Shown here: piece after piece, positions 1-64,000 of the stretch | How positions within the stretch are numbered: the first letter of the stretch is position 1 | Layout of the letters: every line of letters begins with the position of its first letter | Source: Escherichia coli | GTDB lineage: Bacteria; Pseudomonadota; Gammaproteobacteria; Enterobacterales; Enterobacteriaceae | Assembly (NCBI RefSeq): GCF_013315695.1 | Contig: NZ_CP054353.1 | Reading direction: 5' to 3' (one strand) | Length of the DNA: 64,000 nt | Notes under the pieces: generated by a model | Databases searched by the model: none | Seen by the model: only the letters and a program-made list of their open reading frames with translations | Told to the model about the DNA's origin: nothing | Made by a program: the position numbers and the translations under genes

Positions 1-1404
1 GTGTCACTTTCGCTTTGGCAGCAGTGTCTTGCCCGATTGCAGGATGAGTTACCAGCCACAGAATTCAGTATGTGGATACGCCCATTGCAGGCGGAACTGA
101 GCGATAACACGCTGGCCCTGTACGCGCCAAACCGTTTTGTCCTCGATTGGGTACGGGACAAGTACCTTAATAATATCAATGGACTGCTAACCAGTTTCTG
201 CGGAGCGGATGCCCCACAGCTGCGTTTTGAAGTCGGCACCAAACCGGTGACGCAAACGCCACAAGCGGTAGTGACGAGCAACGTCGCGGCCCCTGCACAG
301 GTGGCGCAAACGCAGCCGCAACGTGCTGCGCCTTCTACGCGCTCAGGTTGGGATAACGTCCCGGCCCCGGCAGAACCGACCTATCGTTCTAACGTAAACG
401 TCAAACACACGTTTGATAACTTCGTTGAAGGTAAATCTAACCAACTGGCGCGCGCGGCGGCTCGCCAGGTGGCAGATAACCCTGGCGGTGCTTATAACCC
501 GTTGTTCCTTTATGGCGGCACGGGTTTGGGTAAAACTCACCTGCTGCATGCGGTGGGTAACGGCATTATGGCGCGCAAGCCGAATGCCAAAGTGGTTTAT
601 ATGCACTCCGAGCGCTTTGTTCAGGACATGGTTAAAGCCCTGCAAAACAACGCGATCGAAGAGTTTAAACGCTACTACCGTTCCGTAGATGCACTGCTGA
701 TCGACGATATTCAGTTTTTTGCTAATAAAGAACGATCTCAGGAAGAGTTTTTCCACACCTTCAACGCCCTGCTGGAAGGTAATCAACAGATCATTCTCAC
801 CTCCGATCGCTATCCGAAAGAGATCAACGGCGTTGAGGATCGTTTGAAATCCCGCTTCGGCTGGGGACTGACTGTGGCGATCGAACCGCCAGAGCTGGAA
901 ACCCGCGTGGCGATCCTGATGAAAAAGGCCGACGAAAACGACATTCGTTTGCCGGGCGAAGTGGCGTTCTTTATCGCCAAGCGTCTACGATCTAACGTAC
1001 GTGAGCTGGAAGGCGCGCTGAACCGCGTTATTGCTAACGCCAACTTTACCGGACGTGCGATCACCATCGACTTCGTGCGTGAGGCGCTGCGCGACTTGCT
1101 GGCATTGCAGGAAAAACTGGTCACCATCGACAATATTCAGAAGACGGTGGCGGAGTACTACAAGATCAAAGTCGCGGATCTCCTTTCCAAGCGTCGATCC
1201 CGCTCGGTGGCGCGTCCGCGCCAGATGGCGATGGCGCTGGCGAAAGAACTGACTAACCACAGTCTGCCGGAGATTGGCGATGCGTTTGGTGGCCGTGACC
1301 ACACGACGGTGCTTCATGCCTGCCGTAAGATCGAGCAGCTGCGTGAAGAGAGCCACGATATCAAAGAAGATTTTTCCAATTTAATCAGAACATTGTCATC
1401 GTAA
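1..1404 (+). CDS. dnaA: Chromosomal replication initiator DnaA, 467 aa, GTG start at window position 1
   Basis: ORF track 1..1404; Walker A motif GGTGLGKTH and C-terminal DNA-binding region recognisable; upstream promoter and DnaA boxes lie outside the window. Confidence 0.97.
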
Positions 1405-1408
1405 ACCT

Positions 1409-2508
1409 ATGAAATTTACCGTAGAACGTGAGCATTTATTAAAACCGCTACAACAGGTGAGCGGGCCGTTAGGTGGTCGTCCTACGCTACCGATTCTCGG
1501 TAATCTGCTGTTACAGGTTGCTGACGGTACGTTGTCGCTGACCGGTACTGATCTCGAGATGGAAATGGTGGCACGCGTTGCGCTGGTTCAGCCACACGAA
1601 CCAGGGGCGACGACCGTTCCAGCGCGCAAATTCTTTGATATCTGCCGTGGTCTGCCTGAAGGCGCGGAAATTGCCGTGCAGCTGGAAGGTGAGCGGATGC
1701 TGGTGCGCTCCGGGCGTAGCCGTTTTTCGCTGTCTACCCTGCCAGCGGCGGATTTCCCGAATCTTGATGACTGGCAGAGCGAAGTCGAATTTACCCTGCC
1801 GCAGGCGACGATGAAGCGTCTGATTGAAGCGACCCAGTTTTCTATGGCGCATCAGGACGTTCGCTATTACTTAAACGGTATGCTGTTCGAAACTGAAGGT
1901 GAAGAACTGCGCACCGTGGCGACCGATGGTCACCGTCTGGCGGTCTGTTCAATGCCAATTGGTCAATCTTTGCCAAGCCATTCGGTGATCGTGCCGCGTA
2001 AAGGCGTGATTGAACTGATGCGTATGCTCGACGGCGGCGACAATCCGCTGCGCGTGCAGATTGGCAGCAACAACATTCGCGCCCACGTTGGCGACTTTAT
2101 CTTCACCTCGAAACTGGTGGATGGTCGCTTCCCGGATTACCGTCGCGTTCTGCCGAAGAACCCGGACAAGCATCTGGAAGCTGGCTGTGATCTGCTCAAG
2201 CAGGCGTTTGCCCGTGCGGCAATTCTCTCTAACGAGAAATTCCGCGGCGTGCGTCTGTATGTCAGCGAAAACCAGCTGAAAATCACCGCCAACAACCCAG
2301 AACAGGAAGAAGCGGAAGAGATCCTCGACGTTACCTATAGCGGTGCGGAGATGGAAATCGGCTTCAACGTCAGCTATGTGCTGGATGTTCTCAACGCGCT
2401 GAAATGCGAAAACGTCCGCATGATGCTGACCGATTCGGTTTCCAGCGTGCAGATTGAAGATGCGGCCAGCCAGAGCGCGGCTTATGTTGTCATGCCAATG
2501 AGACTGTA

Positions 2509-2509
<1 letters not shown>
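1409..2509 (+). CDS. dnaN: DNA polymerase III beta sliding clamp, 366 aa
   Basis: ORF track; N-terminus [23 protein letters not shown]; immediately downstream of dnaA as in the dnaA operon. Confidence 0.97.
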
Positions 2510-6025
<3,516 letters not shown>

Positions 6026-6064
6026 TGGCTTTTTGTTGCTGATAAAATGACTTAGTCGTCAGTC

Positions 6065-6094
6065 CGGGCGGAGATCATCTCCGCCCTTTTTATT
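6065..6094 (+). terminator. Rho-independent terminator downstream of gyrB
   Basis: GC-rich inverted repeat GGGCGGAGATCATCTCCGCCC followed by a T-run. Confidence 0.7.
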
Positions 6095-6168
6095 TCTGCA
6101 ATCCGCAATTATCATCCCGCAGATCTATACTTTTTGGGTCAACACGTAACGCTTTACAGGTGATTATC

Positions 6169-6567
6169 ATGGGGCTTTTTGATGAAGTTGTCGGTGCCTT
6201 TCTGAAAGGCGATGCGGGGAAATATCAGGCGATTTTGAGCTGGGTTGAGGAGCAGGGCGGCATTCAGGTGCTGCTGGAAAAACTGCAAAGTGGCGGTTTA
6301 GGTGCCATTCTCTCAACCTGGCTGAGTAATCAACAGGGCAACCAACCAGTTAGCGGCGAGCAACTGGAATCAGCGCTCGGCACAAATGCGGTGTCCGATC
6401 TCGGGCAAAAACTGGGCGTGGATACCAGTACAGCTTCCAGTTTACTGGCAGAACAATTGCCGAAGATTATTGATGCACTCTCACCGCAAGGTGAAGTGTC
6501 AGCACAAGCCAATAACGATCTGCTTTCCGCAGGCATGGAACTGCTGAAAGGGAAACTCTTCCGCTAA
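6169..6567 (+). CDS. yidB: DUF937 family protein YidB, 132 aa
   Basis: ORF track 6160..6567; start placed at the ATG giving MGLFDEVVGAFLKGD. Confidence 0.85.
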   Translation: MGLFDEVVGAFLKGDAGKYQAILSWVEEQGGIQVLLEKLQSGGLGAILSTWLSNQQGNQPVSGEQLESALGTNAVSDLGQKLGVDTSTASSLLAEQLPKIIDALSPQGEVSAQANNDLLSAGMELLKGKLFR

Positions 6568-6681
6568 GCAAATGGGGAGCATGCAACCCGCATTGCATCC
6601 CCCTTTTCCCTCGGGTGTTGTACTGATTTTTGAGCGGAATCGCGTTAGCATGGGTCAGGAACCAATCTACCTGGGGAACTC

Positions 6682-7494
6682 ATGGCTATCAAACTCATTG
6701 CTATCGATATGGATGGCACCCTTCTGCTGCCCGATCACACCATTTCACCCGCCGTTAAAAATGCGATTGCCGCAGCTCGCGCCCGTGGCGTGAATGTCGT
6801 GCTGACGACGGGTCGCCCTTATGCAGGTGTTCACAATTACCTGAAAGAGCTGCATATGGAACAGCCGGGCGACTACTGCATTACTTATAACGGCGCGCTG
6901 GTACAGAAGGCCGCTGATGGTAGCACCGTGGCGCAAACCGCTCTCAGCTATGACGACTACCGTTTCCTGGAAAAACTCTCTCGCGAAGTCGGTTCTCATT
7001 TCCACGCCCTGGACCGCACCACGCTGTACACCGCCAACCGAGATATCAGCTACTACACGGTGCATGAATCTTTCGTTGCCACCATTCCACTGGTGTTCTG
7101 CGAAGCGGAGAAAATGGACCCCAATACCCAGTTCCTGAAAGTGATGATGATTGATGAACCCGCCATCCTCGACCAGGCCATTGCGCGTATTCCGCAGGAA
7201 GTGAAAGAAAAATACACTGTGCTGAAAAGTGCGCCGTACTTCCTCGAAATCCTCGATAAACGCGTTAACAAAGGTACGGGTGTGAAATCACTGGCCGACG
7301 TGTTAGGCATTAAGCCGGAAGAAGTCATGGCGATTGGCGATCAGGAAAACGACATCGCAATGATTGAATACGCAGGTGTTGGTGTGGCAATGGATAACGC
7401 TATTCCTTCGGTGAAAGAAGTGGCGAACTTTGTCACCAAATCCAACCTGGAAGATGGCGTGGCGTTTGCTATTGAGAAGTATGTGCTGAATTAA
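6682..7494 (+). CDS. yidA: HAD-superfamily sugar phosphatase YidA, 270 aa
   Basis: ORF track; HAD motif I (IAIDMDGTLL) near N-terminus. Confidence 0.93.
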   Translation: MAIKLIAIDMDGTLLLPDHTISPAVKNAIAAARARGVNVVLTTGRPYAGVHNYLKELHMEQPGDYCITYNGALVQKAADGSTVAQTALSYDDYRFLEKLSREVGSHFHALDRTTLYTANRDISYYTVHESFVATIPLVFCEAEKMDPNTQFLKVMMIDEPAILDQAIARIPQEVKEKYTVLKSAPYFLEILDKRVNKGTGVKSLADVLGIKPEEVMAIGDQENDIAMIEYAGVGVAMDNAIPSVKEVANFVTKSNLEDGVAFAIEKYVLN

Positions 7495-7501
7495 TCAGTG
7501 G

Positions 7502-7531
7502 GCGGGCAAACTGCATAAATGCGTTTGCCCG
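7502..7531. terminator. Intergenic hairpin between convergent yidA and yidX, possible bidirectional terminator
   Basis: Inverted repeat GCGGGCAAAC...GTTTGCCCGC; no clear T-run on either side. Confidence 0.4.
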
Positions 7532-7537
7532 CAGCGA

Positions 7538-8194
7538 TTAACAATTTCTGGTCGTGCATAAAATCAGGAACTGGAGTGGTGACGTTACTATATCCAGCGT
7601 AAGAGTGACTGGTAGCAGCGCATTAGCGAGGCCGCGCGGAACGCCATCAGTTGCTTTGTACTTATAAAATCCCACCGTAAAGGGTTGATGGAAAACCATC
7701 ACGTTTGAGTAATCCGCTTTTTTATTTTTCTGGTGGATAGAGCCTTTCAGGCCGTCAAGTGCCCAGGTACAACGCTGGGTATTACAAATAAAACCATATT
7801 GTGTCGCCAGTGCTTTATCTTCCTCATTATCCCAGTCGTAATAGAGCGTTATTGAACCAGAAAAATTAGTATCACTGCTGCTTAAAATAAATTTCGCGTT
7901 ATCAGAAACGGTGATTCTTTCACCATGAATTGCCGGATCGTTTAGCATTTTAACCACCTCACCGCCGCCGGTGGTCAACAGATAGTCCAACGATTCACCA
8001 ACAAAAACATAGCCTTTCGTACCGTTACTATCTTCTGCCAGCGATAAACCCTTAATCGTGTCTGACCGCCATTGCTCGGCATGTGGACGGCTTGCAGTAT
8101 TGGAAACCAATCCCCAGGTGATACATCCGGTCAACGCAAATGCCAAAGAACACAAACCGGCAGCCTTAAAAAATCCCTTAAAATTCAACTTCAT
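7538..8194 (-). CDS. yidX: Predicted lipoprotein YidX, 218 aa
   Basis: ORF track 7538..8299 (253 aa); start trimmed to the internal ATG giving [24 protein letters not shown], a lipoprotein signal with lipobox LTGC. Confidence 0.8.
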
Positions 8195-8330
8195 GATTAA
8201 TCCTTTAAACGAGTAGCTAAGCCGTTGAAAGCATACTCTTCTTTCCCTCCTGTTTAGCGCCTGTTCTCCCTTTTCAGATTTCTGCCCGACGCATGTCATT
8301 TTTTATGCATTGTTCTTTTTGTGATCTAAA

Positions 8331-8364
8331 TTGTAGTACAACAGTATAATTTTGTACTACATTA
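8331..8364 (+). promoter_or_regulatory. dgo promoter/operator region with DgoR-type inverted repeats and a TATAAT -10 hexamer (8345..8350)
   Basis: TTGTAGTACAA and TTGTACTACA half-sites flank a perfect TATAAT about 110 bp upstream of dgoR; assignment to DgoR by position and established operon knowledge. Confidence 0.55.
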
Positions 8365-8470
8365 CGCACACGGCAAACGCGAACGTCATCACGCTGGTAC
8401 TACAAAGTTGCCGCGTTATGCATCGATCGGGGTAAAGTAGAGAAGAACATACAGAGCACAAGGACTCTCC

Positions 8471-9160
8471 ATGACTCTCAATAAAACCGATCGCATCGTT
8501 ATTACGCTGGGTAAACAGATCGTTCACGGCAAATACGTACCAGGCTCTCCACTTCCGGCTGAGGCGGAGCTCTGTGAAGAGTTTGCAACCTCGCGCAACA
8601 TCATCCGTGAGGTGTTCCGTTCGCTGATGGCGAAGCGGCTGATTGAAATGAAACGTTATCGCGGGGCGTTTGTGGCTCCGCGTAACCAGTGGAATTACCT
8701 CGACACTGACGTACTGCAATGGGTGCTGGAAAACGACTACGACCCACGGCTTATCAGTGCCATGAGCGAAGTGCGAAATCTGGTGGAACCGGCGATTGCC
8801 CGTTGGGCGGCAGAACGCGCGACTTCCAGCGATCTGGCGCAGATTGAATCGGCGCTGAACGAGATGATTGCCAACAATCAGGACCGCGAAGCGTTTAACG
8901 AAGCGGATATTCGCTACCACGAGGCGGTGCTGCAGTCGGTGCATAACCCGGTGTTACAGCAACTTAGCATTGCGATCAGTTCGCTGCAGCGGGCGGTTTT
9001 TGAACGAACCTGGATGGGCGATGAGGCCAACATGCCGCAAACGCTCCAGGAACATAAGGCGCTGTTCGATGCGATACGGCATCAGGACGGCGATGCGGCA
9101 GAGCAGGCGGCGCTTACCATGATAGCCAGCTCGACACGAAGGTTAAAGGAAATCACATGA
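8471..9160 (+). CDS. dgoR: GntR/FadR-family repressor of D-galactonate catabolism DgoR, 229 aa
   Basis: ORF track; N-terminal winged-helix region, first gene of the dgo operon. Confidence 0.93.
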   Translation: MTLNKTDRIVITLGKQIVHGKYVPGSPLPAEAELCEEFATSRNIIREVFRSLMAKRLIEMKRYRGAFVAPRNQWNYLDTDVLQWVLENDYDPRLISAMSEVRNLVEPAIARWAAERATSSDLAQIESALNEMIANNQDREAFNEADIRYHEAVLQSVHNPVLQQLSIAISSLQRAVFERTWMGDEANMPQTLQEHKALFDAIRHQDGDAAEQAALTMIASSTRRLKEIT

Positions 9161-10035
9161 CAGCTCGCTACATCGCAATTGACTGGGGATCGACCAATCT
9201 GCGCGCCTGGCTTTATCAGGGCGACCACTGCCTGGACAGCAGGCAATCAGAAGCAGGCGTCACGCGCCTGAACGGAAAATCTCCGGCTGCGGTGTTAGCA
9301 GAAGTGACGACCGACTGGCGTGAAGAGAATACGCCAGTGGTGATGGCAGGAATGGTCGGCAGCAATGTCGGCTGGAAAGTTGCGCCGTATTTATCTGTTC
9401 CTGCCCGTTTTTCATCTATTGGCGAACAATTAACGTCTGTTGGCGACAATATCTGGATTATTCCCGGATTATGCATCTCTCATGACGATAACCACAATGT
9501 GATGCGCGGCGAAGAAACACAATTGATCGGCGCGCGCACTTTGGCTCCTTCCTCTCTTTATGTTATGCCCGGAACCCATTGCAAATGGGTGCAGGCCGAT
9601 AGCCAGCAAATCAACGATTTTCGCACCGTAATGACCGGTGAATTACATCATTTACTGTTAAATCACTCATTGATTGGCGCAGGTTTGCCGCCGCAGGAAA
9701 ACTCTGCCGATGCCTTCGCGGCTGGCCTTGAGCGTGGCCTTAATGCGCCCGCCATATTGCCGCAGCTTTTTGAAGTTCGCGCCTCGCATGTGCTGGGAAC
9801 ACTTCTCCGCGAACAGGTCAGTGAATTTCTCTCTGGTTTGTTGATTGGCGCAGAGGTTGCCAGTATGCGCGACTATGTAACCCATCAACACGCCATCACC
9901 CTTGTCGCCGGAACATCGCTGACCGCGCGCTACCAGCAAGCCTTTCAGGCGATGGGGTGCGACGTGACGGCGGTGGCGGGCGACACGGCATTTCAGGCTG
10001 GTATAAGGAGCATCGCTCATGCAGTGGCAAACTAA
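9157..10035 (+). CDS. dgoK: 2-dehydro-3-deoxygalactonokinase DgoK, 292 aa
   Basis: ORF track; start overlaps dgoR stop (ATGA). Confidence 0.93.
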   Translation: MTARYIAIDWGSTNLRAWLYQGDHCLDSRQSEAGVTRLNGKSPAAVLAEVTTDWREENTPVVMAGMVGSNVGWKVAPYLSVPARFSSIGEQLTSVGDNIWIIPGLCISHDDNHNVMRGEETQLIGARTLAPSSLYVMPGTHCKWVQADSQQINDFRTVMTGELHHLLLNHSLIGAGLPPQENSADAFAAGLERGLNAPAILPQLFEVRASHVLGTLLREQVSEFLSGLLIGAEVASMRDYVTHQHAITLVAGTSLTARYQQAFQAMGCDVTAVAGDTAFQAGIRSIAHAVAN

Positions 10036-10636
10036 ACTCCCGCTGATCGCCATTTTGCGCGGCATTACGCCCGACGAGGCGCTGGCGCATGTTGGCGCGG
10101 TGATTGACGCTGGGTTCGACGCGGTAGAAATCCCGCTGAACTCTCCACTATGGGAACAAAGCATTCCCGCCATCGTTGATGCGCATGGCGACAAGGCGTT
10201 GATTGGCGCAGGTACGGTACTGAAACCTGAACAGGTCGATGCACTCGCCAGGATGGGCTGCCAGCTCATCGTTACGCCCAATATCCATAGTGAAGTGATC
10301 CGCCGTGCGGTGGGCTACGGCATGACCGTTTGCCCCGGCTGCGCGACGGCGACCGAAGCCTTTACCGCGCTCGACGCGGGCGCGCAGGCGCTGAAAATAT
10401 TTCCGTCATCGGCTTTTGGTCCGCAATACATCAAAGCGTTAAAAGCGGTATTACCACCGGACATCGCGGTCTTTGCCGTTGGCGGCGTGACGCCAGAAAA
10501 CCTGGCGCAGTGGATAGACGCAGGTTGTGCAGGGGCGGGCTTAGGCAGCGATCTCTATCGCGCCGGGCAATCCGTAGAACGCACCGCGCAGCAGGCAGCA
10601 GCATTTGTTAAGGCGTATCGAGAGGCAGTGCAATGA
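10019..10636 (+). CDS. dgoA: 2-dehydro-3-deoxy-6-phosphogalactonate aldolase DgoA, 205 aa
   Basis: ORF track; overlaps dgoK 3' end by 17 nt. Confidence 0.93.
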
Positions 10637-11589
10637 AAATCACCAAAATTACCACGTATCGTTTACCTCCCCGCTGGATGTTCCTGAAAATTGAAACCGA
10701 TGAAGGCGTGGTCGGCTGGGGCGAGCCCGTGATTGAAGGCCGCGCTCGCACTGTGGAAGCGGCAGTCCACGAGCTGAGTGACTATTTGATTGGTCAGGAC
10801 CCGTCACGCATCAACGACTTATGGCAAGTGATGTATCGCGCCGGATTTTATCGTGGCGGTCCGATTCTGATGAGTGCCATCGCCGGTATCGACCAGGCGT
10901 TATGGGATATCAAAGGCAAAGTGCTGAATGCGCCGGTGTGGCAACTGATGGGCGGCCTGGTTCGCGACAAAATTAAAGCCTACAGTTGGGTCGGCGGCGA
11001 TCGTCCGGCGGATGTTATCGACGGCATTAAAACCCTGCGCGAAATCGGCTTCGATACCTTCAAACTGAACGGTTGTGAAGAACTGGGGCTAATTGATAAC
11101 TCCCGCGCGGTAGATGCGGCAGTCAACACCGTGGCACAAATTCGTGAAGCCTTTGGCAATCAGATTGAGTTTGGTCTTGATTTCCACGGTCGCGTCAGCG
11201 CGCCGATGGCGAAAGTGCTGATTAAAGAACTGGAGCCGTATCGCCCGCTGTTTATTGAAGAGCCGGTGCTGGCGGAACAGGCCGAATACTACCCGAAACT
11301 GGCGGCACAAACACATATTCCTCTGGCGGCGGGTGAACGCATGTTCTCACGCTTCGATTTTAAACGCGTGCTGGAGGCGGGCGGTATTTCGATTCTGCAA
11401 CCAGATCTCTCTCATGCAGGCGGTATTACCGAATGCTACAAAATTGCCGGAATGGCAGAAGCCTATGACGTGACCCTTGCGCCGCACTGTCCGCTCGGAC
11501 CGATTGCACTGGCGGCTTGTCTGCATATCGACTTTGTTTCCTATAACGCCGTACTTCAGGAACAAAGTATGGGAATTCATTACAACAAA

Positions 11590-11598
11590 GGCGCGGAG
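11590..11598. repeat. IS1 target-site duplication, left copy (GGCGCGGAG)
   Basis: Identical 9-mer directly abuts both IS1 ends. Confidence 0.95.
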
Positions 11599-11653
11599 GG
11601 TGATGCTGCCAACTTACTGATTTAGTGTATGATGGTGTTTTTGAGGTGCTCCA

Positions 11654-11929
11654 GTGGCTTCTGTTTCTATCAGCTGTCCCTCCTGTTCAGCTACTGACGG
11701 GGTGGTGCGTAACGGCAAAAGCACCGCCGGACATCAGCGCTATCTCTGCTCTCACTGCCGTAAAACATGGCAACTGCAGTTCACTTACACCGCTTCTCAA
11801 CCCGGTACGCACCAGAAAATCATTGATATGGCCATGAATGGCGTTGGATGCCGGGCAACAGCCCGCATTATGGGCGTTGGCCTCAACACGATTTTACGTC
11901 ACTTAAAAAACTCAGGCCGCAGTCGGTAA
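11654..11929 (+). CDS. insA: IS1 InsA, 91 aa
   Basis: ORF track protein [39 protein letters not shown]..., recognised as IS1 InsA. Confidence 0.95.
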
Positions 11930-12351
11930 CCTCGCGCATACAGCCGGGCAGTGACGTCATCGTCTGCGCGGAAATGGACGAACAGTGGGGCTATGTCGGG
12001 GCTAAATCGCGCCAGCGCTGGCTGTTTTACGCGTATGACAGGCTCCGGAAGACGGTTGTTGCGCACGTATTCGGTGAACGCACTATGGCGACGCTGGGGC
12101 GTCTTATGAGCCTGCTGTCACCCTTTGACGTGGTGATATGGATGACGGATGGCTGGCCGCTGTATGAATCCCGCCTGAAGGGAAAGCTGCACGTAATCAG
12201 CAAGCGATATACGCAGCGAATTGAGCGGCATAACCTGAATCTGAGGCAGCACCTGGCACGGCTGGGACGGAAGTCGCTGTCGTTCTCAAAATCGGTGGAG
12301 CTGCATGACAAAGTCATCGGGCATTATCTGAACATAAAACACTATCAATAA
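11848..12351 (+). CDS. insB: IS1 InsB reading frame, 167 aa; expressed as the InsAB' transposase by -1 frameshift from insA
   Basis: ORF track 11848..12351 overlapping the insA 3' end in the -1 frame. Confidence 0.9.
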
Positions 12352-12366
12352 GTTGGAGTCATTACC

Positions 12367-12375
12367 GGCGCGGAG
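12367..12375. repeat. IS1 target-site duplication, right copy (GGCGCGGAG)
   Basis: Identical to 11590..11598. Confidence 0.95.
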
Positions 12376-12677
12376 TTACTCGACTTTGTGAAAAACAAAG
12401 AAGACTTCAGCATGGTTGGCGGCTTCTTTAAACCGCTAACGAAACCGGGCTTAGGCGTAGAAATCGACGAAGCTAAAGTTATTGAGTTCAGTAAAAATGC
12501 CCCGGACTGGCGTAATCCGCTCTGGCGTCATGAAGATAACAGCGTAGCAGAGTGGTAATTCCTGCCACGTAAGCCCCTCATCGGGCACTAAAACAGCAAT
12601 ACAAAAATATAACCCTCTGTAAATTACAGGGCATGGTGAGCGGCTTCGCTATGCCCAAAATCTGGAGAAAGCTCGCT

Positions 12678-13970
12678 ATGGATATTCCCGTTAATGCAGC
12701 AAAGCCGGGGCGTCGGCGTTATCTGACGCTGGTGATGATCTTTATTACGGTGGTCATTTGTTATGTTGACCGCGCTAACCTGGCCGTGGCTTCCGCCCAT
12801 ATTCAGGAAGAGTTCGGTATTACCAAAGCGGAAATGGGCTATGTATTTTCGGCCTTCGCCTGGCTTTATACGCTATGTCAGATCCCCGGTGGTTGGTTTT
12901 TAGATCGCGTAGGTTCACGCGTGACTTATTTTATTGCGATATTTGGCTGGTCAGTGGCGACGTTATTCCAGGGCTTTGCCACGGGATTAATGTCATTAAT
13001 TGGTCTGCGCGCGATAACCGGTATTTTCGAAGCGCCCGCTTTCCCGACCAATAACCGGATGGTGACCAGTTGGTTCCCGGAACATGAACGTGCTTCTGCC
13101 GTTGGTTTTTATACGTCTGGTCAGTTTGTCGGTCTGGCGTTTCTGACTCCGCTGCTGATCTGGATTCAGGAGATGTTGAGCTGGCACTGGGTGTTCATCG
13201 TCACCGGTGGTATCGGCATTATCTGGTCGCTGATTTGGTTTAAGGTTTATCAGCCGCCGCGCCTGACTAAAGGCATCAGCAAAGCTGAACTGGATTACAT
13301 TCGTGATGGCGGCGGTCTGGTGGATGGCGATGCGCCGGTGAAAAAAGAGGCGCGTCAGCCGTTAACAGCCAAAGACTGGAAACTGGTGTTCCATCGTAAA
13401 CTGATCGGTGTCTATCTTGGGCAATTTGCGGTGGCTTCTACACTGTGGTTTTTCTTAACCTGGTTCCCGAACTATTTAACCCAGGAAAAAGGAATCACGG
13501 CGCTGAAAGCAGGCTTTATGACCACGGTGCCGTTCCTCGCGGCGTTTATTGGCGTCCTGCTCTCTGGCTGGGTCGCGGATCTGCTGGTACGTAAGGGCTT
13601 TTCACTGGGCTTTGCGCGTAAAACGCCGATTATCTGCGGCTTGCTGATCTCCACCTGCATTATGGGCGCTAACTACACTAACGATCCGATGATGATTATG
13701 TGCCTGATGGCGCTGGCATTCTTCGGCAACGGTTTTGCTTCGATTACCTGGTCGCTGGTTTCTTCTCTGGCACCGATGCGCCTGATTGGTTTAACCGGCG
13801 GCGTGTTTAACTTTGCCGGTGGTCTGGGCGGCATCACTGTTCCGCTGGTGGTGGGGTACCTGGCGCAGGGTTACGGTTTCGCACCTGCACTGGTTTATAT
13901 CTCCGCCGTTGCGTTGATTGGCGCGCTCTCTTACATCCTGCTGGTGGGCGATGTGAAGCGCGTTGGCTAA
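12678..13970 (+). CDS. dgoT: D-galactonate:H+ symporter DgoT (MFS), 430 aa
   Basis: ORF track 12633..13970; start placed at the ATG giving [22 protein letters not shown]. Confidence 0.9.
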
Positions 13971-15031
13971 TCTTTCAACTGTGGAATATGCGCCACACCA
14001 CTGCGCATAATCCACTTTCTTAAAGCTGGTGCGGTCAGGCATCGGCTTTTTACTATTTTGCCGAAGAGTTTTAAACGCAGTTTGCGGGTGGCGCGCCAGT
14101 AGGCGGCGTTGCTCTTCTCCGGCTGCTTCAGTAACACCGAACGCAGAATCTCTGCGCTATCCAGCGCATAGCTAATCCCCTCCAGCGAACTGGCGCTGAT
14201 AAATCCCGCCGCTTCACCAATCAGAAAGGCGTTGTCCTTACCGCAGACAAAATCCTGCCAGCGTGAGGGAAACAGCACGGTACATTTCTCGCTTTTCACC
14301 GCTTTACCAAACTGGAACTGAAAGGCGTTCATTTTCTCTTTCAGCGTCGTGAAACGCGTCTGACCGTCTTTCATGGGATAGGCACCGCCAAAGATAAAAT
14401 AACCGTCTTTGCTGATACTCCATGAGTAACAGTCAGTTATCGCATTATCAAAGATGCAGGAGTAGAACGGCACCGGATGTTTCTCTGCGAACCACTGCTG
14501 GATAGCGACATATTTACGAATTTGATGATCCGGGTAGAGATGTCGCCGCACCATCGAGTTTGCGCCATCGGCACCGACCAGATAGCGGGCAGTAATATGC
14601 TGCTCCCAACCGTCTGCACGAAAAATGACATGCCATTTATCATCCTCACGCCAGATTTTTCGGCACAGGCTGTCGTGGTAAACCTCAACGCTGGCGGGGA
14701 TCAGCGATTTCATCCACAAGTCGAAAGCATGGCGATTAATATTGATATAGCTTCGCTGGTAGTTACGCGTGAGCGATGCGGCGACGTCGACAGTTTTGAC
14801 GCTGAAAATCTGTGGATTGGCGATCACATCGACAGGAAGCGTCAGTCCATCGCGAATAAAAGATCGCTGCGCGTCCGGTGCCAGCAGACCGCCGCAGGGT
14901 TTGCTGAAACCTTCAGTACCACACTGGTGCTTTTTATCCAGCGCGATCACCTGCATTTTGCTGGCTAACGTTCGTGCCAACACCGACCCTGCCGGGCCGA
15001 GGCCAATAATCGCCACGTCGAAATGTTCCAT
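13967..15031 (-). CDS. cbrA: FAD-dependent oxidoreductase CbrA (colicin E2 tolerance), 354 aa
   Basis: ORF track 13967..15052; start at the ATG giving [16 protein letters not shown] (FAD-binding GxGxxG). Confidence 0.88.
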
Positions 15032-15095
15032 CTTTTCACTCACATTCATCACGATGGCGAAAGACTATTGTCTGAAAGTGAAGTCCTTGTGAAGT

Positions 15096-16346
15096 ATGAT
15101 GGCGGGACCCGTTTTGTATCAGGACCGCGCCATGAAACAGATAACCTTTGCTCCCCGTAATCACCTGCTCACCAATACCAATACCTGGACGCCCGACAGC
15201 CAGTGGCTGGTATTTGACGTGCGTCCTTCTGGCGCGTCGTTTACCGGCGAGACCATTGAGCGTGTGAATATCCATACCGGCGAGGTCGAGGTTATCTATC
15301 GCGCGTCACAGGGCGCGTACGTTGGCGTGGTGACCGTTCATCCGAAGTCAGAGAAATATGTTTTCATCCACGGCCCGGAAAATCCTGATGAAACATGGTA
15401 TTACGACTTTCATCATCGGCGTGGAGTGATTGTTGAAGGCGGCAAGGTGAGCAATCTCGATGCAATGGATATTACCGCGCCGTACACCCCAGGAGCACTG
15501 CGCGGCGGCAGCCATGTGCATGTCTTTAGCCCGAACGGTGAAAGGGTGAGCTTTACCTATAACGACCATGTAATGCATCAACTCGATTCGGCGCTGGATT
15601 TGCGAAACGTCGGCGTGGCTGCACCGTTTGGCCCGGTCAACGTACAAAAGCAGCATCCGCGTGAATACAGCGGTAGCCACTGGTGCGTGCTGGTGAGTAA
15701 AACCACGCCCACGCCGCAGCCTGGCAGCGATGAAATCAATCGTGCTTATGAAGAAGGATGGGTAGGAAATCACGCGCTGGCGTTTATTGGCGACACACTT
15801 TCGCCAAAGGGCGAGAAAGTGCCGGAGCTATTTATCGTTGAGTTACCGCAAGATGAAGCTGGCTGGAAAGCGGCAGGTGATGCGCCGTTAAGTGGAACGG
15901 AAACAACCCTGCCCGCGCCACCGCGCGGCGTCGTGCAGCGACGTTTAACCTTTACCCACCATCGGGCTTATCCGGGGTTAGTCAACGTCCCGCGCCACTG
16001 GGTGCGCTGTAATCCGCAGGGTACGCAAATCGCGTTTTTAATGCGTGATGATAACGGCATTGTGCAACTGTGGCTTATCTCGCCACAGGGCGGCGAGCCG
16101 CGCCAGTTAACCCATAACAAAACGGATATTCAGTCTGCATTTAACTGGCATCCGTCAGGAGAATGGTTGGGCTTTGTGCTGGATAATCGAATTGCTTGCG
16201 CCCATGCGCAAAGCGGCGAGGTTGAGTATTTAACCGAAAACCACGCCAATCCACCTTCTGCGGACGCCGTGGTCTTCTCGCCGGATGGTCAATGGCTGGC
16301 GTGGATGGAAGGCGGCCAGCTGTGGATCACCGAAACTGATCGCTAA
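15096..16346 (+). CDS. yidR: Conserved beta-propeller-like protein YidR, about 415 aa
   Basis: ORF track; two adjacent ATG codons at 15096 and 15099, exact start uncertain. Confidence 0.85.
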   Translation: MMAGPVLYQDRAMKQITFAPRNHLLTNTNTWTPDSQWLVFDVRPSGASFTGETIERVNIHTGEVEVIYRASQGAYVGVVTVHPKSEKYVFIHGPENPDETWYYDFHHRRGVIVEGGKVSNLDAMDITAPYTPGALRGGSHVHVFSPNGERVSFTYNDHVMHQLDSALDLRNVGVAAPFGPVNVQKQHPREYSGSHWCVLVSKTTPTPQPGSDEINRAYEEGWVGNHALAFIGDTLSPKGEKVPELFIVELPQDEAGWKAAGDAPLSGTETTLPAPPRGVVQRRLTFTHHRAYPGLVNVPRHWVRCNPQGTQIAFLMRDDNGIVQLWLISPQGGEPRQLTHNKTDIQSAFNWHPSGEWLGFVLDNRIACAHAQSGEVEYLTENHANPPSADAVVFSPDGQWLAWMEGGQLWITETDR

Positions 16347-16347
16347 A

Positions 16348-16680
16348 TCAGTTATCAGGCATTCTGGCCGGTGGAATAACCGCATTGGTGGCTTGTGCGT
16401 TGGCTTCGCTTTTTTCAACGCGCGAGCGCACTGAGCTATCTTTGCGGAACACATCCCACGGTAGCAATATTGTGTCCAGTACTGCGGTAAATGGCATGTC
16501 GAGTATCGCCAGCGATTTTGTGCCCCAGTTGGTTTCATCGTCGCCAATCATAGTTGCGCTGGCGCGGGTGCCAGGATACGTTCCTTCTTTCCCCCCGGTA
16601 TGGGACATCACGCTGGAGCATCCTCCGAGTAATGTCATTCCGCTGCATATCATGAACGCTAACAACACATTTCTTATCAT
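16348..16680 (-). CDS. yidQ: Predicted outer-membrane lipoprotein YidQ, 110 aa
   Basis: ORF track 16348..16755; start trimmed to the ATG giving MIRNVLLAFMICSGMTLLGGCSS (lipobox). Confidence 0.82.
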   Translation of the reverse strand: MIRNVLLAFMICSGMTLLGGCSSVMSHTGGKEGTYPGTRASATMIGDDETNWGTKSLAILDMPFTAVLDTILLPWDVFRKDSSVRSRVEKSEANAQATNAVIPPARMPDN

Positions 16681-16854
16681 AATAAATTCATCTGTTGATC
16701 GTGGGTGTTGGCCTGATGAGTTATAGCGATCCCTTGCTGAAAATAACATCATCATTACGTCGCACTGTGGCGGCTATCGCACTTTAACGTTTCGTGCTGC
16801 CCCCTCAGTCTATGCAATAGACCATAAACTGCAAAAAAAAGTCCGCTGATAAGG

Positions 16855-16883
16855 CTTGAAAAGTTCATTTCCAGACCCATTTT
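16855..16883 (+). promoter_or_regulatory. Sigma-32 heat-shock promoter of ibpAB
   Basis: CTTGAAA (-35) and CCCATTT (-10) with 13-bp spacing, about 100 bp upstream of ibpA. Confidence 0.75.
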
Positions 16884-16889
16884 TACATC

Positions 16890-16985
16890 GTAGCCGATGA
16901 GGACGCGCCTGATGGGTGTTCTGGCTACCTGACCTGTCCATTGTGGAAGGTCTTAGATTCTCGCTGATTTCAGGAGCTATTGATT
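16890..16985 (+). promoter_or_regulatory. ibpA 5' UTR, expected ROSE-type RNA thermometer
   Basis: Position between the sigma-32 promoter and the ibpA start; structure not folded here, assignment from established knowledge. Confidence 0.5.
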
Positions 16986-17399
16986 ATGCGTAACTTTGAT
17001 TTATCCCCGCTTTACCGTTCTGCTATTGGATTTGACCGTTTGTTTAACCACTTAGAAAACAACCAGAGCCAGAGTAATGGCGGCTACCCTCCGTATAACG
17101 TTGAACTGGTAGACGAAAACCATTACCGCATTGCTATCGCTGTGGCTGGTTTTGCTGAGAGCGAACTGGAAATTACCGCCCAGGATAATCTGCTGGTGGT
17201 GAAAGGTGCTCACGCCGACGAACAAAAAGAGCGCACCTATCTGTACCAGGGCATCGCTGAACGCAACTTTGAACGCAAATTCCAGTTAGCTGAGAACATT
17301 CATGTTCGTGGTGCTAACTTGGTGAATGGTCTGCTGTATATCGATCTCGAACGCGTGATTCCGGAAGCGAAAAAACCGCGCCGTATCGAAATCAACTAA
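16986..17399 (+). CDS. ibpA: Small heat-shock protein IbpA, 137 aa
   Basis: ORF track 16980..17399; N-terminus [20 protein letters not shown]. Confidence 0.96.
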
Positions 17400-17510
17400 T
17401 TCCCTAAGGCCGCCTGGCGCGGCCTGACATTTCCATGCTCGCCGTCAGGGAGCATATGCGAATCTTCGGATTTGCAGGTACTTACTCGCTTCTTAGAAGG
17501 AGAAATGACT

Positions 17511-17939
17511 ATGCGTAACTTCGATTTATCCCCACTGATGCGTCAATGGATCGGTTTTGACAAACTGGCCAACGCACTGCAAAACGCCGGTGAAAGCCAG
17601 AGCTTCCCGCCGTACAACATTGAAAAAAGCGACGATAACCACTACCGCATTACCCTTGCGCTGGCAGGTTTTCGTCAGGAAGATTTAGAGATTCAACTGG
17701 AAGGTACGCGCCTGAGCGTAAAAGGCACGCCGGAGCAGCCAAAAGAAGAGAAAAAATGGCTGCATCAAGGGCTTATGAATCAGCCATTTAGCCTGAGCTT
17801 TACGCTGGCTGAAAATATGGAAGTCTCTGGTGCAACCTTCGTAAACGGTTTACTGCATATTGATTTAATTCGTAATGAGCCTGAACCCATCGCAGCGCAG
17901 CGTATCGCTATCAGCGAACGTCCCGCGTTAAATAGCTAA
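17511..17939 (+). CDS. ibpB: Small heat-shock protein IbpB, 142 aa
   Basis: ORF track 17472..17939; start at the ATG giving [20 protein letters not shown]. Confidence 0.96.
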
Positions 17940-17954
17940 CTAGCTATTCTCTTT

Positions 17955-17983
17955 GCCCCGCCATTCTGGTGGGGCTTTTTTTG
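17955..17983 (+). terminator. Rho-independent terminator of ibpAB
   Basis: GCCCCGCC...GGTGGGGC stem followed by an 8-T run. Confidence 0.8.
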
Positions 17984-18134
17984 TCTTTCTTCTTCAACAA
18001 TGCGTTAAATTTCGCCTGTTTAAGATATTTCGGCACGTTCTTTCCCGTGATAATGTGCGCTATAAGGCAAATCTGCTTCACCGATTCAGCCATAATCCGT
18101 AGCAATTAAAATGTTATCTCAAGAGAAATGGACG

Positions 18135-19796
18135 ATGAGTGATATAGCATTAACGGTCAGTATTCTGGCTTTGGTGGCAGTCGTCGGTTTGTTTATCGGC
18201 AACGTCAAATTTCGCGGCATAGGATTAGGTATTGGCGGCGTGCTGTTTGGTGGGATCATCGTCGGCCATTTTGTTTCTCAGGCGGGGATGACATTAAGTA
18301 GCGATATGCTGCATGTTATTCAGGAATTTGGCCTGATCCTGTTCGTTTATACCATCGGGATTCAGGTAGGGCCGGGCTTCTTTGCCTCATTGCGCGTCTC
18401 CGGATTACGCCTCAACCTGTTTGCTGTTCTGATCGTCATCATCGGGGGTCTGGTTACCGCCATCCTGCATAAACTGTTTGATATTCCACTGCCGGTAGTG
18501 CTGGGGATTTTCTCCGGTGCGGTAACCAATACGCCAGCGCTGGGGGCAGGGCAGCAGATCTTGCGCGACCTGGGTACACCAATGGAAATGGTCGATCAGA
18601 TGGGGATGAGTTACGCGATGGCGTATCCATTCGGTATTTGCGGGATTTTGTTCACCATGTGGATGTTGCGGGTTATGTTCCGCGTCAATGTCGAGACAGA
18701 AGCCCAGCAGCACGAGTCTTCTCGCACCAATGGCGGCGCGCTGATCAGGACTATCAATATTCGCGTTGAGAACCCTAACCTGCATGATTTAGCCATTAAA
18801 GATGTACCGATTCTCAACGGCGACAAAATTATCTGCTCGCGTCTGAAACGCGAAGAAACCCTAAAAGTACCTTCGCCAGATACCATTATCCAACTGGGCG
18901 ATTTGCTGCATCTGGTGGGGCAGCCAGCGGATTTACATAATGCGCAACTGGTGATTGGTCAGGAGGTCGATACCTCGCTGTCCACGAAAGGCACTGATTT
19001 ACGCGTCGAGCGTGTGGTGGTCACCAATGAAAACGTGCTTGGTAAGCGTATTCGCGACCTGCACTTTAAAGAACGCTATGACGTTGTTATCTCGCGCCTG
19101 AACCGTGCCGGGGTCGAACTGGTCGCCAGTGGCGATATCAGCCTGCAGTTCGGCGATATCCTCAACCTGGTGGGGCGTCCGTCCGCAATTGATGCCGTTG
19201 CCAATGTGCTGGGGAATGCGCAGCAAAAACTGCAACAGGTTCAGATGTTGCCGGTGTTTATTGGTATCGGGCTTGGCGTATTGTTAGGTTCTATTCCCGT
19301 CTTTGTGCCGGGATTCCCGGCCGCGTTGAAACTGGGGCTGGCGGGCGGTCCGCTGATTATGGCGTTGATCCTCGGGCGTATCGGCAGTATCGGCAAGCTG
19401 TACTGGTTTATGCCGCCAAGTGCCAACCTCGCGCTGCGGGAGCTGGGGATCGTACTGTTCCTCTCGGTAGTGGGGCTGAAATCTGGTGGGGATTTTGTAA
19501 ATACCCTGGTCAATGGCGAAGGGCTAAGCTGGATTGGTTATGGTGCGCTGATCACCGCCGTTCCGCTGATTACTGTTGGCATTCTGGCGCGGATGTTAGC
19601 CAAAATGAATTACCTGACCATGTGCGGGATGCTGGCTGGCTCCATGACCGATCCACCGGCGCTGGCGTTTGCTAATAATCTTCATCCAACCAGCGGTGCG
19701 GCGGCGCTTTCTTACGCCACTGTCTATCCGTTGGTGATGTTCCTGCGCATTATCACCCCCCAATTACTGGCGGTGCTCTTCTGGAGTATCGGTTAA
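18135..19796 (+). CDS. yidE: Putative AAE-family transporter YidE with two TrkA-C domains, 553 aa
   Basis: ORF track 18111..19796; start at the ATG giving [20 protein letters not shown]. Confidence 0.9.
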
Positions 19797-20237
19797 CTCT
19801 TTTCCGGGTGGAGTCGCCGTAAATGGTACTCCACCTGGTATTCGCTGGCATTTCTGAACATTACTGAATAATTCAAAAACTCCCCGCTCTCGCTATATGA
19901 CAACGAGGTGATCCGCAGCAGTGGCGTGTGTTCCGCTACCTTCATTTGCCGCGCCAGCAGTCTATCGGCGAGCACCAGCGTCAGGCTTTCATAATTACCG
20001 CCAATCAGAATCCCGCACTCTTGTTCAATATATTCAAACTTCGACCCTTCCAGATGTTGCAGCGAAAGGTTACGGAACAGTTTTACCGGCATATAGCTGT
20101 CTTCCAGCATCAGCGGTTTCCCTTCCACAAAACGAACGCGACGGGAGAAGTAGATCTGCTCGTTGATTTGAATCCGTAACTGGCTGGCAATGGCCGGAGG
20201 CGCAGGCATGATTTCAAAAATCAGCACCTGGCTGGTG
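19793..20237 (-). pseudogene. yidP: 5'-truncated yidP (GntR-family regulator): only the C-terminal ~148 codons (effector/UTRA-type domain) remain
   Basis: Reading frame is open from the IS4 boundary at 20237 to the stop at 19793 with no ATG at its 5' end; the N-terminal HTH-encoding part is absent from the window. Confidence 0.8.
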
Positions 20238-20255
20238 TAATGCCGATCAGTTAAG
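20238..20255. repeat. IS4 left terminal inverted repeat
   Basis: TAATGCCGATCAGTTAAG matches the reverse complement of the right end in 16 of 18 positions. Confidence 0.85.
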
Positions 20256-20321
20256 GATCAGTTGACCGATCCAGTGGCTGTGTAAGAATCCGGAAACGCT
20301 CACTTGTTTCCGGATTTTTTT

Positions 20322-21650
20322 ATGCACATTGGACAGGCTCTTGATCTGGTATCCCGTTACGATTCTCTGCGTAACCCACTGACTTCTCTGGGGGATTACC
20401 TCGACCCCGAACTCATCTCTCGTTGCCTTGCCGAATCAGGTACTGTAACGCTACGCAAGCGCCGTCTTCCCCTCGAAATGATGGTCTGGTGTATTGTTGG
20501 CATGGCGCTTGAGCGTAAAGAACCTCTTCACCAGATTGTGAATCGCCTGGACATCATGCTGCCGGGCAATCGCCCCTTCGTTGCCCCCAGTGCCGTTATT
20601 CAGGCCCGCCAGCGCCTGGGAAGTGAGGCTGTCCGCCGCGTGTTCACGAAAACAGCGCAGCTCTGGCATAACGCCACGCCGCATCCGCACTGGTGCGGCC
20701 TGACCCTGCTGGCCATCGATGGTGTGTTCTGGCGCACACCGGATACACCAGAGAACGATGCAGCCTTCCCCCGCCAGACACATGCCGGGAACCCGGCGCT
20801 CTACCCGCAGGTCAAAATGGTCTGCCAGATGGAACTGACCAGCCATCTGCTGACGGCTGCAGCCTTCGGCACGATGAAGAACAGCGAAAATGAGCTTGCT
20901 GAGCAACTTATAGAACAAACCGGCGATAACACTCTGACGTTAATGGATAAAGGTTATTACTCACTGGGACTGTTAAATGCCTGGAGCCTGGCGGGAGAAC
21001 ACCGCCACTGGATGATACCTCTCAGAAAGGGAGCGCAATATGAAGAGATCAGAAAACTGGGTAAAGGCGATCATCTGGTGAAGCTGAAAACCAGCCCGCA
21101 GGCACGAAAAAAGTGGCCGGGACTGGGAAATGAAGTGACAGCCCGCCTGCTGACCGTGACGCGCAAAGGAAAAGTCTGCCATCTGCTGACGTCGATGACG
21201 GACGCCATGCGCTTCCCCGGAGGAGAAATGGCGGATCTGTACAGTCATCGCTGGGAAATCGAACTGGGATACAGGGAGATAAAACAGACGATGCAACTGA
21301 GCAGGCTGACGCTGAGAAGTAAAAAACCGGAGCTTGTGGAGCAAGAGCTGTGGGGTGTCTTACTGGCTTATAATCTGGTGAGATATCAGATGATTAAAAT
21401 GGCGGAACATCTGAAAGGTTACTGGCCGAATCAACTGAGTTTCTCAGAATCATGCGGAATGGTGATGAGAATGCTGATGACATTGCAGGGCGCTTCACCG
21501 GGACGTATACCGGAGCTGATGCGCGATCTTGCAAGTATGGGACAACTTGTGAAATTACCGACAAGAAGGGAAAGGGCCTTCCCGAGAGTGGTAAAGGAGA
21601 GGCCCTGGAAATACCCCACAGCCCCGAAAAAGAGCCAGTCAGTTGCTTAA
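20322..21650 (+). CDS. insG: IS4 transposase, 442 aa
   Basis: ORF track 20304..21650; start at the ATG giving [24 protein letters not shown], recognised as the IS4 transposase. Confidence 0.92.
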
Positions 21651-21663
21651 CTGACTGGCATTA
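21646..21663. repeat. IS4 right terminal inverted repeat
   Basis: Reverse complement TAATGCCAGTCAGTTAAG. Confidence 0.85.
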
Positions 21664-21808
21664 CTCAAAGGGGGGGTATTTTTCTTTGAGCCAGGTTAAT
21701 GTGGCCGCATTTAGGAGTACGATTTTGCCGTTAATCGTGCATACTGTGCGCTTTTTTGTGGGCCAAGGGACTAAGCACACATTTCATATTTCAACGAAAG
21801 ACTAGTCT

Positions 21809-23677
21809 ATGAGCACTGATAATAAGCAATCATTGCCCGCGATTACCCTCGCGGCGATTGGAGTTGTCTACGGCGATATTGGTACCAGCCCGTTATATAC
21901 ACTTCGTGAATGTTTGTCCGGCCAGTTTGGTTTTGGCGTTGAACGCGATGCCGTGTTTGGCTTTTTATCGCTGATCTTCTGGCTGCTAATCTTTGTGGTT
22001 TCCATTAAATATCTCACCTTCGTGATGCGGGCAGATAACGCCGGTGAAGGGGGGATCCTGACGTTGATGTCGCTTGCCGGGCGTAATACGTCGGCGCGAA
22101 CCACATCAATGCTGGTGATTATGGGGCTAATCGGCGGCAGCTTTTTCTATGGTGAAGTCGTCATAACACCCGCTATTTCGGTGATGTCAGCCATTGAAGG
22201 TCTGGAAATCGTCGCCCCGCAGCTGGATACCTGGATAGTTCCCCTCTCAATTATCGTTCTCACTTTATTATTTATGATTCAAAAACATGGCACGGCTATG
22301 GTCGGTAAGCTGTTTGCACCGATCATGCTGACCTGGTTTTTGATTCTGGCAGGGCTGGGGTTACGTAGCATTATTGCTAACCCGGAAGTGCTGCATGCAC
22401 TGAATCCGATGTGGGCGGTGCATTTCTTCCTTGAATACAAAACGGTTTCTTTTATTGCATTAGGGGCAGTGGTGCTGTCGATTACGGGGGTCGAGGCGCT
22501 GTATGCTGATATGGGGCACTTTGGTAAGTTCCCTATTCGTCTGGCGTGGTTCACCGTCGTATTGCCTTCCTTAACCCTTAATTACTTCGGCCAGGGAGCG
22601 CTGTTGTTAAAGAATCCGGAAGCGATTAAGAACCCGTTCTTCCTGTTGGCACCGGACTGGGCGCTGATCCCGCTGCTGATCATCGCCGCACTGGCGACGG
22701 TAATTGCCTCGCAGGCGGTTATCTCTGGCGTCTTCTCATTGACGCGTCAGGCGGTACGTCTGGGATATTTGTCGCCGATGCGCATTATTCACACCTCCGA
22801 AATGGAGTCAGGGCAAATCTATATTCCGTTTGTGAACTGGATGCTCTATGTCGCGGTCGTGATTGTGATTGTCAGCTTTGAGCACTCCAGCAACCTGGCG
22901 GCGGCGTACGGGATTGCGGTGACCGGAACCATGGTGCTGACGTCTATTCTCTCGACTACCGTGGCACGTCAGAACTGGCACTGGAATAAGTATTTTGTTG
23001 CGCTGATCCTGATTGCTTTCCTTTGTGTCGATATTCCATTGTTCACCGCTAACCTCGATAAACTGCTCTCCGGCGGCTGGTTGCCATTGAGCCTCGGTAC
23101 GGTGATGTTTATCGTGATGACCACCTGGAAGAGCGAACGTTTCCGTTTGCTGCGGCGGATGCATGAACATGGTAACTCTCTGGAGGCGATGATTGCTTCG
23201 CTGGAGAAATCACCGCCCGTTCGCGTGCCCGGGACCGCGGTGTATATGTCACGTGCAATCAACGTCATTCCCTTTGCGCTGATGCATAACCTTAAACATA
23301 ACAAGGTATTGCATGAGCGGGTGATTCTGTTAACTTTGCGCACCGAAGACGCGCCTTATGTCCATAACGTCCGTCGGGTACAGATTGAACAACTGTCGCC
23401 CACTTTCTGGCGCGTGGTGGCAAGTTATGGTTGGCGAGAAACGCCAAACGTGGAAGAAGTTTTCCACCGCTGCGGTCTGGAAGGATTAAGTTGCCGGATG
23501 ATGGAAACCTCCTTCTTTATGTCGCATGAGTCGTTGATCCTCGGCAAACGCCCGTGGTATTTGCGTCTGCGCGGCAAGCTGTACTTGCTGCTGCAACGTA
23601 ATGCGCTGCGTGCGCCGGATCAATTTGAAATCCCGCCAAACAGGGTTATCGAACTGGGTACTCAGGTCGAAATCTAA
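21809..23677 (+). CDS. kup: Low-affinity K+ uptake protein Kup (TrkD), 622 aa
   Basis: ORF track; only 145 bp of native upstream sequence lie between the IS4 right end and the start codon. Confidence 0.96.
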
Positions 23678-23812
23678 CGCCAGACGCCTCCTTTCTCCAT
23701 AAGGGGGCGTTTTTGTTTTCATGGTTAATCACCATGTAAAACGTTTCGAAGTTGATCACATTTCCGTAACGTCACGATGGTTTTCCCAACTCAGTCAGGA
23801 TTAAACTGCGGG

Positions 23813-23832
23813 TCAGCGAAACGTTTCGCTGA
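23813..23832 (+). promoter_or_regulatory. RbsR operator in the rbs promoter region
   Basis: Perfect 20-bp palindrome TCAGCGAAACGTTTCGCTGA 12 bp upstream of rbsD, typical LacI/GalR-family operator. Confidence 0.85.
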
Positions 23833-23843
23833 TGGAGAAAAAA

Positions 23844-24263
23844 ATGAAAAAAGGCACCGTTCTTAATTCTGATATTTCATCGGTGATCTCCCGTCTGGGA
23901 CATACCGATACGCTGGTGGTGTGTGATGCTGGTTTACCCATCCCCAAAAGTACAACGCGTATCGATATGGCATTAACCCAGGGGGTACCTTCTTTTATGC
24001 AGGTGCTGGGCGTCGTCACAAATGAAATGCAGGTCGAAGCTGCCATTATCGCGGAAGAGATCAAACAACATAATCCGCAACTCCACGAAACGTTGCTCAC
24101 TCACCTTGAGCAGCTGCAAAAACACCAGGGAAATACCATTGAAATTCGTTACACCACGCATGAACAATTCAAACAACAAACCGCAGAAAGTCAGGCGGTA
24201 ATTCGCAGCGGAGAATGTTCTCCGTATGCGAATATCATTCTCTGTGCTGGCGTGACGTTCTGA
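23844..24263 (+). CDS. rbsD: D-ribose pyranase RbsD, 139 aa
   Basis: ORF track 23832..24263; start at the ATG giving [20 protein letters not shown]. Confidence 0.93.
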
Positions 24264-24270
24264 GGCCGTC

Positions 24271-25776
24271 ATGGAAGCATTACTTCAGCTTAAAGGCATC
24301 GATAAAGCCTTCCCGGGCGTAAAAGCCCTCTCGGGCGCAGCGTTAAATGTCTATCCGGGCCGCGTGATGGCGCTGGTGGGCGAAAACGGCGCGGGTAAAT
24401 CCACCATGATGAAAGTGCTTACTGGTATCTATACTCGCGATGCCGGCACGCTTTTATGGCTGGGGAAAGAAACGACATTTACCGGGCCAAAGTCTTCCCA
24501 GGAAGCCGGGATTGGGATTATCCACCAGGAACTGAACCTGATCCCGCAGTTAACCATTGCCGAAAACATTTTCCTCGGTCGTGAGTTTGTTAATCGCTTT
24601 GGCAAAATTGACTGGAAAACCATGTATGCCGAAGCGGATAAATTGCTGGCTAAACTTAACCTGCGCTTTAAAAGCGACAAGCTGGTGGGCGATCTTTCCA
24701 TCGGTGACCAGCAAATGGTTGAAATCGCCAAAGTGCTGAGCTTTGAGTCGAAAGTCATCATTATGGATGAACCGACCGATGCGCTGACCGATACCGAAAC
24801 CGAATCCTTGTTCCGCGTCATCCGCGAGCTGAAATCGCAAGGCCGCGGTATTGTCTATATTTCCCACCGCATGAAAGAAATCTTCGAGATTTGCGATGAC
24901 GTTACCGTTTTTCGTGACGGGCAATTTATTGCTGAGCGTGAAGTAGCATCACTGACCGAAGATTCGCTGATTGAGATGATGGTGGGCCGCAAGCTGGAAG
25001 ATCAATATCCGCACCTGGACAAAGCGCCAGGAGATATTCGCCTGAAAGTCGATAATCTCTGCGGACCTGGCGTTAACGATGTCTCTTTTACTTTACGCAA
25101 AGGCGAAATTCTTGGCGTCTCTGGTTTGATGGGCGCAGGTCGTACCGAACTGATGAAAGTGCTCTACGGCGCACTGCCGCGCACCAGCGGTTACGTCACC
25201 CTGGATGGGCATGAAGTCGTTACCCGTTCACCGCAGGATGGCCTGGCAAACGGCATTGTGTATATCTCCGAAGACCGTAAACGTGACGGTTTAGTGCTGG
25301 GCATGTCAGTAAAAGAGAACATGTCGCTGACAGCGCTGCGCTACTTCAGCCGCGCTGGCGGCAGTTTGAAGCATGCCGATGAACAGCAGGCAGTAAGTGA
25401 TTTCATTCGTCTGTTTAATGTGAAAACGCCGTCAATGGAACAGGCAATTGGTCTGCTCTCCGGTGGCAATCAGCAAAAAGTGGCGATTGCCCGTGGTCTG
25501 ATGACACGCCCCAAAGTGTTGATCCTCGATGAGCCTACCCGTGGCGTAGATGTCGGCGCGAAAAAAGAGATCTATCAACTGATTAACCAGTTCAAAGCCG
25601 ATGGCTTGAGCATCATTCTGGTGTCATCGGAGATGCCAGAAGTATTAGGCATGAGCGATCGCATCATCGTCATGCATGAAGGGCATCTCAGCGGGGAATT
25701 TACTCGTGAGCAGGCCACCCAGGAAGTGTTAATGGCTGCCGCTGTGGGCAAGCTTAATCGCGTGAATCAGGAGTAA
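24271..25776 (+). CDS. rbsA: Ribose ABC transporter ATP-binding protein RbsA, 501 aa
   Basis: ORF track; two ABC ATPase domains (GENGAGKST and GLMGAGRTE Walker A motifs). Confidence 0.96.
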
Positions 25777-25780
25777 AAAA

Positions 25781-26746
25781 ATGACAACCCAGACTGTCTC
25801 TGGTCGCCGTTATTTCACGAAAGCGTGGCTGATGGAGCAGAAATCGCTTATCGCTCTGCTGGTGCTGATCGCGATTGTCTCGACGTTAAGCCCGAACTTT
25901 TTCACCATCAATAACTTATTCAATATTCTCCAGCAAACCTCGGTGAACGCCATTATGGCGGTCGGGATGACGCTGGTGATCCTGACGTCGGGCATCGACT
26001 TGTCGGTAGGTTCTCTATTGGCGCTGACCGGCGCAGTTGCTGCATCTATCGTTGGCATTGAAGTCAATGCGCTGGTGGCTGTCGCTGCCGCTCTCGCGTT
26101 AGGTGCCGCAATTGGTGCGGTAACCGGGGTGATTGTAGCGAAAGGTCGCGTCCAGGCCTTTATCGCTACGCTGGTTATGATGCTTTTACTGCGCGGCGTG
26201 ACCATGGTTTATACCAACGGTAGCCCAGTGAATACTGGCTTTACTGAGAACGCCGATCTGTTTGGCTGGTTTGGTATTGGTCGTCCGCTGGGCGTACCGA
26301 CGCCAGTCTGGATCATGGGAATTGTCTTCCTCGCGGCCTGGTACATGCTGCATCACACGCGTCTGGGGCGTTACATCTACGCGCTGGGCGGCAACGAAGC
26401 GGCAACGCGTCTTTCTGGTATCAACGTCAATAAAATCAAAATCATCGTCTATTCTCTTTGTGGTCTGCTGGCATCGCTGGCCGGGATCATTGAAGTGGCG
26501 CGTCTCTCCTCCGCACAACCCACGGCGGGGACTGGCTATGAGCTGGATGCTATTGCTGCGGTGGTTCTGGGCGGTACGAGTCTGGCGGGCGGAAAAGGTC
26601 GCATTGTTGGGACGTTGATCGGCGCATTAATTCTTGGCTTCCTTAATAATGGATTGAATTTGTTAGGTGTTTCCTCCTATTACCAGATGATCGTCAAAGC
26701 GGTGGTGATTTTGCTGGCGGTGCTGGTAGACAACAAAAAGCAGTAA
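25781..26746 (+). CDS. rbsC: Ribose ABC transporter permease RbsC, 321 aa
   Basis: ORF track; hydrophobic polytopic protein in operon position. Confidence 0.95.
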   Translation: MTTQTVSGRRYFTKAWLMEQKSLIALLVLIAIVSTLSPNFFTINNLFNILQQTSVNAIMAVGMTLVILTSGIDLSVGSLLALTGAVAASIVGIEVNALVAVAAALALGAAIGAVTGVIVAKGRVQAFIATLVMMLLLRGVTMVYTNGSPVNTGFTENADLFGWFGIGRPLGVPTPVWIMGIVFLAAWYMLHHTRLGRYIYALGGNEAATRLSGINVNKIKIIVYSLCGLLASLAGIIEVARLSSAQPTAGTGYELDAIAAVVLGGTSLAGGKGRIVGTLIGALILGFLNNGLNLLGVSSYYQMIVKAVVILLAVLVDNKKQ

Positions 26747-26770
26747 TAACGACTACAGGACATCTTGAAT

Positions 26771-27661
26771 ATGAATATGAAAAAACTGGCTACCCTGGTT
26801 TCCGCTGTTGCGCTAAGCGCCACCGTCAGTGCGAATGCGATGGCAAAAGATACCATCGCGCTGGTGGTCTCCACGCTTAACAACCCGTTCTTTGTATCGC
26901 TGAAAGATGGCGCGCAGAAAGAGGCGGATAAACTTGGCTATAACCTGGTGGTGCTGGACTCCCAGAACAACCCGGCGAAAGAGCTGGCGAACGTGCAGGA
27001 CTTAACCGTTCGCGGCACCAAAATTCTGCTGATTAACCCGACCGACTCCGACGCAGTGGGTAATGCTGTGAAGATGGCTAACCAGGCGAACATCCCGGTT
27101 ATCACTCTTGACCGCCAGGCAACGAAAGGTGAAGTGGTGAGCCACATTGCTTCTGATAACGTACTGGGCGGCAAAATCGCCGGTGATTACATCGCGAAGA
27201 AAGCGGGTGAAGGTGCCAAAGTTATCGAGCTGCAAGGCATTGCCGGTACATCTGCAGCCCGTGAACGTGGCGAAGGCTTCCAGCAGGCTGTTGCTGCTCA
27301 CAAGTTTAATGTTCTTGCCAGCCAGCCAGCAGATTTTGATCGCACTAAAGGTTTGAACGTAATGCAGAACCTGTTGACCGCACATCCGGATGTTCAGGCT
27401 GTATTCGCGCAGAATGATGAAATGGCGCTGGGCGCGCTGCGCGCACTGCAAACTGCCGGTAAATCGGATGTGATGGTCGTCGGATTTGACGGTACACCGG
27501 ATGGCGAAAAAGCGGTGAATGATGGCAAACTAGCAGCGACTATCGCTCAGCTACCCGATCAGATTGGCGCGAAAGGCGTCGAAACCGCAGATAAAGTGCT
27601 GAAAGGCGAGAAAGTTCAGGCTAAGTATCCGGTTGATCTGAAACTGGTTGTTAAGCAGTAG
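26771..27661 (+). CDS. rbsB: Periplasmic ribose-binding protein RbsB, 296 aa
   Basis: ORF track 26765..27661; start at the ATG giving [25 protein letters not shown] (signal peptide). Confidence 0.95.
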
Positions 27662-27785
27662 TTTTAATCAGGTTGTATGACCTGATGGTGACATAAATAC
27701 GTCATCGACAGATGAACGTGTATATAAAGAAAAGCAGGGCACGCGCCACCCTAACACGGTGGCGCATTTTATGGACATCCCGAAT

Positions 27786-28715
27786 ATGCAAAACGCAGGC
27801 AGCCTCGTTGTTCTTGGCAGCATTAATGCTGACCACATTCTTAATCTTCAATCTTTTCCTACCCCAGGCGAAACCGTAACCGGTAACCACTATCAGGTTG
27901 CATTTGGCGGCAAAGGCGCGAATCAGGCTGTGGCTGCTGGGCGTAGCGGTGCGAATATCGCGTTTATTGCCTGTACGGGTGATGACAGTATTGGTGAGAG
28001 CGTTCGCCAGCAGCTCGCCACTGATAACATTGATATTTCTCCGGTCAGCGTGATCAAAGGCGAATCAACAGGTGTGGCGCTGATTTTTGTTAATGGCGAA
28101 GGTGAGAATGTCATTGGTATTCATGCCGGCGCTAATGCTGCCCTTTCCCCGGCGCTGGTGGAAGCGCAACGTGAGCGTATTGCCAACGCGTCAGCATTAT
28201 TAATGCAGCTGGAATCACCACTCGAAAGTGTGATGGCAGCGGCGAAAATCGCCCATCAAAATAAGACTATCGTTGCGCTTAACCCGGCTCCGGCTCGCGA
28301 ACTTCCTGACGAACTGCTGGCGCTGGTGGACATTATTACGCCAAACGAAACGGAAGCAGAAAAGCTCACCGGTATTCGTGTTGAAAATGATGAAGATGCA
28401 GCGAAGGCGGCGCAGGTACTGCATGAAAAAGGTATCCGTACTGTACTGATTACTTTAGGAAGTCGTGGTGTATGGGCTAGCGTGAATGGTGAAGGTCAGC
28501 GCGTTCCTGGATTCCGGGTGCAGGCTGTCGATACCATTGCTGCCGGAGATACCTTTAACGGCGCGTTAATCACGGCGTTGCTGGAAGAAAAACCATTGCC
28601 AGAGGCGATTCGGTTTGCCCATGCTGCCGCTGCGATTGCCGTAACACGTAAAGGCGCACAACCTTCCGTACCGTGGCGTGAAGAGATCGACGCATTTTTA
28701 GACAGGCAGAGGTGA
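27786..28715 (+). CDS. rbsK: Ribokinase RbsK, 309 aa
   Basis: ORF track 27759..28715; start at the ATG giving MQNAGSLVVLGSINADHIL. Confidence 0.95.
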   Translation: MQNAGSLVVLGSINADHILNLQSFPTPGETVTGNHYQVAFGGKGANQAVAAGRSGANIAFIACTGDDSIGESVRQQLATDNIDISPVSVIKGESTGVALIFVNGEGENVIGIHAGANAALSPALVEAQRERIANASALLMQLESPLESVMAAAKIAHQNKTIVALNPAPARELPDELLALVDIITPNETEAEKLTGIRVENDEDAAKAAQVLHEKGIRTVLITLGSRGVWASVNGEGQRVPGFRVQAVDTIAAGDTFNGALITALLEEKPLPEAIRFAHAAAAIAVTRKGAQPSVPWREEIDAFLDRQR

Positions 28716-28718
28716 CGC

Positions 28719-29711
28719 TTGGCTACAATGAAAGATGTTGCCCGCCTGGCGGGCGTTTCTACCTCAACAGTTTCTCACGTTATCAATAAAGATCGCTTCG
28801 TCAGTGAAGCGATTACCGCCAAAGTTGAAGCGGCGATTAAAGAACTCAATTACGCGCCATCAGCTCTGGCGCGTAGCCTCAAACTCAATCAAACACATAC
28901 CATTGGCATGTTGATCACTGCCAGTACCAATCCTTTCTATTCAGAACTGGTGCGTGGCGTTGAACGCAGCTGCTTCGAACGCGGTTATAGTCTCGTCCTT
29001 TGCAATACCGAAGGCGATGAACAGCGGATGAATCGCAATCTGGAAACGCTGATGCAAAAACGCGTTGATGGCTTGCTGTTACTGTGCACCGAAACGCATC
29101 AGCCTTCGCGTGAAATCATGCAACGTTATCCGACAGTGCCTACTGTGATGATGGACTGGGCTCCGTTCGATGGCGACAGCGATCTTATTCAGGATAACTC
29201 GTTGCTGGGCGGAGACTTAGCAACGCAATATCTGATCGATAAAGGTCATACCCGTATTGCCTGTATTACCGGTCCGCTGGATAAAACTCCGGCGCGCCTG
29301 CGGTTGGAAGGTTATCGGGCAGCGATGAAACGTGCGGGTCTCAACATTCCTGATGGCTATGAAGTCACTGGTGATTTTGAATTTAACGGCGGGTTTGACG
29401 CTATGCGCCAACTGTTATCACATCCGCTGCGTCCTCAGGCTGTCTTTACCGGAAATGACGCTATGGCTGTTGGCGTTTACCAGGCGTTATATCAGGCAGA
29501 GTTACAGGTTCCGCAGGATATCGCGGTGATTGGCTATGACGATATCGAACTGGCAAGCTTTATGACGCCACCATTAACAACTATCCACCAACCGAAAGAT
29601 GAACTGGGGGAGCTGGCGATTGATGTACTCATCCATCGGATAACCCAACCGACCCTTCAGCAACAACGATTACAACTTACTCCGATTCTGATGGAACGCG
29701 GTTCGGCTTAG
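28719..29711 (+). CDS. rbsR: LacI-family ribose operon repressor RbsR, 330 aa
   Basis: ORF track; N-terminal [27 protein letters not shown]. Confidence 0.95.
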
Positions 29712-31104
29712 ATTTACGCTGTCTTTTGATCAAATTATTACCATCGGTTGTTTTCAGAAGCATGAACATTGCTGCTGAAGCAACAGTAATAATGCCCATT
29801 GTGATAAACGTATAGTGGAATTGTTCGACAGTCGTTGTGCCTTCCATCCCTTCATAAACGCGAAGGACGGCCGCACTTACAGCAACGCCTAAACTGATAG
29901 ACAGTTGCTGCGTGACCGCCAGAACACTGTTACCGCTGCTGGCGTTGTCATCGGTCAGATCGGCAAGTGTGATGGTATTCATCGCGGTAAATTGCGTCGA
30001 CATAGCCATCCCTAATATAAACAACGGCAAGATCAGCATCCATATCGCCATTGCTGGTGATTGCAAAGAGAACTGAGCGATCATTAGCCCAATAATCACC
30101 GTGATCCCCACTAACGTATGGCGATAGCCCAGACGACGTAAGACTTGGGTAACCATCGATTTTGCAATAATGGAACCTAACGCTGTCGGTGCCATCATAC
30201 AGCCGGCAATAAACGCCTGATAACCAAATCCTACCTGTAACATCAATGGCATAAGGAACGGTACACAACCGGTCCCCAGACGGGTTGCAATATTGCCTAC
30301 GATACCGATCGAGAAAGTGCGGGTTTTAAATAAATCTAATGAAATTAATGTGTTTGGCGTGCGTCGTGCATGGAGAATATAGAGAAGCAGTAACCCGATG
30401 CTGGTGACAATTACCGTCAAGGCAATCCAACTGGCGACAATCTTTTCCCCGAATAGCTCTATTCCGCTTGAGAAGAGAACAAGGCTAAGGCCAAACAGCA
30501 AAAAGCCAGTGATATCGAATCTGCGTCGTGCGGTGGTGAAATTGGGCATATGTTTGCGCGCGTAAAGAAGGCCCGCAATACCTATGGGGATATTGATTAA
30601 AAATATCCAGTGCCAGGTTGCCCAGGTGACCAGCACGCCGCCAAGAACGGGGCCTAAAATTGGCCCCACCAGACCCGGCATGGCGACAAAATTCAATACA
30701 GGAAGAAGCTCATTACGAGGATAAGCGCGCAGTAAGGCCAGCCGAGCAACAGGCATCATCATTGCGCCGCCTATCCCCTGAATAACCCGGAAGACAACCA
30801 GCTGTGGTAGCGAGTTGGAAAGTGCGCAGGCCAGAGAACCCAACGTGAACAGACTCACGGCAAGGGTAAAAATGCGACGTGTACCGAAGCGATCGGCTAG
30901 CCATCCGCTTACCGGAATAAGCATCGCCACCGTCAGCGTATAACTGATGATGGCTGATTGCATCGCGAGAGGAGAACGATTAAGGCTATGAGCGATTGCG
31001 GGTAAGGCGGTATTCAGAATAGTGGCATCAAGTGCCTGCATGAAGAAGGCCATCGCTGCGATCCACGGCAAACCCGCCATACTGCGCTTCTTTTTATCGC
31101 TCAT
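29677..31104 (-). CDS. hsrA: MFS efflux transporter HsrA (YieO), 475 aa
   Basis: ORF track; multi-TM MFS profile; 3' end overlaps rbsR convergently. Confidence 0.9.
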
Positions 31105-31126
31105 TCAATGTCCTGTTATCGGGGTG

Positions 31127-31819
31127 TCACTTATCAGGTGAGCGTAGCAGCGCCTGACAAGCTTTAAATGCCGCGTCGCCATCGCTTTGGATAATCGCGT
31201 CAACAATCGCCTGGTGCAGATCCAGCTTTATCACTGTGTCGCTGGTAATTGACGTGAAGTAAGTGTGATAAACCGAATGGAAGAGCGAGGCGAATGAGGT
31301 CAAAAACGGATTGGCGCTCATTTCATAGATATGCTCATGCCAGGCCATATCGACCTCAATCCAGCGTTCACGGCGAAAGTTCTCTTTTAATGCCACCATT
31401 TCGGCCATTAACGTATTGAGATGCGCCTTCTGTTCCGCGGTGCCAACCGTTGCAGCCAGTAGGCAAGCTTGCGGCTCCAGACAGATACGCATAACCAGAA
31501 AGTGATCGATGACCTGATGAAAGTTCTCTTCTGTCATCCACCAGGTAAGCAATTCCTGATCAAGAAAATTCCAGTTTGATTGTGGCATGACTCGGGTACC
31601 AATTCGCGGTCGCGGTAAAACCATCCCTTTTGCCGTTAACGTTTTGACCGCTTCGCGTACCGCTGTACGACTCACTCCAAATTGCTCGCCCAGCTCAATC
31701 TCACCAGGCAAAATGGTGCCGGGTTCATATTCACCTTTTAAGATCCGCTGCGCCAGCTTCTCAGCCAGAACATACGAAAGATTTTTCTGTGCAGCTAACT
31801 GTTGTGCGCTTAAAGGCAT
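31127..31819 (-). CDS. yieP: GntR/FadR-family transcriptional regulator YieP, 230 aa
   Basis: ORF track; N-terminal winged HTH (FGVSRTAVREAVKTL). Confidence 0.9.
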   Translation of the reverse strand: MPLSAQQLAAQKNLSYVLAEKLAQRILKGEYEPGTILPGEIELGEQFGVSRTAVREAVKTLTAKGMVLPRPRIGTRVMPQSNWNFLDQELLTWWMTEENFHQVIDHFLVMRICLEPQACLLAATVGTAEQKAHLNTLMAEMVALKENFRRERWIEVDMAWHEHIYEMSANPFLTSFASLFHSVYHTYFTSITSDTVIKLDLHQAIVDAIIQSDGDAAFKACQALLRSPDK

Positions 31820-31971
31820 TACTAATCTTCCTTTTTCTTTTTATTCCTCCTTAGTATGCCACCAGGAAGTGTGATTACGGTTGCAAAAACGGCAAATTGC
31901 TTGTTTTATGGCACATTAACGGGGCTTTTGCTGAAAAAATGCGCGGTCGGAAAATTATTTTAAATTTCCTC

Positions 31972-31999
31972 TTGTCAGGCCGGAATAACTCCCTATAAT
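31972..31999 (+). promoter_or_regulatory. rRNA operon promoter P1 with AT-rich UP element just upstream
   Basis: TTGTCA (-35), 16-bp spacer, TATAAT (-10); preceded by AAAATTATTTTAAATTTCCT. Confidence 0.85.
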
Positions 32000-32090
32000 G
32001 CGCCACCACTGACACGGAACAACGGCAAACACGCCGCCGGGTCAGCGGGGTTCTCCTGAGAATTCCGGCAGAGAAAGCAAAAATAAATGC

Positions 32091-32119
32091 TTGACTCTGT
32101 AGCGGGAAAGCGTATTATG
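32091..32119 (+). promoter_or_regulatory. rRNA operon promoter P2
   Basis: TTGACT (-35), 17-bp spacer, TATTAT (-10); boxA-like GCTCTTTAACAA follows at about 32156. Confidence 0.85.
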
Positions 32120-32299
32120 CACACCCCGCGCCGCTGAGAAAAAGCGAAGCGGCACTGCTCTTTAACAATTTATCAGACAATCTGTGTGGGCACTCGAAGA
32201 TACGGATTCTTAACGTCGCAAGACGAAAAATGAATACCAAGTCTCAAGAGTGAACACGTAATTCATTACGAAGTTTAATTCTTTGAGCATCAAACTTTT

Positions 32300-33841
<1,542 letters not shown>

Positions 33842-33926
33842 CCTTAAAGAAGCGTACTTTGAAGTGCTCACACAGATTGTCTGATAGAAAGTGAAAAGCA
33901 AGGCGTCTTGCGAAGCAGACTGATAC

Positions 33927-34002
33927 GTCCCCTTCGTCTAGAGGCCCAGGACACCGCCCTTTCACGGCGGTAACAGGGGTTCGAATCCCCTAGGGGACGC
34001 CA
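33927..34002 (+). tRNA. gltU: tRNA-Glu (UUC) in the 16S-23S spacer
   Basis: GTCCCCTTCGTCTAGAGGCCCAGGACACCGCCCTTTCACGGCGGTAACAGGGGTTCGAATCCCCTAGGGGACGCCA. Confidence 0.96.
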
Positions 34003-34196
34003 CTTGCTGGTTTGTGAGTGAAAGTCACCGACCTTAATATCGTTAAAGATGACTTACGAGTCATGTTTAAGATATTTGCTCTTTAAAAATCTGGATCAAG
34101 CTGAAAATTGAAACACTGAACAACGAAAGTTGTTCGTGAGTCTCTCAAATTTTCGCAACACGATGATGAGTCGAAAGAAACATCTTCGGGTTGTGA

Positions 34197-37100
<2,904 letters not shown>

Positions 37101-37194
37101 ACAACGCCGAAGATGTTTTGGCGGAAGAGACATCGATAAGTAAGCTTGATAACAGATTAAATCAGAACGCAGAAGTGGTCTGATAAACAGAATT

Positions 37195-37314
37195 TGCCTG
37201 GCGGCCTTAGCGCGGTGGTCCCACCTGACCCCATGCCGAACTCAGAAGTGAAACGCCGTAGCGCCGATGGTAGTGTGGGGTCTCCCCATGCGAGAGTAGG
37301 GAACTGCCAGGCAT
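37195..37314 (+). rRNA. rrfC: 5S ribosomal RNA, 120 nt
   Basis: Starts TGCCTGGCGGCCTTAGCGCGGTGG and ends GGGAACTGCCAGGCAT. Confidence 0.97.
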
Positions 37315-37366
37315 CAAATTAAGCAGTAAGCCGGTCATAAAACCGGTGGTTGTAAAAGAATTCGGT

Positions 37367-37443
37367 GGAGCGGTAGTTCAGTCGGTTAGAATACCTGCCT
37401 GTCACGCAGGGGGTCGCGGGTTCGAGTCCCGTCCGTTCCGCCA
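37367..37443 (+). tRNA. aspT: tRNA-Asp (GUC)
   Basis: GGAGCGGTAGTTCAGTCGGTTAGAATACCTGCCTGTCACGCAGGGGGTCGCGGGTTCGAGTCCCGTCCGTTCCGCCA. Confidence 0.96.
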
Positions 37444-37451
37444 CCCTAATT

Positions 37452-37527
37452 AGGGGCGTAGTTCAATTGGTAGAGCACCGGTCTCCAAAACCGGGTGTTG
37501 GGAGTTCGAGTCTCTCCGCCCCTGCCA
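37452..37527 (+). tRNA. trpT: tRNA-Trp (CCA)
   Basis: AGGGGCGTAGTTCAATTGGTAGAGCACCGGTCTCCAAAACCGGGTGTTGGGAGTTCGAGTCTCTCCGCCCCTGCCA. Confidence 0.96.
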
Positions 37528-37532
37528 GAAAT

Positions 37533-37563
37533 CATCCTTAGCGAAAGCTAAGGATTTTTTTTA
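37533..37563 (+). terminator. Rho-independent terminator of the rRNA operon
   Basis: ATCCTTAGC GAAA GCTAAGGAT hairpin followed by a 9-T run. Confidence 0.85.
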
Positions 37564-37621
37564 TCTGAAATAACCTCTCCGAAGTAAATCCTTCTACCGG
37601 CATCCTTGCCAGCCATTCAGA

Positions 37622-38461
37622 TTAATACACTTCATCCAGCACGTTAATTTTCAATAGATCGCGAATCAACGCATTTTTATCGCTATTTTGCAGCCATATG
37701 GCATAAAGCGGCCGTGAAAGTGTTGTGCTATCGACAACGGTATGCAGGCCGCCCTTTTTACGCGCCCAACTGACGGGTAGCCAGGTGCAACCATTAAGCA
37801 TCGCAATCTGTTGCTGTGCCAGTTCAGCAGAACTGGTTGTCAGAATGGGAACTTCGTCAGCACCGATCAAACCTGCCTCATGCTGTTGAAAATCTGGCCC
37901 CCACTCCAGTCGCAGATAGTTAAGATCTCCCTTTAGTTTAGAAGGGGCACTGGTATAAAGCGCTAAAGTGAAATACCCCAGCAACTGACTACTAAATTCG
38001 TCCATTTTGGGCGCTTCAGTGGTAATAAGAAGATCAAGCTGGCGTTCATGCAGCTGTTTTACCAGAGACTGTCGTTGGGCAATTCGCGCTTCGAACTGTA
38101 AGCCTGTATGGGCATCTTGATTTTGATACAAGCGTCCCAGCCACTGATTAAGCATACATTCCCACAATGAGGCGCTGGCACCGATAGAAAACTCGTTATG
38201 TCGTGAGGTATGCGCCACCTCCTTACGGGCGGCCTGCCAGGTGCTCATGAGCGTTTCTGCATAAGGCAGTAGTTTTTCACCGGCAGCGGTTAAACGGATA
38301 TTGTTTCTGTGGCGGGTGAAAAGATTCACACCCAGTTGATTTTCCAGTTGTCTGATTCGAAAGCTCACGGCTGATTGGGTCAGATAGAGCGATTCAGCCG
38401 CTCGACCAAAGTGACGCGTTCGGCTAACTTCCAGGAAAGTTTTTAACAATTCCGTATCCAC
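37622..38461 (-). CDS. hdfR: LysR-family regulator HdfR, 279 aa
   Basis: ORF track; N-terminal LysR HTH ([23 protein letters not shown]). Confidence 0.93.
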
Positions 38462-38579
38462 AGTGCTCTCCGCAAAATTATTTGTCGTTATGATTTAAAT
38501 GTTTTGTTTTACACTCTGTCAAGCGTAACTAATACTCCGCGCCATAACTAGCTCGGTCAAAGAATTAGGAGCGTGCAGG

Positions 38580-38918
38580 ATGGCGGAAAGCTTTACGACG
38601 ACTAATCGATATTTCGACAATAAACATTATCCACGTGGATTCTCTCGTCATGGTGACTTCACCATCAAAGAGGCACAACTGCTTGAGCGTCATGGTTATG
38701 CCTTCAATGAGTTGGATCTTGGCAAACGCGAGCCGGTTACCGAGGAAGAGAAACTCTTCGTAGCAGTATGCCGTGGCGAACGTGAGCCAGTGACAGAAGC
38801 AGAACGCGTGTGGTCCAAGTATATGACGCGTATCAAGCGTCCAAAACGTTTTCACACCCTTTCCGGCGGTAAACCGCAGGTTGAAGGTGCTGAAGACTAC
38901 ACCGATTCTGACGATTAA
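38580..38918 (+). CDS. yifE: Conserved protein YifE (UPF0438), 112 aa
   Basis: ORF track; divergent from hdfR. Confidence 0.92.
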
Positions 38919-38946
38919 TAAAAAGGGCGAAATGCCCTTTTTTTTA
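38919..38946. terminator. Bidirectional rho-independent terminator between convergent yifE and comM
   Basis: A-run, GGGC GAAAT GCCC hairpin, T-run. Confidence 0.75.
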
Positions 38947-40464
38947 TGTCAGTAGTTTTTGCAGATGGATGAGCAAACGGTCAATGGCACGATAGCTAAC
39001 TGCCTCCTGCAAATGCTGACGTGTGATAATGTCGGACTGATCAATATCAGCAATGGTTCGTGCAACTTTCAGTAACCGCTGCCAGGCACGAATCGATAAC
39101 CCCAGATGGATCAGCGTTTCTTCCAGCCACTGCGCATCTTCGCTCTCAAGCTTGCAGAATTGGCGTATTTCCGGATTATCCAGCCAGGCGTTCAGTTTAT
39201 TCTGCCGCTTAAATTGGCGCTCTCTGGCGGCCATTACACGTTGTTTAACGGTGGTGCTGTTTTCTCCCTGCACTACCGTTTTACTCAAAATGCCGGGGGG
39301 CGGTAATGGGATCTCTAGTGAGAGATCGAAGCGGTCGAGAAAGGGCCCCGAGAGCCGGTTGAGATAACGTAATGTCTGTTCTGGTGTGCAGCGGTTATGG
39401 TTTCCCTGATAATGTCCGGTAGGGCTGGGATTCATCGCCGCGACAAGCTGGAAACGGGCTGGATAGGTTATTTTTGCTCGTGTGCGTGAAAGATGGATCT
39501 GCCCGGATTCAATCGGCTCTCGCAAGGCATCCAGTGTACGCCGTTCAAATTCAGGTAGCTCATCAAGAAAAAGCACGCCGTTATGCGCCAGCGAAATTTC
39601 ACCTGGCCCTGGAATTGCACCACCGCCCACCATCGCAGTTAACGACGCACTGTGATGAGGTGAGCGGAATGGGCGCTGCCGCCATTGTTTTTGTACTGAT
39701 TCAGCATTTACCAGACTTAATATCGCAGCGCTCTCCAGTGCCTCTTCATTGCTTAAATCTGGCAACAGGCCATTAATACGGCTGGCGAGCATTGTTTTAC
39801 CTGTTCCCGGCGGCCCAATCAGTAAAAGGTTGTGCCCGCCAGCGGCGGTAATTTCCAGTCCTCGCTTTCCTTGCTCCTGACCGACAACATCACTGAGATC
39901 ATGTTGTAGCGCCCGGGATACTGCATCAGTTGGTTTCGGGCGTTCGAGAGCGTGCTTACCCTCCAGAAACGCACAGACAGCCTGCAGATGATCGGCTATC
40001 AGGCATCCTTCACCGTTAATTAGCCCCACTTCATCCTCGTTATCTTTCGCGACGATAATTTTTCTGCCCGACTTAATGGCTTCAGTTGCACTGGAGATTG
40101 CGCCGGGAACGGCACGCAGAGCGCCTGTAAGCGCCAGTTCTCCGACTAATTCATATTCATCTAACTTATTGGCTGTAAGCTGTTCTGAGGCTGCCAGCAA
40201 CGCAATGGCGATAGGTAAATCATATCGTCCCCCTTCTTTTGGCAGATCGGCTGGAGCAAGGTTGATGGTGATTTTTTTCGCCGGATATTCATATCCGCTA
40301 TTGATAATGGCGCTGCGCACGCGATCGCGAGCTTCTTTTACCGTTGTTTCTGGTAAGCCCACCATCGTTAAGCCTGGTAGACCTTTACTGATATGTACCT
40401 CAACAGTGATTGGGGGCGCATTTACTCCCAGGGCTGCGCGGGTATGAACAATTGACAGTGACAT
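38944..40464 (-). CDS. comM: Mg-chelatase-like AAA+ ATPase ComM (YifB), 506 aa
   Basis: ORF track 38944..40494; start at the ATG giving MSLSIVHTRAALGVNAPPITVEV with GGAGGG Shine-Dalgarno upstream. Confidence 0.92.
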   Translation of the reverse strand: MSLSIVHTRAALGVNAPPITVEVHISKGLPGLTMVGLPETTVKEARDRVRSAIINSGYEYPAKKITINLAPADLPKEGGRYDLPIAIALLAASEQLTANKLDEYELVGELALTGALRAVPGAISSATEAIKSGRKIIVAKDNEDEVGLINGEGCLIADHLQAVCAFLEGKHALERPKPTDAVSRALQHDLSDVVGQEQGKRGLEITAAGGHNLLLIGPPGTGKTMLASRINGLLPDLSNEEALESAAILSLVNAESVQKQWRQRPFRSPHHSASLTAMVGGGAIPGPGEISLAHNGVLFLDELPEFERRTLDALREPIESGQIHLSRTRAKITYPARFQLVAAMNPSPTGHYQGNHNRCTPEQTLRYLNRLSGPFLDRFDLSLEIPLPPPGILSKTVVQGENSTTVKQRVMAARERQFKRQNKLNAWLDNPEIRQFCKLESEDAQWLEETLIHLGLSIRAWQRLLKVARTIADIDQSDIITRQHLQEAVSYRAIDRLLIHLQKLLT

Positions 40465-51030: not shown

Positions 51031-53052
51031 ATGCGTCTAAACCCCGGCCAACAACAAGCTGTCGAATTCGTTACCGGCCCCTGCCTGGTGCTGGCAGGCG
51101 CGGGTTCCGGTAAAACTCGTGTCATCACCAATAAAATCGCCCATCTGATCCGCGGTTGCGGTTATCAGGCGCGACATATCGCGGCGGTGACCTTTACCAA
51201 TAAGGCGGCGCGCGAGATGAAAGAGCGTGTCGGGCAGACGCTGGGGCGCAAAGAGGCGCGCGGGCTGATGATTTCCACCTTCCACACGCTGGGGCTGGAT
51301 ATCATCAAGCGTGAGTATGCGGCGTTGGGGATGAAAGCGAACTTTTCGCTGTTTGATGACACCGATCAGCTGGCGTTGCTTAAAGAGCTGACCGAGGGGC
51401 TGATTGAAGATGACAAAGTCCTCCTGCAACAGCTGATTTCGACCATCTCTAACTGGAAGAACGATCTCAAAACACCGTCCCAGGCGGCAGCCAGTGCGAT
51501 TGGCGAGCGGGACCGTATTTTTGCCCATTGTTATGGGCTGTATGATGCACACCTGAAAGCCTGTAACGTTCTCGACTTCGATGATCTGATTTTATTGCCG
51601 ACGTTACTGCTGCAACGCAATGAAGAAGTCCGCGAGCGCTGGCAGAACAAAATTCGCTACCTGCTGGTGGATGAGTATCAGGACACCAACACCAGCCAGT
51701 ATGAACTGGTGAAACTGCTGGTGGGCAGCCGCGCGCGCTTTACCGTAGTTGGCGATGACGATCAGTCGATCTACTCCTGGCGCGGTGCACGTCCGCAAAA
51801 CCTGGTGCTGTTGAGTCAGGATTTCCCGGCACTGAAGGTGATTAAGCTTGAGCAGAACTACCGCTCTTCCGGACGTATTCTGAAAGCGGCGAACATCCTG
51901 ATCGCCAATAACCCGCACGTCTTTGAAAAGCGTCTGTTCTCCGAACTGGGTTACGGCACAGAGCTAAAAGTTTTAAGCGCGAATAACGAGGAACATGAAG
52001 CCGAGCGCGTCACCGGCGAGCTGATCGCCCATCACTTCGTCAATAAAACGCAGTACAAAGATTACGCCATTCTTTATCGCGGCAACCATCAGTCGCGGGT
52101 GTTTGAAAAATTCCTGATGCAAAACCGCATCCCGTACAAAATTTCTGGTGGTACGTCGTTTTTCTCTCGCCCTGAAATCAAGGACTTGCTGGCTTATCTG
52201 CGCGTACTGACTAACCCGGATGATGACAGCGCGTTTTTGCGGATCGTTAACACGCCGAAGCGAGAGATTGGCCCGGCGACGCTGAAAAAGCTGGGTGAGT
52301 GGGCGATGACGCGCAATAAAAGCATGTTTACCGCCAGCTTTGATATGGGCCTGAGTCAGACCCTGAGCGGACGTGGTTATGAAGCATTGACCCGCTTCAC
52401 TCACTGGTTGGCGGAAATCCAGCGTCTGGCGGAGCGGGAGCCGATTGCCGCGGTGCGTGATCTGATCCACGGCATGGATTATGAATCCTGGCTGTACGAA
52501 ACATCGCCCAGCCCGAAAGCCGCCGAAATGCGCATGAAGAACGTCAACCAACTGTTTAGCTGGATGACGGAGATGCTGGAAGGCAGCGAACTGGATGAGC
52601 CGATGACGCTCACCCAGGTGGTGACGCGCTTTACTCTGCGCGACATGATGGAGCGCGGCGAGAGCGAGGAAGAGCTGGATCAGGTGCAACTGATGACTTT
52701 GCACGCGTCAAAAGGACTGGAGTTTCCCTATGTCTACATGGTTGGTATGGAAGAAGGATTTTTGCCCCACCAGAGCAGTATCGATGAAGATAATATCGAT
52801 GAGGAGCGGCGGCTGGCCTATGTCGGCATTACCCGCGCCCAGAAGGAATTGACCTTTACGCTGTGTAAAGAACGCCGTCAGTACGGCGAACTGATGCGCC
52901 CGGAGCCGAGTCGCTTCCTGCTGGAGCTGCCGCAGGATGATTTGATTTGGGAACAGGAGCGCAAAGTGGTCAGCGCCGAAGAACGGATGCAGAAAGGGCA
53001 AAGCCATCTGGCGAATCTGAAAGCGATGATGGCGGCAAAACGAGGGAAATAA
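51031..53052 (+). CDS. rep: ATP-dependent DNA helicase Rep, 673 aa
   Basis: ORF track 51016..53052; start at the ATG giving [31 protein letters not shown] (UvrD/Rep Walker A). Confidence 0.96.
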
Positions 53053-53098
53053 TCAAGGCCGGAAAAGATGTGTCAGCATCGCATCCGGCACTTACTCA

Positions 53099-54583
53099 TT
53101 AATGCACTTCCAGCGGCCAGTGGACATAGCTCTGCCACTGGCTTTCCTGATCAATAATCTCTTTACCCAGCGGATGTTGGGTTAGCCAACCTTGCGGAAG
53201 CGTCAAGGTCAACAGTTCATGGTTAGCCTGTAATGTCATCTCTGGCACGAGATCGTCACGACGACGGCTGGCAAAAATGATAGCCAGGCGGAGTAAACGG
53301 CAGAGTTGTTCTGCGACGCGCGGTGGTACGGCATTTTGCTGATGCAGCGATGAGAGATCGACCGGATTAGTCTGGTTGAGCAGTAGCATCGCCAGCAATT
53401 TTTTCTGTGCGGGGGTAAAACCGGGAAGATCCAGATTACGCACCAGATAAGCAGCGTGTTGCGGCGCTTGTTTAAAGTCAACGCTCAGGCCGATTTCATG
53501 AAGCTGACAGGCGCTGATGAGCAAATCGCGGCTTATTGCTTCAAGATGCCATTCACTTTCCACCTGATCGAAGAAGTTAGCTGCAACTTTGGCTACGCGC
53601 TGTGCCTGATCAATATCGATCATAAAGCGGCGCTGAATATTACGTAGCGTACGGCTGCGAATATCCTGCTCGACGGCCAGATGCAACATGCCGTAGACCA
53701 GGCCTTCACGCAGCGCACCGCCCGCCAGGGTCATACACTGAATATTCAGTTCGGTAAAAATGGCTATCAGGATCGCCAGACCACTCGGGAACACTAACGC
53801 ACGTTCCAGCGTCAGCCCGTCAATCTCCAGTTCCTCCAGCCGACCGCAATGAATGGCGCGCTGTTTCAGTTGCTGCAACTTTTCCAGGGTAATGCGTTCA
53901 TCCATCCCCTGTGCCATCATGATTTCCTGTAACGCCTGCACGGTGCCGGAAGCGCCAACGCACACTTTCCAGCCGTGATACCGTAATTCATCGGCAACCG
54001 GACGTAACACTTTGCGTGCCGCTTTTTCTGCAGCATCAAAATTTTCCTGCCCCAGATTACGATCGGCAAAATAGCGTTCCAGCCAGGTGACGCAGCCCAT
54101 CGACAGGCTGAACAACGAGGTGGTTTGTGCACCCGTGCCGGTTACCAGTTCCGTACTGGCACCGCCTATATCCACCACCAGGCGCTGATCGGCACCGCCA
54201 GTTGTGTGAGCAACGCCCTGATAAATCAGACGTGCTTCCTCTTCACCGCTGATCACCTGTACCGGACAACCGAGGATTTCCTGTGCTTTGGCAATAAAAT
54301 CACCCGCATTGACGGCAAGTCGTAATGTCGCCGTAGCGACAACGCGAATTTGCGAGGGAGGGATATCTTGCAGACGTTCAGCAAACAGGCGCAGACATTG
54401 CCAACCGCGCTCCATTGCTTCATTAGAGAGGGCATTTTCGCTATTCAGGCCAGCAGCCAGACGCACTTTGCGTTTAATTCGCGTCAGCGTCTGGATGCTT
54501 CCAGCCATCTCGCGCACAACCAGCATATGAAAACTATTCGAACCGAGATCAATGGCTGCATACAGCGACGAGGTGGAACCCAT
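53099..54583 (-). CDS. gppA: Guanosine pentaphosphate phosphohydrolase / exopolyphosphatase GppA, 494 aa
   Basis: ORF track 53099..54592; start at the ATG giving [23 protein letters not shown]. Confidence 0.94.
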
Positions 54584-54718
54584 ACTCTTCATCCTTCAAT
54601 CTGTCTCTGCGTTGGCTGCATTCTTTCACCTGAATCACTTACTACAGTAAACTCATCGGGATTCATTCTCTTGCCATCTTGATACAGCTTGAATGATTTG
54701 GAGTATGACATTTTTTAT

Positions 54719-55984
54719 TTAACCTGAACGACGACGATTACGCGGAGTGCCAGTACGACGCGGACCATTGCCTGTGCGCGGGCGCGTGAGGCGCAGCGGT
54801 TTTGGCAGATCGGTCATCAATGCGTCCGGATTGTATTTGCTTACCGGAATTGAGTGACCAATATAGGTCTCAATAGCAGGCAAATTCAATGCATACTCTT
54901 CACACGCCAGGCTGATGGAATGACCACTTGCGCCTGCACGACCTGTACGACCAATACGGTGAACGTAATCTTCACAGTCATCGGGTAAATCGTAGTTAAA
55001 GACGTGCGTCACAGCCGGGATATGCAGACCACGCGCGGCAACGTCGGTGGCAACCAGAATATCCAGATCCCCACGGGTAAATTCATCAAGAATACGCAGA
55101 CGTTTTTTCTGCGCGACATCGCCTGTCAACAAACCGACACGATGACCATCTGCCGCCAGGTGGCCCCAGATCTCTTCACAACGGTGTTTGGTGTTGGCGA
55201 AAATAATCGCTCTGTCTGGCCACTCTTCTTCGATCAGCGTTTGCAGCAAACGCATTTTTTCTTCGTTAGAAGGGTAGAAAAGCTCTTCTTTAATACGGTG
55301 GCCCGTTTTCTGTTCCGGTTCCACTTCAATATATTCGGCATTGTTCATCTGCTCGAACGCCAGTTCACGTACCCGGTACGAAAGCGTGGCGGAGAACAGC
55401 ATGTTGAGGCGCTGGTTTGCAGGTGGCATACGGCGGAACAGCCAGCGGATATCTTTAATAAAGCCCAGATCGTACATGCGATCGGCTTCGTCCAGCACCA
55501 CCACCTGAATGGCTCCGAGGTTAATGTGGTTCTGCTTGGCGTAGTCAATTAAACGACCCGTGGTGCCAATCAGAATGTCAACGCCGCTTTCCAGCACTTT
55601 CAGCTGTTTGTCGTAGCCATCACCACCGTAAGCCAGACCCAGCTTCAGGCCGGTAGCTTGCGCAAGTGGCTCCGCGTCGGCGTGGATCTGCACGGCAAGT
55701 TCACGCGTCGGTGCCATAATTAAGGCACGCGGTTGATTCACCTTGCGATCGGCTATCGCAGGATGAGAGAGAAGATAATGAAACGTTGACGTAAGAAACG
55801 CCATCGTTTTCCCGGTACCGGTTTGCGCCTGCCCGGCTACGTCACGACCCGCCAGCGTCAGCGGAAGGGCCAGTGCCTGAATGGGCGTACAGTTATGAAA
55901 CCCTTTTTTTTCAAGGGCTTCTACAACCTTCTGATGCAGGGCGAAGTCGGAAAACTTCTGTTCTGTTAAATGTGTTTTGCTCAT
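54719..55984 (-). CDS. rhlB: DEAD-box RNA helicase RhlB, 421 aa
   Basis: ORF track; Q motif, Walker A (AQTGTGKT), DEAD box (VLDEADRM), Arg-rich C-terminus. Confidence 0.96.
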
Positions 55985-56114
55985 AGTGTGGTAGAATATC
56001 AGCTTACTATTGCTTTACGAAAGCGTATCCGGTGAAATAAAGTCAACCTTTAGTTGGTTAATGTTACACCAACAACGAAACCAACACGCCAGGCTTATTC
56101 CTGTGGAGTTATAT

Positions 56115-56444
56115 ATGAGCGATAAAATTATTCACCTGACTGACGACAGTTTTGACACGGATGTACTCAAAGCGGACGGGGCGATCCTCGTTGATTTCTG
56201 GGCAGAGTGGTGCGGTCCGTGCAAAATGATCGCCCCGATTCTGGATGAAATCGCTGACGAATATCAGGGCAAACTGACCGTTGCAAAACTGAACATCGAT
56301 CAAAACCCTGGCACTGCGCCGAAATATGGCATCCGTGGTATCCCGACTCTGCTGCTGTTCAAAAATGGTGAAGTGGCGGCAACCAAAGTGGGCGCACTGT
56401 CTAAAGGTCAGTTGAAAGAGTTCCTCGACGCTAACCTGGCGTAA
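56115..56444 (+). CDS. trxA: Thioredoxin 1, 109 aa
   Basis: ORF track 56010..56444; start at the ATG giving [37 protein letters not shown] (WCGPC active site). Confidence 0.97.
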
Positions 56445-56513
56445 GGGAATTTCATGTTCGGGTGCCCCGTCGCTAAAAACTGGACGCCCGGCGTGAGTCA
56501 TGCTAACTTAGTG

Positions 56514-56542
56514 TTGACTTCGTATTAAACATACCTTATTAA
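56514..56542 (+). promoter_or_regulatory. rho promoter
   Basis: TTGACT (-35), 17-bp spacer, TATTAA (-10) upstream of the rho leader. Confidence 0.7.
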
Positions 56543-56584
56543 GTTTGAATCTTGTAATTTCCAACGCTTCCCGTTTTATCTTAA

Positions 56585-56686
56585 ATGCGAAGTGAACAGA
56601 TTTCTGGCTCGTCACTCAATCCGTCTTGTCGTTTCAGTTCTGCGTACTCTCCTGTGACCAGACAGCGAAAAGACATGAGTCGATGA
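56585..56686 (+). CDS. rhoL: rho leader peptide RhoL, 33 aa (coordinates within 1 nt)
   Basis: Encodes MRSEQISGSSLNPSCRFSSAYSPVTRQRKDMSR in the rho leader; stop TGA placed at 56684..56686. Confidence 0.7.
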   Translation: MRSEQISGSSLNPSCRFSSAYSPVTRQRKDMSR

Positions 56687-56770
56687 CCGTAAACAGGCAT
56701 GGATGATCCTGCCATACCATTCACAACATTAAGTTCGAGATTTACCCCAAGTTTAAGAACTCACACCACT

Positions 56771-58030
56771 ATGAATCTTACCGAATTAAAGAATACGCCG
56801 GTTTCTGAGCTGATCACTCTCGGCGAAAATATGGGGCTGGAAAACCTGGCTCGTATGCGTAAGCAGGACATTATTTTTGCCATCCTGAAGCAGCACGCAA
56901 AGAGTGGCGAAGATATCTTTGGTGATGGCGTACTGGAGATATTGCAGGATGGATTTGGTTTCCTCCGTTCCGCAGACAGCTCCTACCTCGCCGGTCCTGA
57001 TGACATCTACGTTTCCCCTAGCCAAATCCGCCGTTTCAACCTCCGCACTGGTGATACCATCTCTGGTAAGATTCGCCCGCCGAAAGAAGGTGAACGCTAT
57101 TTTGCGCTGCTGAAAGTTAACGAAGTTAACTTCGACAAACCTGAAAACGCCCGCAACAAAATCCTCTTTGAGAACTTAACCCCGCTGCACGCAAACTCTC
57201 GTCTGCGTATGGAACGTGGTAACGGTTCTACGGAAGATTTAACCGCTCGCGTACTGGATCTGGCATCACCTATCGGTCGTGGTCAGCGTGGTCTGATTGT
57301 GGCACCGCCGAAAGCCGGTAAAACCATGCTGCTGCAGAACATTGCTCAGAGCATTGCTTACAACCACCCGGATTGCGTACTGATGGTTCTGCTGATCGAC
57401 GAACGTCCGGAAGAAGTAACCGAGATGCAGCGTCTGGTTAAAGGTGAAGTTGTTGCTTCTACCTTTGACGAACCCGCATCTCGCCACGTTCAGGTTGCGG
57501 AAATGGTGATCGAGAAGGCGAAACGCCTGGTTGAGCACAAGAAAGACGTTATCATTCTGCTCGACTCCATCACTCGTCTGGCGCGCGCTTACAACACCGT
57601 TGTTCCGGCGTCAGGTAAAGTGTTGACCGGTGGTGTGGACGCCAACGCCCTGCATCGTCCGAAACGCTTCTTCGGTGCGGCGCGTAACGTGGAAGAGGGC
57701 GGCAGCCTGACCATTATCGCGACGGCGCTTATCGATACCGGTTCTAAAATGGACGAAGTTATCTACGAAGAGTTTAAAGGTACAGGCAACATGGAACTGC
57801 ACCTCTCTCGTAAGATCGCTGAAAAACGCGTCTTCCCGGCTATCGACTACAACCGTTCCGGTACCCGTAAAGAAGAGCTGCTCACGACTCAGGAAGAACT
57901 GCAGAAAATGTGGATCCTGCGCAAAATCATTCACCCGATGGGCGAAATCGATGCAATGGAATTCCTCATTAATAAACTGGCAATGACCAAGACCAATGAC
58001 GATTTCTTCGAAATGATGAAACGTTCATAA
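56771..58030 (+). CDS. rho: Transcription termination factor Rho, 419 aa
   Basis: ORF track 56699..58030; start at the ATG giving [40 protein letters not shown]. Confidence 0.97.
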
Positions 58031-58045
58031 ATTTGTCTTATGCCA

Positions 58046-58078
58046 AAAACGCCACGTGTTTACGTGGCGTTTTGCTTT
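58046..58078 (+). terminator. Rho-independent terminator downstream of rho
   Basis: AAAACGCCACGTGTTTACGTGGCGTTTT hairpin plus T-rich tail. Confidence 0.8.
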
Positions 58079-58269
58079 TATATCTGTAATCTTAATGCCG
58101 CGCTGGCGATGCTAGGAAAATTCCTGGAATTTGCTGGTGTGTTATGCAATTTGCATATCAAATGGTTAATTTTTGCACAGGACTGGTGGGTTCGGAACGG
58201 ACTTTCCCTTCTGAATAAAGGTCTTCGTGGTTATACTTCTGCTAATAATTTTCTCTGAGAGCATGCATT

Positions 58270-59373
58270 GTGAATTTACTGACAGTGAGTACTGATCTCA
58301 TCAGTATTTTTTTATTCACGACACTGTTTCTGTTTTTTGCCCGTAAGGTGGCAAAAAAAGTCGGTTTAGTGGATAAACCAAACTTCCGCAAACGTCACCA
58401 GGGATTGATACCTCTCGTTGGGGGGATTTCGGTTTACGCAGGGATTTGCTTCACGTTCGGAATTGTCGATTACTATATTCCGCATGCATCTCTCTATCTC
58501 GCTTGTGCCGGTGTGCTTGTTTTCATTGGCGCGCTGGATGACCGTTTTGATATCAGCGTAAAAATCCGTGCCACCATACAGGCCGCTGTTGGCATTGTTA
58601 TGATGGTGTTCGGCAAACTTTATCTCAGTAGCCTGGGTTATATCTTTGGCTCCTGGGAGATGGTGCTCGGACCGTTTGGTTACTTCCTGACGCTATTTGC
58701 CGTCTGGGCGGCAATTAATGCGTTCAACATGGTTGATGGCATTGATGGCTTGCTGGGCGGGTTGTCCTGCGTCTCGTTTGCAGCAATCGGTATGATTTTG
58801 TGGTTCGACGGGCAAACCAGTCTCGCAATCTGGTGCTTTGCGATGATCGCCGCCATCCTGCCATACATCATGCTTAACCTTGGTATCCTGGGTCGCCGCT
58901 ACAAAGTCTTTATGGGGGATGCGGGCAGTACGCTGATTGGTTTTACCGTTATCTGGATCCTGCTCGAAACGACCCAGGGCAAAACTCATCCCATCAGCCC
59001 GGTTACCGCTTTGTGGATAATCGCCATTCCACTAATGGATATGGTGGCGATTATGTACCGTCGCCTGCGTAAAGGCATGAGCCCATTCTCTCCTGACCGT
59101 CAGCATATTCACCATTTGATCATGCGTGCCGGGTTTACTTCCCGCCAGGCGTTTGTGCTGATTACCCTTGCCGCAGCACTGCTCGCTTCCATTGGCGTGC
59201 TGGCAGAATATTCTCATTTTGTCCCGGAGTGGGTCATGCTGGTGCTCTTTTTGCTAGCATTCTTCCTCTATGGATATTGCATCAAGCGTGCCTGGAAAGT
59301 TGCTCGCTTTATTAAGCGCGTAAAACGCAGACTGCGTAGAAATCGTGGTGGCAGCCCCAATTTAACCAAATAA
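58270..59373 (+). CDS. wecA: UDP-GlcNAc:undecaprenyl-phosphate GlcNAc-1-phosphate transferase WecA (Rfe), 367 aa, GTG start
   Basis: ORF track; polytopic membrane protein with MraY/WecA family motifs (NAFNMVDGIDGL). Confidence 0.95.
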   Translation: MNLLTVSTDLISIFLFTTLFLFFARKVAKKVGLVDKPNFRKRHQGLIPLVGGISVYAGICFTFGIVDYYIPHASLYLACAGVLVFIGALDDRFDISVKIRATIQAAVGIVMMVFGKLYLSSLGYIFGSWEMVLGPFGYFLTLFAVWAAINAFNMVDGIDGLLGGLSCVSFAAIGMILWFDGQTSLAIWCFAMIAAILPYIMLNLGILGRRYKVFMGDAGSTLIGFTVIWILLETTQGKTHPISPVTALWIIAIPLMDMVAIMYRRLRKGMSPFSPDRQHIHHLIMRAGFTSRQAFVLITLAAALLASIGVLAEYSHFVPEWVMLVLFLLAFFLYGYCIKRAWKVARFIKRVKRRLRRNRGGSPNLTK

Positions 59374-59384
59374 ATGAGGATGTG

Positions 59385-60431
59385 ATGACACAACCAATGC
59401 CTGGGAAACCGGCCGAAGACGCTGAAAATGAACTGGATATTCGTGGGTTGTTTCGTACCTTGTGGGCTGGGAAGCTGTGGATTATTGGCATGGGGCTGGC
59501 GTTTGCGTTAATCGCGCTGGCGTATACTTTTTTTGCTCGCCAGGAGTGGAGCTCGACAGCGATTACCGATCGTCCAACGGTGAATATGCTGGGGGGATAT
59601 TACTCACAGCAGCAATTTTTGCGTAACCTGGATGTCCGTTCAAACATGGCTTCTGCCGACCAACCATCGGTCATGGACGAAGCCTATAAAGAGTTTGTTA
59701 TGCAACTGGCCTCGTGGGATACCCGCAGAGAGTTCTGGCTGCAAACCGACTATTACAAGCAGCGGATGGTGGGCAACAGCAAAGCAGATGCGGCGTTGCT
59801 GGATGAAATGATCAACAACATCGTGTTTATTCCCGGTGACTTCACCCGCGCGGTCAATGACAGCGTGAAGCTGATTGCCGAAACTGCGCCTGACGCTAAT
59901 AACCTGTTACGTCAGTATGTTGCTTTTGCCAGCCAGCGTGCAGCCAGCCATCTGAATGATGAGCTGAAAGGCGCATGGGCGGCACGCACCATCCAGATGA
60001 AAGCTCAGGTGAAGCGTCAGGAAGAGGTGGCGAAAGCCATCTACGATCGCCGGATGAACAGTATTGAACAGGCGCTGAAAATTGCTGAGCAGCATAATAT
60101 TTCGCGCAGTGCGACAGATGTGCCTGCCGAGGAATTACCTGATTCAGAAATGTTCCTGCTTGGGCGTCCAATGCTCCAGGCTCGACTGGAAAATTTACAG
60201 GCCGTCGGTCCGGCCTTTGATCTCGACTATGATCAGAATCGGGCCATGTTAAACACCCTGAATGTTGGTCCAACCCTGGATCCGCGTTTTCAGACCTATC
60301 GCTATTTGCGTACGCCGGAAGAACCGGTAAAACGCGATAGCCCACGTCGTGCCTTCCTGATGATTATGTGGGGCATTGTCGGGGGGCTGATCGGGGCTGG
60401 TGTCGCATTAACCCGCCGTTGCTCGAAATAG
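59385..60431 (+). CDS. wzzE: ECA polysaccharide chain-length modulator WzzE, 348 aa
   Basis: ORF track 59382..60431; start at the ATG giving [23 protein letters not shown]. Confidence 0.93.
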
Positions 60432-60486
60432 CAACACTGCTGCGGCGAGCGCAAAGGCGCTCGCCGCTTATTCGAAGAGAATCGAT

Positions 60487-61617
60487 GTGAAAGTACTGAC
60501 TGTATTTGGTACGCGCCCGGAAGCCATCAAGATGGCTCCGTTGGTGCATGCGTTGGCAAAAGATCCTTTTTTTGAGGCTAAAGTTTGCGTCACTGCGCAG
60601 CATCGGGAGATGCTCGATCAGGTGCTGAAACTCTTTTCCATTGTACCTGACTACGATCTCAACATAATGCAGCCAGGACAGGGCCTGACAGAGATAACCT
60701 GTCGGATTCTGGAAGGGCTAAAACCTATTCTTGCCGAGTTCAAACCAGACGTCGTGCTGGTTCACGGCGATACTACTACAACGCTGGCAACCAGCCTGGC
60801 GGCGTTTTATCAGCGTATTCCAGTTGGTCACGTTGAGGCAGGTCTGCGCACGGGCGATCTCTATTCGCCGTGGCCGGAAGAGGCTAACCGTACATTGACC
60901 GGGCATCTGGCGATGTATCACTTCTCTCCAACCGAAACTTCCCGGCAAAACTTACTGCGTGAAAACGTTGCTGACAGCCGAATCTTCATTACCGGTAATA
61001 CTGTCATCGATGCACTGTTATGGGTGCGTGACCAGGTGATGAGCAGCGACACGCTGCGTTCAGAACTGGCGGCAAATTACCCGTTTATCGACCCCGATAA
61101 AAAGATGATTCTGGTGACCGGTCACAGGCGTGAGAGCTTCGGTCGTGGCTTTGAAAAAATCTGCCAGGCGCTGGCAGACATCGCCACCACGCACCAGGAC
61201 ATCCAGATTGTCTATCCGGTGCATCTCAACCCGAACGTCAGAGAGCCGGTCAATCGCATTCTGGGGCATGTGAAAAATGTCATTCTGATCGATCCCCAGG
61301 AGTATTTACCGTTTGTCTGGCTGATGAACCACGCCTGGCTGATTTTGACCGACTCAGGCGGCATTCAGGAAGAAGCGCCTTCGCTGGGGAAACCGGTGCT
61401 GGTGATGCGCGATACCACTGAGCGTCCGGAAGCGGTGACAGCGGGGACGGTGCGTCTGGTCGGCACGGATAAGCAGCGAATTGTCGAGGAAGTGACGCGT
61501 CTTTTAAAAGACGAAAACGAATATCAAGCTATGAGCCGCGCCCATAACCCGTATGGTGATGGTCAGGCATGCTCTCGCATTCTGGAAGCGTTAAAAAATA
61601 ATCGGATATCACTATGA
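60487..61617 (+). CDS. wecB: UDP-N-acetylglucosamine 2-epimerase WecB (RffE), 376 aa, GTG start
   Basis: ORF track; [23 protein letters not shown]. Confidence 0.95.
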
Positions 61618-62876
61618 GTTTTGCGACCATTTCTGTTATCGGACTGGGTTACATCGGGCTGCCTACAGCAGCTGCGTTTGCCTCAAGGCAAAAACAGGTG
61701 ATTGGTGTCGATATCAACCAACACGCGGTTGATACCATCAATCGTGGCGAAATCCATATCGTCGAGCCTGATTTGGCGAGCGTAGTAAAAACTGCCGTAG
61801 AAGGCGGTTTTTTACGAGCGAGCACGACGCCAGTTGAAGCGGATGCCTGGCTGATTGCTGTACCCACGCCGTTTAAAGGCGATCATGAGCCAGATATGAC
61901 CTACGTTGAATCGGCTGCTCGCTCCATTGCGCCAGTGCTGAAAAAAGGCGCGCTGGTGATCCTTGAATCCACCTCGCCGGTGGGGTCAACCGAGAAGATG
62001 GCAGAATGGTTAGCAGAGATGCGTCCAGATCTCACTTTCCCACAGCAGGTGGGCGAGTTGGCGGACGTCAACATTGCTTACTGCCCGGAACGCGTGTTAC
62101 CGGGCCAGGTTATGGTTGAGCTGATTAAAAACGATCGCGTGATTGGTGGTATGACACCGGTTTGTTCGGCCCGCGCCAGCGAACTGTACAAAATTTTCCT
62201 CGAAGGTGAGTGTGTCGTCACTAACTCGCGGACGGCGGAAATGTGTAAGCTCACCGAAAACAGCTTCCGCGATGTGAATATCGCTTTTGCTAACGAACTG
62301 TCGCTGATTTGTGCCGATCAGGGAATTAACGTCTGGGAACTGATTCGCCTGGCGAATCGTCACCCTCGCGTTAATATTCTTCAGCCTGGTCCTGGCGTGG
62401 GCGGTCACTGCATTGCTGTTGATCCGTGGTTTATCGTGGCACAGAACCCGCAGCAGGCGCGGCTTATCCGTACCGCGCGCGAAGTGAACGATCACAAACC
62501 GTTCTGGGTTATCGATCAGGTGAAAGCGGCGGTTGCCGACTGCCTTGCTGCTACCGATAAACGCGCCAGTGAACTGAAAATCGCCTGCTTTGGTCTGGCG
62601 TTTAAACCGAATATTGATGACCTGCGCGAAAGCCCGGCGATGGAAATCGCTGAACTGATCGCCCAGTGGCATAGCGGCGAAACGCTGGTTGTTGAGCCTA
62701 ACATCCACCAGTTGCCGAAAAAACTGACCGGGCTTTGTACTCTGGCGCAGCTTGACGAGGCGCTGGCAACGGCAGATGTGCTGGTGATGTTGGTCGATCA
62801 TAGTCAGTTCAAGGTTATCAATGGCGACAACGTCCATCAGCAGTATGTCGTCGATGCCAAAGGAGTCTGGCGCTGA
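61614..62876 (+). CDS. wecC: UDP-N-acetyl-D-mannosamine dehydrogenase WecC (RffD), 420 aa
   Basis: ORF track; N-terminal Rossmann fold ([18 protein letters not shown]); start overlaps wecB stop. Confidence 0.95.
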
Positions 62877-63943
62877 TGAGAAAGATTCTGATAACAGGTG
62901 GTGCCGGGTTTATTGGCTCAGCGCTGGTGCGTTATATCATCAACGAAACGAGCGACGCGGTGATAGTGGTCGATAAGCTGACCTACGCCGGAAATCTGAT
63001 GTCGCTGGCACCGGTCGCGCAAAGCGAGCGCTTTGCCTTTGAGAAAGTTGATATCTGCGATCGGGCAGAACTGGCGCGCGTATTCACTGAGCATCAGCCA
63101 GACTGTGTCATGCATCTGGCAGCCGAAAGCCATGTTGACCGTTCTATTGACGGCCCGGCAGCGTTTATTGAAACCAACATTGTCGGGACTTATACATTGC
63201 TTGAAGCGGCGCGGACTTACTGGAATGCGCTGACGGAAGATAAAAAATCAGCGTTCCGTTTTCATCATATCTCCACCGACGAAGTATATGGTGACCTGCA
63301 CTCGACGGATGATTTCTTCACCGAAACCACGCCGTATGCGCCGAGCAGCCCTTATTCCGCTTCAAAAGCCAGCAGTGACCATCTGGTACGCGCCTGGCTG
63401 CGGACCTATGGTCTGCCGACGCTTATCACCAACTGCTCGAATAACTACGGCCCTTACCACTTTCCGGAAAAACTGATCCCGCTGATGATCCTCAACGCGC
63501 TGGCGGGTAAACCGCTGCCGGTATATGGCAACGGGCAGCAAATCCGTGACTGGCTGTATGTTGAAGATCACGCCCGCGCGCTGTATTGCGTGGCGACCAC
63601 CGGGAAAGTCGGTGAAACCTATAATATTGGTGGTCACAACGAGCGTAAGAATCTCGATGTTGTGGAAACCATTTGCGAGCTGCTGGAAGAACTGGCTCCG
63701 AATAAGCCGCACGGCGTGGCGCACTATCGTGACCTGATCACCTTTGTCGCTGACCGTCCGGGGCATGATCTGCGTTATGCCATTGATGCTTCGAAAATTG
63801 CCCGTGAACTTGGCTGGCTGCCGCAGGAAACCTTTGAAAGTGGAATGCGTAAAACGGTGCAGTGGTATCTGGCTAATGAAATCTGGTGGAAGCAGGTGCA
63901 GGACGGCAGCTATCAGGGCGAGCGTTTAGGTCTGAAAGGCTAA
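62876..63943 (+). CDS. rffG: dTDP-glucose 4,6-dehydratase RffG, 355 aa
   Basis: ORF track; [22 protein letters not shown] (NAD-binding GxxGxxG). Confidence 0.95.
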
Positions 63944-63961
63944 TTTTCAGCGGAGGCAGAC

Positions 63962-64000
63962 ATGAAAGGTATTATCCTGGCGGGCGGTTCCGGCACCCGA
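63962..64000 (+). CDS. rffH: Glucose-1-phosphate thymidylyltransferase RffH, 5' end only (runs off the window)
   Basis: ATG at 63962 followed by MKGIILAGGSGTR. Confidence 0.85.
   Translation, partial: MKGIILAGGSGTR

Follow-up and report, generated by a model that had tools for sequence, protein, structure and literature searches.

In this Escherichia coli, the D-galactonate dehydratase gene dgoD is cut by a complete IS1 with a perfect 9-bp target duplication, a reading of the original prediction that both inspection of the sequence and computation confirm. An IS1 copy very probably transposed into dgoD in an ancestor of the clone, with loss of the pathway and neutral clonal inheritance since. 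The feature itself is known, as the RefSeq annotation already has two dgoD pseudogene pieces flanking an IS1 transposase. Positions refer to the window, the whole 64-kb stretch of DNA that was analysed (Table 1).

Structure of the interrupted gene

IS1 lies between two copies of GGCGCGGAG, which are the only forward copies in the window. Two 9-mers at fixed positions would match by chance with a probability of 3.8e-6. As predicted, the duplicated sequence encodes Gly-Ala-Glu of DgoD (Gly320-Ala321-Glu322), and deletion of 11599..12375 (777 nt), expected to restore an ORF of ~382 aa, gives one of 1149 nt and 382 aa. The 5' ORF enters IS1 through eight codons (GGT GAT GCT GCC AAC TTA CTG ATT) and stops at TAG (11623..11625), not 15 codons into IS1 as first described. 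Its product, ending in GDAANLLI, nevertheless has the predicted 330 aa (322 plus 8 IS1-derived residues). Counted from the right duplication, the 3' piece (12367..12558) has 63 codons and a stop, an acceptable match to the 64 codons predicted, and the truncated product lacks its last 60 residues, in agreement with the expected ~60. The clean target duplication, collinear flanks and intact element bear out a simple insertion.

Table 1 Features of the dgo operon and of the IS1 insertion in the window
Feature	Position	Strand	Remarks
DgoR operator IR1, CTAAATTGTAGTACAACAGTAT	8326..8347	+	Overlaps the dgo promoter; 1 nt different from the published K-12 IR1 oligo (PMC12288454)
dgoR	8471..9160	+	Repressor gene, first in operon; intact; 229 aa, identical to K-12 DgoR
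dgoK	9157..10035	+	2-dehydro-3-deoxygalactonokinase; ORF intact; 292 aa
dgoA	10019..10636	+	KDPGal aldolase; ORF intact; Tyr56His (T→C at 10184)
dgoD 5' fragment	10633..11598	+	Codons 1-322; PGAP: pseudogene missing C-terminus
Left target-site duplication, GGCGCGGAG	11590..11598	+	9 bp
Complete IS1	11599..12366	+	768 bp, same orientation as dgoD
IS1 IRL	11599..11621		
insA	11654..11929		
Frameshift motif A6C	11905..11911		AAAAAAC
IS1 IRR	12344..12366		
insB frame end	12351		
Right target-site duplication, GGCGCGGAG	12367..12375	+	9 bp
dgoD 3' fragment	12376..12558	+	Codons 323-382 and stop; undecayed in window; PGAP: pseudogene missing N-terminus
dgoT	12678..13970	+	D-galactonate:H+ symporter; intact, downstream of IS1; 430 aa from the K-12 start, one difference from K-12

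Identity of the IS1 element

The inserted element has the attributes of the IS1 family, namely ~768 bp near-identical to the reference, imperfect inverted repeats of ~23 bp, an InsAB' made through A6C and a 9-bp duplication. It differs from IS1A of K-12 MG1655 by 1 nt (767/768 identical), and its terminal inverted repeats, GGTGATGCTGCCAACTTACTGAT and GGTAATGACTCCAACTTATTGAT, agree at 18 of 23 positions. The fused InsAB' protein, produced by a -1 frameshift at A6C, has 232 aa, of which one differs from K-12, and scores 245 bits on the NCBIfam IS1 transposase model NF033558 (cut-off 100). Pfam Zn_ribbon_InsA, HTH_Tnp_IS1 and DDE_Tnp_IS1 match the same transposase product in L014. A simple promoter scan places a promoter-like site at 11606..11633, inside IRL. 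The sequence of the copy is intact, and the expansion of IS1 in the lineage suggests that it may be capable of transposition.

Consequences for DgoD

The rejoined DgoD is identical to K-12 DgoD at 381 of 382 residues. On the NCBIfam equivalog NF010624 it scores 696 bits (cut-off 311) over positions 1-382/382. It contains the N-terminal capping domain (PF02746, MR_MLE, residues 15-107) and the barrel domain (PF13378, MR_MLE_C, residues 134-355), and the break at residue 322 cuts the latter before its end. The solved homologue from Ralstonia (PDB 3RR1) aligns end to end (E = 2e-225), and the missing C-terminal tail is identical to it at 42 of 61 positions. Enzymes of the enolase superfamily fold with the C-terminal segment packed against the N-terminal capping domain. 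On this structural argument, the truncated DgoD is most likely misfolded and inactive, and the expected phenotype would be an inability to grow on D-galactonate.

The pathway could still work if the 330-aa DgoD were active enough or if another enolase-superfamily dehydratase substituted for it. The residues that we take, from the K-12 enzyme literature, to be catalytic or metal-binding (D183, H185, E209, E235, H285, and E310) are all of the expected type and all upstream of residue 322, and the encoded 5' fragment scores 600 bits on the DgoD model (profile positions 1-322/382). Both observations are consistent with residual function, but the loss of 60 conserved residues and the truncation of the barrel-domain model at 322 of 355 argue against it. 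In addition, no second dgoD is found at the DNA level. An intact copy elsewhere was named at the outset as the observation that would overturn the prediction, and a megablast and blastn search of the closest complete genome, MSB1_4I, from which the window genome differs by an inversion, gives one chromosomal place only. Few dgoD-bearing plasmids are known, all in other strains, and direct reading of plasmid 2 (108 kb) over its first 50 kb shows no dgoD. Moreover, dgoT sits behind a probably polar element, and a nonsense mutation in dgoT of one clade member suggests relaxed constraint. A working pathway is thus very unlikely, and loss of D-galactonate use remains the favoured reading.

The rest of the dgo operon

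The operon has the same order as in K-12 (dgoR-dgoK-dgoA-dgoD-dgoT). The ORFs of dgoR, dgoK, and dgoA are all full length, as the prediction of three intact genes had it, with a clade-specific Tyr56His in DgoA. The dgoK allele of the window also occurs in the empty-site relatives AF14 and AF10. Tyr56His is derived, as polarized against K-12, 2016C-3878, MS 21-1, AF14, and AF10, and the two complete genomes that bear the IS1 are the only ones with a dgoA allele 100% identical to that of the window. We also considered Tyr56His as a hit on a conserved residue. The structure PDB 2V81 has Tyr at residue 56, which falls on a variable position in an alignment with the Thermotoga KDPG aldolase, so damage to the enzyme is unsupported.

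The structure of the dgo operon is taken from PMC12288454, PMC3573128 and general knowledge, and IS1 insertions are classically strongly polar. The gene behind IS1 is dgoT, and the simple promoter scan detects no promoter-like site on the + strand between the right end of IS1 and dgoT. DgoR acts at a single promoter, according to PMC12288454 and to dgoT fusions in Salmonella (PMC3573128). Because its transcript must cross the polar IS1, dgoT is probably under-expressed, as judged from classical IS1 genetics and the scan. A polar effect on dgoT is absent from the original prediction.

Distribution of the insertion

The rejoined dgoD has 100% DNA identity to the uninterrupted dgoD of MS 21-1, AF14, and AF10. 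All three genomes carry the empty site, with flanks collinear with the window, indicating that the insertion post-dates the split from these relatives. Identical junctions are present in at least six independent assemblies (MSB1_4I, AF3, CP164702.1, UGAA01000001.1, KE136770.1, and KE137132.1), and one short-read contig ends at the dgoD/IS1 junction. Misjoins often arise at IS copies, and in the window an IS4 just 8 kb away (20238..21663) has discordant flanks, associated with a 74.5-kb inversion that may be real or a misjoin, so we considered whether the dgoD insertion is an artefact of assembly or the scar of an IS1-mediated rearrangement. Such an origin has a negligible probability given the perfect 9-bp duplication, flanks that are both collinear with the uninterrupted locus of three relatives, and the recurrence of the junctions in assemblies from different projects and technologies.

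The linked dgoA Tyr56His allele occurs in 1,320 index blocks of public assemblies. The insertion is present in all 24 contigs with this allele that were read, and rare members with intact or reverted dgoD are possible outside those 24. The insertion is not private to one strain and is inherited by a whole, widely sampled clone. The IS1-bearing clone has internal diversity. The insertion had been called recent, and this holds in a relative sense only: the event is later than the split from AF14, AF10, and MS 21-1, but it is fixed in a disseminated, internally diverse clone. As a hint at the relationships of the clone, an IS4-kup junction is shared with IAI39 and CE10.

Some members of the clone carry further changes in the operon. 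A dgoT Gln284stop is present in the clade member KE137132.1, and position 8338 of IR1, the ancestral A in the window, is G in a sub-clade of the IS1-bearing clone. These changes suggest that the rest of the operon may be drifting in some members. An apparent IS1 deletion in KE137132.1, considered as decay, was rejected, as it corresponds to a 10-N scaffold gap.

IS1 load and the question of selection

IS1 copy number is expanded in the lineage, and the dgoD event is one of many. The number of IS1 left ends is 2-4 in 99.9% relatives, 18 in MS 21-1, and at least 39 in AF14, AF10, AF3, and MSB1_4I. Other E. coli genomes, most of them rich in IS1, have at least four independent IS1 insertions in dgoT (AP027822.1, LR881940.1/CM142770.1, CP144928.1, and CP069707.1), at sites equivalent to 12839, 12909, 12919, and 12958 of the window. 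Two of these cases have clean 9-bp duplications, two have an adjacent deletion or rearrangement, and two IS1 variants are involved. If a 5.2-Mb genome has ~40 copies of IS1, chance alone should place one in the 5.5-kb operon in ~4% of such genomes, which is sufficient to account for the handful of dgo events among 388 IS1-rich records.

Alternatively, loss of the pathway was selected. If Tyr56His had weakened the aldolase DgoA, dgoD::IS1 could be a suppressor that prevents formation of toxic 2-dehydro-3-deoxy-D-galactonate 6-phosphate; or the clone could have adapted to an extraintestinal niche in which galactonate catabolism is costly. In accordance, the derived Tyr56His is found only together with IS1, the insertion has reached fixation in a human-associated clone that is successful and has been sampled widely, and the dgo locus has been struck repeatedly by IS1 in other lineages. 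In addition, D-galactonate prevents growth of a dgoA deletion strain through the toxic intermediate, and growth is restored when induction is blocked (PMC12288454). However, residue 56 aligns to a variable position in the related solved aldolase, nothing indicates that His56 is harmful, and Tyr56His may have arisen before or after the insertion. The random expectation already covers the events in the IS1-rich records, and the other genomes with dgo hits are IS1-rich as well. Furthermore, in gut-evolution studies selection raises dgo expression and does not lower it (PMC12288454). We therefore regard selected loss as unlikely. If it were true, IR1 A→G and the dgoT nonsense mutation would represent continuing remodelling, and dgoD::IS1 would be a counter-example from nature to the raised dgo expression seen in gut adaptation.

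Proposed course of events

IS1 transposes by staggered cuts of InsAB' 9 bp apart, and repair duplicates the 9 bp on both sides. In the neutral account, an IS1 copy in the clone ancestor would have entered dgoD at GGCGCGGAG, codons 320-322, with the cut and repair leaving the footprint seen here. The gene now encodes DgoD 1-322 followed by the IS1-derived residues, with the last 60 codons stranded behind IS1 without a start signal. The truncated DgoD would be misfolded and inactive, and transcription from the sole DgoR-controlled promoter, upstream of dgoR, would have to cross IS1. The predicted outcome is no growth on D-galactonate. The insertion would then have been inherited clonally in an IS1-expanded lineage, for which neutral loss or hitch-hiking suffices.

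Comparison with known systems

Classical IS1 mutations in the E. coli gal and lac operons have a 9-bp target duplication and show strong Rho-dependent polarity. The dgoD insertion resembles them in the element and the duplication. Here too a structural gene is hit, in a polycistronic sugar-acid operon, and distal polarity would be expected. Unlike those laboratory mutants, dgoD::IS1 arose naturally and has become fixed in a clone of clinical or commensal origin. The dgoT::IS1 genomes share with it a same-orientation IS1 in the same operon and an IS1-rich host, but there IS1 strikes the transporter gene at other sites in unrelated lineages, as independent events.

Shigella is a case of IS-driven metabolic gene loss in an IS-expanded lineage. 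Such loss is also reported for sub-lineages of Klebsiella pneumoniae (PMC12828178). Rising IS copy number together with pseudogenization of a carbon-source pathway is common to these systems and the present clone, whereas the expansion here is modest (at least 39 IS1) and one pathway was examined.

In the mouse gut, adapting E. coli are selected for dgoR mutations, among them IS insertions, indels, and nonsense changes (summarized in PMC12288454; also PMC9509342). In both situations a mobile element strikes the dgo locus and D-galactonate metabolism is altered. In the dgoR mutants the repressor is lost and expression goes up, whereas dgoD::IS1 would remove the first enzyme and abolish the pathway, a change in the opposite direction.

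Significance

dgoD::IS1 is a textbook gene knockout, ordinary in kind and of known mechanism, and has little importance beyond the description of the strain. We found no description of it in the literature on dgoD and IS1, on dgoD pseudogenes, or on galactonate, IS1, and ExPEC. The dgoD::IS1 junction and dgoA Tyr56His together provide a simple, PCR-sized marker of the clone. The clone is predicted to be unable to use the sugar acid D-galactonate, which other studies tie to gut colonization, and would offer a small, clean case of a pathway lost while IS1 was expanding.

Structure of the IS1 insertion in dgoD

The D-galactonate dehydratase gene dgoD is interrupted by a complete IS1 element that lies between two perfect 9-bp copies of its target sequence, as originally predicted and as borne out by direct reading of, and computation on, positions 10400..12800. 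The two copies are the only forward occurrences of the 9-mer in the 64-kb window, and the computed chance probability of a match at two fixed positions is 3.8e-6. The 23-bp ends of the element agree at 18 of 23 positions after reverse-complementing one end. The element differs from IS1A of K-12 MG1655 by a single base, at position 444. InsA shows no difference from its K-12 counterpart; the 232-residue InsAB' obtained by −1 fusion carries one substitution relative to K-12 and reaches 245 bits with the NCBIfam equivalog for IS1 transposase (cut-off, 100). The Pfam domains Zn_ribbon_InsA, HTH_Tnp_IS1, and DDE_Tnp_IS1 are present on the identical element of a clone-mate. The element thus shows all the hallmarks of IS1 that are open to in silico testing.

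Coordinates of the IS1 insertion and other features (window positions unless stated)
Feature	Position	Strand	Details
IS1 in dgoD	11599..12366		768 bp; first bases GGTGATGCTGCC, last bases GGAGTCATTACC
Target duplication	11590..11598 and 12367..12375		GGCGCGGAG; abuts IS1 on both sides
A6C slippery site	11905..11911		In IS1 of dgoD
MR_MLE_N	Residues 15-107		Rejoined DgoD
MR_MLE_C	Residues 134-355		Rejoined DgoD
IS1 in dgoT	After window-equivalent 12839		Target duplication GAAATGGGC
IS1 in dgoT	After window-equivalent 12909		Target duplication TAGATCGCG; different IS1 variant
IS1 in dgoT	After window-equivalent 12919		Right flank unrelated
IS1 in dgoT	After window-equivalent 12958		Deletion reaching 13594
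IS4	20238..21663		Splits GntR-family regulator at yidP position, within 19793..21808
PemK/MazF-family toxin gene	50364..50813	−	149 aa; between rep and ppiC

The truncated product

The gene order around the split gene is that of K-12, dgoR-dgoK-dgoA-dgoD-dgoT. Removal of 11599..12375 restores a 1149-nt ORF encoding 382 residues, 381 of which are identical to K-12 DgoD. Once rejoined, the protein covers the whole of NF010624, the equivalog model for galactonate dehydratase (696 bits; cut-off, 311), and aligns over its full length with the solved Ralstonia enzyme 3RR1. The original prediction placed the end of the 5' ORF 15 codons into IS1, which is incorrect: only eight IS1 codons (GDAANLLI) are read before the TAG at 11623..11625, giving a product of 330 residues (322 + 8).

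The break removes residues 323-382, including the last part of the barrel domain as modelled by Pfam, and 42 of 61 residues of the lost tail are identical between E. coli and Ralstonia. The residue types that we take to serve catalysis or metal binding in the K-12 enzyme (D183, H185, E209, E235, H285, and E310) all lie upstream of the break and are retained. Therefore, loss of function would hinge on what the C-terminal segment contributes to the structure; in enolase-superfamily enzymes this segment returns to the capping domain. We infer that the truncation most likely inactivates DgoD.

The original prediction named an intact second dgoD copy as evidence that would speak against this loss, and our search found none. 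Megablast and blastn each place dgoD at a single position on the chromosome of MSB1_4I, a complete genome with the same insertion, and the first 50 kb of its plasmid 2 contain no dgoD. Within the E. coli collection, dgoD occurs at five plasmid positions, which belong to four unrelated plasmids. Separately, a megablast-level match to dgoD or dgoA is missing from 406 of the 5,426 complete genomes of E. coli (about 7.5%); strains without the pathway are therefore not rare in this species.

Operon control and dgoT

IS1 is classically polar, and dgoT downstream of it is therefore probably under-expressed as well, an effect that the original prediction did not mention. In a consensus scan, the + strand from the right end of IS1 to dgoT contains nothing resembling a promoter. 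The operon has a single promoter, upstream of dgoR, and DgoR represses it through two inverted repeats overlapping that promoter (PMC12288454); fusions to dgoT in Salmonella are responsive to DgoR (PMC3573128).

In a sub-clade of the IS1-bearing clone, position 8338, inside the DgoR operator IR1 (8326..8347), changes from A to G (TTGTAGTACAA to TTGTAGTGCAA). The window and MSB1_4I retain the ancestral A; AF3, the other complete genome with the insertion, and four other loci carry G. With G at this site, repression could be weaker, although the operon it controls is already broken. One clade member, KE137132.1, carries a stop codon at dgoT Gln284 (C to T, window-equivalent 13482), a further decay of the operon downstream of IS1. 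One clade member has an additional T in its 3' dgoD fragment, which may be a sequencing error.

Empty site and spread of the insertion

The rejoined dgoD is identical at the DNA level (100%) to the uninterrupted dgoD of MS 21-1 (USA, colon), AF14, and AF10 (both UK, blood), and the flanks in these relatives are collinear with the window. They therefore represent the empty site, which supports a simple IS1 insertion and rules out a rearrangement scar. MS 21-1 has private nonsynonymous changes in DgoR (Thr222Ile), DgoK (Ala130Thr), and DgoT (Ala156Val, 445-aa ORF numbering), at window-equivalent 9135, 9544, and 13099; across about 13 kb of aligned sequence, its neighbouring housekeeping genes contain no private SNPs, and one indel lies at the end of ibpB.

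The left dgoD/IS1 junction occurs in two of 5,426 complete RefSeq genomes, MSB1_4I (rectal swab, Australia) and AF3 (UK, blood). The IS1-bearing genomes share a derived T to C change at 10184 (DgoA Tyr56His), and among complete genomes only MSB1_4I and AF3 carry this dgoA allele at 100% identity. An index of public assemblies lists the exact DgoA-His56 protein in 1,320 blocks. We read the 24 longest contigs encoding it, and all 24 have the 330-residue DgoD with IS1 or end at the junction. Identical junctions are present in CP164702.1, UGAA01000001.1, KE136770.1, and KE137132.1, and one 18-kb short-read contig stops at the junction. The commonest size class of contigs with DgoA-His56 is 10-20 kb (703 blocks), which fits short-read assemblies breaking at this IS1. 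The insertion is thus not a one-strain event. The prediction that it is recent holds relative to the nearest relatives and in that neither dgoD fragment has decayed within the window, but the insertion is already fixed in a clone with internal diversity. It is old enough to be fixed in a clone that occurs in Australia and the UK and among assemblies from several separate sequencing projects.

Every genome in which DgoA Tyr56His was found also has dgoD::IS1. The insertion might suppress toxicity arising from a weakened DgoA-His56, and this is mechanistically possible since deletion of dgoA renders galactonate toxic (PMC12288454). However, the position that corresponds to residue 56 in a related aldolase of solved structure is variable, and either change may have come first; we consider such suppression improbable.

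An IS4-bounded arrangement in the window

Positions 1..21664 match the start of the MSB1_4I chromosome (NZ_LR898874.1) except at 6823 (yidA codon 48), which is G (Ala) in the window and all relatives and A (Thr) in RefSeq MSB1_4I. The window departs from that record exactly at the right end of IS4. The left flank, CACCTGGCTGGTG, is the 13-bp duplication of the yidP-position insertion in RefSeq MSB1_4I; the right flank, CTCAAAGGGGGGG, does not match it and is the duplication of a second, inverted IS4 upstream of kup. Positions 20237..64000 are the reverse complement of MSB1_4I 5,226,758..5,182,996 (99.98% identity; seven mismatches, three gaps). Taken with the base at 6823, these differences show that the window and the MSB1_4I record are not one and the same assembly. 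The IS4-flanked arrangement is the signature that recombination between the two IS4 copies would leave, with inversion of about 74.5 kb relative to RefSeq MSB1_4I, AF3, and K-12. Judging by K-12 gene order, the segment holds dnaA, oriC, and the dgo locus. None of the complete RefSeq genomes has the same IS4 arrangement, which could reflect either a genuine inversion in a clone-mate or an assembly misjoin. As for the toxin gene between rep and ppiC, we know of no gene at this position in K-12.

IS1 load and recurrent insertions in the dgo operon

We compared IS1 load among NZ_LR898874.1, NZ_OZ547117.1, NZ_OZ546925.1, NZ_OZ546911.1, and NZ_CP146670.1. The number of IS1 left ends is 2-4 in relatives at 99.9% in dgoD, 18 in MS 21-1, and at least 39 in each of the four closest genomes, AF14, AF10, AF3, and MSB1_4I; the median E. 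coli genome has 10 IS1 places. IS1 copy number has expanded along the lineage. Elsewhere in E. coli, in unrelated and mostly IS1-rich genomes, the initial 335 nt of dgoT have received at least four independent IS1 insertions, of two IS1 variants. A clean 9-bp duplication flanks two of them, and a deletion or rearrangement adjoins the other two. If a 5.2-Mb genome has about 40 IS1 copies, the calculated expectation is that chance alone places one in the 5.5-kb operon in roughly 4% of such genomes. Therefore, a handful of hits among the 388 records with at least 39 copies requires no selection.

RefSeq PGAP annotates dgoD of MSB1_4I as two pseudogene pieces around an 'IS1-like element IS1A family transposase', so the feature is already known in the public record; a literature search found no paper discussing it. 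With the qualifications described, the interpretation as an IS1 knockout of dgoD is supported: it is a textbook insertional knockout, already annotated. Its interest is modest and lies in two points: the insertion is fixed in a clone that is well sampled and whose IS1 population is expanding, and IS1 has disrupted the dgo operon repeatedly.

Follow-up and report, generated by a model that had tools for sequence, protein, structure and literature searches.

The classical genetics of the gal and lac operons established that IS1 insertions exert strong polarity in either orientation and that rho mutations relieve it. The element further possesses a promoter of its own, which is weak and repressed by InsA. 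Hybrid promoters formed by IS1 were reportedly described by Prentki and co-workers in 1986. The inverted repeat of IS1 carries an outward-directed -35 sequence that is able to seed such hybrid promoters (PMC8764528), and their formation is documented (PMC8764528, PMC9330008). In E. coli ST131, transcription of a gene downstream of a co-oriented IS1 element increased only if a good -10 sequence was present at the correct spacing; where such a -10 sequence was missing, expression of osmB was lowered about 4-fold and that of ugd was unchanged (PMC8764528).

The first gene of the dgo operon, dgoR, encodes the regulator of the whole operon (PMC7674646, PMC12288454), and two DgoR-binding inverted repeats overlap the dgo promoter (PMC12288454). 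In Salmonella Typhimurium LT2, the DgoR-controlled dgoRKAT operon contains a natural dgoD pseudogene upstream of an intact dgoT; the lesion is a -1 frameshift without inserted DNA, and dgoT is inducible (PMC3573128). A dgoT::MudK fusion in LT2 was silent unless dgoR was deleted or DgoR was counteracted (PMC3573128), which speaks against a constitutive promoter for dgoT within the operon, at least in LT2. Our literature search returned nothing relevant on an internal promoter or transcription start of dgoT, nor on the combination of dgoD and IS1, i.e. on the allele described here.

The 64-kb window analyzed in this work is the stretch from base 1 to base 64000 of NZ_LR898874.1, the chromosome of E. 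coli MSB1_4I, which was isolated in Australia from a human rectal swab. Its dgoD gene is interrupted by IS1. The allele resembles the classical polar gal and lac mutations of K-12 in several respects: the element is nearly the same (767 of 768 bases are identical to IS1A of K-12 strain MG1655), it is flanked by a 9-bp target duplication, the operon is a catabolic one whose disrupted structural gene is promoter-proximal, and the distal gene, itself intact, relies on the upstream promoter. In contrast to the classical mutants, dgoD::IS1 is a natural allele of clinical isolates and its polarity is predicted. Moreover, dgoD encodes the first catabolic enzyme, so that no pathway is left for the distal transporter to supply. 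As in LT2, a natural dgoD pseudogene precedes an intact dgoT in an operon under DgoR control; the additional 768 bp of IS1 set the locus apart. With afaA::IS1 of ST131 it shares the outward -35-like hexamer, located 8 nt from the end of IS1 in both cases; unlike afaA::IS1, it lacks an acceptable -10 sequence at a distance of 16-18 bp and thus resembles the osmB and ugd cases, in which no activation occurred (PMC8764528).

A complete IS1 element splits dgoD

The order of the genes is dgoR-dgoK-dgoA-dgoD-dgoT, and the DgoR operators lie upstream of dgoR; the annotation and a motif search are in line with what a preliminary description of this DNA had assumed. According to RefSeq, dgoR, dgoK, and dgoA (8471-10636, + strand) are all intact and are followed by a dgoD pseudogene that lacks the C-terminus, an IS1A-family transposase with programmed frameshift, a galactonate dehydratase fragment that lacks the N-terminus, dgoT, and finally cbrA on the opposite strand. 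After removal of IS1, the operon is 97.3% identical to that of MG1655 at the nucleotide level over 5.2 kb. Three inverted repeats that resemble DgoR operators lie in the dgo promoter region (8331-8405, + strand), at 8331-8341, 8352-8362, and 8395-8405, along with a -10 hexamer TATAAT at 8345-8350. In a weight-matrix scan, the dgo promoter reached 9.8 bits, which is the best value of the region. Allowing for at most one mismatch, the operator motif TTGTANTACAA occurs in the whole window only at 8331, 8352, and 8395, all upstream of dgoR.

IS1 occupies positions 11599-12366 (+ strand) and is oriented like the dgo operon. It is bounded by imperfect terminal inverted repeats (GGTGATGCTGCCAACTTACTGAT / GGTAATGACTCCAACTTATTGAT) of the approximately 23 bp that characterize the IS1 family, and by a target site duplication whose left copy (11590-11598) and right copy (12367-12375) form a perfect direct repeat of the 9-bp sequence GGCGCGGAG. 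Deleting IS1 and one GGCGCGGAG copy in silico restored a DgoD protein of 382 amino acids that differs from the MG1655 enzyme in one residue. The boundaries, the target duplication, and the RefSeq annotation agree in placing 768 bp of IS1 between dgoT and the only recognizable dgo promoter, as had been proposed. The segment to which that proposal referred, 12367-13970, consists of the dgoD 3' remnant, a spacer, and dgoT; IS1 is located just upstream of it. The structure is already contained in the RefSeq annotation, and the event is an ordinary IS insertion of a known kind.

No further IS1 copy is present in the window. The insA gene (11654-11929, + strand) starts with GTG and codes for 91 amino acids, in which the Pfam domains PF03811 and PF12759 were found. 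An A6C motif for a -1 frameshift is located at 11905-11911, and the insB' frame (11911-12351) is read only after this frameshift. The frameshifted translation is open to 12351 and yields an intact InsAB' transposase of 232 amino acids. Considering the single-base divergence from IS1A, the intact insA, the A6C motif, and the open InsAB' frame, the copy inserted into dgoD looks like an active one. In the left inverted repeat, a promoter scan identified an inward promoter (11606-11633, + strand; CTGCCA-16-TATGAT, 9/12 match) that points toward insA and dgoT and that we take to be PIRL. The right inverted repeat contains the outward -35-like hexamer TTGGAG at 12353-12358 (+ strand).

The 5' part of dgoD (10633-11598, + strand) comprises codons 1-322. 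The reading frame continues with eight IS1-encoded codons and terminates at the stop codon TAG at 11623-11625. Codons 323-382 form the 3' remnant (12376-12558, + strand), which has no start signal of its own. In the intact DgoD, the Pfam domain MR_MLE_C spans residues 134-355; the truncation removes the end of this domain together with the C-terminal tail. Because the end of this enolase-superfamily C-terminal domain is lost, the truncated galactonate dehydratase is very probably inactive. A second copy of dgoD-dgoT was not detected on the MSB1_4I chromosome, where the locus was found at one place in the record. Due to the truncation of dgoD, the galactonate pathway is broken irrespective of what happens to dgoT; this is the main point, and the preliminary description understated it.

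dgoT is intact but lacks recognizable transcription signals of its own

The claim that dgoT is intact holds: the gene (12678-13970, + strand) encodes an MFS D-galactonate:H+ symporter of 430 amino acids (Pfam MFS_1, E = 6e-66), whose sole difference from the MG1655 protein is the conservative exchange V291I. Its start is located 311 nt downstream of the end of IS1. RefSeq places the start at ATG 12633, which gives a protein of 445 residues. The K-12 start at ATG 12678 looks more plausible, because it is preceded by the Shine-Dalgarno sequence GGAG (12664-12667) at a distance of 10 nt, whereas ATG 12633 lies within the stem of a hairpin and has no Shine-Dalgarno sequence.

The spacer between dgoD and dgoT (12559-12677, + strand) is identical to that of MG1655 in all 119 nucleotides. 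Just upstream of the dgoT Shine-Dalgarno sequence, it contains a strong hairpin of 12 bp (GGGCAUGGUGAG-CGGC-UUCGCUAUGCCC, 12629-12656). This hairpin was dismissed as an intrinsic terminator, as no U-tract follows; it may be an mRNA-stabilizing or processing element. Rfam gave no match to an RNA element of the spacer or the operon over 8000-15200 at E ≤ 1. A further palindrome of the spacer, CTGTA-AAT-TACAG, was rejected as a DgoR operator upstream of dgoT on account of its wrong spacing, and a search that allowed up to two mismatches likewise found no TTGTANTACAA from the end of IS1 to dgoT. Altogether, the search of 12559-12677 for a promoter, a DgoR operator, or an intrinsic terminator revealed none.

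The preliminary description had also considered a hybrid promoter at the right end of IS1. The sequence speaks against it: the hexamers that follow TTGGAG at 16, 17, and 18 bp are GTTACT, TTACTC, and TACTCG, and none of them is a usable -10. The combined -35/-10 scores are 1.9, -1.1, and -0.5 bits and thus do not exceed 1.9 bits, compared to 9.8 bits for the dgo promoter. In a lenient weight-matrix scan, the best promoter-like site in 12250-12700 reached 5.5 bits, which is less than the median best value of 7.0 bits per 450-nt stretch of the window. When 8200-14200 was searched with a strict consensus, no promoter-like site emerged between the right end of IS1 and dgoT; these are in silico scans, in which a missing consensus match does not prove the absence of a promoter. 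The absence of recognizable promoter and operator signals is, like the structure of IS1, a direct observation, and it argues against the creation of a new promoter by the insertion.

Polarity is the favored explanation for the fate of dgoT

IS1 would now reside within a single DgoR-controlled dgoRKADT transcription unit, transcription of which would begin upstream of dgoR. The dgo transcripts would shed their ribosomes at the stop codon 27 nt into IS1, and ribosomes could briefly reload on insA (GTG 11654) up to position 11929. The following stretch of about 748 nt (11930-12677) would be translated only by rare frameshifted ribosomes, none of which would proceed past 12351. Rho-dependent premature termination would then strongly reduce transcription of dgoT, though probably not to zero; the residual transcription would consist of DgoR-controlled read-through and a trickle from the InsA-repressed IS1 promoter. 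Given the untranslated stretch and the classical polarity of IS1, a reduced transcription of dgoT is expected. Some read-through is expected as well, since no intrinsic terminator was found within IS1 on the + (operon) strand. On balance, we regard it as fairly probable that the insertion is polar and leaves dgoT markedly under-expressed, with the remaining transcription under the control of DgoR; polarity was one of the two outcomes that the preliminary description had considered.

A lowered expression of dgoT and its dependence on Rho are the likelier outcome on the grounds of what is classically known about IS1. A crude C/G scan gave C/G ratios of 0.6-0.95 across 11924-12340 in insB', which corresponds to a weak rut-like signal; a typical or clear Rho loading region, rich in C and poor in G, was not seen there. 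C-rich windows were found at 11716-11820 within insA and at 12548-12625 in the native spacer region. As the scan is unconvincing, the polarity reading draws on classical knowledge rather than on the scan. The regulated expression of dgoT in LT2 despite a frameshifted dgoD further shows that polarity is incomplete if only the translation of dgoD is lost.

A different outcome would be that dgoT is essentially unaffected, either due to efficient read-through of IS1 or due to an unmapped promoter in the 3' end of dgoD or in the spacer. The weak rut-like signal in insB' and the missing + strand terminator in IS1 would fit efficient read-through. The spacer of 119 nt is unusually long for this operon, its complete identity to K-12 exceeds the 97.3% of the operon, and the strong hairpin could mark a processed or separately stabilized dgoT mRNA. 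However, the stretch 12250-12700 offers neither a promoter-like sequence nor a DgoR operator, and the galactonate-inducible promoter was reportedly located by Singh et al. in 2019 only in the sequence upstream of dgoR. The Salmonella dgoT fusion was likewise silent without derepression (PMC3573128). We consider an unaffected dgoT unlikely.

Still less probable is an IS-driven expression, in which either a hybrid promoter at the right end of IS1 or the element's own promoter would make dgoT independent of DgoR and galactonate uptake constitutive. The inward promoter at 11606-11633 does face dgoT, with no intrinsic terminator behind it on the + strand. However, the own promoter of IS1 is weak and repressed by InsA, which the at least 40 IS1 left-end matches of the genome supply, and its transcripts would have to traverse the untranslated insB' region, too. 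As for a hybrid promoter, the outward hexamer at 12353-12358 is in place and precedents are documented (PMC8764528, PMC9330008), but activation demands a correctly placed -10 (PMC8764528), and the low-scoring hexamers at 16-18 bp do not provide one. A more far-reaching version, which strikes us as quite improbable, holds that the insertion has rewired dgoT: a low, IS1-dependent and InsA-modulated transcription would keep the transporter independent of DgoR, and dgoD::IS1 could be adaptive. If this were true, the transporter could serve to import another substrate or to sense galactonate in a lineage that is unable to catabolize it, and the allele could be of advantage in an IS1-rich clone that is present on two continents.

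Among complete genomes, the insertion is confined to one IS1-expanded lineage

Among 5426 complete E. coli genomes, IS1 is present at the dgoD site in two, MSB1_4I and AF3 (NZ_OZ547117.1), the latter from a blood culture in the UK. The empty site was found in 5013 other genomes, many of which match it without a difference over 600 bp; the query was covered to at least 80% by 5015 of the 5426 genomes, a number that includes MSB1_4I and AF3 as two joined pieces. MSB1_4I and AF3 differ in one base across the 1.4 kb that span the insertion and are near-identical over 21.7 kb, which indicates that the insertion was inherited and is not recurrent. The allele is best explained by a simple transposition of IS1 into dgoD at codon 322/323, which one lineage inherited. 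The single difference is a T>C exchange at 12345 in the right inverted repeat of IS1, synonymous in insB'; it could stem from a sequencing difference or from gene conversion by a further copy of IS1. AF3 is the only close relative in the set of complete genomes; the next best genome is at most 98.5% identical over 20 kb. Several genomes, one of which is named ST648, contain an empty site that is 100% identical over 600 bp; their wider region is not identical. Both MSB1_4I and AF3 have at least 40 IS1 matches, compared to a median of 10 places per genome, and thus represent an IS1-expanded lineage.

Two unrelated genomes, NZ_LR881940.1 and NZ_CP144928.1, also carry IS1 in the dgo operon of natural isolates and in the same orientation. 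In contrast to dgoD::IS1, these are independent insertions near the 5' end of dgoT that destroy the transporter. In one of the two (NZ_CP144928.1, 4408-6137, or NZ_LR881940.1, 4408-6522), an adjacent deletion joins the locus to a fragment of a TRAP-transporter gene. Furthermore, a megablast search with the dgoD-dgoT junction segment gave no match in 407 of the 5426 complete genomes, suggesting that a considerable minority of strains lacks the dgo locus. Taken together with the two IS1 insertions in dgoT, this means that damage to the dgo operon is not rare.

Two other regions of the window deserve mention. An IS4 element at 20237-21663 splits a gene for a GntR-family regulator beside a pair of genes for a PTS IIB component and a 6-phospho-alpha-glucosidase; this is a second IS-disrupted sugar-utilization locus within 10 kb of dgo. 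The other is a type III secretion region of the ETT2 type at 57256-64000. It includes eilA as well as genes for IpaD/SipD-like, YopB/SseC-like, and SycD-like proteins, and adjoins iatC, a large inverse autotransporter gene.

Consequences for galactonate utilization

As the first catabolic step is missing and no second copy of dgoD-dgoT was detected on its chromosome, MSB1_4I should fail to grow on D-galactonate whatever dgoT does. MSB1_4I and AF3 are both predicted to be unable to grow on this gut-relevant sugar acid and to take it up poorly. The effect on dgoT is secondary, since it would alter only the uptake of an inducer that can no longer be metabolized. In a broader context, dgoD::IS1 matters little: its predicted effect is textbook knowledge and opens no long-standing question. 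It is a further example of how IS1 erodes catabolic operons in an IS1-rich clinical lineage.

Follow-up and report, generated by a model that had tools for sequence, protein, structure and literature searches.

Large rearrangements in evolving Escherichia coli mostly arise by recombination between copies of insertion sequences (IS) (PMC4173774), and inverted repeats placed on different replichores give inversions that do not switch genes between the leading and lagging strands (PMC9297083). In the long-term evolution experiment (Raeside et al. 2014), IS recombination produced inversions of 164 kb to 1.8 Mb, some of which affect the origin macrodomain and changed replichore symmetry by a few percent with no obvious cost (PMC4173774). 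E. coli K-12 W3110 carries an inversion around oriC between rrnD and rrnE (Hayashi et al. 2006, cited in PMC4585315), and comparisons between genomes have revealed inversions symmetric about the origin (Eisen et al. 2000; see PMC9297083 and PMC11602124 for discussion). At the locus described here, recombination between two IS4 copies has very probably inverted a segment of ~72 kb with dnaA and oriC, as judged from the sequences of the junctions and of related genomes. The window, i.e. the whole 64,000-nucleotide stretch of E. coli contig NZ_CP054353.1 that was analyzed, has the following features.

1..1404, + strand: dnaA, inside the putatively inverted segment; the window begins at its first base (MSB1_4I annotation of near-identical sequence)
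18135..19796, + strand: yidE, last intact gene ahead of the junction (annotation of identical MSB1_4I sequence)
19793..20236, − strand: 3' fragment of yidP (GntR-family regulator, UTRA domain), cut by IS4
20225..20237, strand not applicable: CACCTGGCTGGTG, the half of the yidP-insertion duplication (13 bp) that lies left of IS4
20238..21663, + strand: full-length IS4 (1426 bp), the presumed recombinant copy at the inversion junction
20238..20255, + strand: left terminal inverted repeat of IS4, TAATGCCGATCAGTTAAG
20322..21650, + strand: intact IS4 transposase ORF, 442 aa, Nterm_IS4 and DDE_Tnp_1 domains
21646..21663, + strand: right terminal inverted repeat of IS4, CTTAACTGACTGGCATTA
21664..21675, strand not applicable: CTCAAAGGGGGG, the half of the ravA–kup-insertion duplication (12 bp) that lies right of IS4
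21664..21808, + strand: rest of the ravA–kup intergenic region, 145 bp, upstream of kup
21809..23677, + strand: kup (ATG at 21809), first gene beyond the putatively inverted segment
32300..37527, + strand: rrnC operon (16S, tRNA-Glu, 23S, 5S, tRNA-Asp, tRNA-Trp), with 16S at 32300..33841
56771..58030, + strand: rho

The IS4 copy agrees with the annotated IS4 of K-12 MG1655 at 1422 of 1426 positions (99.7%; four differences), and its two terminal inverted repeats match each other at 16 of 18 positions, which bears out an earlier reading of this DNA from sequence alone (the sequence-only reading) as a full-length element with intact ends. Pfam domains PF13006 and PF01609 were found on the 442-aa transposase of an identical IS4 in L014. 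A simple IS4 insertion is flanked by a direct target-site duplication of 11–13 bp; such duplications flank other copies of the element, including that of K-12 (CAGAACCAAGAT at each end) and the two parental copies of the sister genomes described below. Comparison of the flanks of the window's copy revealed none (left, CACCTGGCTGGTG; right, CTCAAAGGGGGG), and the unrelated flanks reported before were seen again on re-inspection, which gave no matching direct repeat. The missing duplication is expected of a recombinant IS4, because each flank then represents one parental duplication. The unmatched flanks are no argument against the element being IS4.

Both flanks also have the identities proposed for them. 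The left one is yidP without its 5' end; the identical sequence in MSB1_4I is annotated as "GntR family regulator, missing N-terminus", and the 138-aa product of the truncated gene matches PF07702. The right one is the upstream region of kup, with 145 bp between the IS4 end and the kup ATG. The coordinates of dnaA, kup, rrnC, and rho place all four genes on the same (+) strand, as previously noted. In MG1655, yidP (3,863,899) is followed by dnaA (3,882,326–3,883,729, − strand), oriC (3,925,744–3,925,975), and kup (3,931,316, + strand), in agreement with the K-12 order and strands given in the sequence-only reading. In MG1655, the two flanks of the window's IS4 map to yidE/yidP and between ravA and kup, with their relative strands opposed. 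Both IS4 target sequences are single-copy, unoccupied sites in that genome: CACCTGGCTGGTG occurs once, in yidP, and CTCAAAGGGGGG once, in the ravA–kup intergenic region.

The inferred parental arrangement is found in MSB1_4I and AF3, near-identical sister genomes that both carry the two parental IS4 insertions with perfect duplications (13 bp in yidP and 12 bp upstream of kup). The former duplication, CACCTGGCTGGTG, brackets the yidP IS4 of MSB1_4I and several other assemblies, and the latter, CTCAAAGGGGGG, the kup-side IS4 of AF10 and MSB1_4I. In MSB1_4I, the two IS4 copies are inverted relative to each other and enclose dnaA and oriC at a spacing of 71,613 bp; the oriC of MG1655 maps to ~5,231,965–5,232,196, at distances of 5.3 kb and 66.3 kb from the two copies. 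AF3 has the same arrangement, with the IS4 copies on opposite strands. The pair is identical in MSB1_4I, and the window's IS4 is identical to both of its members; in AF3 the two copies differ by 1 nt, but the window agrees with MSB1_4I.

The window differs from MSB1_4I by one SNP over positions 1..21663 (within 1..10300, the SNP is at 6823), and positions 21664..64000 differ from the reverse complement of MSB1_4I at ~10 positions, mostly in rrnC. The window is a third member of the MSB1_4I/AF3 clone, the genomes of which carry ~18 IS4 copies each. The possibility that it is an artificial splice of MSB1_4I was considered and rejected, in view of scattered SNPs relative to both MSB1_4I and AF3. 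The junction IS4 of the window has one half of each parental duplication.

These observations point to the following course of events. The ancestor would have carried one IS4 in yidP and an identical IS4 145 bp upstream of kup, in opposite orientation, the two enclosing 71.6 kb that hold dnaA, the atp operon, oriC, and asnA–ravA. Homologous recombination, presumably RecA-dependent, between these two 1426-bp inverted repeats would flip the intervening segment and leave two recombinant IS4 copies, each with one half of each original duplication; the window would hold the recombinant in which the 3' part of yidP, IS4, and kup are joined. Identity of the two parental copies in MSB1_4I prevents the crossover from being located within IS4, and the recombination mechanism itself is inferred. 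An inversion between two inverted IS4 copies, as the sequence-only reading had suggested, is supported by the parental sisters and by the swapped half-duplications.

The same rearrangement is present in other assemblies. In GCA_964055605.1, the junction of the window is identical over 12,417 bp (0 mismatches), and the same contig contains the reciprocal junction, in which ravA is joined through IS4 to the 5' part of yidP with the complementary half-duplications at its flanks ((T)CTCAAAGGGGGG, IS4, CACCTGGCTGGTG). The two junctions are 71,612 bp apart (71,613 bp in MSB1_4I), and a lineage-specific gene in the interior has the strand expected from a simple inversion and departs by no more than 1 bp from the expected position. 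OZ039495.1 likewise has the reciprocal junction with half-duplications and the same placement of the interior marker. Both junctions were found by exact-protein look-ups, in assemblies outside the RefSeq complete set. Neither the 5.5-kb junction nor a synthetic 4.4-kb reciprocal junction had a match in the RefSeq complete set of 5,426 E. coli genomes. This absence initially suggested a one-off event or an artefact, an interpretation that was given up when both junctions were found elsewhere. Short metagenome or short-read contigs (with a 144-aa truncated YidP), in which the 3' part of yidP and IS4 are joined to various other flanks, were set aside and are not counted as evidence, because a 1.4-kb multi-copy repeat is beyond short-read resolution.

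The alternative that survives best, although improbable, is an assembly artefact, in which a collapsed IS4 repeat was traversed incorrectly, so that the 3' part of yidP was joined to kup. IS4 is indeed highly repeated in the clone (~18 copies), inverted repeats permit a closed circle in either orientation, and the junction is in 0 of the 5,426 RefSeq complete genomes. However, at least two other assemblies have the reciprocal junction together with an interior that agrees with it, and GCA_964055605.1 has the window's junction too, on the same contig and identical over 12.4 kb; these inversion-bearing assemblies may share a single sequencing project and pipeline. Random mis-bridging among ~18 copies would not keep choosing the same pair, long reads easily cross a 1.4-kb repeat, and a second IS4 inversion in the clone has been seen by two sequencing technologies, in Broad scaffolds of 2013 as well as in recent closed assemblies. 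Misassembly is therefore unlikely in view of the matching junction, the reciprocal junction, and the interior marker in other assemblies.

It is still less likely that the IS4 transposase made the junction, by intramolecular transposition or a composite-transposon event instead of homologous recombination. The transposase ORF is intact, and the ravA–kup site is a repeated IS4 target, occupied in both orientations across different strains. Nevertheless, the closest relatives already carry both insertions, each with its own duplication, and the four junction flanks correspond precisely to these duplications with their halves exchanged; neither a fresh duplication nor an additional IS copy is present. 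IS4-family elements move by cut-and-paste, which would not give this swapped-half pattern. That the window's arrangement is ancestral and that of MSB1_4I and AF3 derived is hardly credible, the symmetry of inversion being its sole point of support, since MG1655 is annotated with the standard order, the window's junction is missing from all RefSeq complete genomes searched, and matched duplications, which transposition produces in pairs, occur only in the MSB1_4I/AF3 arrangement.

The IS4-mediated inversion would have limited consequences for the chromosome. With oriC inside the inverted segment, according to the mapping of the MG1655 oriC onto MSB1_4I, the origin would be reversed and displaced by ~61 kb toward the yidP/glv side, and the dnaA-to-yidE part would have moved to the replichore of kup, rrnC, and rho. 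GC skew is positive throughout the window, showing no break at 20238..21663. Gene orientation relative to the replication fork is kept and the GC skew unbroken, because the segment spans oriC, with one end on each replichore. On the MSB1_4I backbone, and assuming that the rest of the genome is collinear, the replichores change from 49.8/50.2% to 48.7/51.3%, and the ~61-kb shift of oriC equals 1.2% of the chromosome. The expectation of preserved orientation and a shifted oriC was thus correct, whereas the description of the replichores as unequal was overstated, the change being 1.2% only. Imbalance is said to matter at ~10% or more (as cited in PMC4173774) or at 20% or more (PMC4585315); the effect on chromosome balance is small and far below these values. 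The inversion disrupts no further gene, since yidP was already split and IS4 already located upstream of kup beforehand.

A second oriC-spanning IS4 inversion, between the yidP copy and an IS4 in yigE, was found in OZ039802.1, KE137068.1, and KE137073.1. It has in common with the yidP–kup inversion the anchor copy in yidP, the spanning of oriC, and the signature of swapped half-duplications (CACCTGGCTGGTG and CACCTTCTGCTG), and differs from it in that the partner IS4 is located between uvrD and corA and the segment measures ~146 kb. The yidP–yigE carriers have one SNP in common, which suggests a single inherited event. In the 6.3-kb flank common to the carriers of the yidP–kup inversion, all SNPs are private, a pattern compatible with either one or several origins. 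The clone accordingly comprises three structural states: parental, yidP–kup inverted, and yidP–yigE inverted. As the IS4 in yidP recombines with at least two partners (the kup-side copy and that in yigE), we propose, tentatively and as something short of probable, that the oriC region of this IS4-rich clone flips recurrently and possibly reversibly. If so, related isolates, or even the cells of one culture, could differ in the orientation and position of oriC (by at least 61 kb) and in the replichore of dnaA, providing a natural system in which to measure how inversions near the origin affect fitness and replication.

For assembly quality control, the case shows that recombination junctions can be recognized reliably by an IS copy that lacks its target-site duplication, and that sister genomes allow the parental state to be recovered. 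In assemblies rotated to start at dnaA on the + strand, an inverted isolate appears with the whole remaining chromosome reverse-complemented.

Altogether, the rearrangement is an ordinary structural variant formed by a well-known mechanism, with nothing mechanistically new. As in W3110, inverted repeats on opposite replichores recombine and a segment with oriC flips, gene orientation is kept, and the strain is viable. The repeats in W3110 are ~5-kb rRNA operons and the inversion, of several hundred kb, is nearly symmetric, whereas here 1.4-kb IS4 copies bound a 72-kb segment in which oriC lies off-center, 5.3 kb from one copy and 66.3 kb from the other. The inversions of the long-term evolution experiment, in which the repeats involved were reportedly IS1 and IS150, are of laboratory origin, unlike the present 72-kb IS4 inversion in clinical isolates. 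A small, asymmetric, origin-spanning inversion segregates in a clinical E. coli clone, and the chromosome organization tolerates it well. The symmetric origin inversions seen in genome comparisons likewise involve inter-replichore repeats and keep the leading/lagging assignment; in contrast to them, the present case is a polymorphism within one clone, with the parental and derived states both sampled and both sets of duplications still readable.

The junction at the IS4 copy of the window very probably arose by an inversion across the replication origin, through recombination between two inverted IS4 copies. The features that bear on this reading are listed here by position.

Position 1, + strand: first base of dnaA
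Between dnaA and the yidP fragment: dnaN, recF, gyrB, the dgo genes, ibpAB, and yidE, in order
19793..20236, − strand: 3' part of yidP
20238..21663: full-length IS4, after the yidP fragment
Start codon 145 bp past the IS4 end, + strand: kup
Downstream of kup: the rbs operon, rrnC, ilv genes, rep, and rho, in order
16S at 32300, + strand: rrnC
56771..58030, + strand: rho

The IS4 copy is 1426 bp long, with an intact transposase ORF (442 aa) and terminal inverted repeats matching at 16 of 18 positions, and differs at 4 positions from the IS4 annotated in K-12 MG1655, which has a 12-bp target-site duplication. Comparison of the left 13 bases (CACCTGGCTGGTG) with the right 12 bases (CTCAAAGGGGGG) flanking the window copy revealed no target-site duplication, the two flanks being unlike. 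The sequence-only reading, which had described a full-length element with unrelated flanks 145 bp from the kup start, was thus accurate in every detail checked, and the K-12 gene order that it gave is borne out by the MG1655 coordinates: yidP (3,863,899, +) and kup (3,931,316, +) are 67 kb apart, with dnaA (minus strand) and oriC (3,925,744–3,925,975) between them. The window, with dnaA and kup on one strand, therefore truly departs from the standard order. Both insertion sites are empty in MG1655, each flank occurring once (yidP at 3,864,171 and the ravA–kup spacer at 3,931,171).

Both parental insertions implied by the proposed inversion are present in MSB1_4I (NZ_LR898874.1) and AF3 (NZ_OZ547117.1), sister genomes of the window's clone with the same arrangement. 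MSB1_4I differs from window 1..21663 by 1 SNP and, in reverse complement, from window 21664..64000 by ~10 differences, mostly within rrnC. Its yidP-side IS4 is a simple insertion with CACCTGGCTGGTG at both ends, and its kup-side IS4, between ravA and kup, has CTCAAAGGGGGG at both ends. The two copies are opposite in strand, do not differ from each other or from the window IS4, and are separated by 71,613 bp containing dnaA, tnaA, pst, glmS, the atp operon, mnmG, oriC, mioC, asnA, and ravA. Judged by these duplications, the window IS4 combines the left half of the yidP one with the right half of the kup-side one, the signature that would be expected of reciprocal recombination between the yidP-side and kup-side copies; since the copies are inverted, the product of such recombination is an inversion, not a deletion.

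Several other features were seen in this comparison. The rrnC promoter region (window 32064..32084) has a 20-bp patch unlike MSB1_4I (4 substitutions and 3 indels), and 16S and 23S have single differences; these probably reflect gene conversion among rrn operons or an inter-assembly polishing difference. In the window, MSB1_4I, and AF3, dgoD is split by IS1 (window 11597..12366); an identical IS1 on the same strand lies in tnaB of MSB1_4I, ~19 kb off and beyond dnaA; the two are direct repeats, and dnaA would be lost if they recombined. An intact PemK/MazF-family toxin gene (window 50364..50813, minus strand) is located between rep and ppiC, with no partner antitoxin annotated beside it in MSB1_4I.

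Other carriers were searched for by exact matching of the truncated YidP products to a far larger collection of assemblies, and the inversion was found in at least two assemblies among the matches listed. The 3' fragment (138 aa) occurs widely and is indexed in 579 blocks. In contig CAXKQU010000001.1 (GCA_964055605.1), it adjoins IS4, kup, rbsD, rbsA, and rbsC, in a locus identical to window 13793..26209 at 12,417/12,417 bases. The same contig has the 95-aa YidP 5' fragment adjoining IS4, ravA, viaA, asnA, and asnC, and this IS4 is flanked by (T)CTCAAAGGGGGG and CACCTGGCTGGTG, which exactly complement the window pair. The two junction copies are 71,612 bp apart (71,613 bp in MSB1_4I), and a lineage-specific 395-aa interior gene (2,573,848–2,575,035, minus strand) has the strand, and to within 1 bp the position, that a simple flip of the segment in MSB1_4I would give it. 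Both the reciprocal junction and the placement of the interior gene recur in OZ039495.1 (GCA_964044265.1). The reciprocal junction foreseen from the window thus exists in sister assemblies, and the main rival explanation, that the window junction is a misassembly, is weakened by the presence of this reciprocal, with matching interior placement, in at least two other assemblies, by the base-for-base presence of the window junction in one of them, and by the unchanged length of the inverted segment in that assembly. A rearrangement made by transposase does not fit, as both insertions pre-exist, each with its own duplication, and neither a new duplication nor an extra IS4 copy is seen. The window arrangement as the ancestral state is excluded by the duplication pattern, the standard order of MG1655, and the occurrence of the window junction in 0 of 5,426 RefSeq complete E. 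coli genomes.

Metagenome and short-read contigs of ~2 kb also join the yidP 3' part and IS4 to several other flanks, for example near rplI; these are probably repeat-traversal chimeras of short-read assemblers, not real rearrangements.

Among the 5,426 RefSeq complete E. coli genomes surveyed, the left junction of the yidP insertion occurs in 2, and the ravA–IS4 and IS4–kup ends of the kup-side insertion in 36 each, so that neither end is in excess; neither the hybrid junction of the window nor its predicted reciprocal was found in this set. The ravA–kup spacer (window 21664..21675) is a repeatedly used IS4 target. The kup-side IS4 has the window's orientation in 36 of these genomes, and VR50 has IS4 (3288..4720 of its locus) at the identical site, with the same 12-bp duplication, in the opposite orientation, in which a crossover with the yidP IS4 would remove oriC rather than invert it. 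The window's clone (MSB1_4I, AF3, and relatives) has ~16–18 IS4 copies per chromosome versus 1 in MG1655, and IS4-matching places reach 33–34 in some E. coli genomes.

In MSB1_4I, the kup-side IS4 is 5.3 kb from oriC and the yidP-side IS4 66.3 kb, so that the inversion turns oriC around and shifts it by ~61 kb (1.16% of the chromosome). With dif at 2,583,938, the replichores of the MSB1_4I backbone change from 2,630,005/2,648,128 bp to 2,569,038/2,709,095 bp, or 48.7/51.3% if the source genome is otherwise collinear with MSB1_4I. Little effect in E. coli has been reported for imbalances below ~10% (PMC4173774), and strains with an imbalance of at least 20% show abnormality (PMC4585315). With one endpoint on each replichore, no gene switches between leading and lagging strands, in line with the general principle (PMC9297083), and GC skew is positive throughout the junction, as anticipated for an inversion that moves oriC with gene orientation relative to the origin kept. 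No further gene is broken; yidP was split beforehand, and IS4 already lay 145 bp upstream of kup. In the MSB1_4I terminus (2,570,000–2,619,999), the lsrK-to-ydeE block has the order opposite to that expected from MG1655 collinearity and adjoins IS4, IS1, IS2, and prophage remnants, with dif amid pseudogene fragments; it may be a further IS-associated rearrangement.

A second origin-spanning inversion in the clone pairs the yidP IS4 with a copy inside yigE, which lies between uvrD and corA and has the duplication CACCTTCTGCTG; its junctions are ~146 kb apart. Its carriers, OZ039802.1, KE137068.1, and KE137073.1 (2013 scaffolds and a recent closed assembly), have a common SNP, which suggests inheritance of a single event. 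In this clone the origin region may flip repeatedly, the yidP IS4 having kup-side and yigE partners.

Literature searches found no published description of the window's particular inversion, which is well documented here since parental and derived states have both been sampled. It is a fresh instance of an already known kind of event, inversion between repeat copies across the origin; comparable cases are the inversion around oriC in W3110 (cited in PMC4585315) and those mediated by IS copies in the long-term evolution experiment (PMC4173774).

Follow-up and report, generated by a model that had tools for sequence, protein, structure and literature searches.

Probable two-step inactivation of the GntR-family gene yidP in Escherichia coli by IS4 insertion and an inversion of the origin region

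RESULTS AND DISCUSSION

The yidP remnant and its neighbors

The window (the whole 64,000-nucleotide stretch of E. coli DNA analyzed here) carries the 3′ part of yidP on its minus strand, at positions 19793 to 20237. These positions form an uninterrupted reading frame of 147 amino acids (aa) and a stop codon, with one extra base upstream; the encoded protein begins TSQVLIFEIMPAPP, ends RRLHPEKS before the stop, and corresponds to residues 92 to 238 of YidP, numbered on the 238-aa protein that we rebuilt from the sister genome MSB1_4I. The last yidP base is 20237, and 20238 is the first base of an IS4 element. An earlier note on this DNA had described ~148 codons without a start codon, ending at the IS4 boundary. 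Our translation agrees: there are 147 sense codons plus the stop, and the frame, read upstream from the junction, runs into a stop seven codons inside IS4, so no fusion protein is possible. We classify the locus as a pseudogene fragment (codons 92 to 238 plus stop) from its translation, its Pfam content, and RefSeq annotation; an identical stretch of NZ_LR898874.1, the MSB1_4I record, is annotated by NCBI at 19793 to 20236 as a pseudogene, [quoted passage not shown]

Full-length YidP, as rebuilt, has a GntR winged helix-turn-helix (wHTH) at residues 3 to 64 and a UTRA domain at residues 87 to 224 (Pfam), a layout that it shares with HutC-subfamily GntR regulators such as PhnF, NagR/YvoA, TreR, and HutC. 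HutC-type regulators also give its best NCBIfam similarities, with all scores under the curated cutoffs, and its sequence matches among solved structures are YydK, YvoA, TreR, and PhnF. Unlike these regulators, the window has the UTRA part alone: the fragment matches UTRA (PF07702; E = 2.7e-28), with its residues 1 to 133 aligned to positions 7 to 140 of the 141-position profile, and has no match to the GntR wHTH (PF00392). The UTRA part of YidP is therefore nearly whole in the remnant, whereas the absence of the wHTH, in a frame that also lacks the start codon and translation signals of a complete open reading frame (ORF), makes the locus a gene remnant rather than a regulator. YidP is one of the uncharacterized GntR-family factors; our literature search found no functional study of yidP, and it is listed among uncharacterized transcription factors.

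Downstream, the intact gene yidE (18135 to 19796, plus strand; ORF list and annotation) converges on the remnant and shares 4 bp with its 3′ end. Elsewhere in the window, at 11599 to 12366, an IS1A copy interrupts dgoD, the galactonate dehydratase gene, so that D-galactonate catabolism is probably lost as well; for the identical sequence in MSB1_4I, the annotation gives an IS1 transposase with a dgoD pseudogene piece on each side. An intact 163-aa ORF lies between rep and ppiC (50364 to 50855, minus strand). The sister genome calls it a PemK/MazF-family toxin (449-bp coding sequence) and annotates no adjacent antitoxin; its K-12 counterpart, yifN, is presumably a pseudogene.

IS4 and its mismatched flanks

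The element next to the remnant occupies 20238 to 21663 (1426 bp, plus strand), as judged from its sequence, terminal repeats, and annotation. It opens with TAATGCCGATCAGTTAAGG and closes with CTTAACTGACTGGCATTA, and its 18-nucleotide terminal inverted repeats, TAATGCCGATCAGTTAAG and TAATGCCAGTCAGTTAAG, agree at 16 of 18 positions. A single ORF of 442 or 448 aa, starting at 20322 (ATG) or 20304 (TTG) and ending at 21650, is annotated as an "IS4-like element IS4 family transposase" (WP_000483766.1) and contains the Pfam domains Nterm_IS4 and DDE_Tnp_1. The element thus has what defines IS4: a length of ~1.4 kb, short imperfect terminal inverted repeats, and one DDE transposase gene.

The flanks are chimeric. 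To the left, positions 20225 to 20237 hold one copy of CACCTGGCTGGTG, the 13-bp target-site duplication of the yidP insertion; to the right, positions 21664 to 21675 hold one copy of CTCAAAGGGGGG, the 12-bp duplication of an IS4 in the ravA-kup spacer. Each is found on its one side only, so that the matching 11- to 13-bp duplication expected on both sides of an IS4 is missing in the window; in MSB1_4I it is present around each of the two parental copies. Such unlike duplications are a signature of recombination between copies and no argument against the identity of the element; the pairing of the yidP duplication with the kup duplication indicates that two IS4 copies recombined. Beyond the right flank lies kup (21809 to 23677, plus strand), an intact gene for a 622-aa potassium transporter, identified from its ORF and the sister-genome annotation. 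The 145 bp from IS4 to the kup start are unchanged from the parental arrangement. In related, uninverted genomes, kup and yidP are separated by the origin region.

Comparison with sister genomes

The arrangement became clear by comparison with NZ_LR898874.1, whose record starts at dnaA. Window positions 1 to 21663 match its positions 1 to 21663 with one single-nucleotide polymorphism (SNP), and window positions 20237 to 64000 match the reverse complement of its positions 5226758 to ~5182996, with seven mismatches and three indels; both sides of the window IS4 are thus colinear with MSB1_4I, and their relative order is inverted. MSB1_4I and isolate AF3 (NZ_OZ547117.1) carry a simple IS4 insertion with both yidP halves in place, in the order yidE, yidP 3′ part, IS4, yidP 5′ part, and then, divergently, genes for a PTS EIICB and a 6-phospho-alpha-glucosidase. 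In MSB1_4I, CACCTGGCTGGTG borders this IS4 on both sides as a 13-bp direct repeat. A second IS4, between kup and ravA and in the opposite orientation, has the 12-bp CTCAAAGGGGGG at both of its sides; this IS4-kup junction, the older ravA-kup insertion, is common to 36 complete genomes. The two MSB1_4I copies (20238 to 21663, plus strand, and 5225332 to 5226757, minus strand) are 100% identical to each other and also identical to the window IS4. The unrearranged relative thus has the pair of near-identical IS4 copies in opposite orientation that an inversion between copies requires.

Differences from MSB1_4I are few and partly clustered. Just upstream of the rrn 16S gene, four substitutions and three single-base indels fall within ~20 bp (32064 to 32084), and single differences lie in the 16S and 23S genes (32482 and 35677); the rrn-clustered differences suggest that rrn operons exchanged sequence by gene conversion or that the assembly is noisy here. 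Single-base differences in yidA (6823) and yifB (39089) correspond to MSB1_4I proteins with high, adjacent accessions (WP_201555561.1 and WP_201555559.1), which suggests that these private alleles, or errors, belong to MSB1_4I rather than to the window.

A two-step origin

We initially read the locus as an inversion relative to the K-12 gene order. This reading was dropped when the closest genome, MSB1_4I, proved to have a simple insertion, which led us to a model with two steps. IS4 would first have entered yidP at codons 92 to 95, duplicating 13 bp and leaving a 95-aa, wHTH-only ORF, closed by the TAA of the IS4 terminus, and a UTRA-coding remnant without a start. The yidP IS4 would then have recombined, presumably by homologous recombination, with the identical, inverted IS4 of the ravA-kup spacer. 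This second step would invert a ~71.6-kb segment with oriC and dnaA, leaving the 3′ half of yidP by kup and the 5′ half by ravA, ~72 kb away. We consider it very likely that yidP was inactivated in this way, by an IS4 split followed by an inversion, with loss of full-length YidP, a remnant that is most likely silent, and probably altered control of the divergent glv-like operon.

The stretch between the two IS4 copies, computed from the MSB1_4I coordinates, is 71,613 bp and holds ravA, viaA, asnA, oriC (between mioC and mnmG), the atp operon, dnaA, gyrB, and the genes that follow to yidE. According to the alignment to NZ_LR898874.1, window positions 1 to 20237 (dnaA through yidE and the yidP 3′ part) belong to it; its remainder, which extends to ravA and contains oriC, is beyond the window. 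By coordinates, oriC is ~5.3 kb from one end of the segment and ~66 kb from the other. The inversion therefore displaces the origin by ~61 kb with respect to the remaining chromosome, and because oriC lies within the inverted segment, the orientation of genes relative to replication is kept.

Both steps have well-documented counterparts: IS-split pseudogenes, and inversions between inverted IS copies, are known from E. coli, Shigella, and other bacteria. MSB1_4I and AF3 resemble IS-disrupted pseudogenes of E. coli and Shigella, with a complete IS in the coding sequence, a 13-bp duplication, and otherwise intact halves, and NCBI annotates the yidP pieces of these sister genomes as "incomplete" pseudogene pieces; unlike plain IS-split pseudogenes, the halves in the window genome are no longer adjacent, after a later rearrangement. 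Chromosomal inversions around the origin have also arisen elsewhere by homologous recombination between oppositely oriented repeats, between rrnD and rrnE in E. coli W3110 and, mediated by IS copies, in Shigella and Yersinia pestis. As in those cases, two identical inverted repeats bound the segment, the duplications are exchanged, and oriC is inside; unlike them, the segment described here is small (~71.6 kb) and not centered on oriC, and the yidP IS4 has also recombined with another partner in other isolates. A literature search on IS4 inversions around oriC returned only generic matches.

Arrangements in public assemblies

The hybrid yidP′-IS4-kup arrangement is in none of 5,426 RefSeq complete E. 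coli genomes and was found only in GenBank assemblies; because of its absence from RefSeq, the products of both yidP halves were looked up as exact proteins in a larger assembly collection. The 95-aa N-terminal product occurs in 1,431 index blocks and was seen on 755 contigs; the 138-aa C-terminal product occurs in 579 blocks. Truncation of yidP is thus not specific to the window strain: it marks a whole lineage that is widespread in public assemblies.

In GCA_964055605.1, both junctions of the inversion lie in one 5.18-Mb record, with their IS4 copies ~71.7 kb apart by coordinates. One locus (L028) reads rbs, kup, IS4, yidP 3′ part, yidE and is 100% identical to window positions 13793 to 26209 (12.4 kb). 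The other (L018) reads glv operon, yidP codons 1 to 95, IS4, ravA-viaA-asnA, and its IS4 is flanked by CTCAAAGGGGGG and CACCTGGCTGGTG, as the inversion predicts. GCA_964044265.1 (L025) has the reciprocal junction too, with the ravA-side site, IS4, and the yidP site. Exchanged duplications are therefore seen at both new junctions, the second one in assemblies other than the window's own genome, and by reference to these assemblies we infer that the window genome has the same reciprocal junction. The expectation of the earlier note that the 5′ part of yidP would be found there is borne out in the assemblies that share the window's arrangement (L018 and L025). Its claim that yidP has lost its DNA-binding N terminus holds for the window locus, where the wHTH-coding part is missing, but this part is displaced rather than lost, as the 95-aa wHTH-only ORF with its own start.

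We read 24 long contigs, 20 of which are accounted for here (10 shown and 10 similar): the simple insertion is present in ~13, the kup-type inversion in 4, and a corA/uvrD-type exchange in 3. In the last class, the flanks of the yidP IS4 are exchanged with those of an IS4 near corA/uvrD that has the 12-bp duplication CACCTTCTGCTG, giving a yidP 5′ part-IS4 junction that leads to uvrD and a junction that leads from corA through IS4 to the yidP 3′ part, ~146 kb apart in OZ039802.1 (L022 and L033; also L023, L026, and L034). Another locus (L036) shows yet another recombination partner of the yidP IS4. This lineage therefore has the origin region in at least three arrangements. Taken together, these classes indicate that yidP::IS4 is a resident marker of the lineage, which has recombined repeatedly with IS4 copies around the origin.

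Some yidP::IS4 assemblies (GCA_964044255.1, L024/L035; GCA_900448625.1, L017/L027) have broken neighboring genes, with the 6-phospho-alpha-glucosidase in pieces of 299 and 140 aa, PTS EIICB of 505 instead of 538 aa, and yidE in pieces of 183 and 383 aa; either the module has decayed further, or long reads have introduced indel errors. Short contigs (2 to 2.6 kb, short-read metagenome/Logan; L008 to L015) start in yidP′, cross an entire IS4, and continue into at least five different right flanks, among them the yidP 5′ part, sequence adjacent to a gene with a ribosomal L9 C-terminal domain, and terminator-like GC hairpins. They are probably repeat-induced chimeras; a target preference is hinted at by the resemblance of several of their IS4 sites to short palindromes or terminator hairpins. 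Contigs from a look-up of a 144-aa ORF were rejected as evidence on the arrangement because all are short and their IS4 right flanks disagree.

Alternative explanations for the arrangement

The repeat itself raises the question whether yidP′ was joined to kup in assembly through the wrong copy of IS4, the true genome having a simple insertion. The two IS4 copies are identical, a query including the IS4 start matches 18 places in MSB1_4I (hence about 17 IS4 copies), and the variety of right flanks joined to the yidP′-IS4 left junction in short-read metagenome/Logan contigs means that mis-joins at IS4 do occur; the lack of the hybrid among RefSeq complete genomes would fit as well. Long reads, however, easily span a 1.4-kb repeat, and an artefact would need two matching errors per assembly: the complementary junctions stand ~72 kb apart in a single record of GCA_964055605.1, with two further similar places, and GCA_964044265.1 has the reciprocal junction. 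Nor is the window a re-assembly of MSB1_4I, since the handful of SNPs between them marks it as a separate isolate. We regard an artefact as very improbable.

A real inversion could also have arisen in one step, if the ravA-kup IS4 transposed intramolecularly into yidP and produced the inversion and the second copy together; the simple-insertion genomes would then be later re-inversions. The flanks alone are compatible with both origins, because such an event predicts the same pattern as recombination of two copies, one old and one new duplication per IS4. What speaks against it is that most of the long contigs accounted for (~13 of 20) carry the simple insertion, and that the corA/uvrD rearrangement uses the same yidP IS4, as fits a resident yidP::IS4 with various partners. 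Moreover, IS4-family elements move by cut-and-paste, which yields no replicative inversion products. A one-step origin thus appears quite unlikely to us, and we retain the two-step model, insertion followed by recombination between copies.

Expression of the two yidP halves

The first possible starts within the remnant are GTG at 20227 (V95) and ATG at 20209 (M101). Neither has a Shine-Dalgarno-like run in the 30 bases before it. A consensus scan of 19700 to 21900 revealed no promoter-like site on the minus strand; minus-strand transcription entering IS4 from its right end would meet a terminator-like hairpin, which the same scan identified there. An Rfam scan of 19000 to 22500 gave no match. 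Judged from these features, the UTRA remnant is most likely silent, given the in-frame stop in IS4 and the lack of a Shine-Dalgarno sequence and of a promoter-like site. For the same reasons, the suggestion in the earlier note that an effector fragment might be expressed from the IS4 end is unlikely to be correct.

Such a fragment, if made, would be a free ligand-binding protein without DNA binding, in effect a ligand sponge. It could fold, considering that isolated effector domains of the family have been crystallized as chains of 143 to 173 residues (for example, 2fa1, 2ogg, 3l5z, and 3lhe); almost the whole UTRA profile is retained, and the fragment DNA is 100% identical to the nearest intact alleles, with no decay yet. 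Opposed to this are the stop in IS4, the two candidate starts that lack ribosome-binding sequences, the want of a minus-strand promoter-like site within or near the left end of IS4, and the hairpin that opposes transcription from the right. Furthermore, in a cell without full-length YidP there is nothing left that such a domain could modulate. We find the sponge extremely doubtful and keep to a silent remnant.

The N-terminal half, the 95-aa ORF of residues 1 to 95 whose stop is the TAA that starts the IS4 end, retains its native start and upstream region and is therefore the likelier of the two halves to be made. The GntR/HutC family dimerizes via UTRA; on such general grounds, a lone wHTH should bind DNA poorly and without response to ligand.

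Copy number and allele history of yidP

The rebuilt yidP query matched 4,383 of the 5,426 complete genomes, 4,275 of them with ≥80% of the gene in one place; the gene is absent from ~1,043 genomes (~19%). No second yidP locus, and no plasmid-borne one, was found among the 4,383 yidP-bearing genomes, where the query matched at most two places per genome; MSB1_4I and AF3, the two genomes examined in this respect, owe their two matches to the halves of a single IS4-split gene. An intact copy elsewhere, which would have contradicted the claims of the earlier note, thus finds no support in these 4,383 genomes. Judged by these single-copy counts, the genomes without the gene, and its loss in strain A36 (see below), yidP belongs to the accessory genes, is present once where it occurs, and is both dispensable and frequently lost.

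Compared with the intact gene of isolate AF14, the split yidP has a single changed base, which results in A45D in the wHTH (L005 21815, outside the window; L037; L038 to L041), at what we take to be an alanine conserved in the GntR-family wHTH. That A45D arose after inactivation was considered and rejected: D45 also occurs in intact alleles, on 17 short public contigs, and the substitution therefore predates the IS4 insertion.

The likely target of YidP

In every locus examined, yidP is divergent to the genes for PTS EIICB and the GH4 6-phospho-alpha-glucosidase. In strain A36, yidP and both of these genes are missing together, and yidL abuts yidE. One depositor's product name for YidP is "glv operon transcriptional regulator," and the yidP-glv divergent promoter spacer contains an 11-nucleotide inverted repeat, AAAACATCTTT-N5-AAAGATGTGTT (L005 22015 to 22041, outside the window), a candidate YidP operator. 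The divergent layout, joint loss, depositor name, and palindrome all point indirectly to this glv-like operon as the probable YidP target; a literature search on a glv/GntR link returned nothing relevant to E. coli YidP. The spacer is unaltered by the inversion itself. It is plausible that loss of YidP would de-repress the adjacent alpha-glucoside PTS operon, and the view of the earlier note that whatever YidP regulates should be deregulated is, in general terms, reasonable.

The lineage with yidP::IS4 is widespread and human-associated and was seen in three states (simple, kup-type, and corA-type). One could speculate that yidP::IS4 is adaptive and not a case of neutral decay, in that an intact alpha-glucoside operon is permanently switched on, and that recombination near the origin keeps recurring at the same IS4; on balance we think this unlikely. 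The corresponding operon in K-12 is, we assume, degenerate.

Significance

The events behind the window are of ordinary kinds, the splitting of a gene by an IS and then an inversion between inverted IS copies. Gene decay of this sort is common in E. coli and already annotated, and the yidP case has little importance beyond the description of the strain. It does illustrate that the missing half of a gene cut off at an IS may lie at a distant site, and that one IS4 insertion can both inactivate an uncharacterized regulator and seed inversions that move oriC by ~61 kb. If YidP represses the alpha-glucoside operon, natural yidP::IS4 strains would be ready-made mutants with which to define its ligand and regulon.

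Follow-up and report, generated by a model that had tools for sequence, protein, structure and literature searches.

In the window analysed here (the whole stretch of 64,000 nucleotides, one strand, from the Escherichia coli contig NZ_CP054353.1, assembly GCF_013315695.1), the intact kup gene is preceded by a complete IS4, on the far side of which lies a 3′ remnant of yidP instead of ravA. This structure (IS4, junction and gap) is read directly from the sequence. It corresponds to a standard IS4 at a preferred target combined with a standard IS-mediated inversion. The reading considered probable is that IS4 was inserted at position -145 from kup, that recombination then led to an inversion, and that kup is still expressed mainly from its proximal promoter (P1) at a roughly normal level; the outcome for kup expression is one that we infer from the sequence. 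A previous sequence-only reading of the same DNA dealt with the shortening of the kup upstream region. The recurrent hot spot, the inversion junction and the yidP fragment on the far side are absent from it.

Features of the yidP′-IS4-kup region. Positions are those of the window; negative positions are counted from the kup start codon.
Feature	Position	Strand	Basis or remark
yidP (GntR-family regulator), 3′ remnant, truncated by IS4	19793-20237	-	144-aa ORF
Left target duplication copy CACCTGGCTGGTG, of the yidP insertion	20225-20237		13 bp
Complete IS4	20238-21663	+	1426 bp; 18-bp imperfect terminal inverted repeats
IS4 left-end promoter-like site, predicted hairpin and U7 run	20262-20320	+	Directly before ATG 20322
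IS4 transposase ORF	20304/20322-21650	+	Single ORF, same direction as kup
IS4 right-end predicted hairpin	21634-21659	+	Fold; + strand without U-run
Weak hybrid-promoter candidate	21655-21682	+	-35 CTGGCA (IS4 right repeat), 16 nt, resident -10 TATTTT
Retained part of the ravA-kup intergenic region	21664-21808	+	145 bp of 222 bp
Right target duplication copy CTCAAAGGGGGG, of the ravA-kup insertion	21664-21675		12 bp
Imperfect palindrome CTCAAAGGGGG..TTTTCTTTGAG	21664-21690		Fold; kup-side part of the IS4 target motif
Near-invariant core (-98 to -30, about 70 nt), includes P1	21711-21779	+	46-species alignment
P1: -10 CATACT at 21740-21745 (-69 to -64), 5′ end at -57 (about 21752)	21740-21752	+	K-12 5′ RACE
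kup, intact, 622 aa	21809-23677	+	NF008015 equivalog, full length, E=0

IS4 and its mixed flanks

The ends of the window IS4 are the terminal repeats TAATGCCGATCAGTTAAG and CTTAACTGACTGGCATTA. Its transposase matches the profile NF033592 (transpos_IS4_1) with E=9e-91 and 304 bits (cut-off: 115). The IS4 of E. coli K-12, founding member of the IS4 family, shares with it the length of 1426 bp, the 18-bp repeats, the single DDE ORF, the duplications of 11-13 bp and the strong target specificity; no structural difference was found between the two. K-12 MG1655 carries one IS4 copy. About 18 places per genome are occupied by IS4 in the lineage of the window.

For the transposase, the annotation uses the TTG at 20304, with a product of 448 aa. 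An in-frame ATG at 20322, which directly follows the left-end hairpin and its U-run, looks like the likelier start; the protein would then have 442 aa. The promoter-like site of the left end was found by the promoter scan (TTGACC, 16 nt, AAGAAT with TG). The hairpin followed by U7 (20284-20320; -20.6 kcal/mol, z=-4.1 by folding) is predicted and probably blocks transcription coming into IS4 from yidE. The right-end hairpin is terminator-like on the - strand only; since the + strand has no U-run there, some read-through from the transposase gene to kup would be possible.

Upstream of IS4, the window carries ibpA, ibpB and yidE (+ strand), then the yidP fragment (- strand); ravA is not found there. 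The yidP remnant covers only positions 100-231 of the 240-position profile NF007292; MSB1_4I (NZ_LR898874.1), the closest genome, whose record is rotated to start at dnaA, has it annotated as a partial GntR regulator. Positions 1-21664 of the window are those of MSB1_4I 1-21664 with 1 mismatch, and positions 20237-64000 are the reverse complement of MSB1_4I 5226758-5182996 with 99.98% identity. MSB1_4I harbours two simple IS4 insertions, 20238-21663 (+ strand) and 5225332-5226757 (- strand), which are inverted relative to each other and 100% identical. One is located in yidP, the other between ravA and kup, each with its own duplication. The window IS4 is 100% identical to both.

In MSB1_4I, CACCTGGCTGGTG flanks yidP::IS4 on both sides; in the window, it is found on the left side only. 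At the ravA-kup site, CTCAAAGGGGGG is found on both sides of IS4 in MSB1_4I and in strain MS 21-1. The flanks of the window IS4 are therefore mixed, the left one being CACCTGGCTGGTG and the right one CTCAAAGGGGGG. Such a pairing, to which each parental site contributes one duplication, is the mark left by homologous recombination of two inverted copies, and the junction indicates a probable inversion, between two IS4 copies, of a segment of ~71.6 kb including dnaA, oriC and ravA. The window spans one of the two expected junctions; the reciprocal one (ravA-IS4-yidP5′) is expected ~52.8 kb before window position 1, where the circular chromosome has its far end. A deletion instead of an inversion was rejected: it would lose dnaA and oriC, and the orientation of the flanks is inverted.

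The window and MSB1_4I differ at few positions, which cluster directly upstream of and inside the rRNA operon, with a small multi-base patch at 32064-32084 and one SNP in each of the 16S and 23S genes (32482 and 35677, respectively). Two more single SNPs are present, one at 39089 and one at 6823 inside the annotated yidA CDS. From these differences, the window would belong to another isolate or assembly, though a very closely related one. Several metabolic genes are disrupted by IS elements in this lineage. An IS1 copy (11597-12366 of the window) interrupts dgoD, which encodes galactonate dehydratase, and an identical IS1 interrupts tnaB in MSB1_4I (locus L003, 42212-42981).

Two other origins of the yidP′-IS4-kup junction were considered. 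It is quite improbable that the assembly took a wrong path through identical repeats of 1426 bp and that the true order is that of MSB1_4I. In favour of such an error, the junction was found in none of 5426 complete E. coli genomes, and yidP::IS4 is present in only two of these, MSB1_4I and AF3, which are the two closest genomes and are both un-inverted. Short reads cannot resolve a repeat whose two copies are 100% identical. Long reads, however, easily span a repeat of 1.4 kb, the join at the IS4 ends is exact to the base, and the joined flanks are oriented exactly as predicted for recombination between inverted repeats. Inversions of this kind are, moreover, common in IS-rich E. coli. An origin by transposition, for example intramolecular transposition of IS4, in place of recombination of pre-existing copies, is extremely improbable. 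IS elements can generate adjacent inversions or deletions when they transpose, but the flanks carry the exact duplications of the two simple insertions of MSB1_4I and no new duplication, and recombination of those copies suffices with no further event.

Under the preferred reading (two insertions, then recombination), an ancestor of the strain would have acquired IS4 at a target made of an A-run, a palindrome and a T-run, 145 bp upstream of kup, with duplication of CTCAAAGGGGGG. A second, identical IS4 would have entered yidP in the opposite orientation. Homologous recombination of the inverted copies would then have flipped the segment that includes yidP′, yidE, ibpBA, dnaA, oriC and ravA, leaving yidP′ on the far side of the IS4 adjacent to kup.

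The ravA-kup spacer as a recurrent IS4 target

The reference arrangement described in the sequence-only reading, in which ravA and kup are divergent and separated by a longer intergenic region, was confirmed: the spacer is 222 bp long in K-12 MG1655 and SMS-3-5. The distance given there for the IS4 right end was exact. The last base of IS4 is 21663 and the first of kup is 21809, which leaves a gap of exactly 145 bp. Its sequence is the same as that of the 145 bp nearest to kup in the K-12 and SMS-3-5 spacer. The proposed comparison with the reference shows a loss of the distal 77 of the 222 bp; this ravA-side part is absent throughout the 64-kb window.

An IS4-kup junction identical to that of the window was found in 36 of the 5426 complete E. 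coli genomes. The ravA-IS4 junction is also present in all 36, at 1426 bp from the kup junction in the genomes checked. These genomes, all with the same IS4 orientation as the window, carry several different ravA-flank haplotypes. In another 36, this ravA-kup position is occupied by an IS4 of opposite orientation (total: 72/5426). In MS 21-1, the one flipped genome checked (IS4 at 2075-3500 of locus L068), the 12-bp duplication is also CTCAAAGGGGGG. The flipped set includes OV2 and tolC-, whose source is recorded as laboratory and which have two IS4 places each in the search. An in-place flip that keeps the duplication is not expected from recombination, which suggests that the two orientations arose by independent insertions.

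The target was reconstructed from 11 IS4 insertions with a perfect duplication: yidP, ravA-kup in both orientations, lysS-idi, ldr-ldr near chaA, tynA-feaB, fumC-fumB, fieF-ogrK, cueR, atoC and ompX-opgE. A 12th site, fiu, has no perfect duplication. In all 11 reconstructed targets, a GC-rich palindrome, which becomes the duplication, is preceded by an A-run and followed by a T-run. In MSB1_4I, 13 bp are duplicated at yidP and 12 bp at kup; of the nine other sites, eight have a duplication of 11-13 bp. The kup site fits this symmetric motif, with AAAATAGT and GTATTTTT on either side of the duplicated CTCAAAGGGGGG. Several of the IS4 targets are obvious bidirectional terminators, and many lie between convergent genes (tynA-feaB, fumC-fumB, ompX-opgE, lysS-idi). 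At such terminator-like targets, insertion of IS4 would often split a terminator. A "spectacular apparent insertion specificity", with a strong specificity for the target arms, was described for the IS4 subgroup (PMC2266710). No paper reporting ravA-kup as an IS4 target was found in the literature searched (IS4 and kup, E. coli).

Promoters retained and lost upstream of kup

Directed 5′ RACE in K-12 placed kup 5′ ends at -57 (P1) and -213 (P2) from the start codon (Mendoza-Vargas 2009, PLoS One 4:e7526, Table S1), either of which could be a processing site as 5′ triphosphates were not assayed in that study. The same table gives a ravA (yieN) 5′ end at -38 with the -10 element TCTATACT. The predicted -10/-35 boxes of the two kup rows look swapped in this table. 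GCCATAAT, at about -227 to -220, fits the -213 end, and ATTTTGCCG, at -87 to -79, fits the -57 end.

The 5′ end and -10 element of P1 are inside the retained 145 bp. P2 (-10 CATAAT) is in the lost distal 77 bp and is cut off from kup. The loss of upstream regulatory sequence envisaged in the sequence-only reading thus holds for P2 but not for P1 or the conserved core described below; likewise, the native promoter is within the retained segment as regards the -57 end and its -10 element, and outside it as regards the -213 end. Loss of P2 could matter for kup under some condition.

Both -10 elements had been picked independently of the RACE table. CATAAT ending at -220 was selected by a home-made sigma-70 matrix, which also selected TATACT for ravA. 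CATACT was read from the alignment, at a position that predicts a start near -57. The best matrix score in the native spacer was that of TATAGA-17-TAAAAT (-10 ending at -149); this candidate matches no mapped 5′ end and was rejected.

Conservation was assessed in 46 Enterobacteriaceae species by alignment of the 300 bp that precede kup in each. The near-invariant core comprises TTAGGGGTACGATTT, about 9-10 variable nt, ATCGTGCATACTGTGCGC, a T-run, then GTGGGCCAAGGGACTAAGCACAC; its sequence elements are GTACGAT/ATCGTGC and GTGGGCCAAGGGACTAAGCAC. The inverted repeat GTACGAT/ATCGTGC encloses the 9-10 variable nucleotides. Conservation is also high at -182 to -173, in a second block, GCGAGTATAG, which corresponds to the -10 element of ravA. 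The IS4 insertion point (around -145) is in the least conserved part of the spacer among these species. The core gave chance-level matches only against Rfam, and RNAalifold found almost no covariation in it (covariation term: -0.28 kcal/mol). The weak hairpin and T-run at 21736-21756 fold no better than shuffled sequences (z=-0.27). An RNA element in the kup leader is therefore not supported. An ERIC-like element of about 110 nt is found between the core and the kup ribosome-binding site in four taxa only (Salmonella enterica subsp. arizonae and diarizonae, Klebsiella indica and K. spallanzanii). Since this element separates the core from the ribosome-binding site, the core would act at a distance, like a promoter or an operator. 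Its conservation seems to exceed the needs of a plain promoter, and it may be an unstudied operator or leader of kup. The gene is absent from the supplements of Kim 2012, Cho 2014 and SMRT-Cappable-seq and from Shimada 2014, and no E. coli paper on a "kup promoter" was found in the literature searched.

A meaningful change in kup expression, and hence in K+ uptake via Kup, through loss of P2, a hybrid promoter or read-through, is rather unlikely. P2 is cut off, but P1 and the whole conserved core are kept. The sequence-only reading had proposed that a hybrid promoter could be created, and one weak candidate does exist (CTGGCA-16-TATTTT). As in known IS hybrid promoters, in which a -35 element of the IS end is combined with a resident -10 element, CTGGCA faces outward and is 16 nt from TATTTT; the match here is, however, weak, no better than the native sequence, and the conserved promoter lies 60 bp further downstream. 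The candidate scores 7.4 with the home-made matrix, versus 7.5 for the native CTAAAA-17-TATTTT; the K-12 5′ RACE table lists no 5′ end near TATTTT; the promoter scan found no promoter-like site between 21300 and 21900. A hybrid promoter at the IS4 end is thus speculative. Some read-through would be possible, as the transposase gene has the same direction as kup and no U-run accompanies the right-end hairpin on the + strand. That the insertion recurs in 72 genomes might in principle be due to selection, but the 36 versus 36 orientations fit a target preference better than selection for a single regulatory outcome. In addition, kup is described as constitutively expressed (PMC5458449). It is very doubtful that the ravA-kup insertions are recurrently selected, either because kup is uncoupled from its distal promoter or because control of ravA-viaA is disturbed, or, separately, that the 70-nt core is an unrecognised kup operator or leader.

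Under the preferred reading, with kup expressed mainly from P1, the original insertion and not the inversion would be the event that matters for kup, by separating it from the distal promoter and the ravA side of the spacer. The proximal promoter (-57) and the leader would be intact and would provide most kup transcription, to which minor read-through from the co-directional transposase gene would perhaps add.

The probable inversion around oriC and its significance

As the IS4 copies inside which recombination occurred are identical, the sequence in front of kup does not differ over 1.57 kb from that of the un-inverted relative, and no effect on kup is therefore expected from the inversion itself. 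From the coordinates, kup would lie about 68 kb from oriC after the inversion, instead of about 7 kb, and would still be co-directional with replication. The inverted segment extends about 5 kb from oriC on one side but 66 kb on the other, and this asymmetry would displace oriC by about 60 kb with respect to the remainder of the chromosome.

The rrnD-rrnE inversion of E. coli W3110 reportedly arose by recombination between inverted repeats located on either side of oriC. In both cases, the origin segment is flipped and the orientation of genes relative to replication is preserved. Unlike in W3110, the repeats are here IS4 copies only ~72 kb apart and the segment is asymmetric about oriC.

The exact Kup protein of the window is widespread among the contigs encoding Kup that were searched; the contexts returned were all native ravA-kup ones, with no further inverted genome among them. 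As the conserved proximal promoter and the kup gene are intact, the insertion would probably be of little weight for K+ transport. The genomes compared here document the ravA-kup spacer as a natural target that IS4 hits repeatedly, with a clear terminator-like motif, and the region upstream of kup has an unusually conserved core that is seemingly unstudied. The within-clone inversion over oriC and dnaA would be an example of IS4 expansion reshaping the origin region.

What the first reader, a model, noticed from the sequence alone, without database searches (positions are those of the whole stretch)
27662..27785. Structured rbsB-rbsK intergenic region that could yield a 3'-UTR-derived small RNA
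The 124-bp spacer after rbsB contains two inverted repeats (ATCAGG...CCTGAT and GCGCCACC...GGTGGCGC), the second followed by a short T-stretch about 20 bp before rbsK. This looks like a partial intra-operon terminator that would decouple rbsB from rbsK/rbsR levels and could release a stable 3'-end fragment. A 3'-UTR-derived sRNA from rbsB has been reported in E. coli, but I cannot confirm its boundaries from memory.
Basis: partly seen in the sequence, partly recalled or inferred. Interest (0 to 1): 0.3.

Follow-up and report, generated by a model that had tools for sequence, protein, structure and literature searches.

The report
Known RbsZ small RNA and terminator

Summary
The 124-nt rbsB-rbsK spacer contains both reported inverted repeats. 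The second (27743-27765) is followed by UUUU (27767-27770), 16 nt before the rbsK ATG at 27786. The spacer folds better than all 200 shuffles (z -4.05).

The window is E. coli. It matches MG1655 across this region except for one deleted A. RefSeq annotates ncRNA rbsZ (b4804) at a position equivalent to window 27538-27770. Published Term-seq places a strong RNA 3' end on the base equivalent to T27770.

RbsZ is a published sponge of the sRNA RybB.
- a third hairpin at 27697-27721;
- the functional site at 27725-27740, which is single-stranded, unique in the window, and pairs with RybB nt 1-17 (16 bp, one bulge).

In 80 Enterobacterales species rbsB and rbsK stay adjacent, and 59 keep the RybB box plus the terminator stem. 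Box substitutions preserve RybB pairing by moving the bulge.

Verdict: real feature, interpretation supported, already known, low interest. Minor open points are the role of hairpin 1, the 5' end of the processed form, and how the 3' end forms in genera whose U-tract is degenerate.

The parts
27538..27770 (+). RbsZ small RNA, long isoform (233 nt here, 234 nt in MG1655). It begins inside the rbsB coding region and ends at the terminator U-tract.
   Evidence: MG1655 ncRNA rbsZ b4804 3937045..3937278 (same coordinates in PMC8175672), mapped through the alignment, which shows only a 1-nt deletion.
26771..27661 (+). rbsB coding sequence (ribose-binding periplasmic protein). Its last ~124 nt overlap the 5' part of the long RbsZ isoform.
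   Evidence: ORF list, MG1655 annotation, and 83-100% protein identity in 80 loci.
27523..27531 (+). Putative extended -10 element TGgCAAACT (-15 to -7) for the annotated RbsZ 5' end at G27538. This is an inference only.
   Evidence: Read from the sequence. The consensus scan found no promoter. GATGGCAAACT is kept in most Enterobacteriaceae but is coding sequence. A separate promoter for the long form is stated in bioRxiv 10.1101/2023.08.28.555190.
27667..27686 (+). Hairpin 1 (AUCAGGUU-GUAU-GACCUGAU), 6 nt after the rbsB stop codon. Function not established.
   Evidence: Folds (-8.7 kcal/mol). A hairpin occupies the same place in genera with 99-147-nt spacers, with different stem sequences: 38 distinct sequences, mean z -2.9, 29 of 38 with z < -2.
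27697..27721 (+). Hairpin 2 (AUACGUCAUC-GACA-GAUGAACGUGU). It is present only in Escherichia, Citrobacter and Salmonella spacers and lies under the published RbsZ northern probe.
   Evidence: -9.6 kcal/mol; for comparison across genera. Probe AZ1421 in PMC7815308 supplementary file 4 is the reverse complement of 27684-27720.
27725..27740 (+). RybB-complementary box (U-AAAGAAAAGCAGGGC). It pairs with RybB nt 1-3 and 5-17 and is the sponge site.
   Evidence: Duplex of 16 bp with RybB A4 bulged, -23.3 kcal/mol. Exact 15-mer is unique in the 64-kb window, with 0.14 matches expected at up to 2 mismatches. Mean unpaired probability 0.82 against 0.45 overall. Conserved in 59 of 80 species.
27743..27765 (+). 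Terminator hairpin GCGCCACC-CUAACAC-GGUGGCGC.
   Evidence: -15.2 kcal/mol. Conservation with compensatory changes. RepRanger lists rbsZ under 'RIT', read here as Rho-independent terminator (PMC12306157).
27766..27772 (+). Short interrupted U-tract A-UUUU-A-U. The RbsZ 3' end is at U27770.
   Evidence: Term-seq 3' end at MG1655 3937278, which is position 51 of the 61-nt sequence printed in PMC7815308 supplementary file 1.
27786..28715 (+). rbsK (ribokinase), followed by rbsR. Both need read-through of the terminator. A conserved GGA at 27773-27775 is the likely Shine-Dalgarno core.
   Evidence: rbsB-to-rbsK adjacency in all 80 loci. GGA is at least 90% conserved in the alignment. No promoter-like site in 26500-29000.

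Best explanation
The spacer is the 3' part of the rbsZ gene of E. coli.

Making the RNA. Transcripts from the rbs operon promoter, and from a promoter inside rbsB near 27538, reach a strong hairpin (27743-27765) followed by only four U residues. Many transcripts end at U27770, which gives RbsZ. The rest read through to express rbsK and rbsR. This sets a higher dosage for the binding protein gene than for the kinase and repressor genes. According to the literature, a shorter isoform, RbsZ-S, is cut out of the rbs mRNA and RNase E is involved.

What the RNA does. The single-stranded linker just upstream of the terminator (27725-27740) pairs with the 5' seed of the sigma-E-dependent sRNA RybB. 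According to the literature, the Hfq-bound RbsZ-RybB duplex is destroyed through RNase III, so RbsZ lowers RybB and relieves repression of RybB targets such as ompC. ProQ binding protects the same duplex.

Status of each step.
- Shown here: the sequence anatomy, identity to the annotated gene, RybB complementarity with its accessibility and conservation, and the conserved terminator stem.
- Taken from the literature: the 3' end, expression, sponge activity, and the Hfq, ProQ, RNase III and RNase E dependence.
- Inferred: partial read-through, the promoter element, and the role of hairpins 1 and 2 as stabilising or processing structures.
For: - Identity: the window equals MG1655 over 27500-27800 except for one deleted A. 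MG1655 annotates rbsZ b4804 at 3937045..3937278, and PMC8175672 gives the same coordinates with northern confirmation.
- 3' end: Term-seq lists a 3' end at 3937278 three times in a file covering three growth conditions. The two scores read are 84,576 and 107,544, against 1,296 for a minor end in rbsB.
- Structure: spacer fold z -4.05. Terminator stem -15.2 kcal/mol, paired in 97.2% of cells across 45 sequences with 9 compensatory cells.
- RybB site: 16-bp duplex at -23.3 kcal/mol. The box is unique in the window and unpaired with probability 0.82.
- Conservation of the site: the box is present in 59 of 80 Enterobacterales loci. The five 3-mers seen at its variable core all rank in the top 7 of 64 for RybB pairing. 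RybB nt 4-27 are strongly conserved in the Rfam RF00110 consensus.
- Species level: rybB is in 5418 and the spacer in 5398 of 5426 E. coli genomes, and the spacer is single copy.
- Function in the literature: RybB sponge, with ompC mRNA rising on overexpression (PMC7815308). Hfq-dependent RNase III decay and ProQ protection (PMC9977716 and PMC9037510). RbsZ-S processing and a separate promoter (bioRxiv 10.1101/2023.08.28.555190). RNase E processing (PMC11347164). RybB-RbsZ contacts captured by TRIC-seq. RbsZ detected by northern in EHEC.
Against: - The primary paper (Melamed et al. 2020, Mol Cell, PMC6980735) is not in the library. The mechanism therefore rests on secondary accounts, and I could not obtain the RbsZ-S 5' end.
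- No expression data exist for the strain that supplied this window.
- The U-tract is short (4 U) and is degenerate in most other genera, for example TCTCAGAT in Enterobacter. Termination efficiency, and even the origin of the 3' end, are not proven by sequence.
- Duplex energy alone does not single out the RybB site. A 60-nt window at about 52761 gives -24.2 kcal/mol.
- There is no excess synonymous-site conservation in the rbsB-coding part of RbsZ (0.93 against 0.96 bits). The 5' half of the long form shows no sign of RNA-level constraint.
- There is no Rfam family to test membership against.
Confidence: 0.95

Rival explanations
1. The 3' end at 27770 does not come from intrinsic termination. 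Read-through rbsDACBKR transcripts are instead cut downstream and trimmed 3'-to-5' until the GC-rich hairpin blocks the exonucleases. On this reading the hairpin is a stability element, not a terminator.
For: The U-tract is only A-UUUU-A-U, which just meets the scan's minimum of 5 T in 8. In most other genera that keep the hairpin and the RybB box, the tail has 4 or fewer T in 8 (TCTCAGAT, ACTCAAAC, ACTTTGAC). The stem is much better conserved than the tail.
Against: The measured 3' end sits exactly at the last U of the run, 5 nt past the stem, as expected for intrinsic termination. RepRanger lists rbsZ under 'RIT'. None of the searched terms (rbsZ, rbsB, rbsK, or coordinates beginning 39370-39372) occurs in the Rho-termination table, supplementary file 2 of PMC7815308. 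This is weak negative evidence.
Confidence: 0.15
2. The element acts only in cis. It is an intra-operon attenuator and mRNA 3' stabiliser that raises rbsB expression relative to rbsK and rbsR, as REP hairpins do after malE. It has no trans-acting role, and the released fragment is a by-product.
For: The position is right after the gene for the abundant periplasmic binding protein. There are strong hairpins, and hairpin 1 is conserved as a structure. This cis role is compatible with the best explanation and probably also operates.
Against: As an exclusive explanation it does not account for the single-stranded 15-nt RybB complement. That box is kept in 59 of 80 species, and its substitutions preserve RybB pairing. 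Published experiments also show RbsZ lowering RybB and raising ompC mRNA, and RybB-RbsZ chimeras or contacts.
Confidence: 0.04
3. The palindromes belong to a repeated extragenic element (REP, BIME or ERIC type) that happened to land in this spacer.
For: Intergenic palindromes after ABC-transporter binding-protein genes are often REPs. Some Yersinia and Pectobacterium spacers at this position do carry what looks like an inserted repeat element.
Against: The sequence is single copy in E. coli genomes: median 1 and at most 2 places per genome. The box has no second exact copy in the window. RepRanger lists rbsZ as 'RIT', not 'REP'. The module is orthologously conserved at this one locus.
Confidence: 0.01
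4. The spacer encodes a small protein. One candidate starts at ATG 27711 and another is the mini-ORF ATG-GTG-ACA-TAA at 27685-27696.
For: ATG codons exist in the spacer.
Against: The 1-nt indel between this window and MG1655 lies 3' of ATG 27711 and shifts that frame between E. coli strains. No Shine-Dalgarno sequence precedes either ATG. Spacer length varies from 57 to 262 nt with no conserved frame. No ORF of 60 aa or more is confined to the spacer.
Confidence: 0.01

Closest known systems
RbsZ (rbsZ, b4804) of E. coli K-12; Melamed et al. 2020, Mol Cell 77:411
   Same: Same locus and strand, and the same sequence (233 of 234 nt plus one deleted A). It has the same terminator and the same RybB-complementary box. 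This is that gene in another E. coli strain.
   Different: Only the single A deletion in the A/T-rich stretch between hairpin 2 and the box, at about 27722. This allele is shared at 100% identity with many sequenced E. coli strains. It lies outside the RybB pairing and outside the terminator.
Other RybB sponges: FtsO (internal to the ftsI ORF) and 3'ETS-leuZ (tRNA precursor spacer)
   Same: These are by-product RNAs cut or terminated from a longer transcript. They pair with the conserved 5' seed of RybB and lower its level or activity.
   Different: They have different genomic origins (ORF-internal and tRNA spacer) and no sequence relationship beyond the RybB complement. RbsZ is reported to be the stronger sponge on overexpression and is also bound by ProQ.
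SroC (gltI-gltJ spacer), sponge of GcvB
   Same: It works the same way. An sRNA sponge is released from the region just downstream of the periplasmic binding-protein gene of an ABC-transporter operon, and it feeds back on an sRNA that represses transporter genes. This rests on background knowledge.
   Different: It has a different target sRNA and an unrelated sequence. By my recollection, not checked here, SroC is generated by RNase E processing.
RaiZ (raiA 3'UTR), a ProQ-associated 3'UTR sRNA
   Same: It is a 3'UTR-derived sRNA with long and short (-S) isoforms that ends at the mRNA's own terminator with a short U tail. It is a ProQ ligand.
   Different: RaiZ represses an mRNA (hupA) rather than sponging an sRNA. 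It lies at the end of a monocistronic gene, not inside an operon.
Intra-operon partial terminators and REP stabilisers (for example malE-malF)
   Same: A hairpin after the binding-protein gene uncouples its level from the downstream genes.
   Different: Here the hairpin is single copy and not a REP. The fragment it defines has a documented trans-acting function.

Membership tests
RbsZ sRNA (E. coli rbsZ, b4804) | Encoded on the sense strand at the rbsB-rbsK junction, starting inside the 3' end of rbsB | tested here: met
   ORFs and annotation transfer place it at window 27538-27770.
RbsZ sRNA (E. coli rbsZ, b4804) | Sequence identity to the annotated MG1655 gene 3937045..3937278 | tested here: met
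   The alignment of 27500-27800 with MG1655 is identical apart from one 1-nt gap.
RbsZ sRNA (E. coli rbsZ, b4804) | 3' end at a hairpin plus U-run immediately upstream of rbsK | tested here: met
   The hairpin 27743-27765 and UUUU 27767-27770 are present. The RNA 3' end itself was measured in MG1655 by Term-seq at 3937278, not in this strain.
RbsZ sRNA (E. coli rbsZ, b4804) | Accessible sequence complementary to the 5' seed of RybB | tested here: met
   16-bp duplex at -23.3 kcal/mol, unpaired probability 0.82, unique in the window, conserved.
RbsZ sRNA (E. coli rbsZ, b4804) | Expressed as a discrete RNA, binds Hfq and ProQ, and lowers RybB through RNase III | not testable with these tools
   Literature only. 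The primary paper is not held.
RbsZ sRNA (E. coli rbsZ, b4804) | Match to a curated covariance model | not testable with these tools
   Rfam 15 gives no hit at E <= 1 in 26000-29000, so no RbsZ model appears to be in the library. The same library does detect RybB.
Intrinsic (Rho-independent) terminator | Stable G+C-rich stem-loop | tested here: met
   8 bp, 7 G-C, 7-nt loop, -15.2 kcal/mol.
Intrinsic (Rho-independent) terminator | U-rich tract of about 7-9 nt directly after the stem | tested here: inconclusive
   Only A-UUUU-A-U, 5 T in 8, which is the scan's minimum. This fits a weak or partial terminator. The tract is degenerate in most other genera.
Intrinsic (Rho-independent) terminator | RNA 3' ends map within the U-tract and do not depend on Rho | not testable with these tools
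   Published Term-seq puts the end at the last U. None of the searched rbs gene names or coordinate prefixes occurs in the Rho table. No in vitro termination data were seen.
REP / BIME repeated palindromes | Many dispersed copies per genome | tested here: not met
   Median 1 and at most 2 places per E. coli genome. RepRanger classes rbsZ as 'RIT', not 'REP'.

The most novel reading that the evidence does not exclude
The locus is known, but the comparison across species made here may add something that I could not find described. The primary paper was not readable, so I cannot be sure.

(1) The RybB box plus terminator stem is an ancient minimal module. It makes up nearly the whole 58-75-nt spacer in Buttiauxella, Cedecea, Erwinia, Pantoea and others, and Enterobacteriaceae later added hairpin 1 and then hairpin 2.

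(2) The box never becomes a perfect RybB complement. It keeps a single bulge that moves between RybB A4, C5, U6 and G7.

(3) In many genera the U-tract is too poor for a classical terminator. There the conserved box and hairpin might act mainly in cis, as a RybB-responsive site on the rbs mRNA that controls rbsB stability or read-through into rbsK, rather than as a released sponge.
Probability: 0.12. Interest if true: 0.35.

Novelty: already known. Interest (0 to 1): 0.12.

Why it matters
This matters little as a discovery. RbsZ is annotated in the reference genome and its role as a RybB sponge is published.

It also ties ribose-operon transcription to envelope-stress control of porins.

The comparison across 80 species gives independent evolutionary support for the RybB pairing. 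It also leaves small open questions:
- why a bulged duplex is kept;
- what hairpin 1 does;
- how the 3' end forms where the U-tract is degenerate.

Tried and rejected
- Rfam search of 26000-29000 at E <= 1 gave nothing, so no family model could be used.
- The primary paper could not be fetched by PMC id or PubMed id. The TIER-seq supplements that might give the RNase E site are not held. The 5' end of RbsZ-S therefore remains unknown to me.
- The sigma-70 consensus scan found no promoter on either strand in 26500-29000. The extended -10 I propose for 27538 is my own reading and is weak.
- Synonymous-site entropy in rbsB codons 256-296 against the rest of the gene showed no extra constraint (0.93 against 0.96 bits, rank 70 of 256). 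This gives no support for RNA-level selection on the coding half of the long isoform.
- Full-length RybB-RbsZ duplexfold produced an unrealistic multi-loop pairing and was discarded. Only the seed duplex is used.
- A duplex-energy scan of the whole window showed that energy alone is not specific. A site near 52761 scores -24.2 kcal/mol. I therefore relied on exact-match uniqueness and on conservation.
- The REP hypothesis was rejected because the sequence is single copy.
- The small-ORF hypothesis was rejected because of the frame-shifting indel between strains and the variable spacer length.
- The fold of the read-through RNA predicts a long-range helix, 27687-27696 with 27769-27779, that would cover the rbsK Shine-Dalgarno region. 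Reading the sequences by eye, it is compensated in one Citrobacter (L005) but not in other Citrobacter or Salmonella. I do not rely on it.

Full report
**Where we are.** The window around the finding is the E. coli ribose operon:
- rbsD 23832-24263
- rbsA 24271-25776
- rbsC 25781-26746
- rbsB 26771-27661
- rbsK 27786-28715
- rbsR 28719-29711

A 601-nt query spanning the spacer matches 5398 of 5426 complete E. coli genomes, at 100% identity in many strains, with a median of one copy per genome.

**The observation.** The spacer 27662-27785 is 124 nt, and both inverted repeats are present.
- ATCAGG...CCTGAT extends to an 8-bp stem at 27667-27686.
- GCGCCACC...GGTGGCGC lies at 27743-27765 and is followed by A-TTTT-A-T. 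The T run is at 27767-27770, and the rbsK ATG is 16 nt later.

As RNA the spacer folds to -41.5 kcal/mol against -26.4 +/- 3.7 for dinucleotide shuffles (z -4.05, 0 of 200 as good). The simple terminator scan picks up 27743-27765 (8 pairs, 7 G-C). It finds 5 sites against 2.9 expected in 2.5 kb, so that hit alone is not significant.

**Identity.** RefSeq MG1655 annotates an ncRNA, rbsZ (b4804, 'small regulatory RNA RbsZ'), at 3937045..3937278, between rbsB and rbsK. PMC8175672 gives the same coordinates and says its northern results for RbsZ are in a supplementary figure. The window is identical to MG1655 over 27500-27800 except for one deleted A (GTGTAATATAAAG becomes GTGTATATAAAG). rbsZ therefore maps to window 27538-27770. 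Rfam 15 has no matching family, so membership rests on direct identity to the annotated gene.

Supplementary file 1 of PMC7815308 holds curated Term-seq 3' ends of MG1655 in three growth conditions. It lists 3937278 (+) three times, and the two entries read give scores of 84,576 and 107,544. The printed 61-nt sequence places that end on the fourth U of the UUUU run, which is window T27770. A minor end (score 1,296) lies at 3937163, which is window C27656. The published northern probe for RbsZ is the reverse complement of 27684-27720.

**What the RNA does, from the literature.**
- RbsZ is a sponge of the sRNA RybB. Overexpression lowers RybB and raises ompC mRNA (PMC7815308).
- The effect needs Hfq and goes through RNase III, whereas ProQ binding protects the duplex (PMC9977716; PMC9037510).
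- A short form, RbsZ-S, is processed from the rbs mRNA 3'UTR, and a longer form comes from a separate promoter. RybB is said also to repress rbsB, which would give positive feedback (bioRxiv 10.1101/2023.08.28.555190).
- TIER-seq implicates RNase E in the processing (PMC11347164).
- TRIC-seq recovers the RybB-RbsZ contact.
- RbsZ is detected by northern in EHEC and is called a ProQ target.
- The primary paper (Melamed et al. 2020, PMC6980735) is not held.

**The RybB site, tested here.** I took RybB from MG1655. Its nt 1-3 and 5-17 pair with 27725-27740, giving 16 bp with A4 bulged and -23.3 kcal/mol.

Energy alone is not specific, because one other place in the window scores -24.2. However, the 15-mer AAAGAAAAGCAGGGC occurs exactly once in the window. 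Only 0.14 matches are expected even when 2 mismatches are allowed.

In the terminated RNA (27662-27770) the box is the most open part, with mean unpaired probability 0.82 against 0.45 overall. It sits between hairpin 2 and the terminator. rybB is present in 5418 of 5426 E. coli genomes.

**Comparison across species.** A scan with RbsB returned 80 species of Enterobacterales, and rbsK follows rbsB in all of them. Spacers range from 57 to 262 nt.

Fifty-nine loci (57 distinct sequences) keep the module 'AAAGAAAAG-NNN-GGCA..GCGCCACC-loop-GGTGGCGC'. They include Escherichia, Citrobacter, Salmonella, Enterobacter, Leclercia, Klebsiella, Raoultella, Kosakonia, Buttiauxella, Cedecea, Erwinia, Pantoea, Brenneria and some Pectobacterium and Yersinia. 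Of the loci that failed the search pattern, most (Pseudescherichia vulneris, Serratia, Dickeya, most Yersinia) show no box and give RybB-seed energies of only -10 to -15 kcal/mol. A few (L020, L036, L065) carry a variant or partial box by eye, and L020 and L036 score about -20.

The basal 8-bp terminator stem is paired in 97.2% of cells over 45 distinct sequences. Compensatory changes occur at 3 pairs (9 cells). Controls with slid partners reach only 27-58%. Loop sequence and length vary freely.

**Selection on RybB pairing.** The three variable nucleotides in the middle of the box are CAG, CAT, CGT, TGT or AGT. Four of these are the four single-deletion derivatives of the perfect complement CAGT. 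TGT is CGT with a G-U wobble. The single bulge in RybB therefore moves between A4, C5, U6 and G7.

All five rank in the top 7 of the 64 possible 3-mers for predicted pairing with RybB. Five distinct 3-mers drawn at random would all do so with probability C(7,5)/C(64,5), about 3e-6. This ignores phylogeny.

The reading assumes an invariant RybB 5' end. The Rfam RF00110 consensus shows RybB nt 4-27 as strongly conserved, and PMC7815308 refers to conservation of the RybB seed. I could not fetch rybB from the same genomes.

**Architecture.** The spacer is modular.
- Minimal form: stop codon, 0-9 nt, box, hairpin, tail, rbsK. It is 58-75 nt long and is seen in Buttiauxella, Cedecea, Erwinia, Pantoea, Brenneria, Phytobacter massiliensis and Superficieibacter.
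- Intermediate form: about 100-112 nt, with hairpin 1 added. Seen in Enterobacter, Klebsiella, Kosakonia and others.
- Long form: 125-147 nt, with hairpin 2 also added. Seen in Escherichia, Citrobacter and Salmonella.

Hairpin 1 is conserved as a structure with different stem sequences: 38 distinct sequences, mean z -2.9, 29 of 38 below -2. Its function is not established. I infer that it stabilises the rbsB mRNA 3' end or the 5' end of RbsZ-S, or that it guides processing.

**Terminator strength.** The E. coli tail has four consecutive U residues (5 T in 8). Most other genera have 4 or fewer T in 8, for example TCTCAGAT in Enterobacter.

rbsK and rbsR lie directly downstream in every species, and no promoter-like site occurs in 26500-29000. 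Partial termination is therefore the economical reading for E. coli, but efficiency was not measured. Trimming of read-through transcripts back to the hairpin remains a minority alternative (my estimate 0.15). The 3' end falls exactly at the end of the U run. None of the searched rbs gene names or coordinate prefixes occurs in the published Rho table. Both points argue against trimming.

**The 5' half of the long isoform.** Upstream of G27538, TGgCAAACT (27523-27531) could be an extended -10 element at -15 to -7. This is my reading only, and the scan does not call it. Third-codon-position entropy in rbsB codons 256-296 equals that of the rest of the gene (0.93 against 0.96 bits, rank 70 of 256). 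Selection is therefore concentrated on the intergenic module.

**Rivals rejected.**
- REP-type repeat: the sequence is single copy, and RepRanger classes rbsZ as 'RIT', not 'REP'.
- Small ORF: a frame-shifting indel separates strains and the spacer length varies.
- Purely cis-acting attenuator: this is compatible as an additional role, but it cannot explain the conserved RybB complement or the published sponge data.

**Verdict.** It is the already known RbsZ sRNA with its terminator, so interest is low.

Noticed in passing
window 27720-27724 (GTGTA-TATAAAG): This strain lacks one A present in MG1655 (GTGTAATATAAAG), so the spacer is 124 nt rather than 125. The deletion lies between hairpin 2 and the RybB box, outside the RybB pairing and the terminator. 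Many sequenced E. coli strains share this allele at 100% identity.
   Followed up: partly
window 27656 (MG1655 3937163): Published Term-seq lists a minor RNA 3' end (score 1,296, one condition) 3 nt before the rbsB stop codon. It could be the upstream product of the cut that makes the processed RbsZ-S isoform, but the flanking sequence (AAGC|AGUAG) is not a clear RNase E motif.
   Followed up: no
window 24137 (MG1655 3933644), inside rbsD: Published Term-seq shows a strong 3' end inside the rbsD coding sequence (scores 51,340 and 34,428), with no obvious terminator in the printed sequence. The rbsD mRNA is separately reported as a sponge for DsrA and ArcZ, so the same operon carries a second regulatory RNA.
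   Followed up: no
loci L003-L082, RybB box (for example L008, L013, L040; in each locus just downstream of the rbsB match, which ends at 3388 in most loci): The core of the RybB box is always 3 nt where a perfect complement needs 4 (CAGT). The variants seen are CAG, CAT, CGT, TGT and AGT. The single bulge therefore moves along RybB nt 4-7 between genera, and no species has the perfect 16-mer (predicted -27.5 against about -20 to -23 kcal/mol).
   Followed up: partly
loci L008, L013-L017, L019, L023, L031 (Enterobacter/Leclercia) and L048, L052, L054; tail after the terminator stem: The hairpin and RybB box are conserved, but the following tract is not U-rich (TCTCAGAT, ACTCAAAC). Whether an RNA 3' end forms there by intrinsic termination is doubtful.
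   Followed up: partly
L065 about 3389-3650; L072, L074, L075, L077 spacers (Pectobacterium betavasculorum, Yersinia spp.): These rbsB-rbsK spacers are enlarged by an inserted element. From memory, its sequence (..AATCCCCAGGAGCTTACACAAGTAAGTGACTGGGGTGAG.. and ..CTTGAAGTATGACGGGTAT) looks like an ERIC/IRU enterobacterial repeat. In L065 it sits upstream of a retained box and hairpin. In the Yersinia loci the RybB box is absent.
   Followed up: no
window 27687-27696 with 27769-27779: In the fold of the read-through RNA, GGUGACAUAA pairs with UUAUG-GA-CAUC. This would partly cover the conserved GGA (27773-27775) upstream of rbsK, and it cannot form in terminated RbsZ. By eye it is compensated in one Citrobacter (L005, GGAG/CUCC) but not in other Citrobacter or Salmonella, so it is probably not a conserved element.
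   Followed up: partly
loci with intermediate spacers (for example L008, L031, L038), just 3' of hairpin 1; window 27772-27777: The motif GAGGGACA after hairpin 1 resembles the conserved (A/C)TGGACA after the terminator, which contains the likely rbsK Shine-Dalgarno GGA. The same short motif therefore follows both hairpins. I have no explanation for this.
   Followed up: no
window about 52761-52840 (+): The RybB 5' seed gives a predicted duplex of -24.2 kcal/mol here, slightly better than at the true RbsZ site. I treated it as a chance hit that shows duplex energy alone is not specific. I did not examine it further.
   Followed up: no
L055 (Entomohabitans teleogrylli), spacer about 3389-3615: This locus has a 227-nt rbsB-rbsK spacer with no RybB box. 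It carries a different GC hairpin right after rbsB and a second hairpin with a T-run (AAAGCCCAAAAATCTCTTTTTGGGCTTTATCGTTT). The locus appears to have been remodelled and may have separate transcription of rbsK.
   Followed up: no
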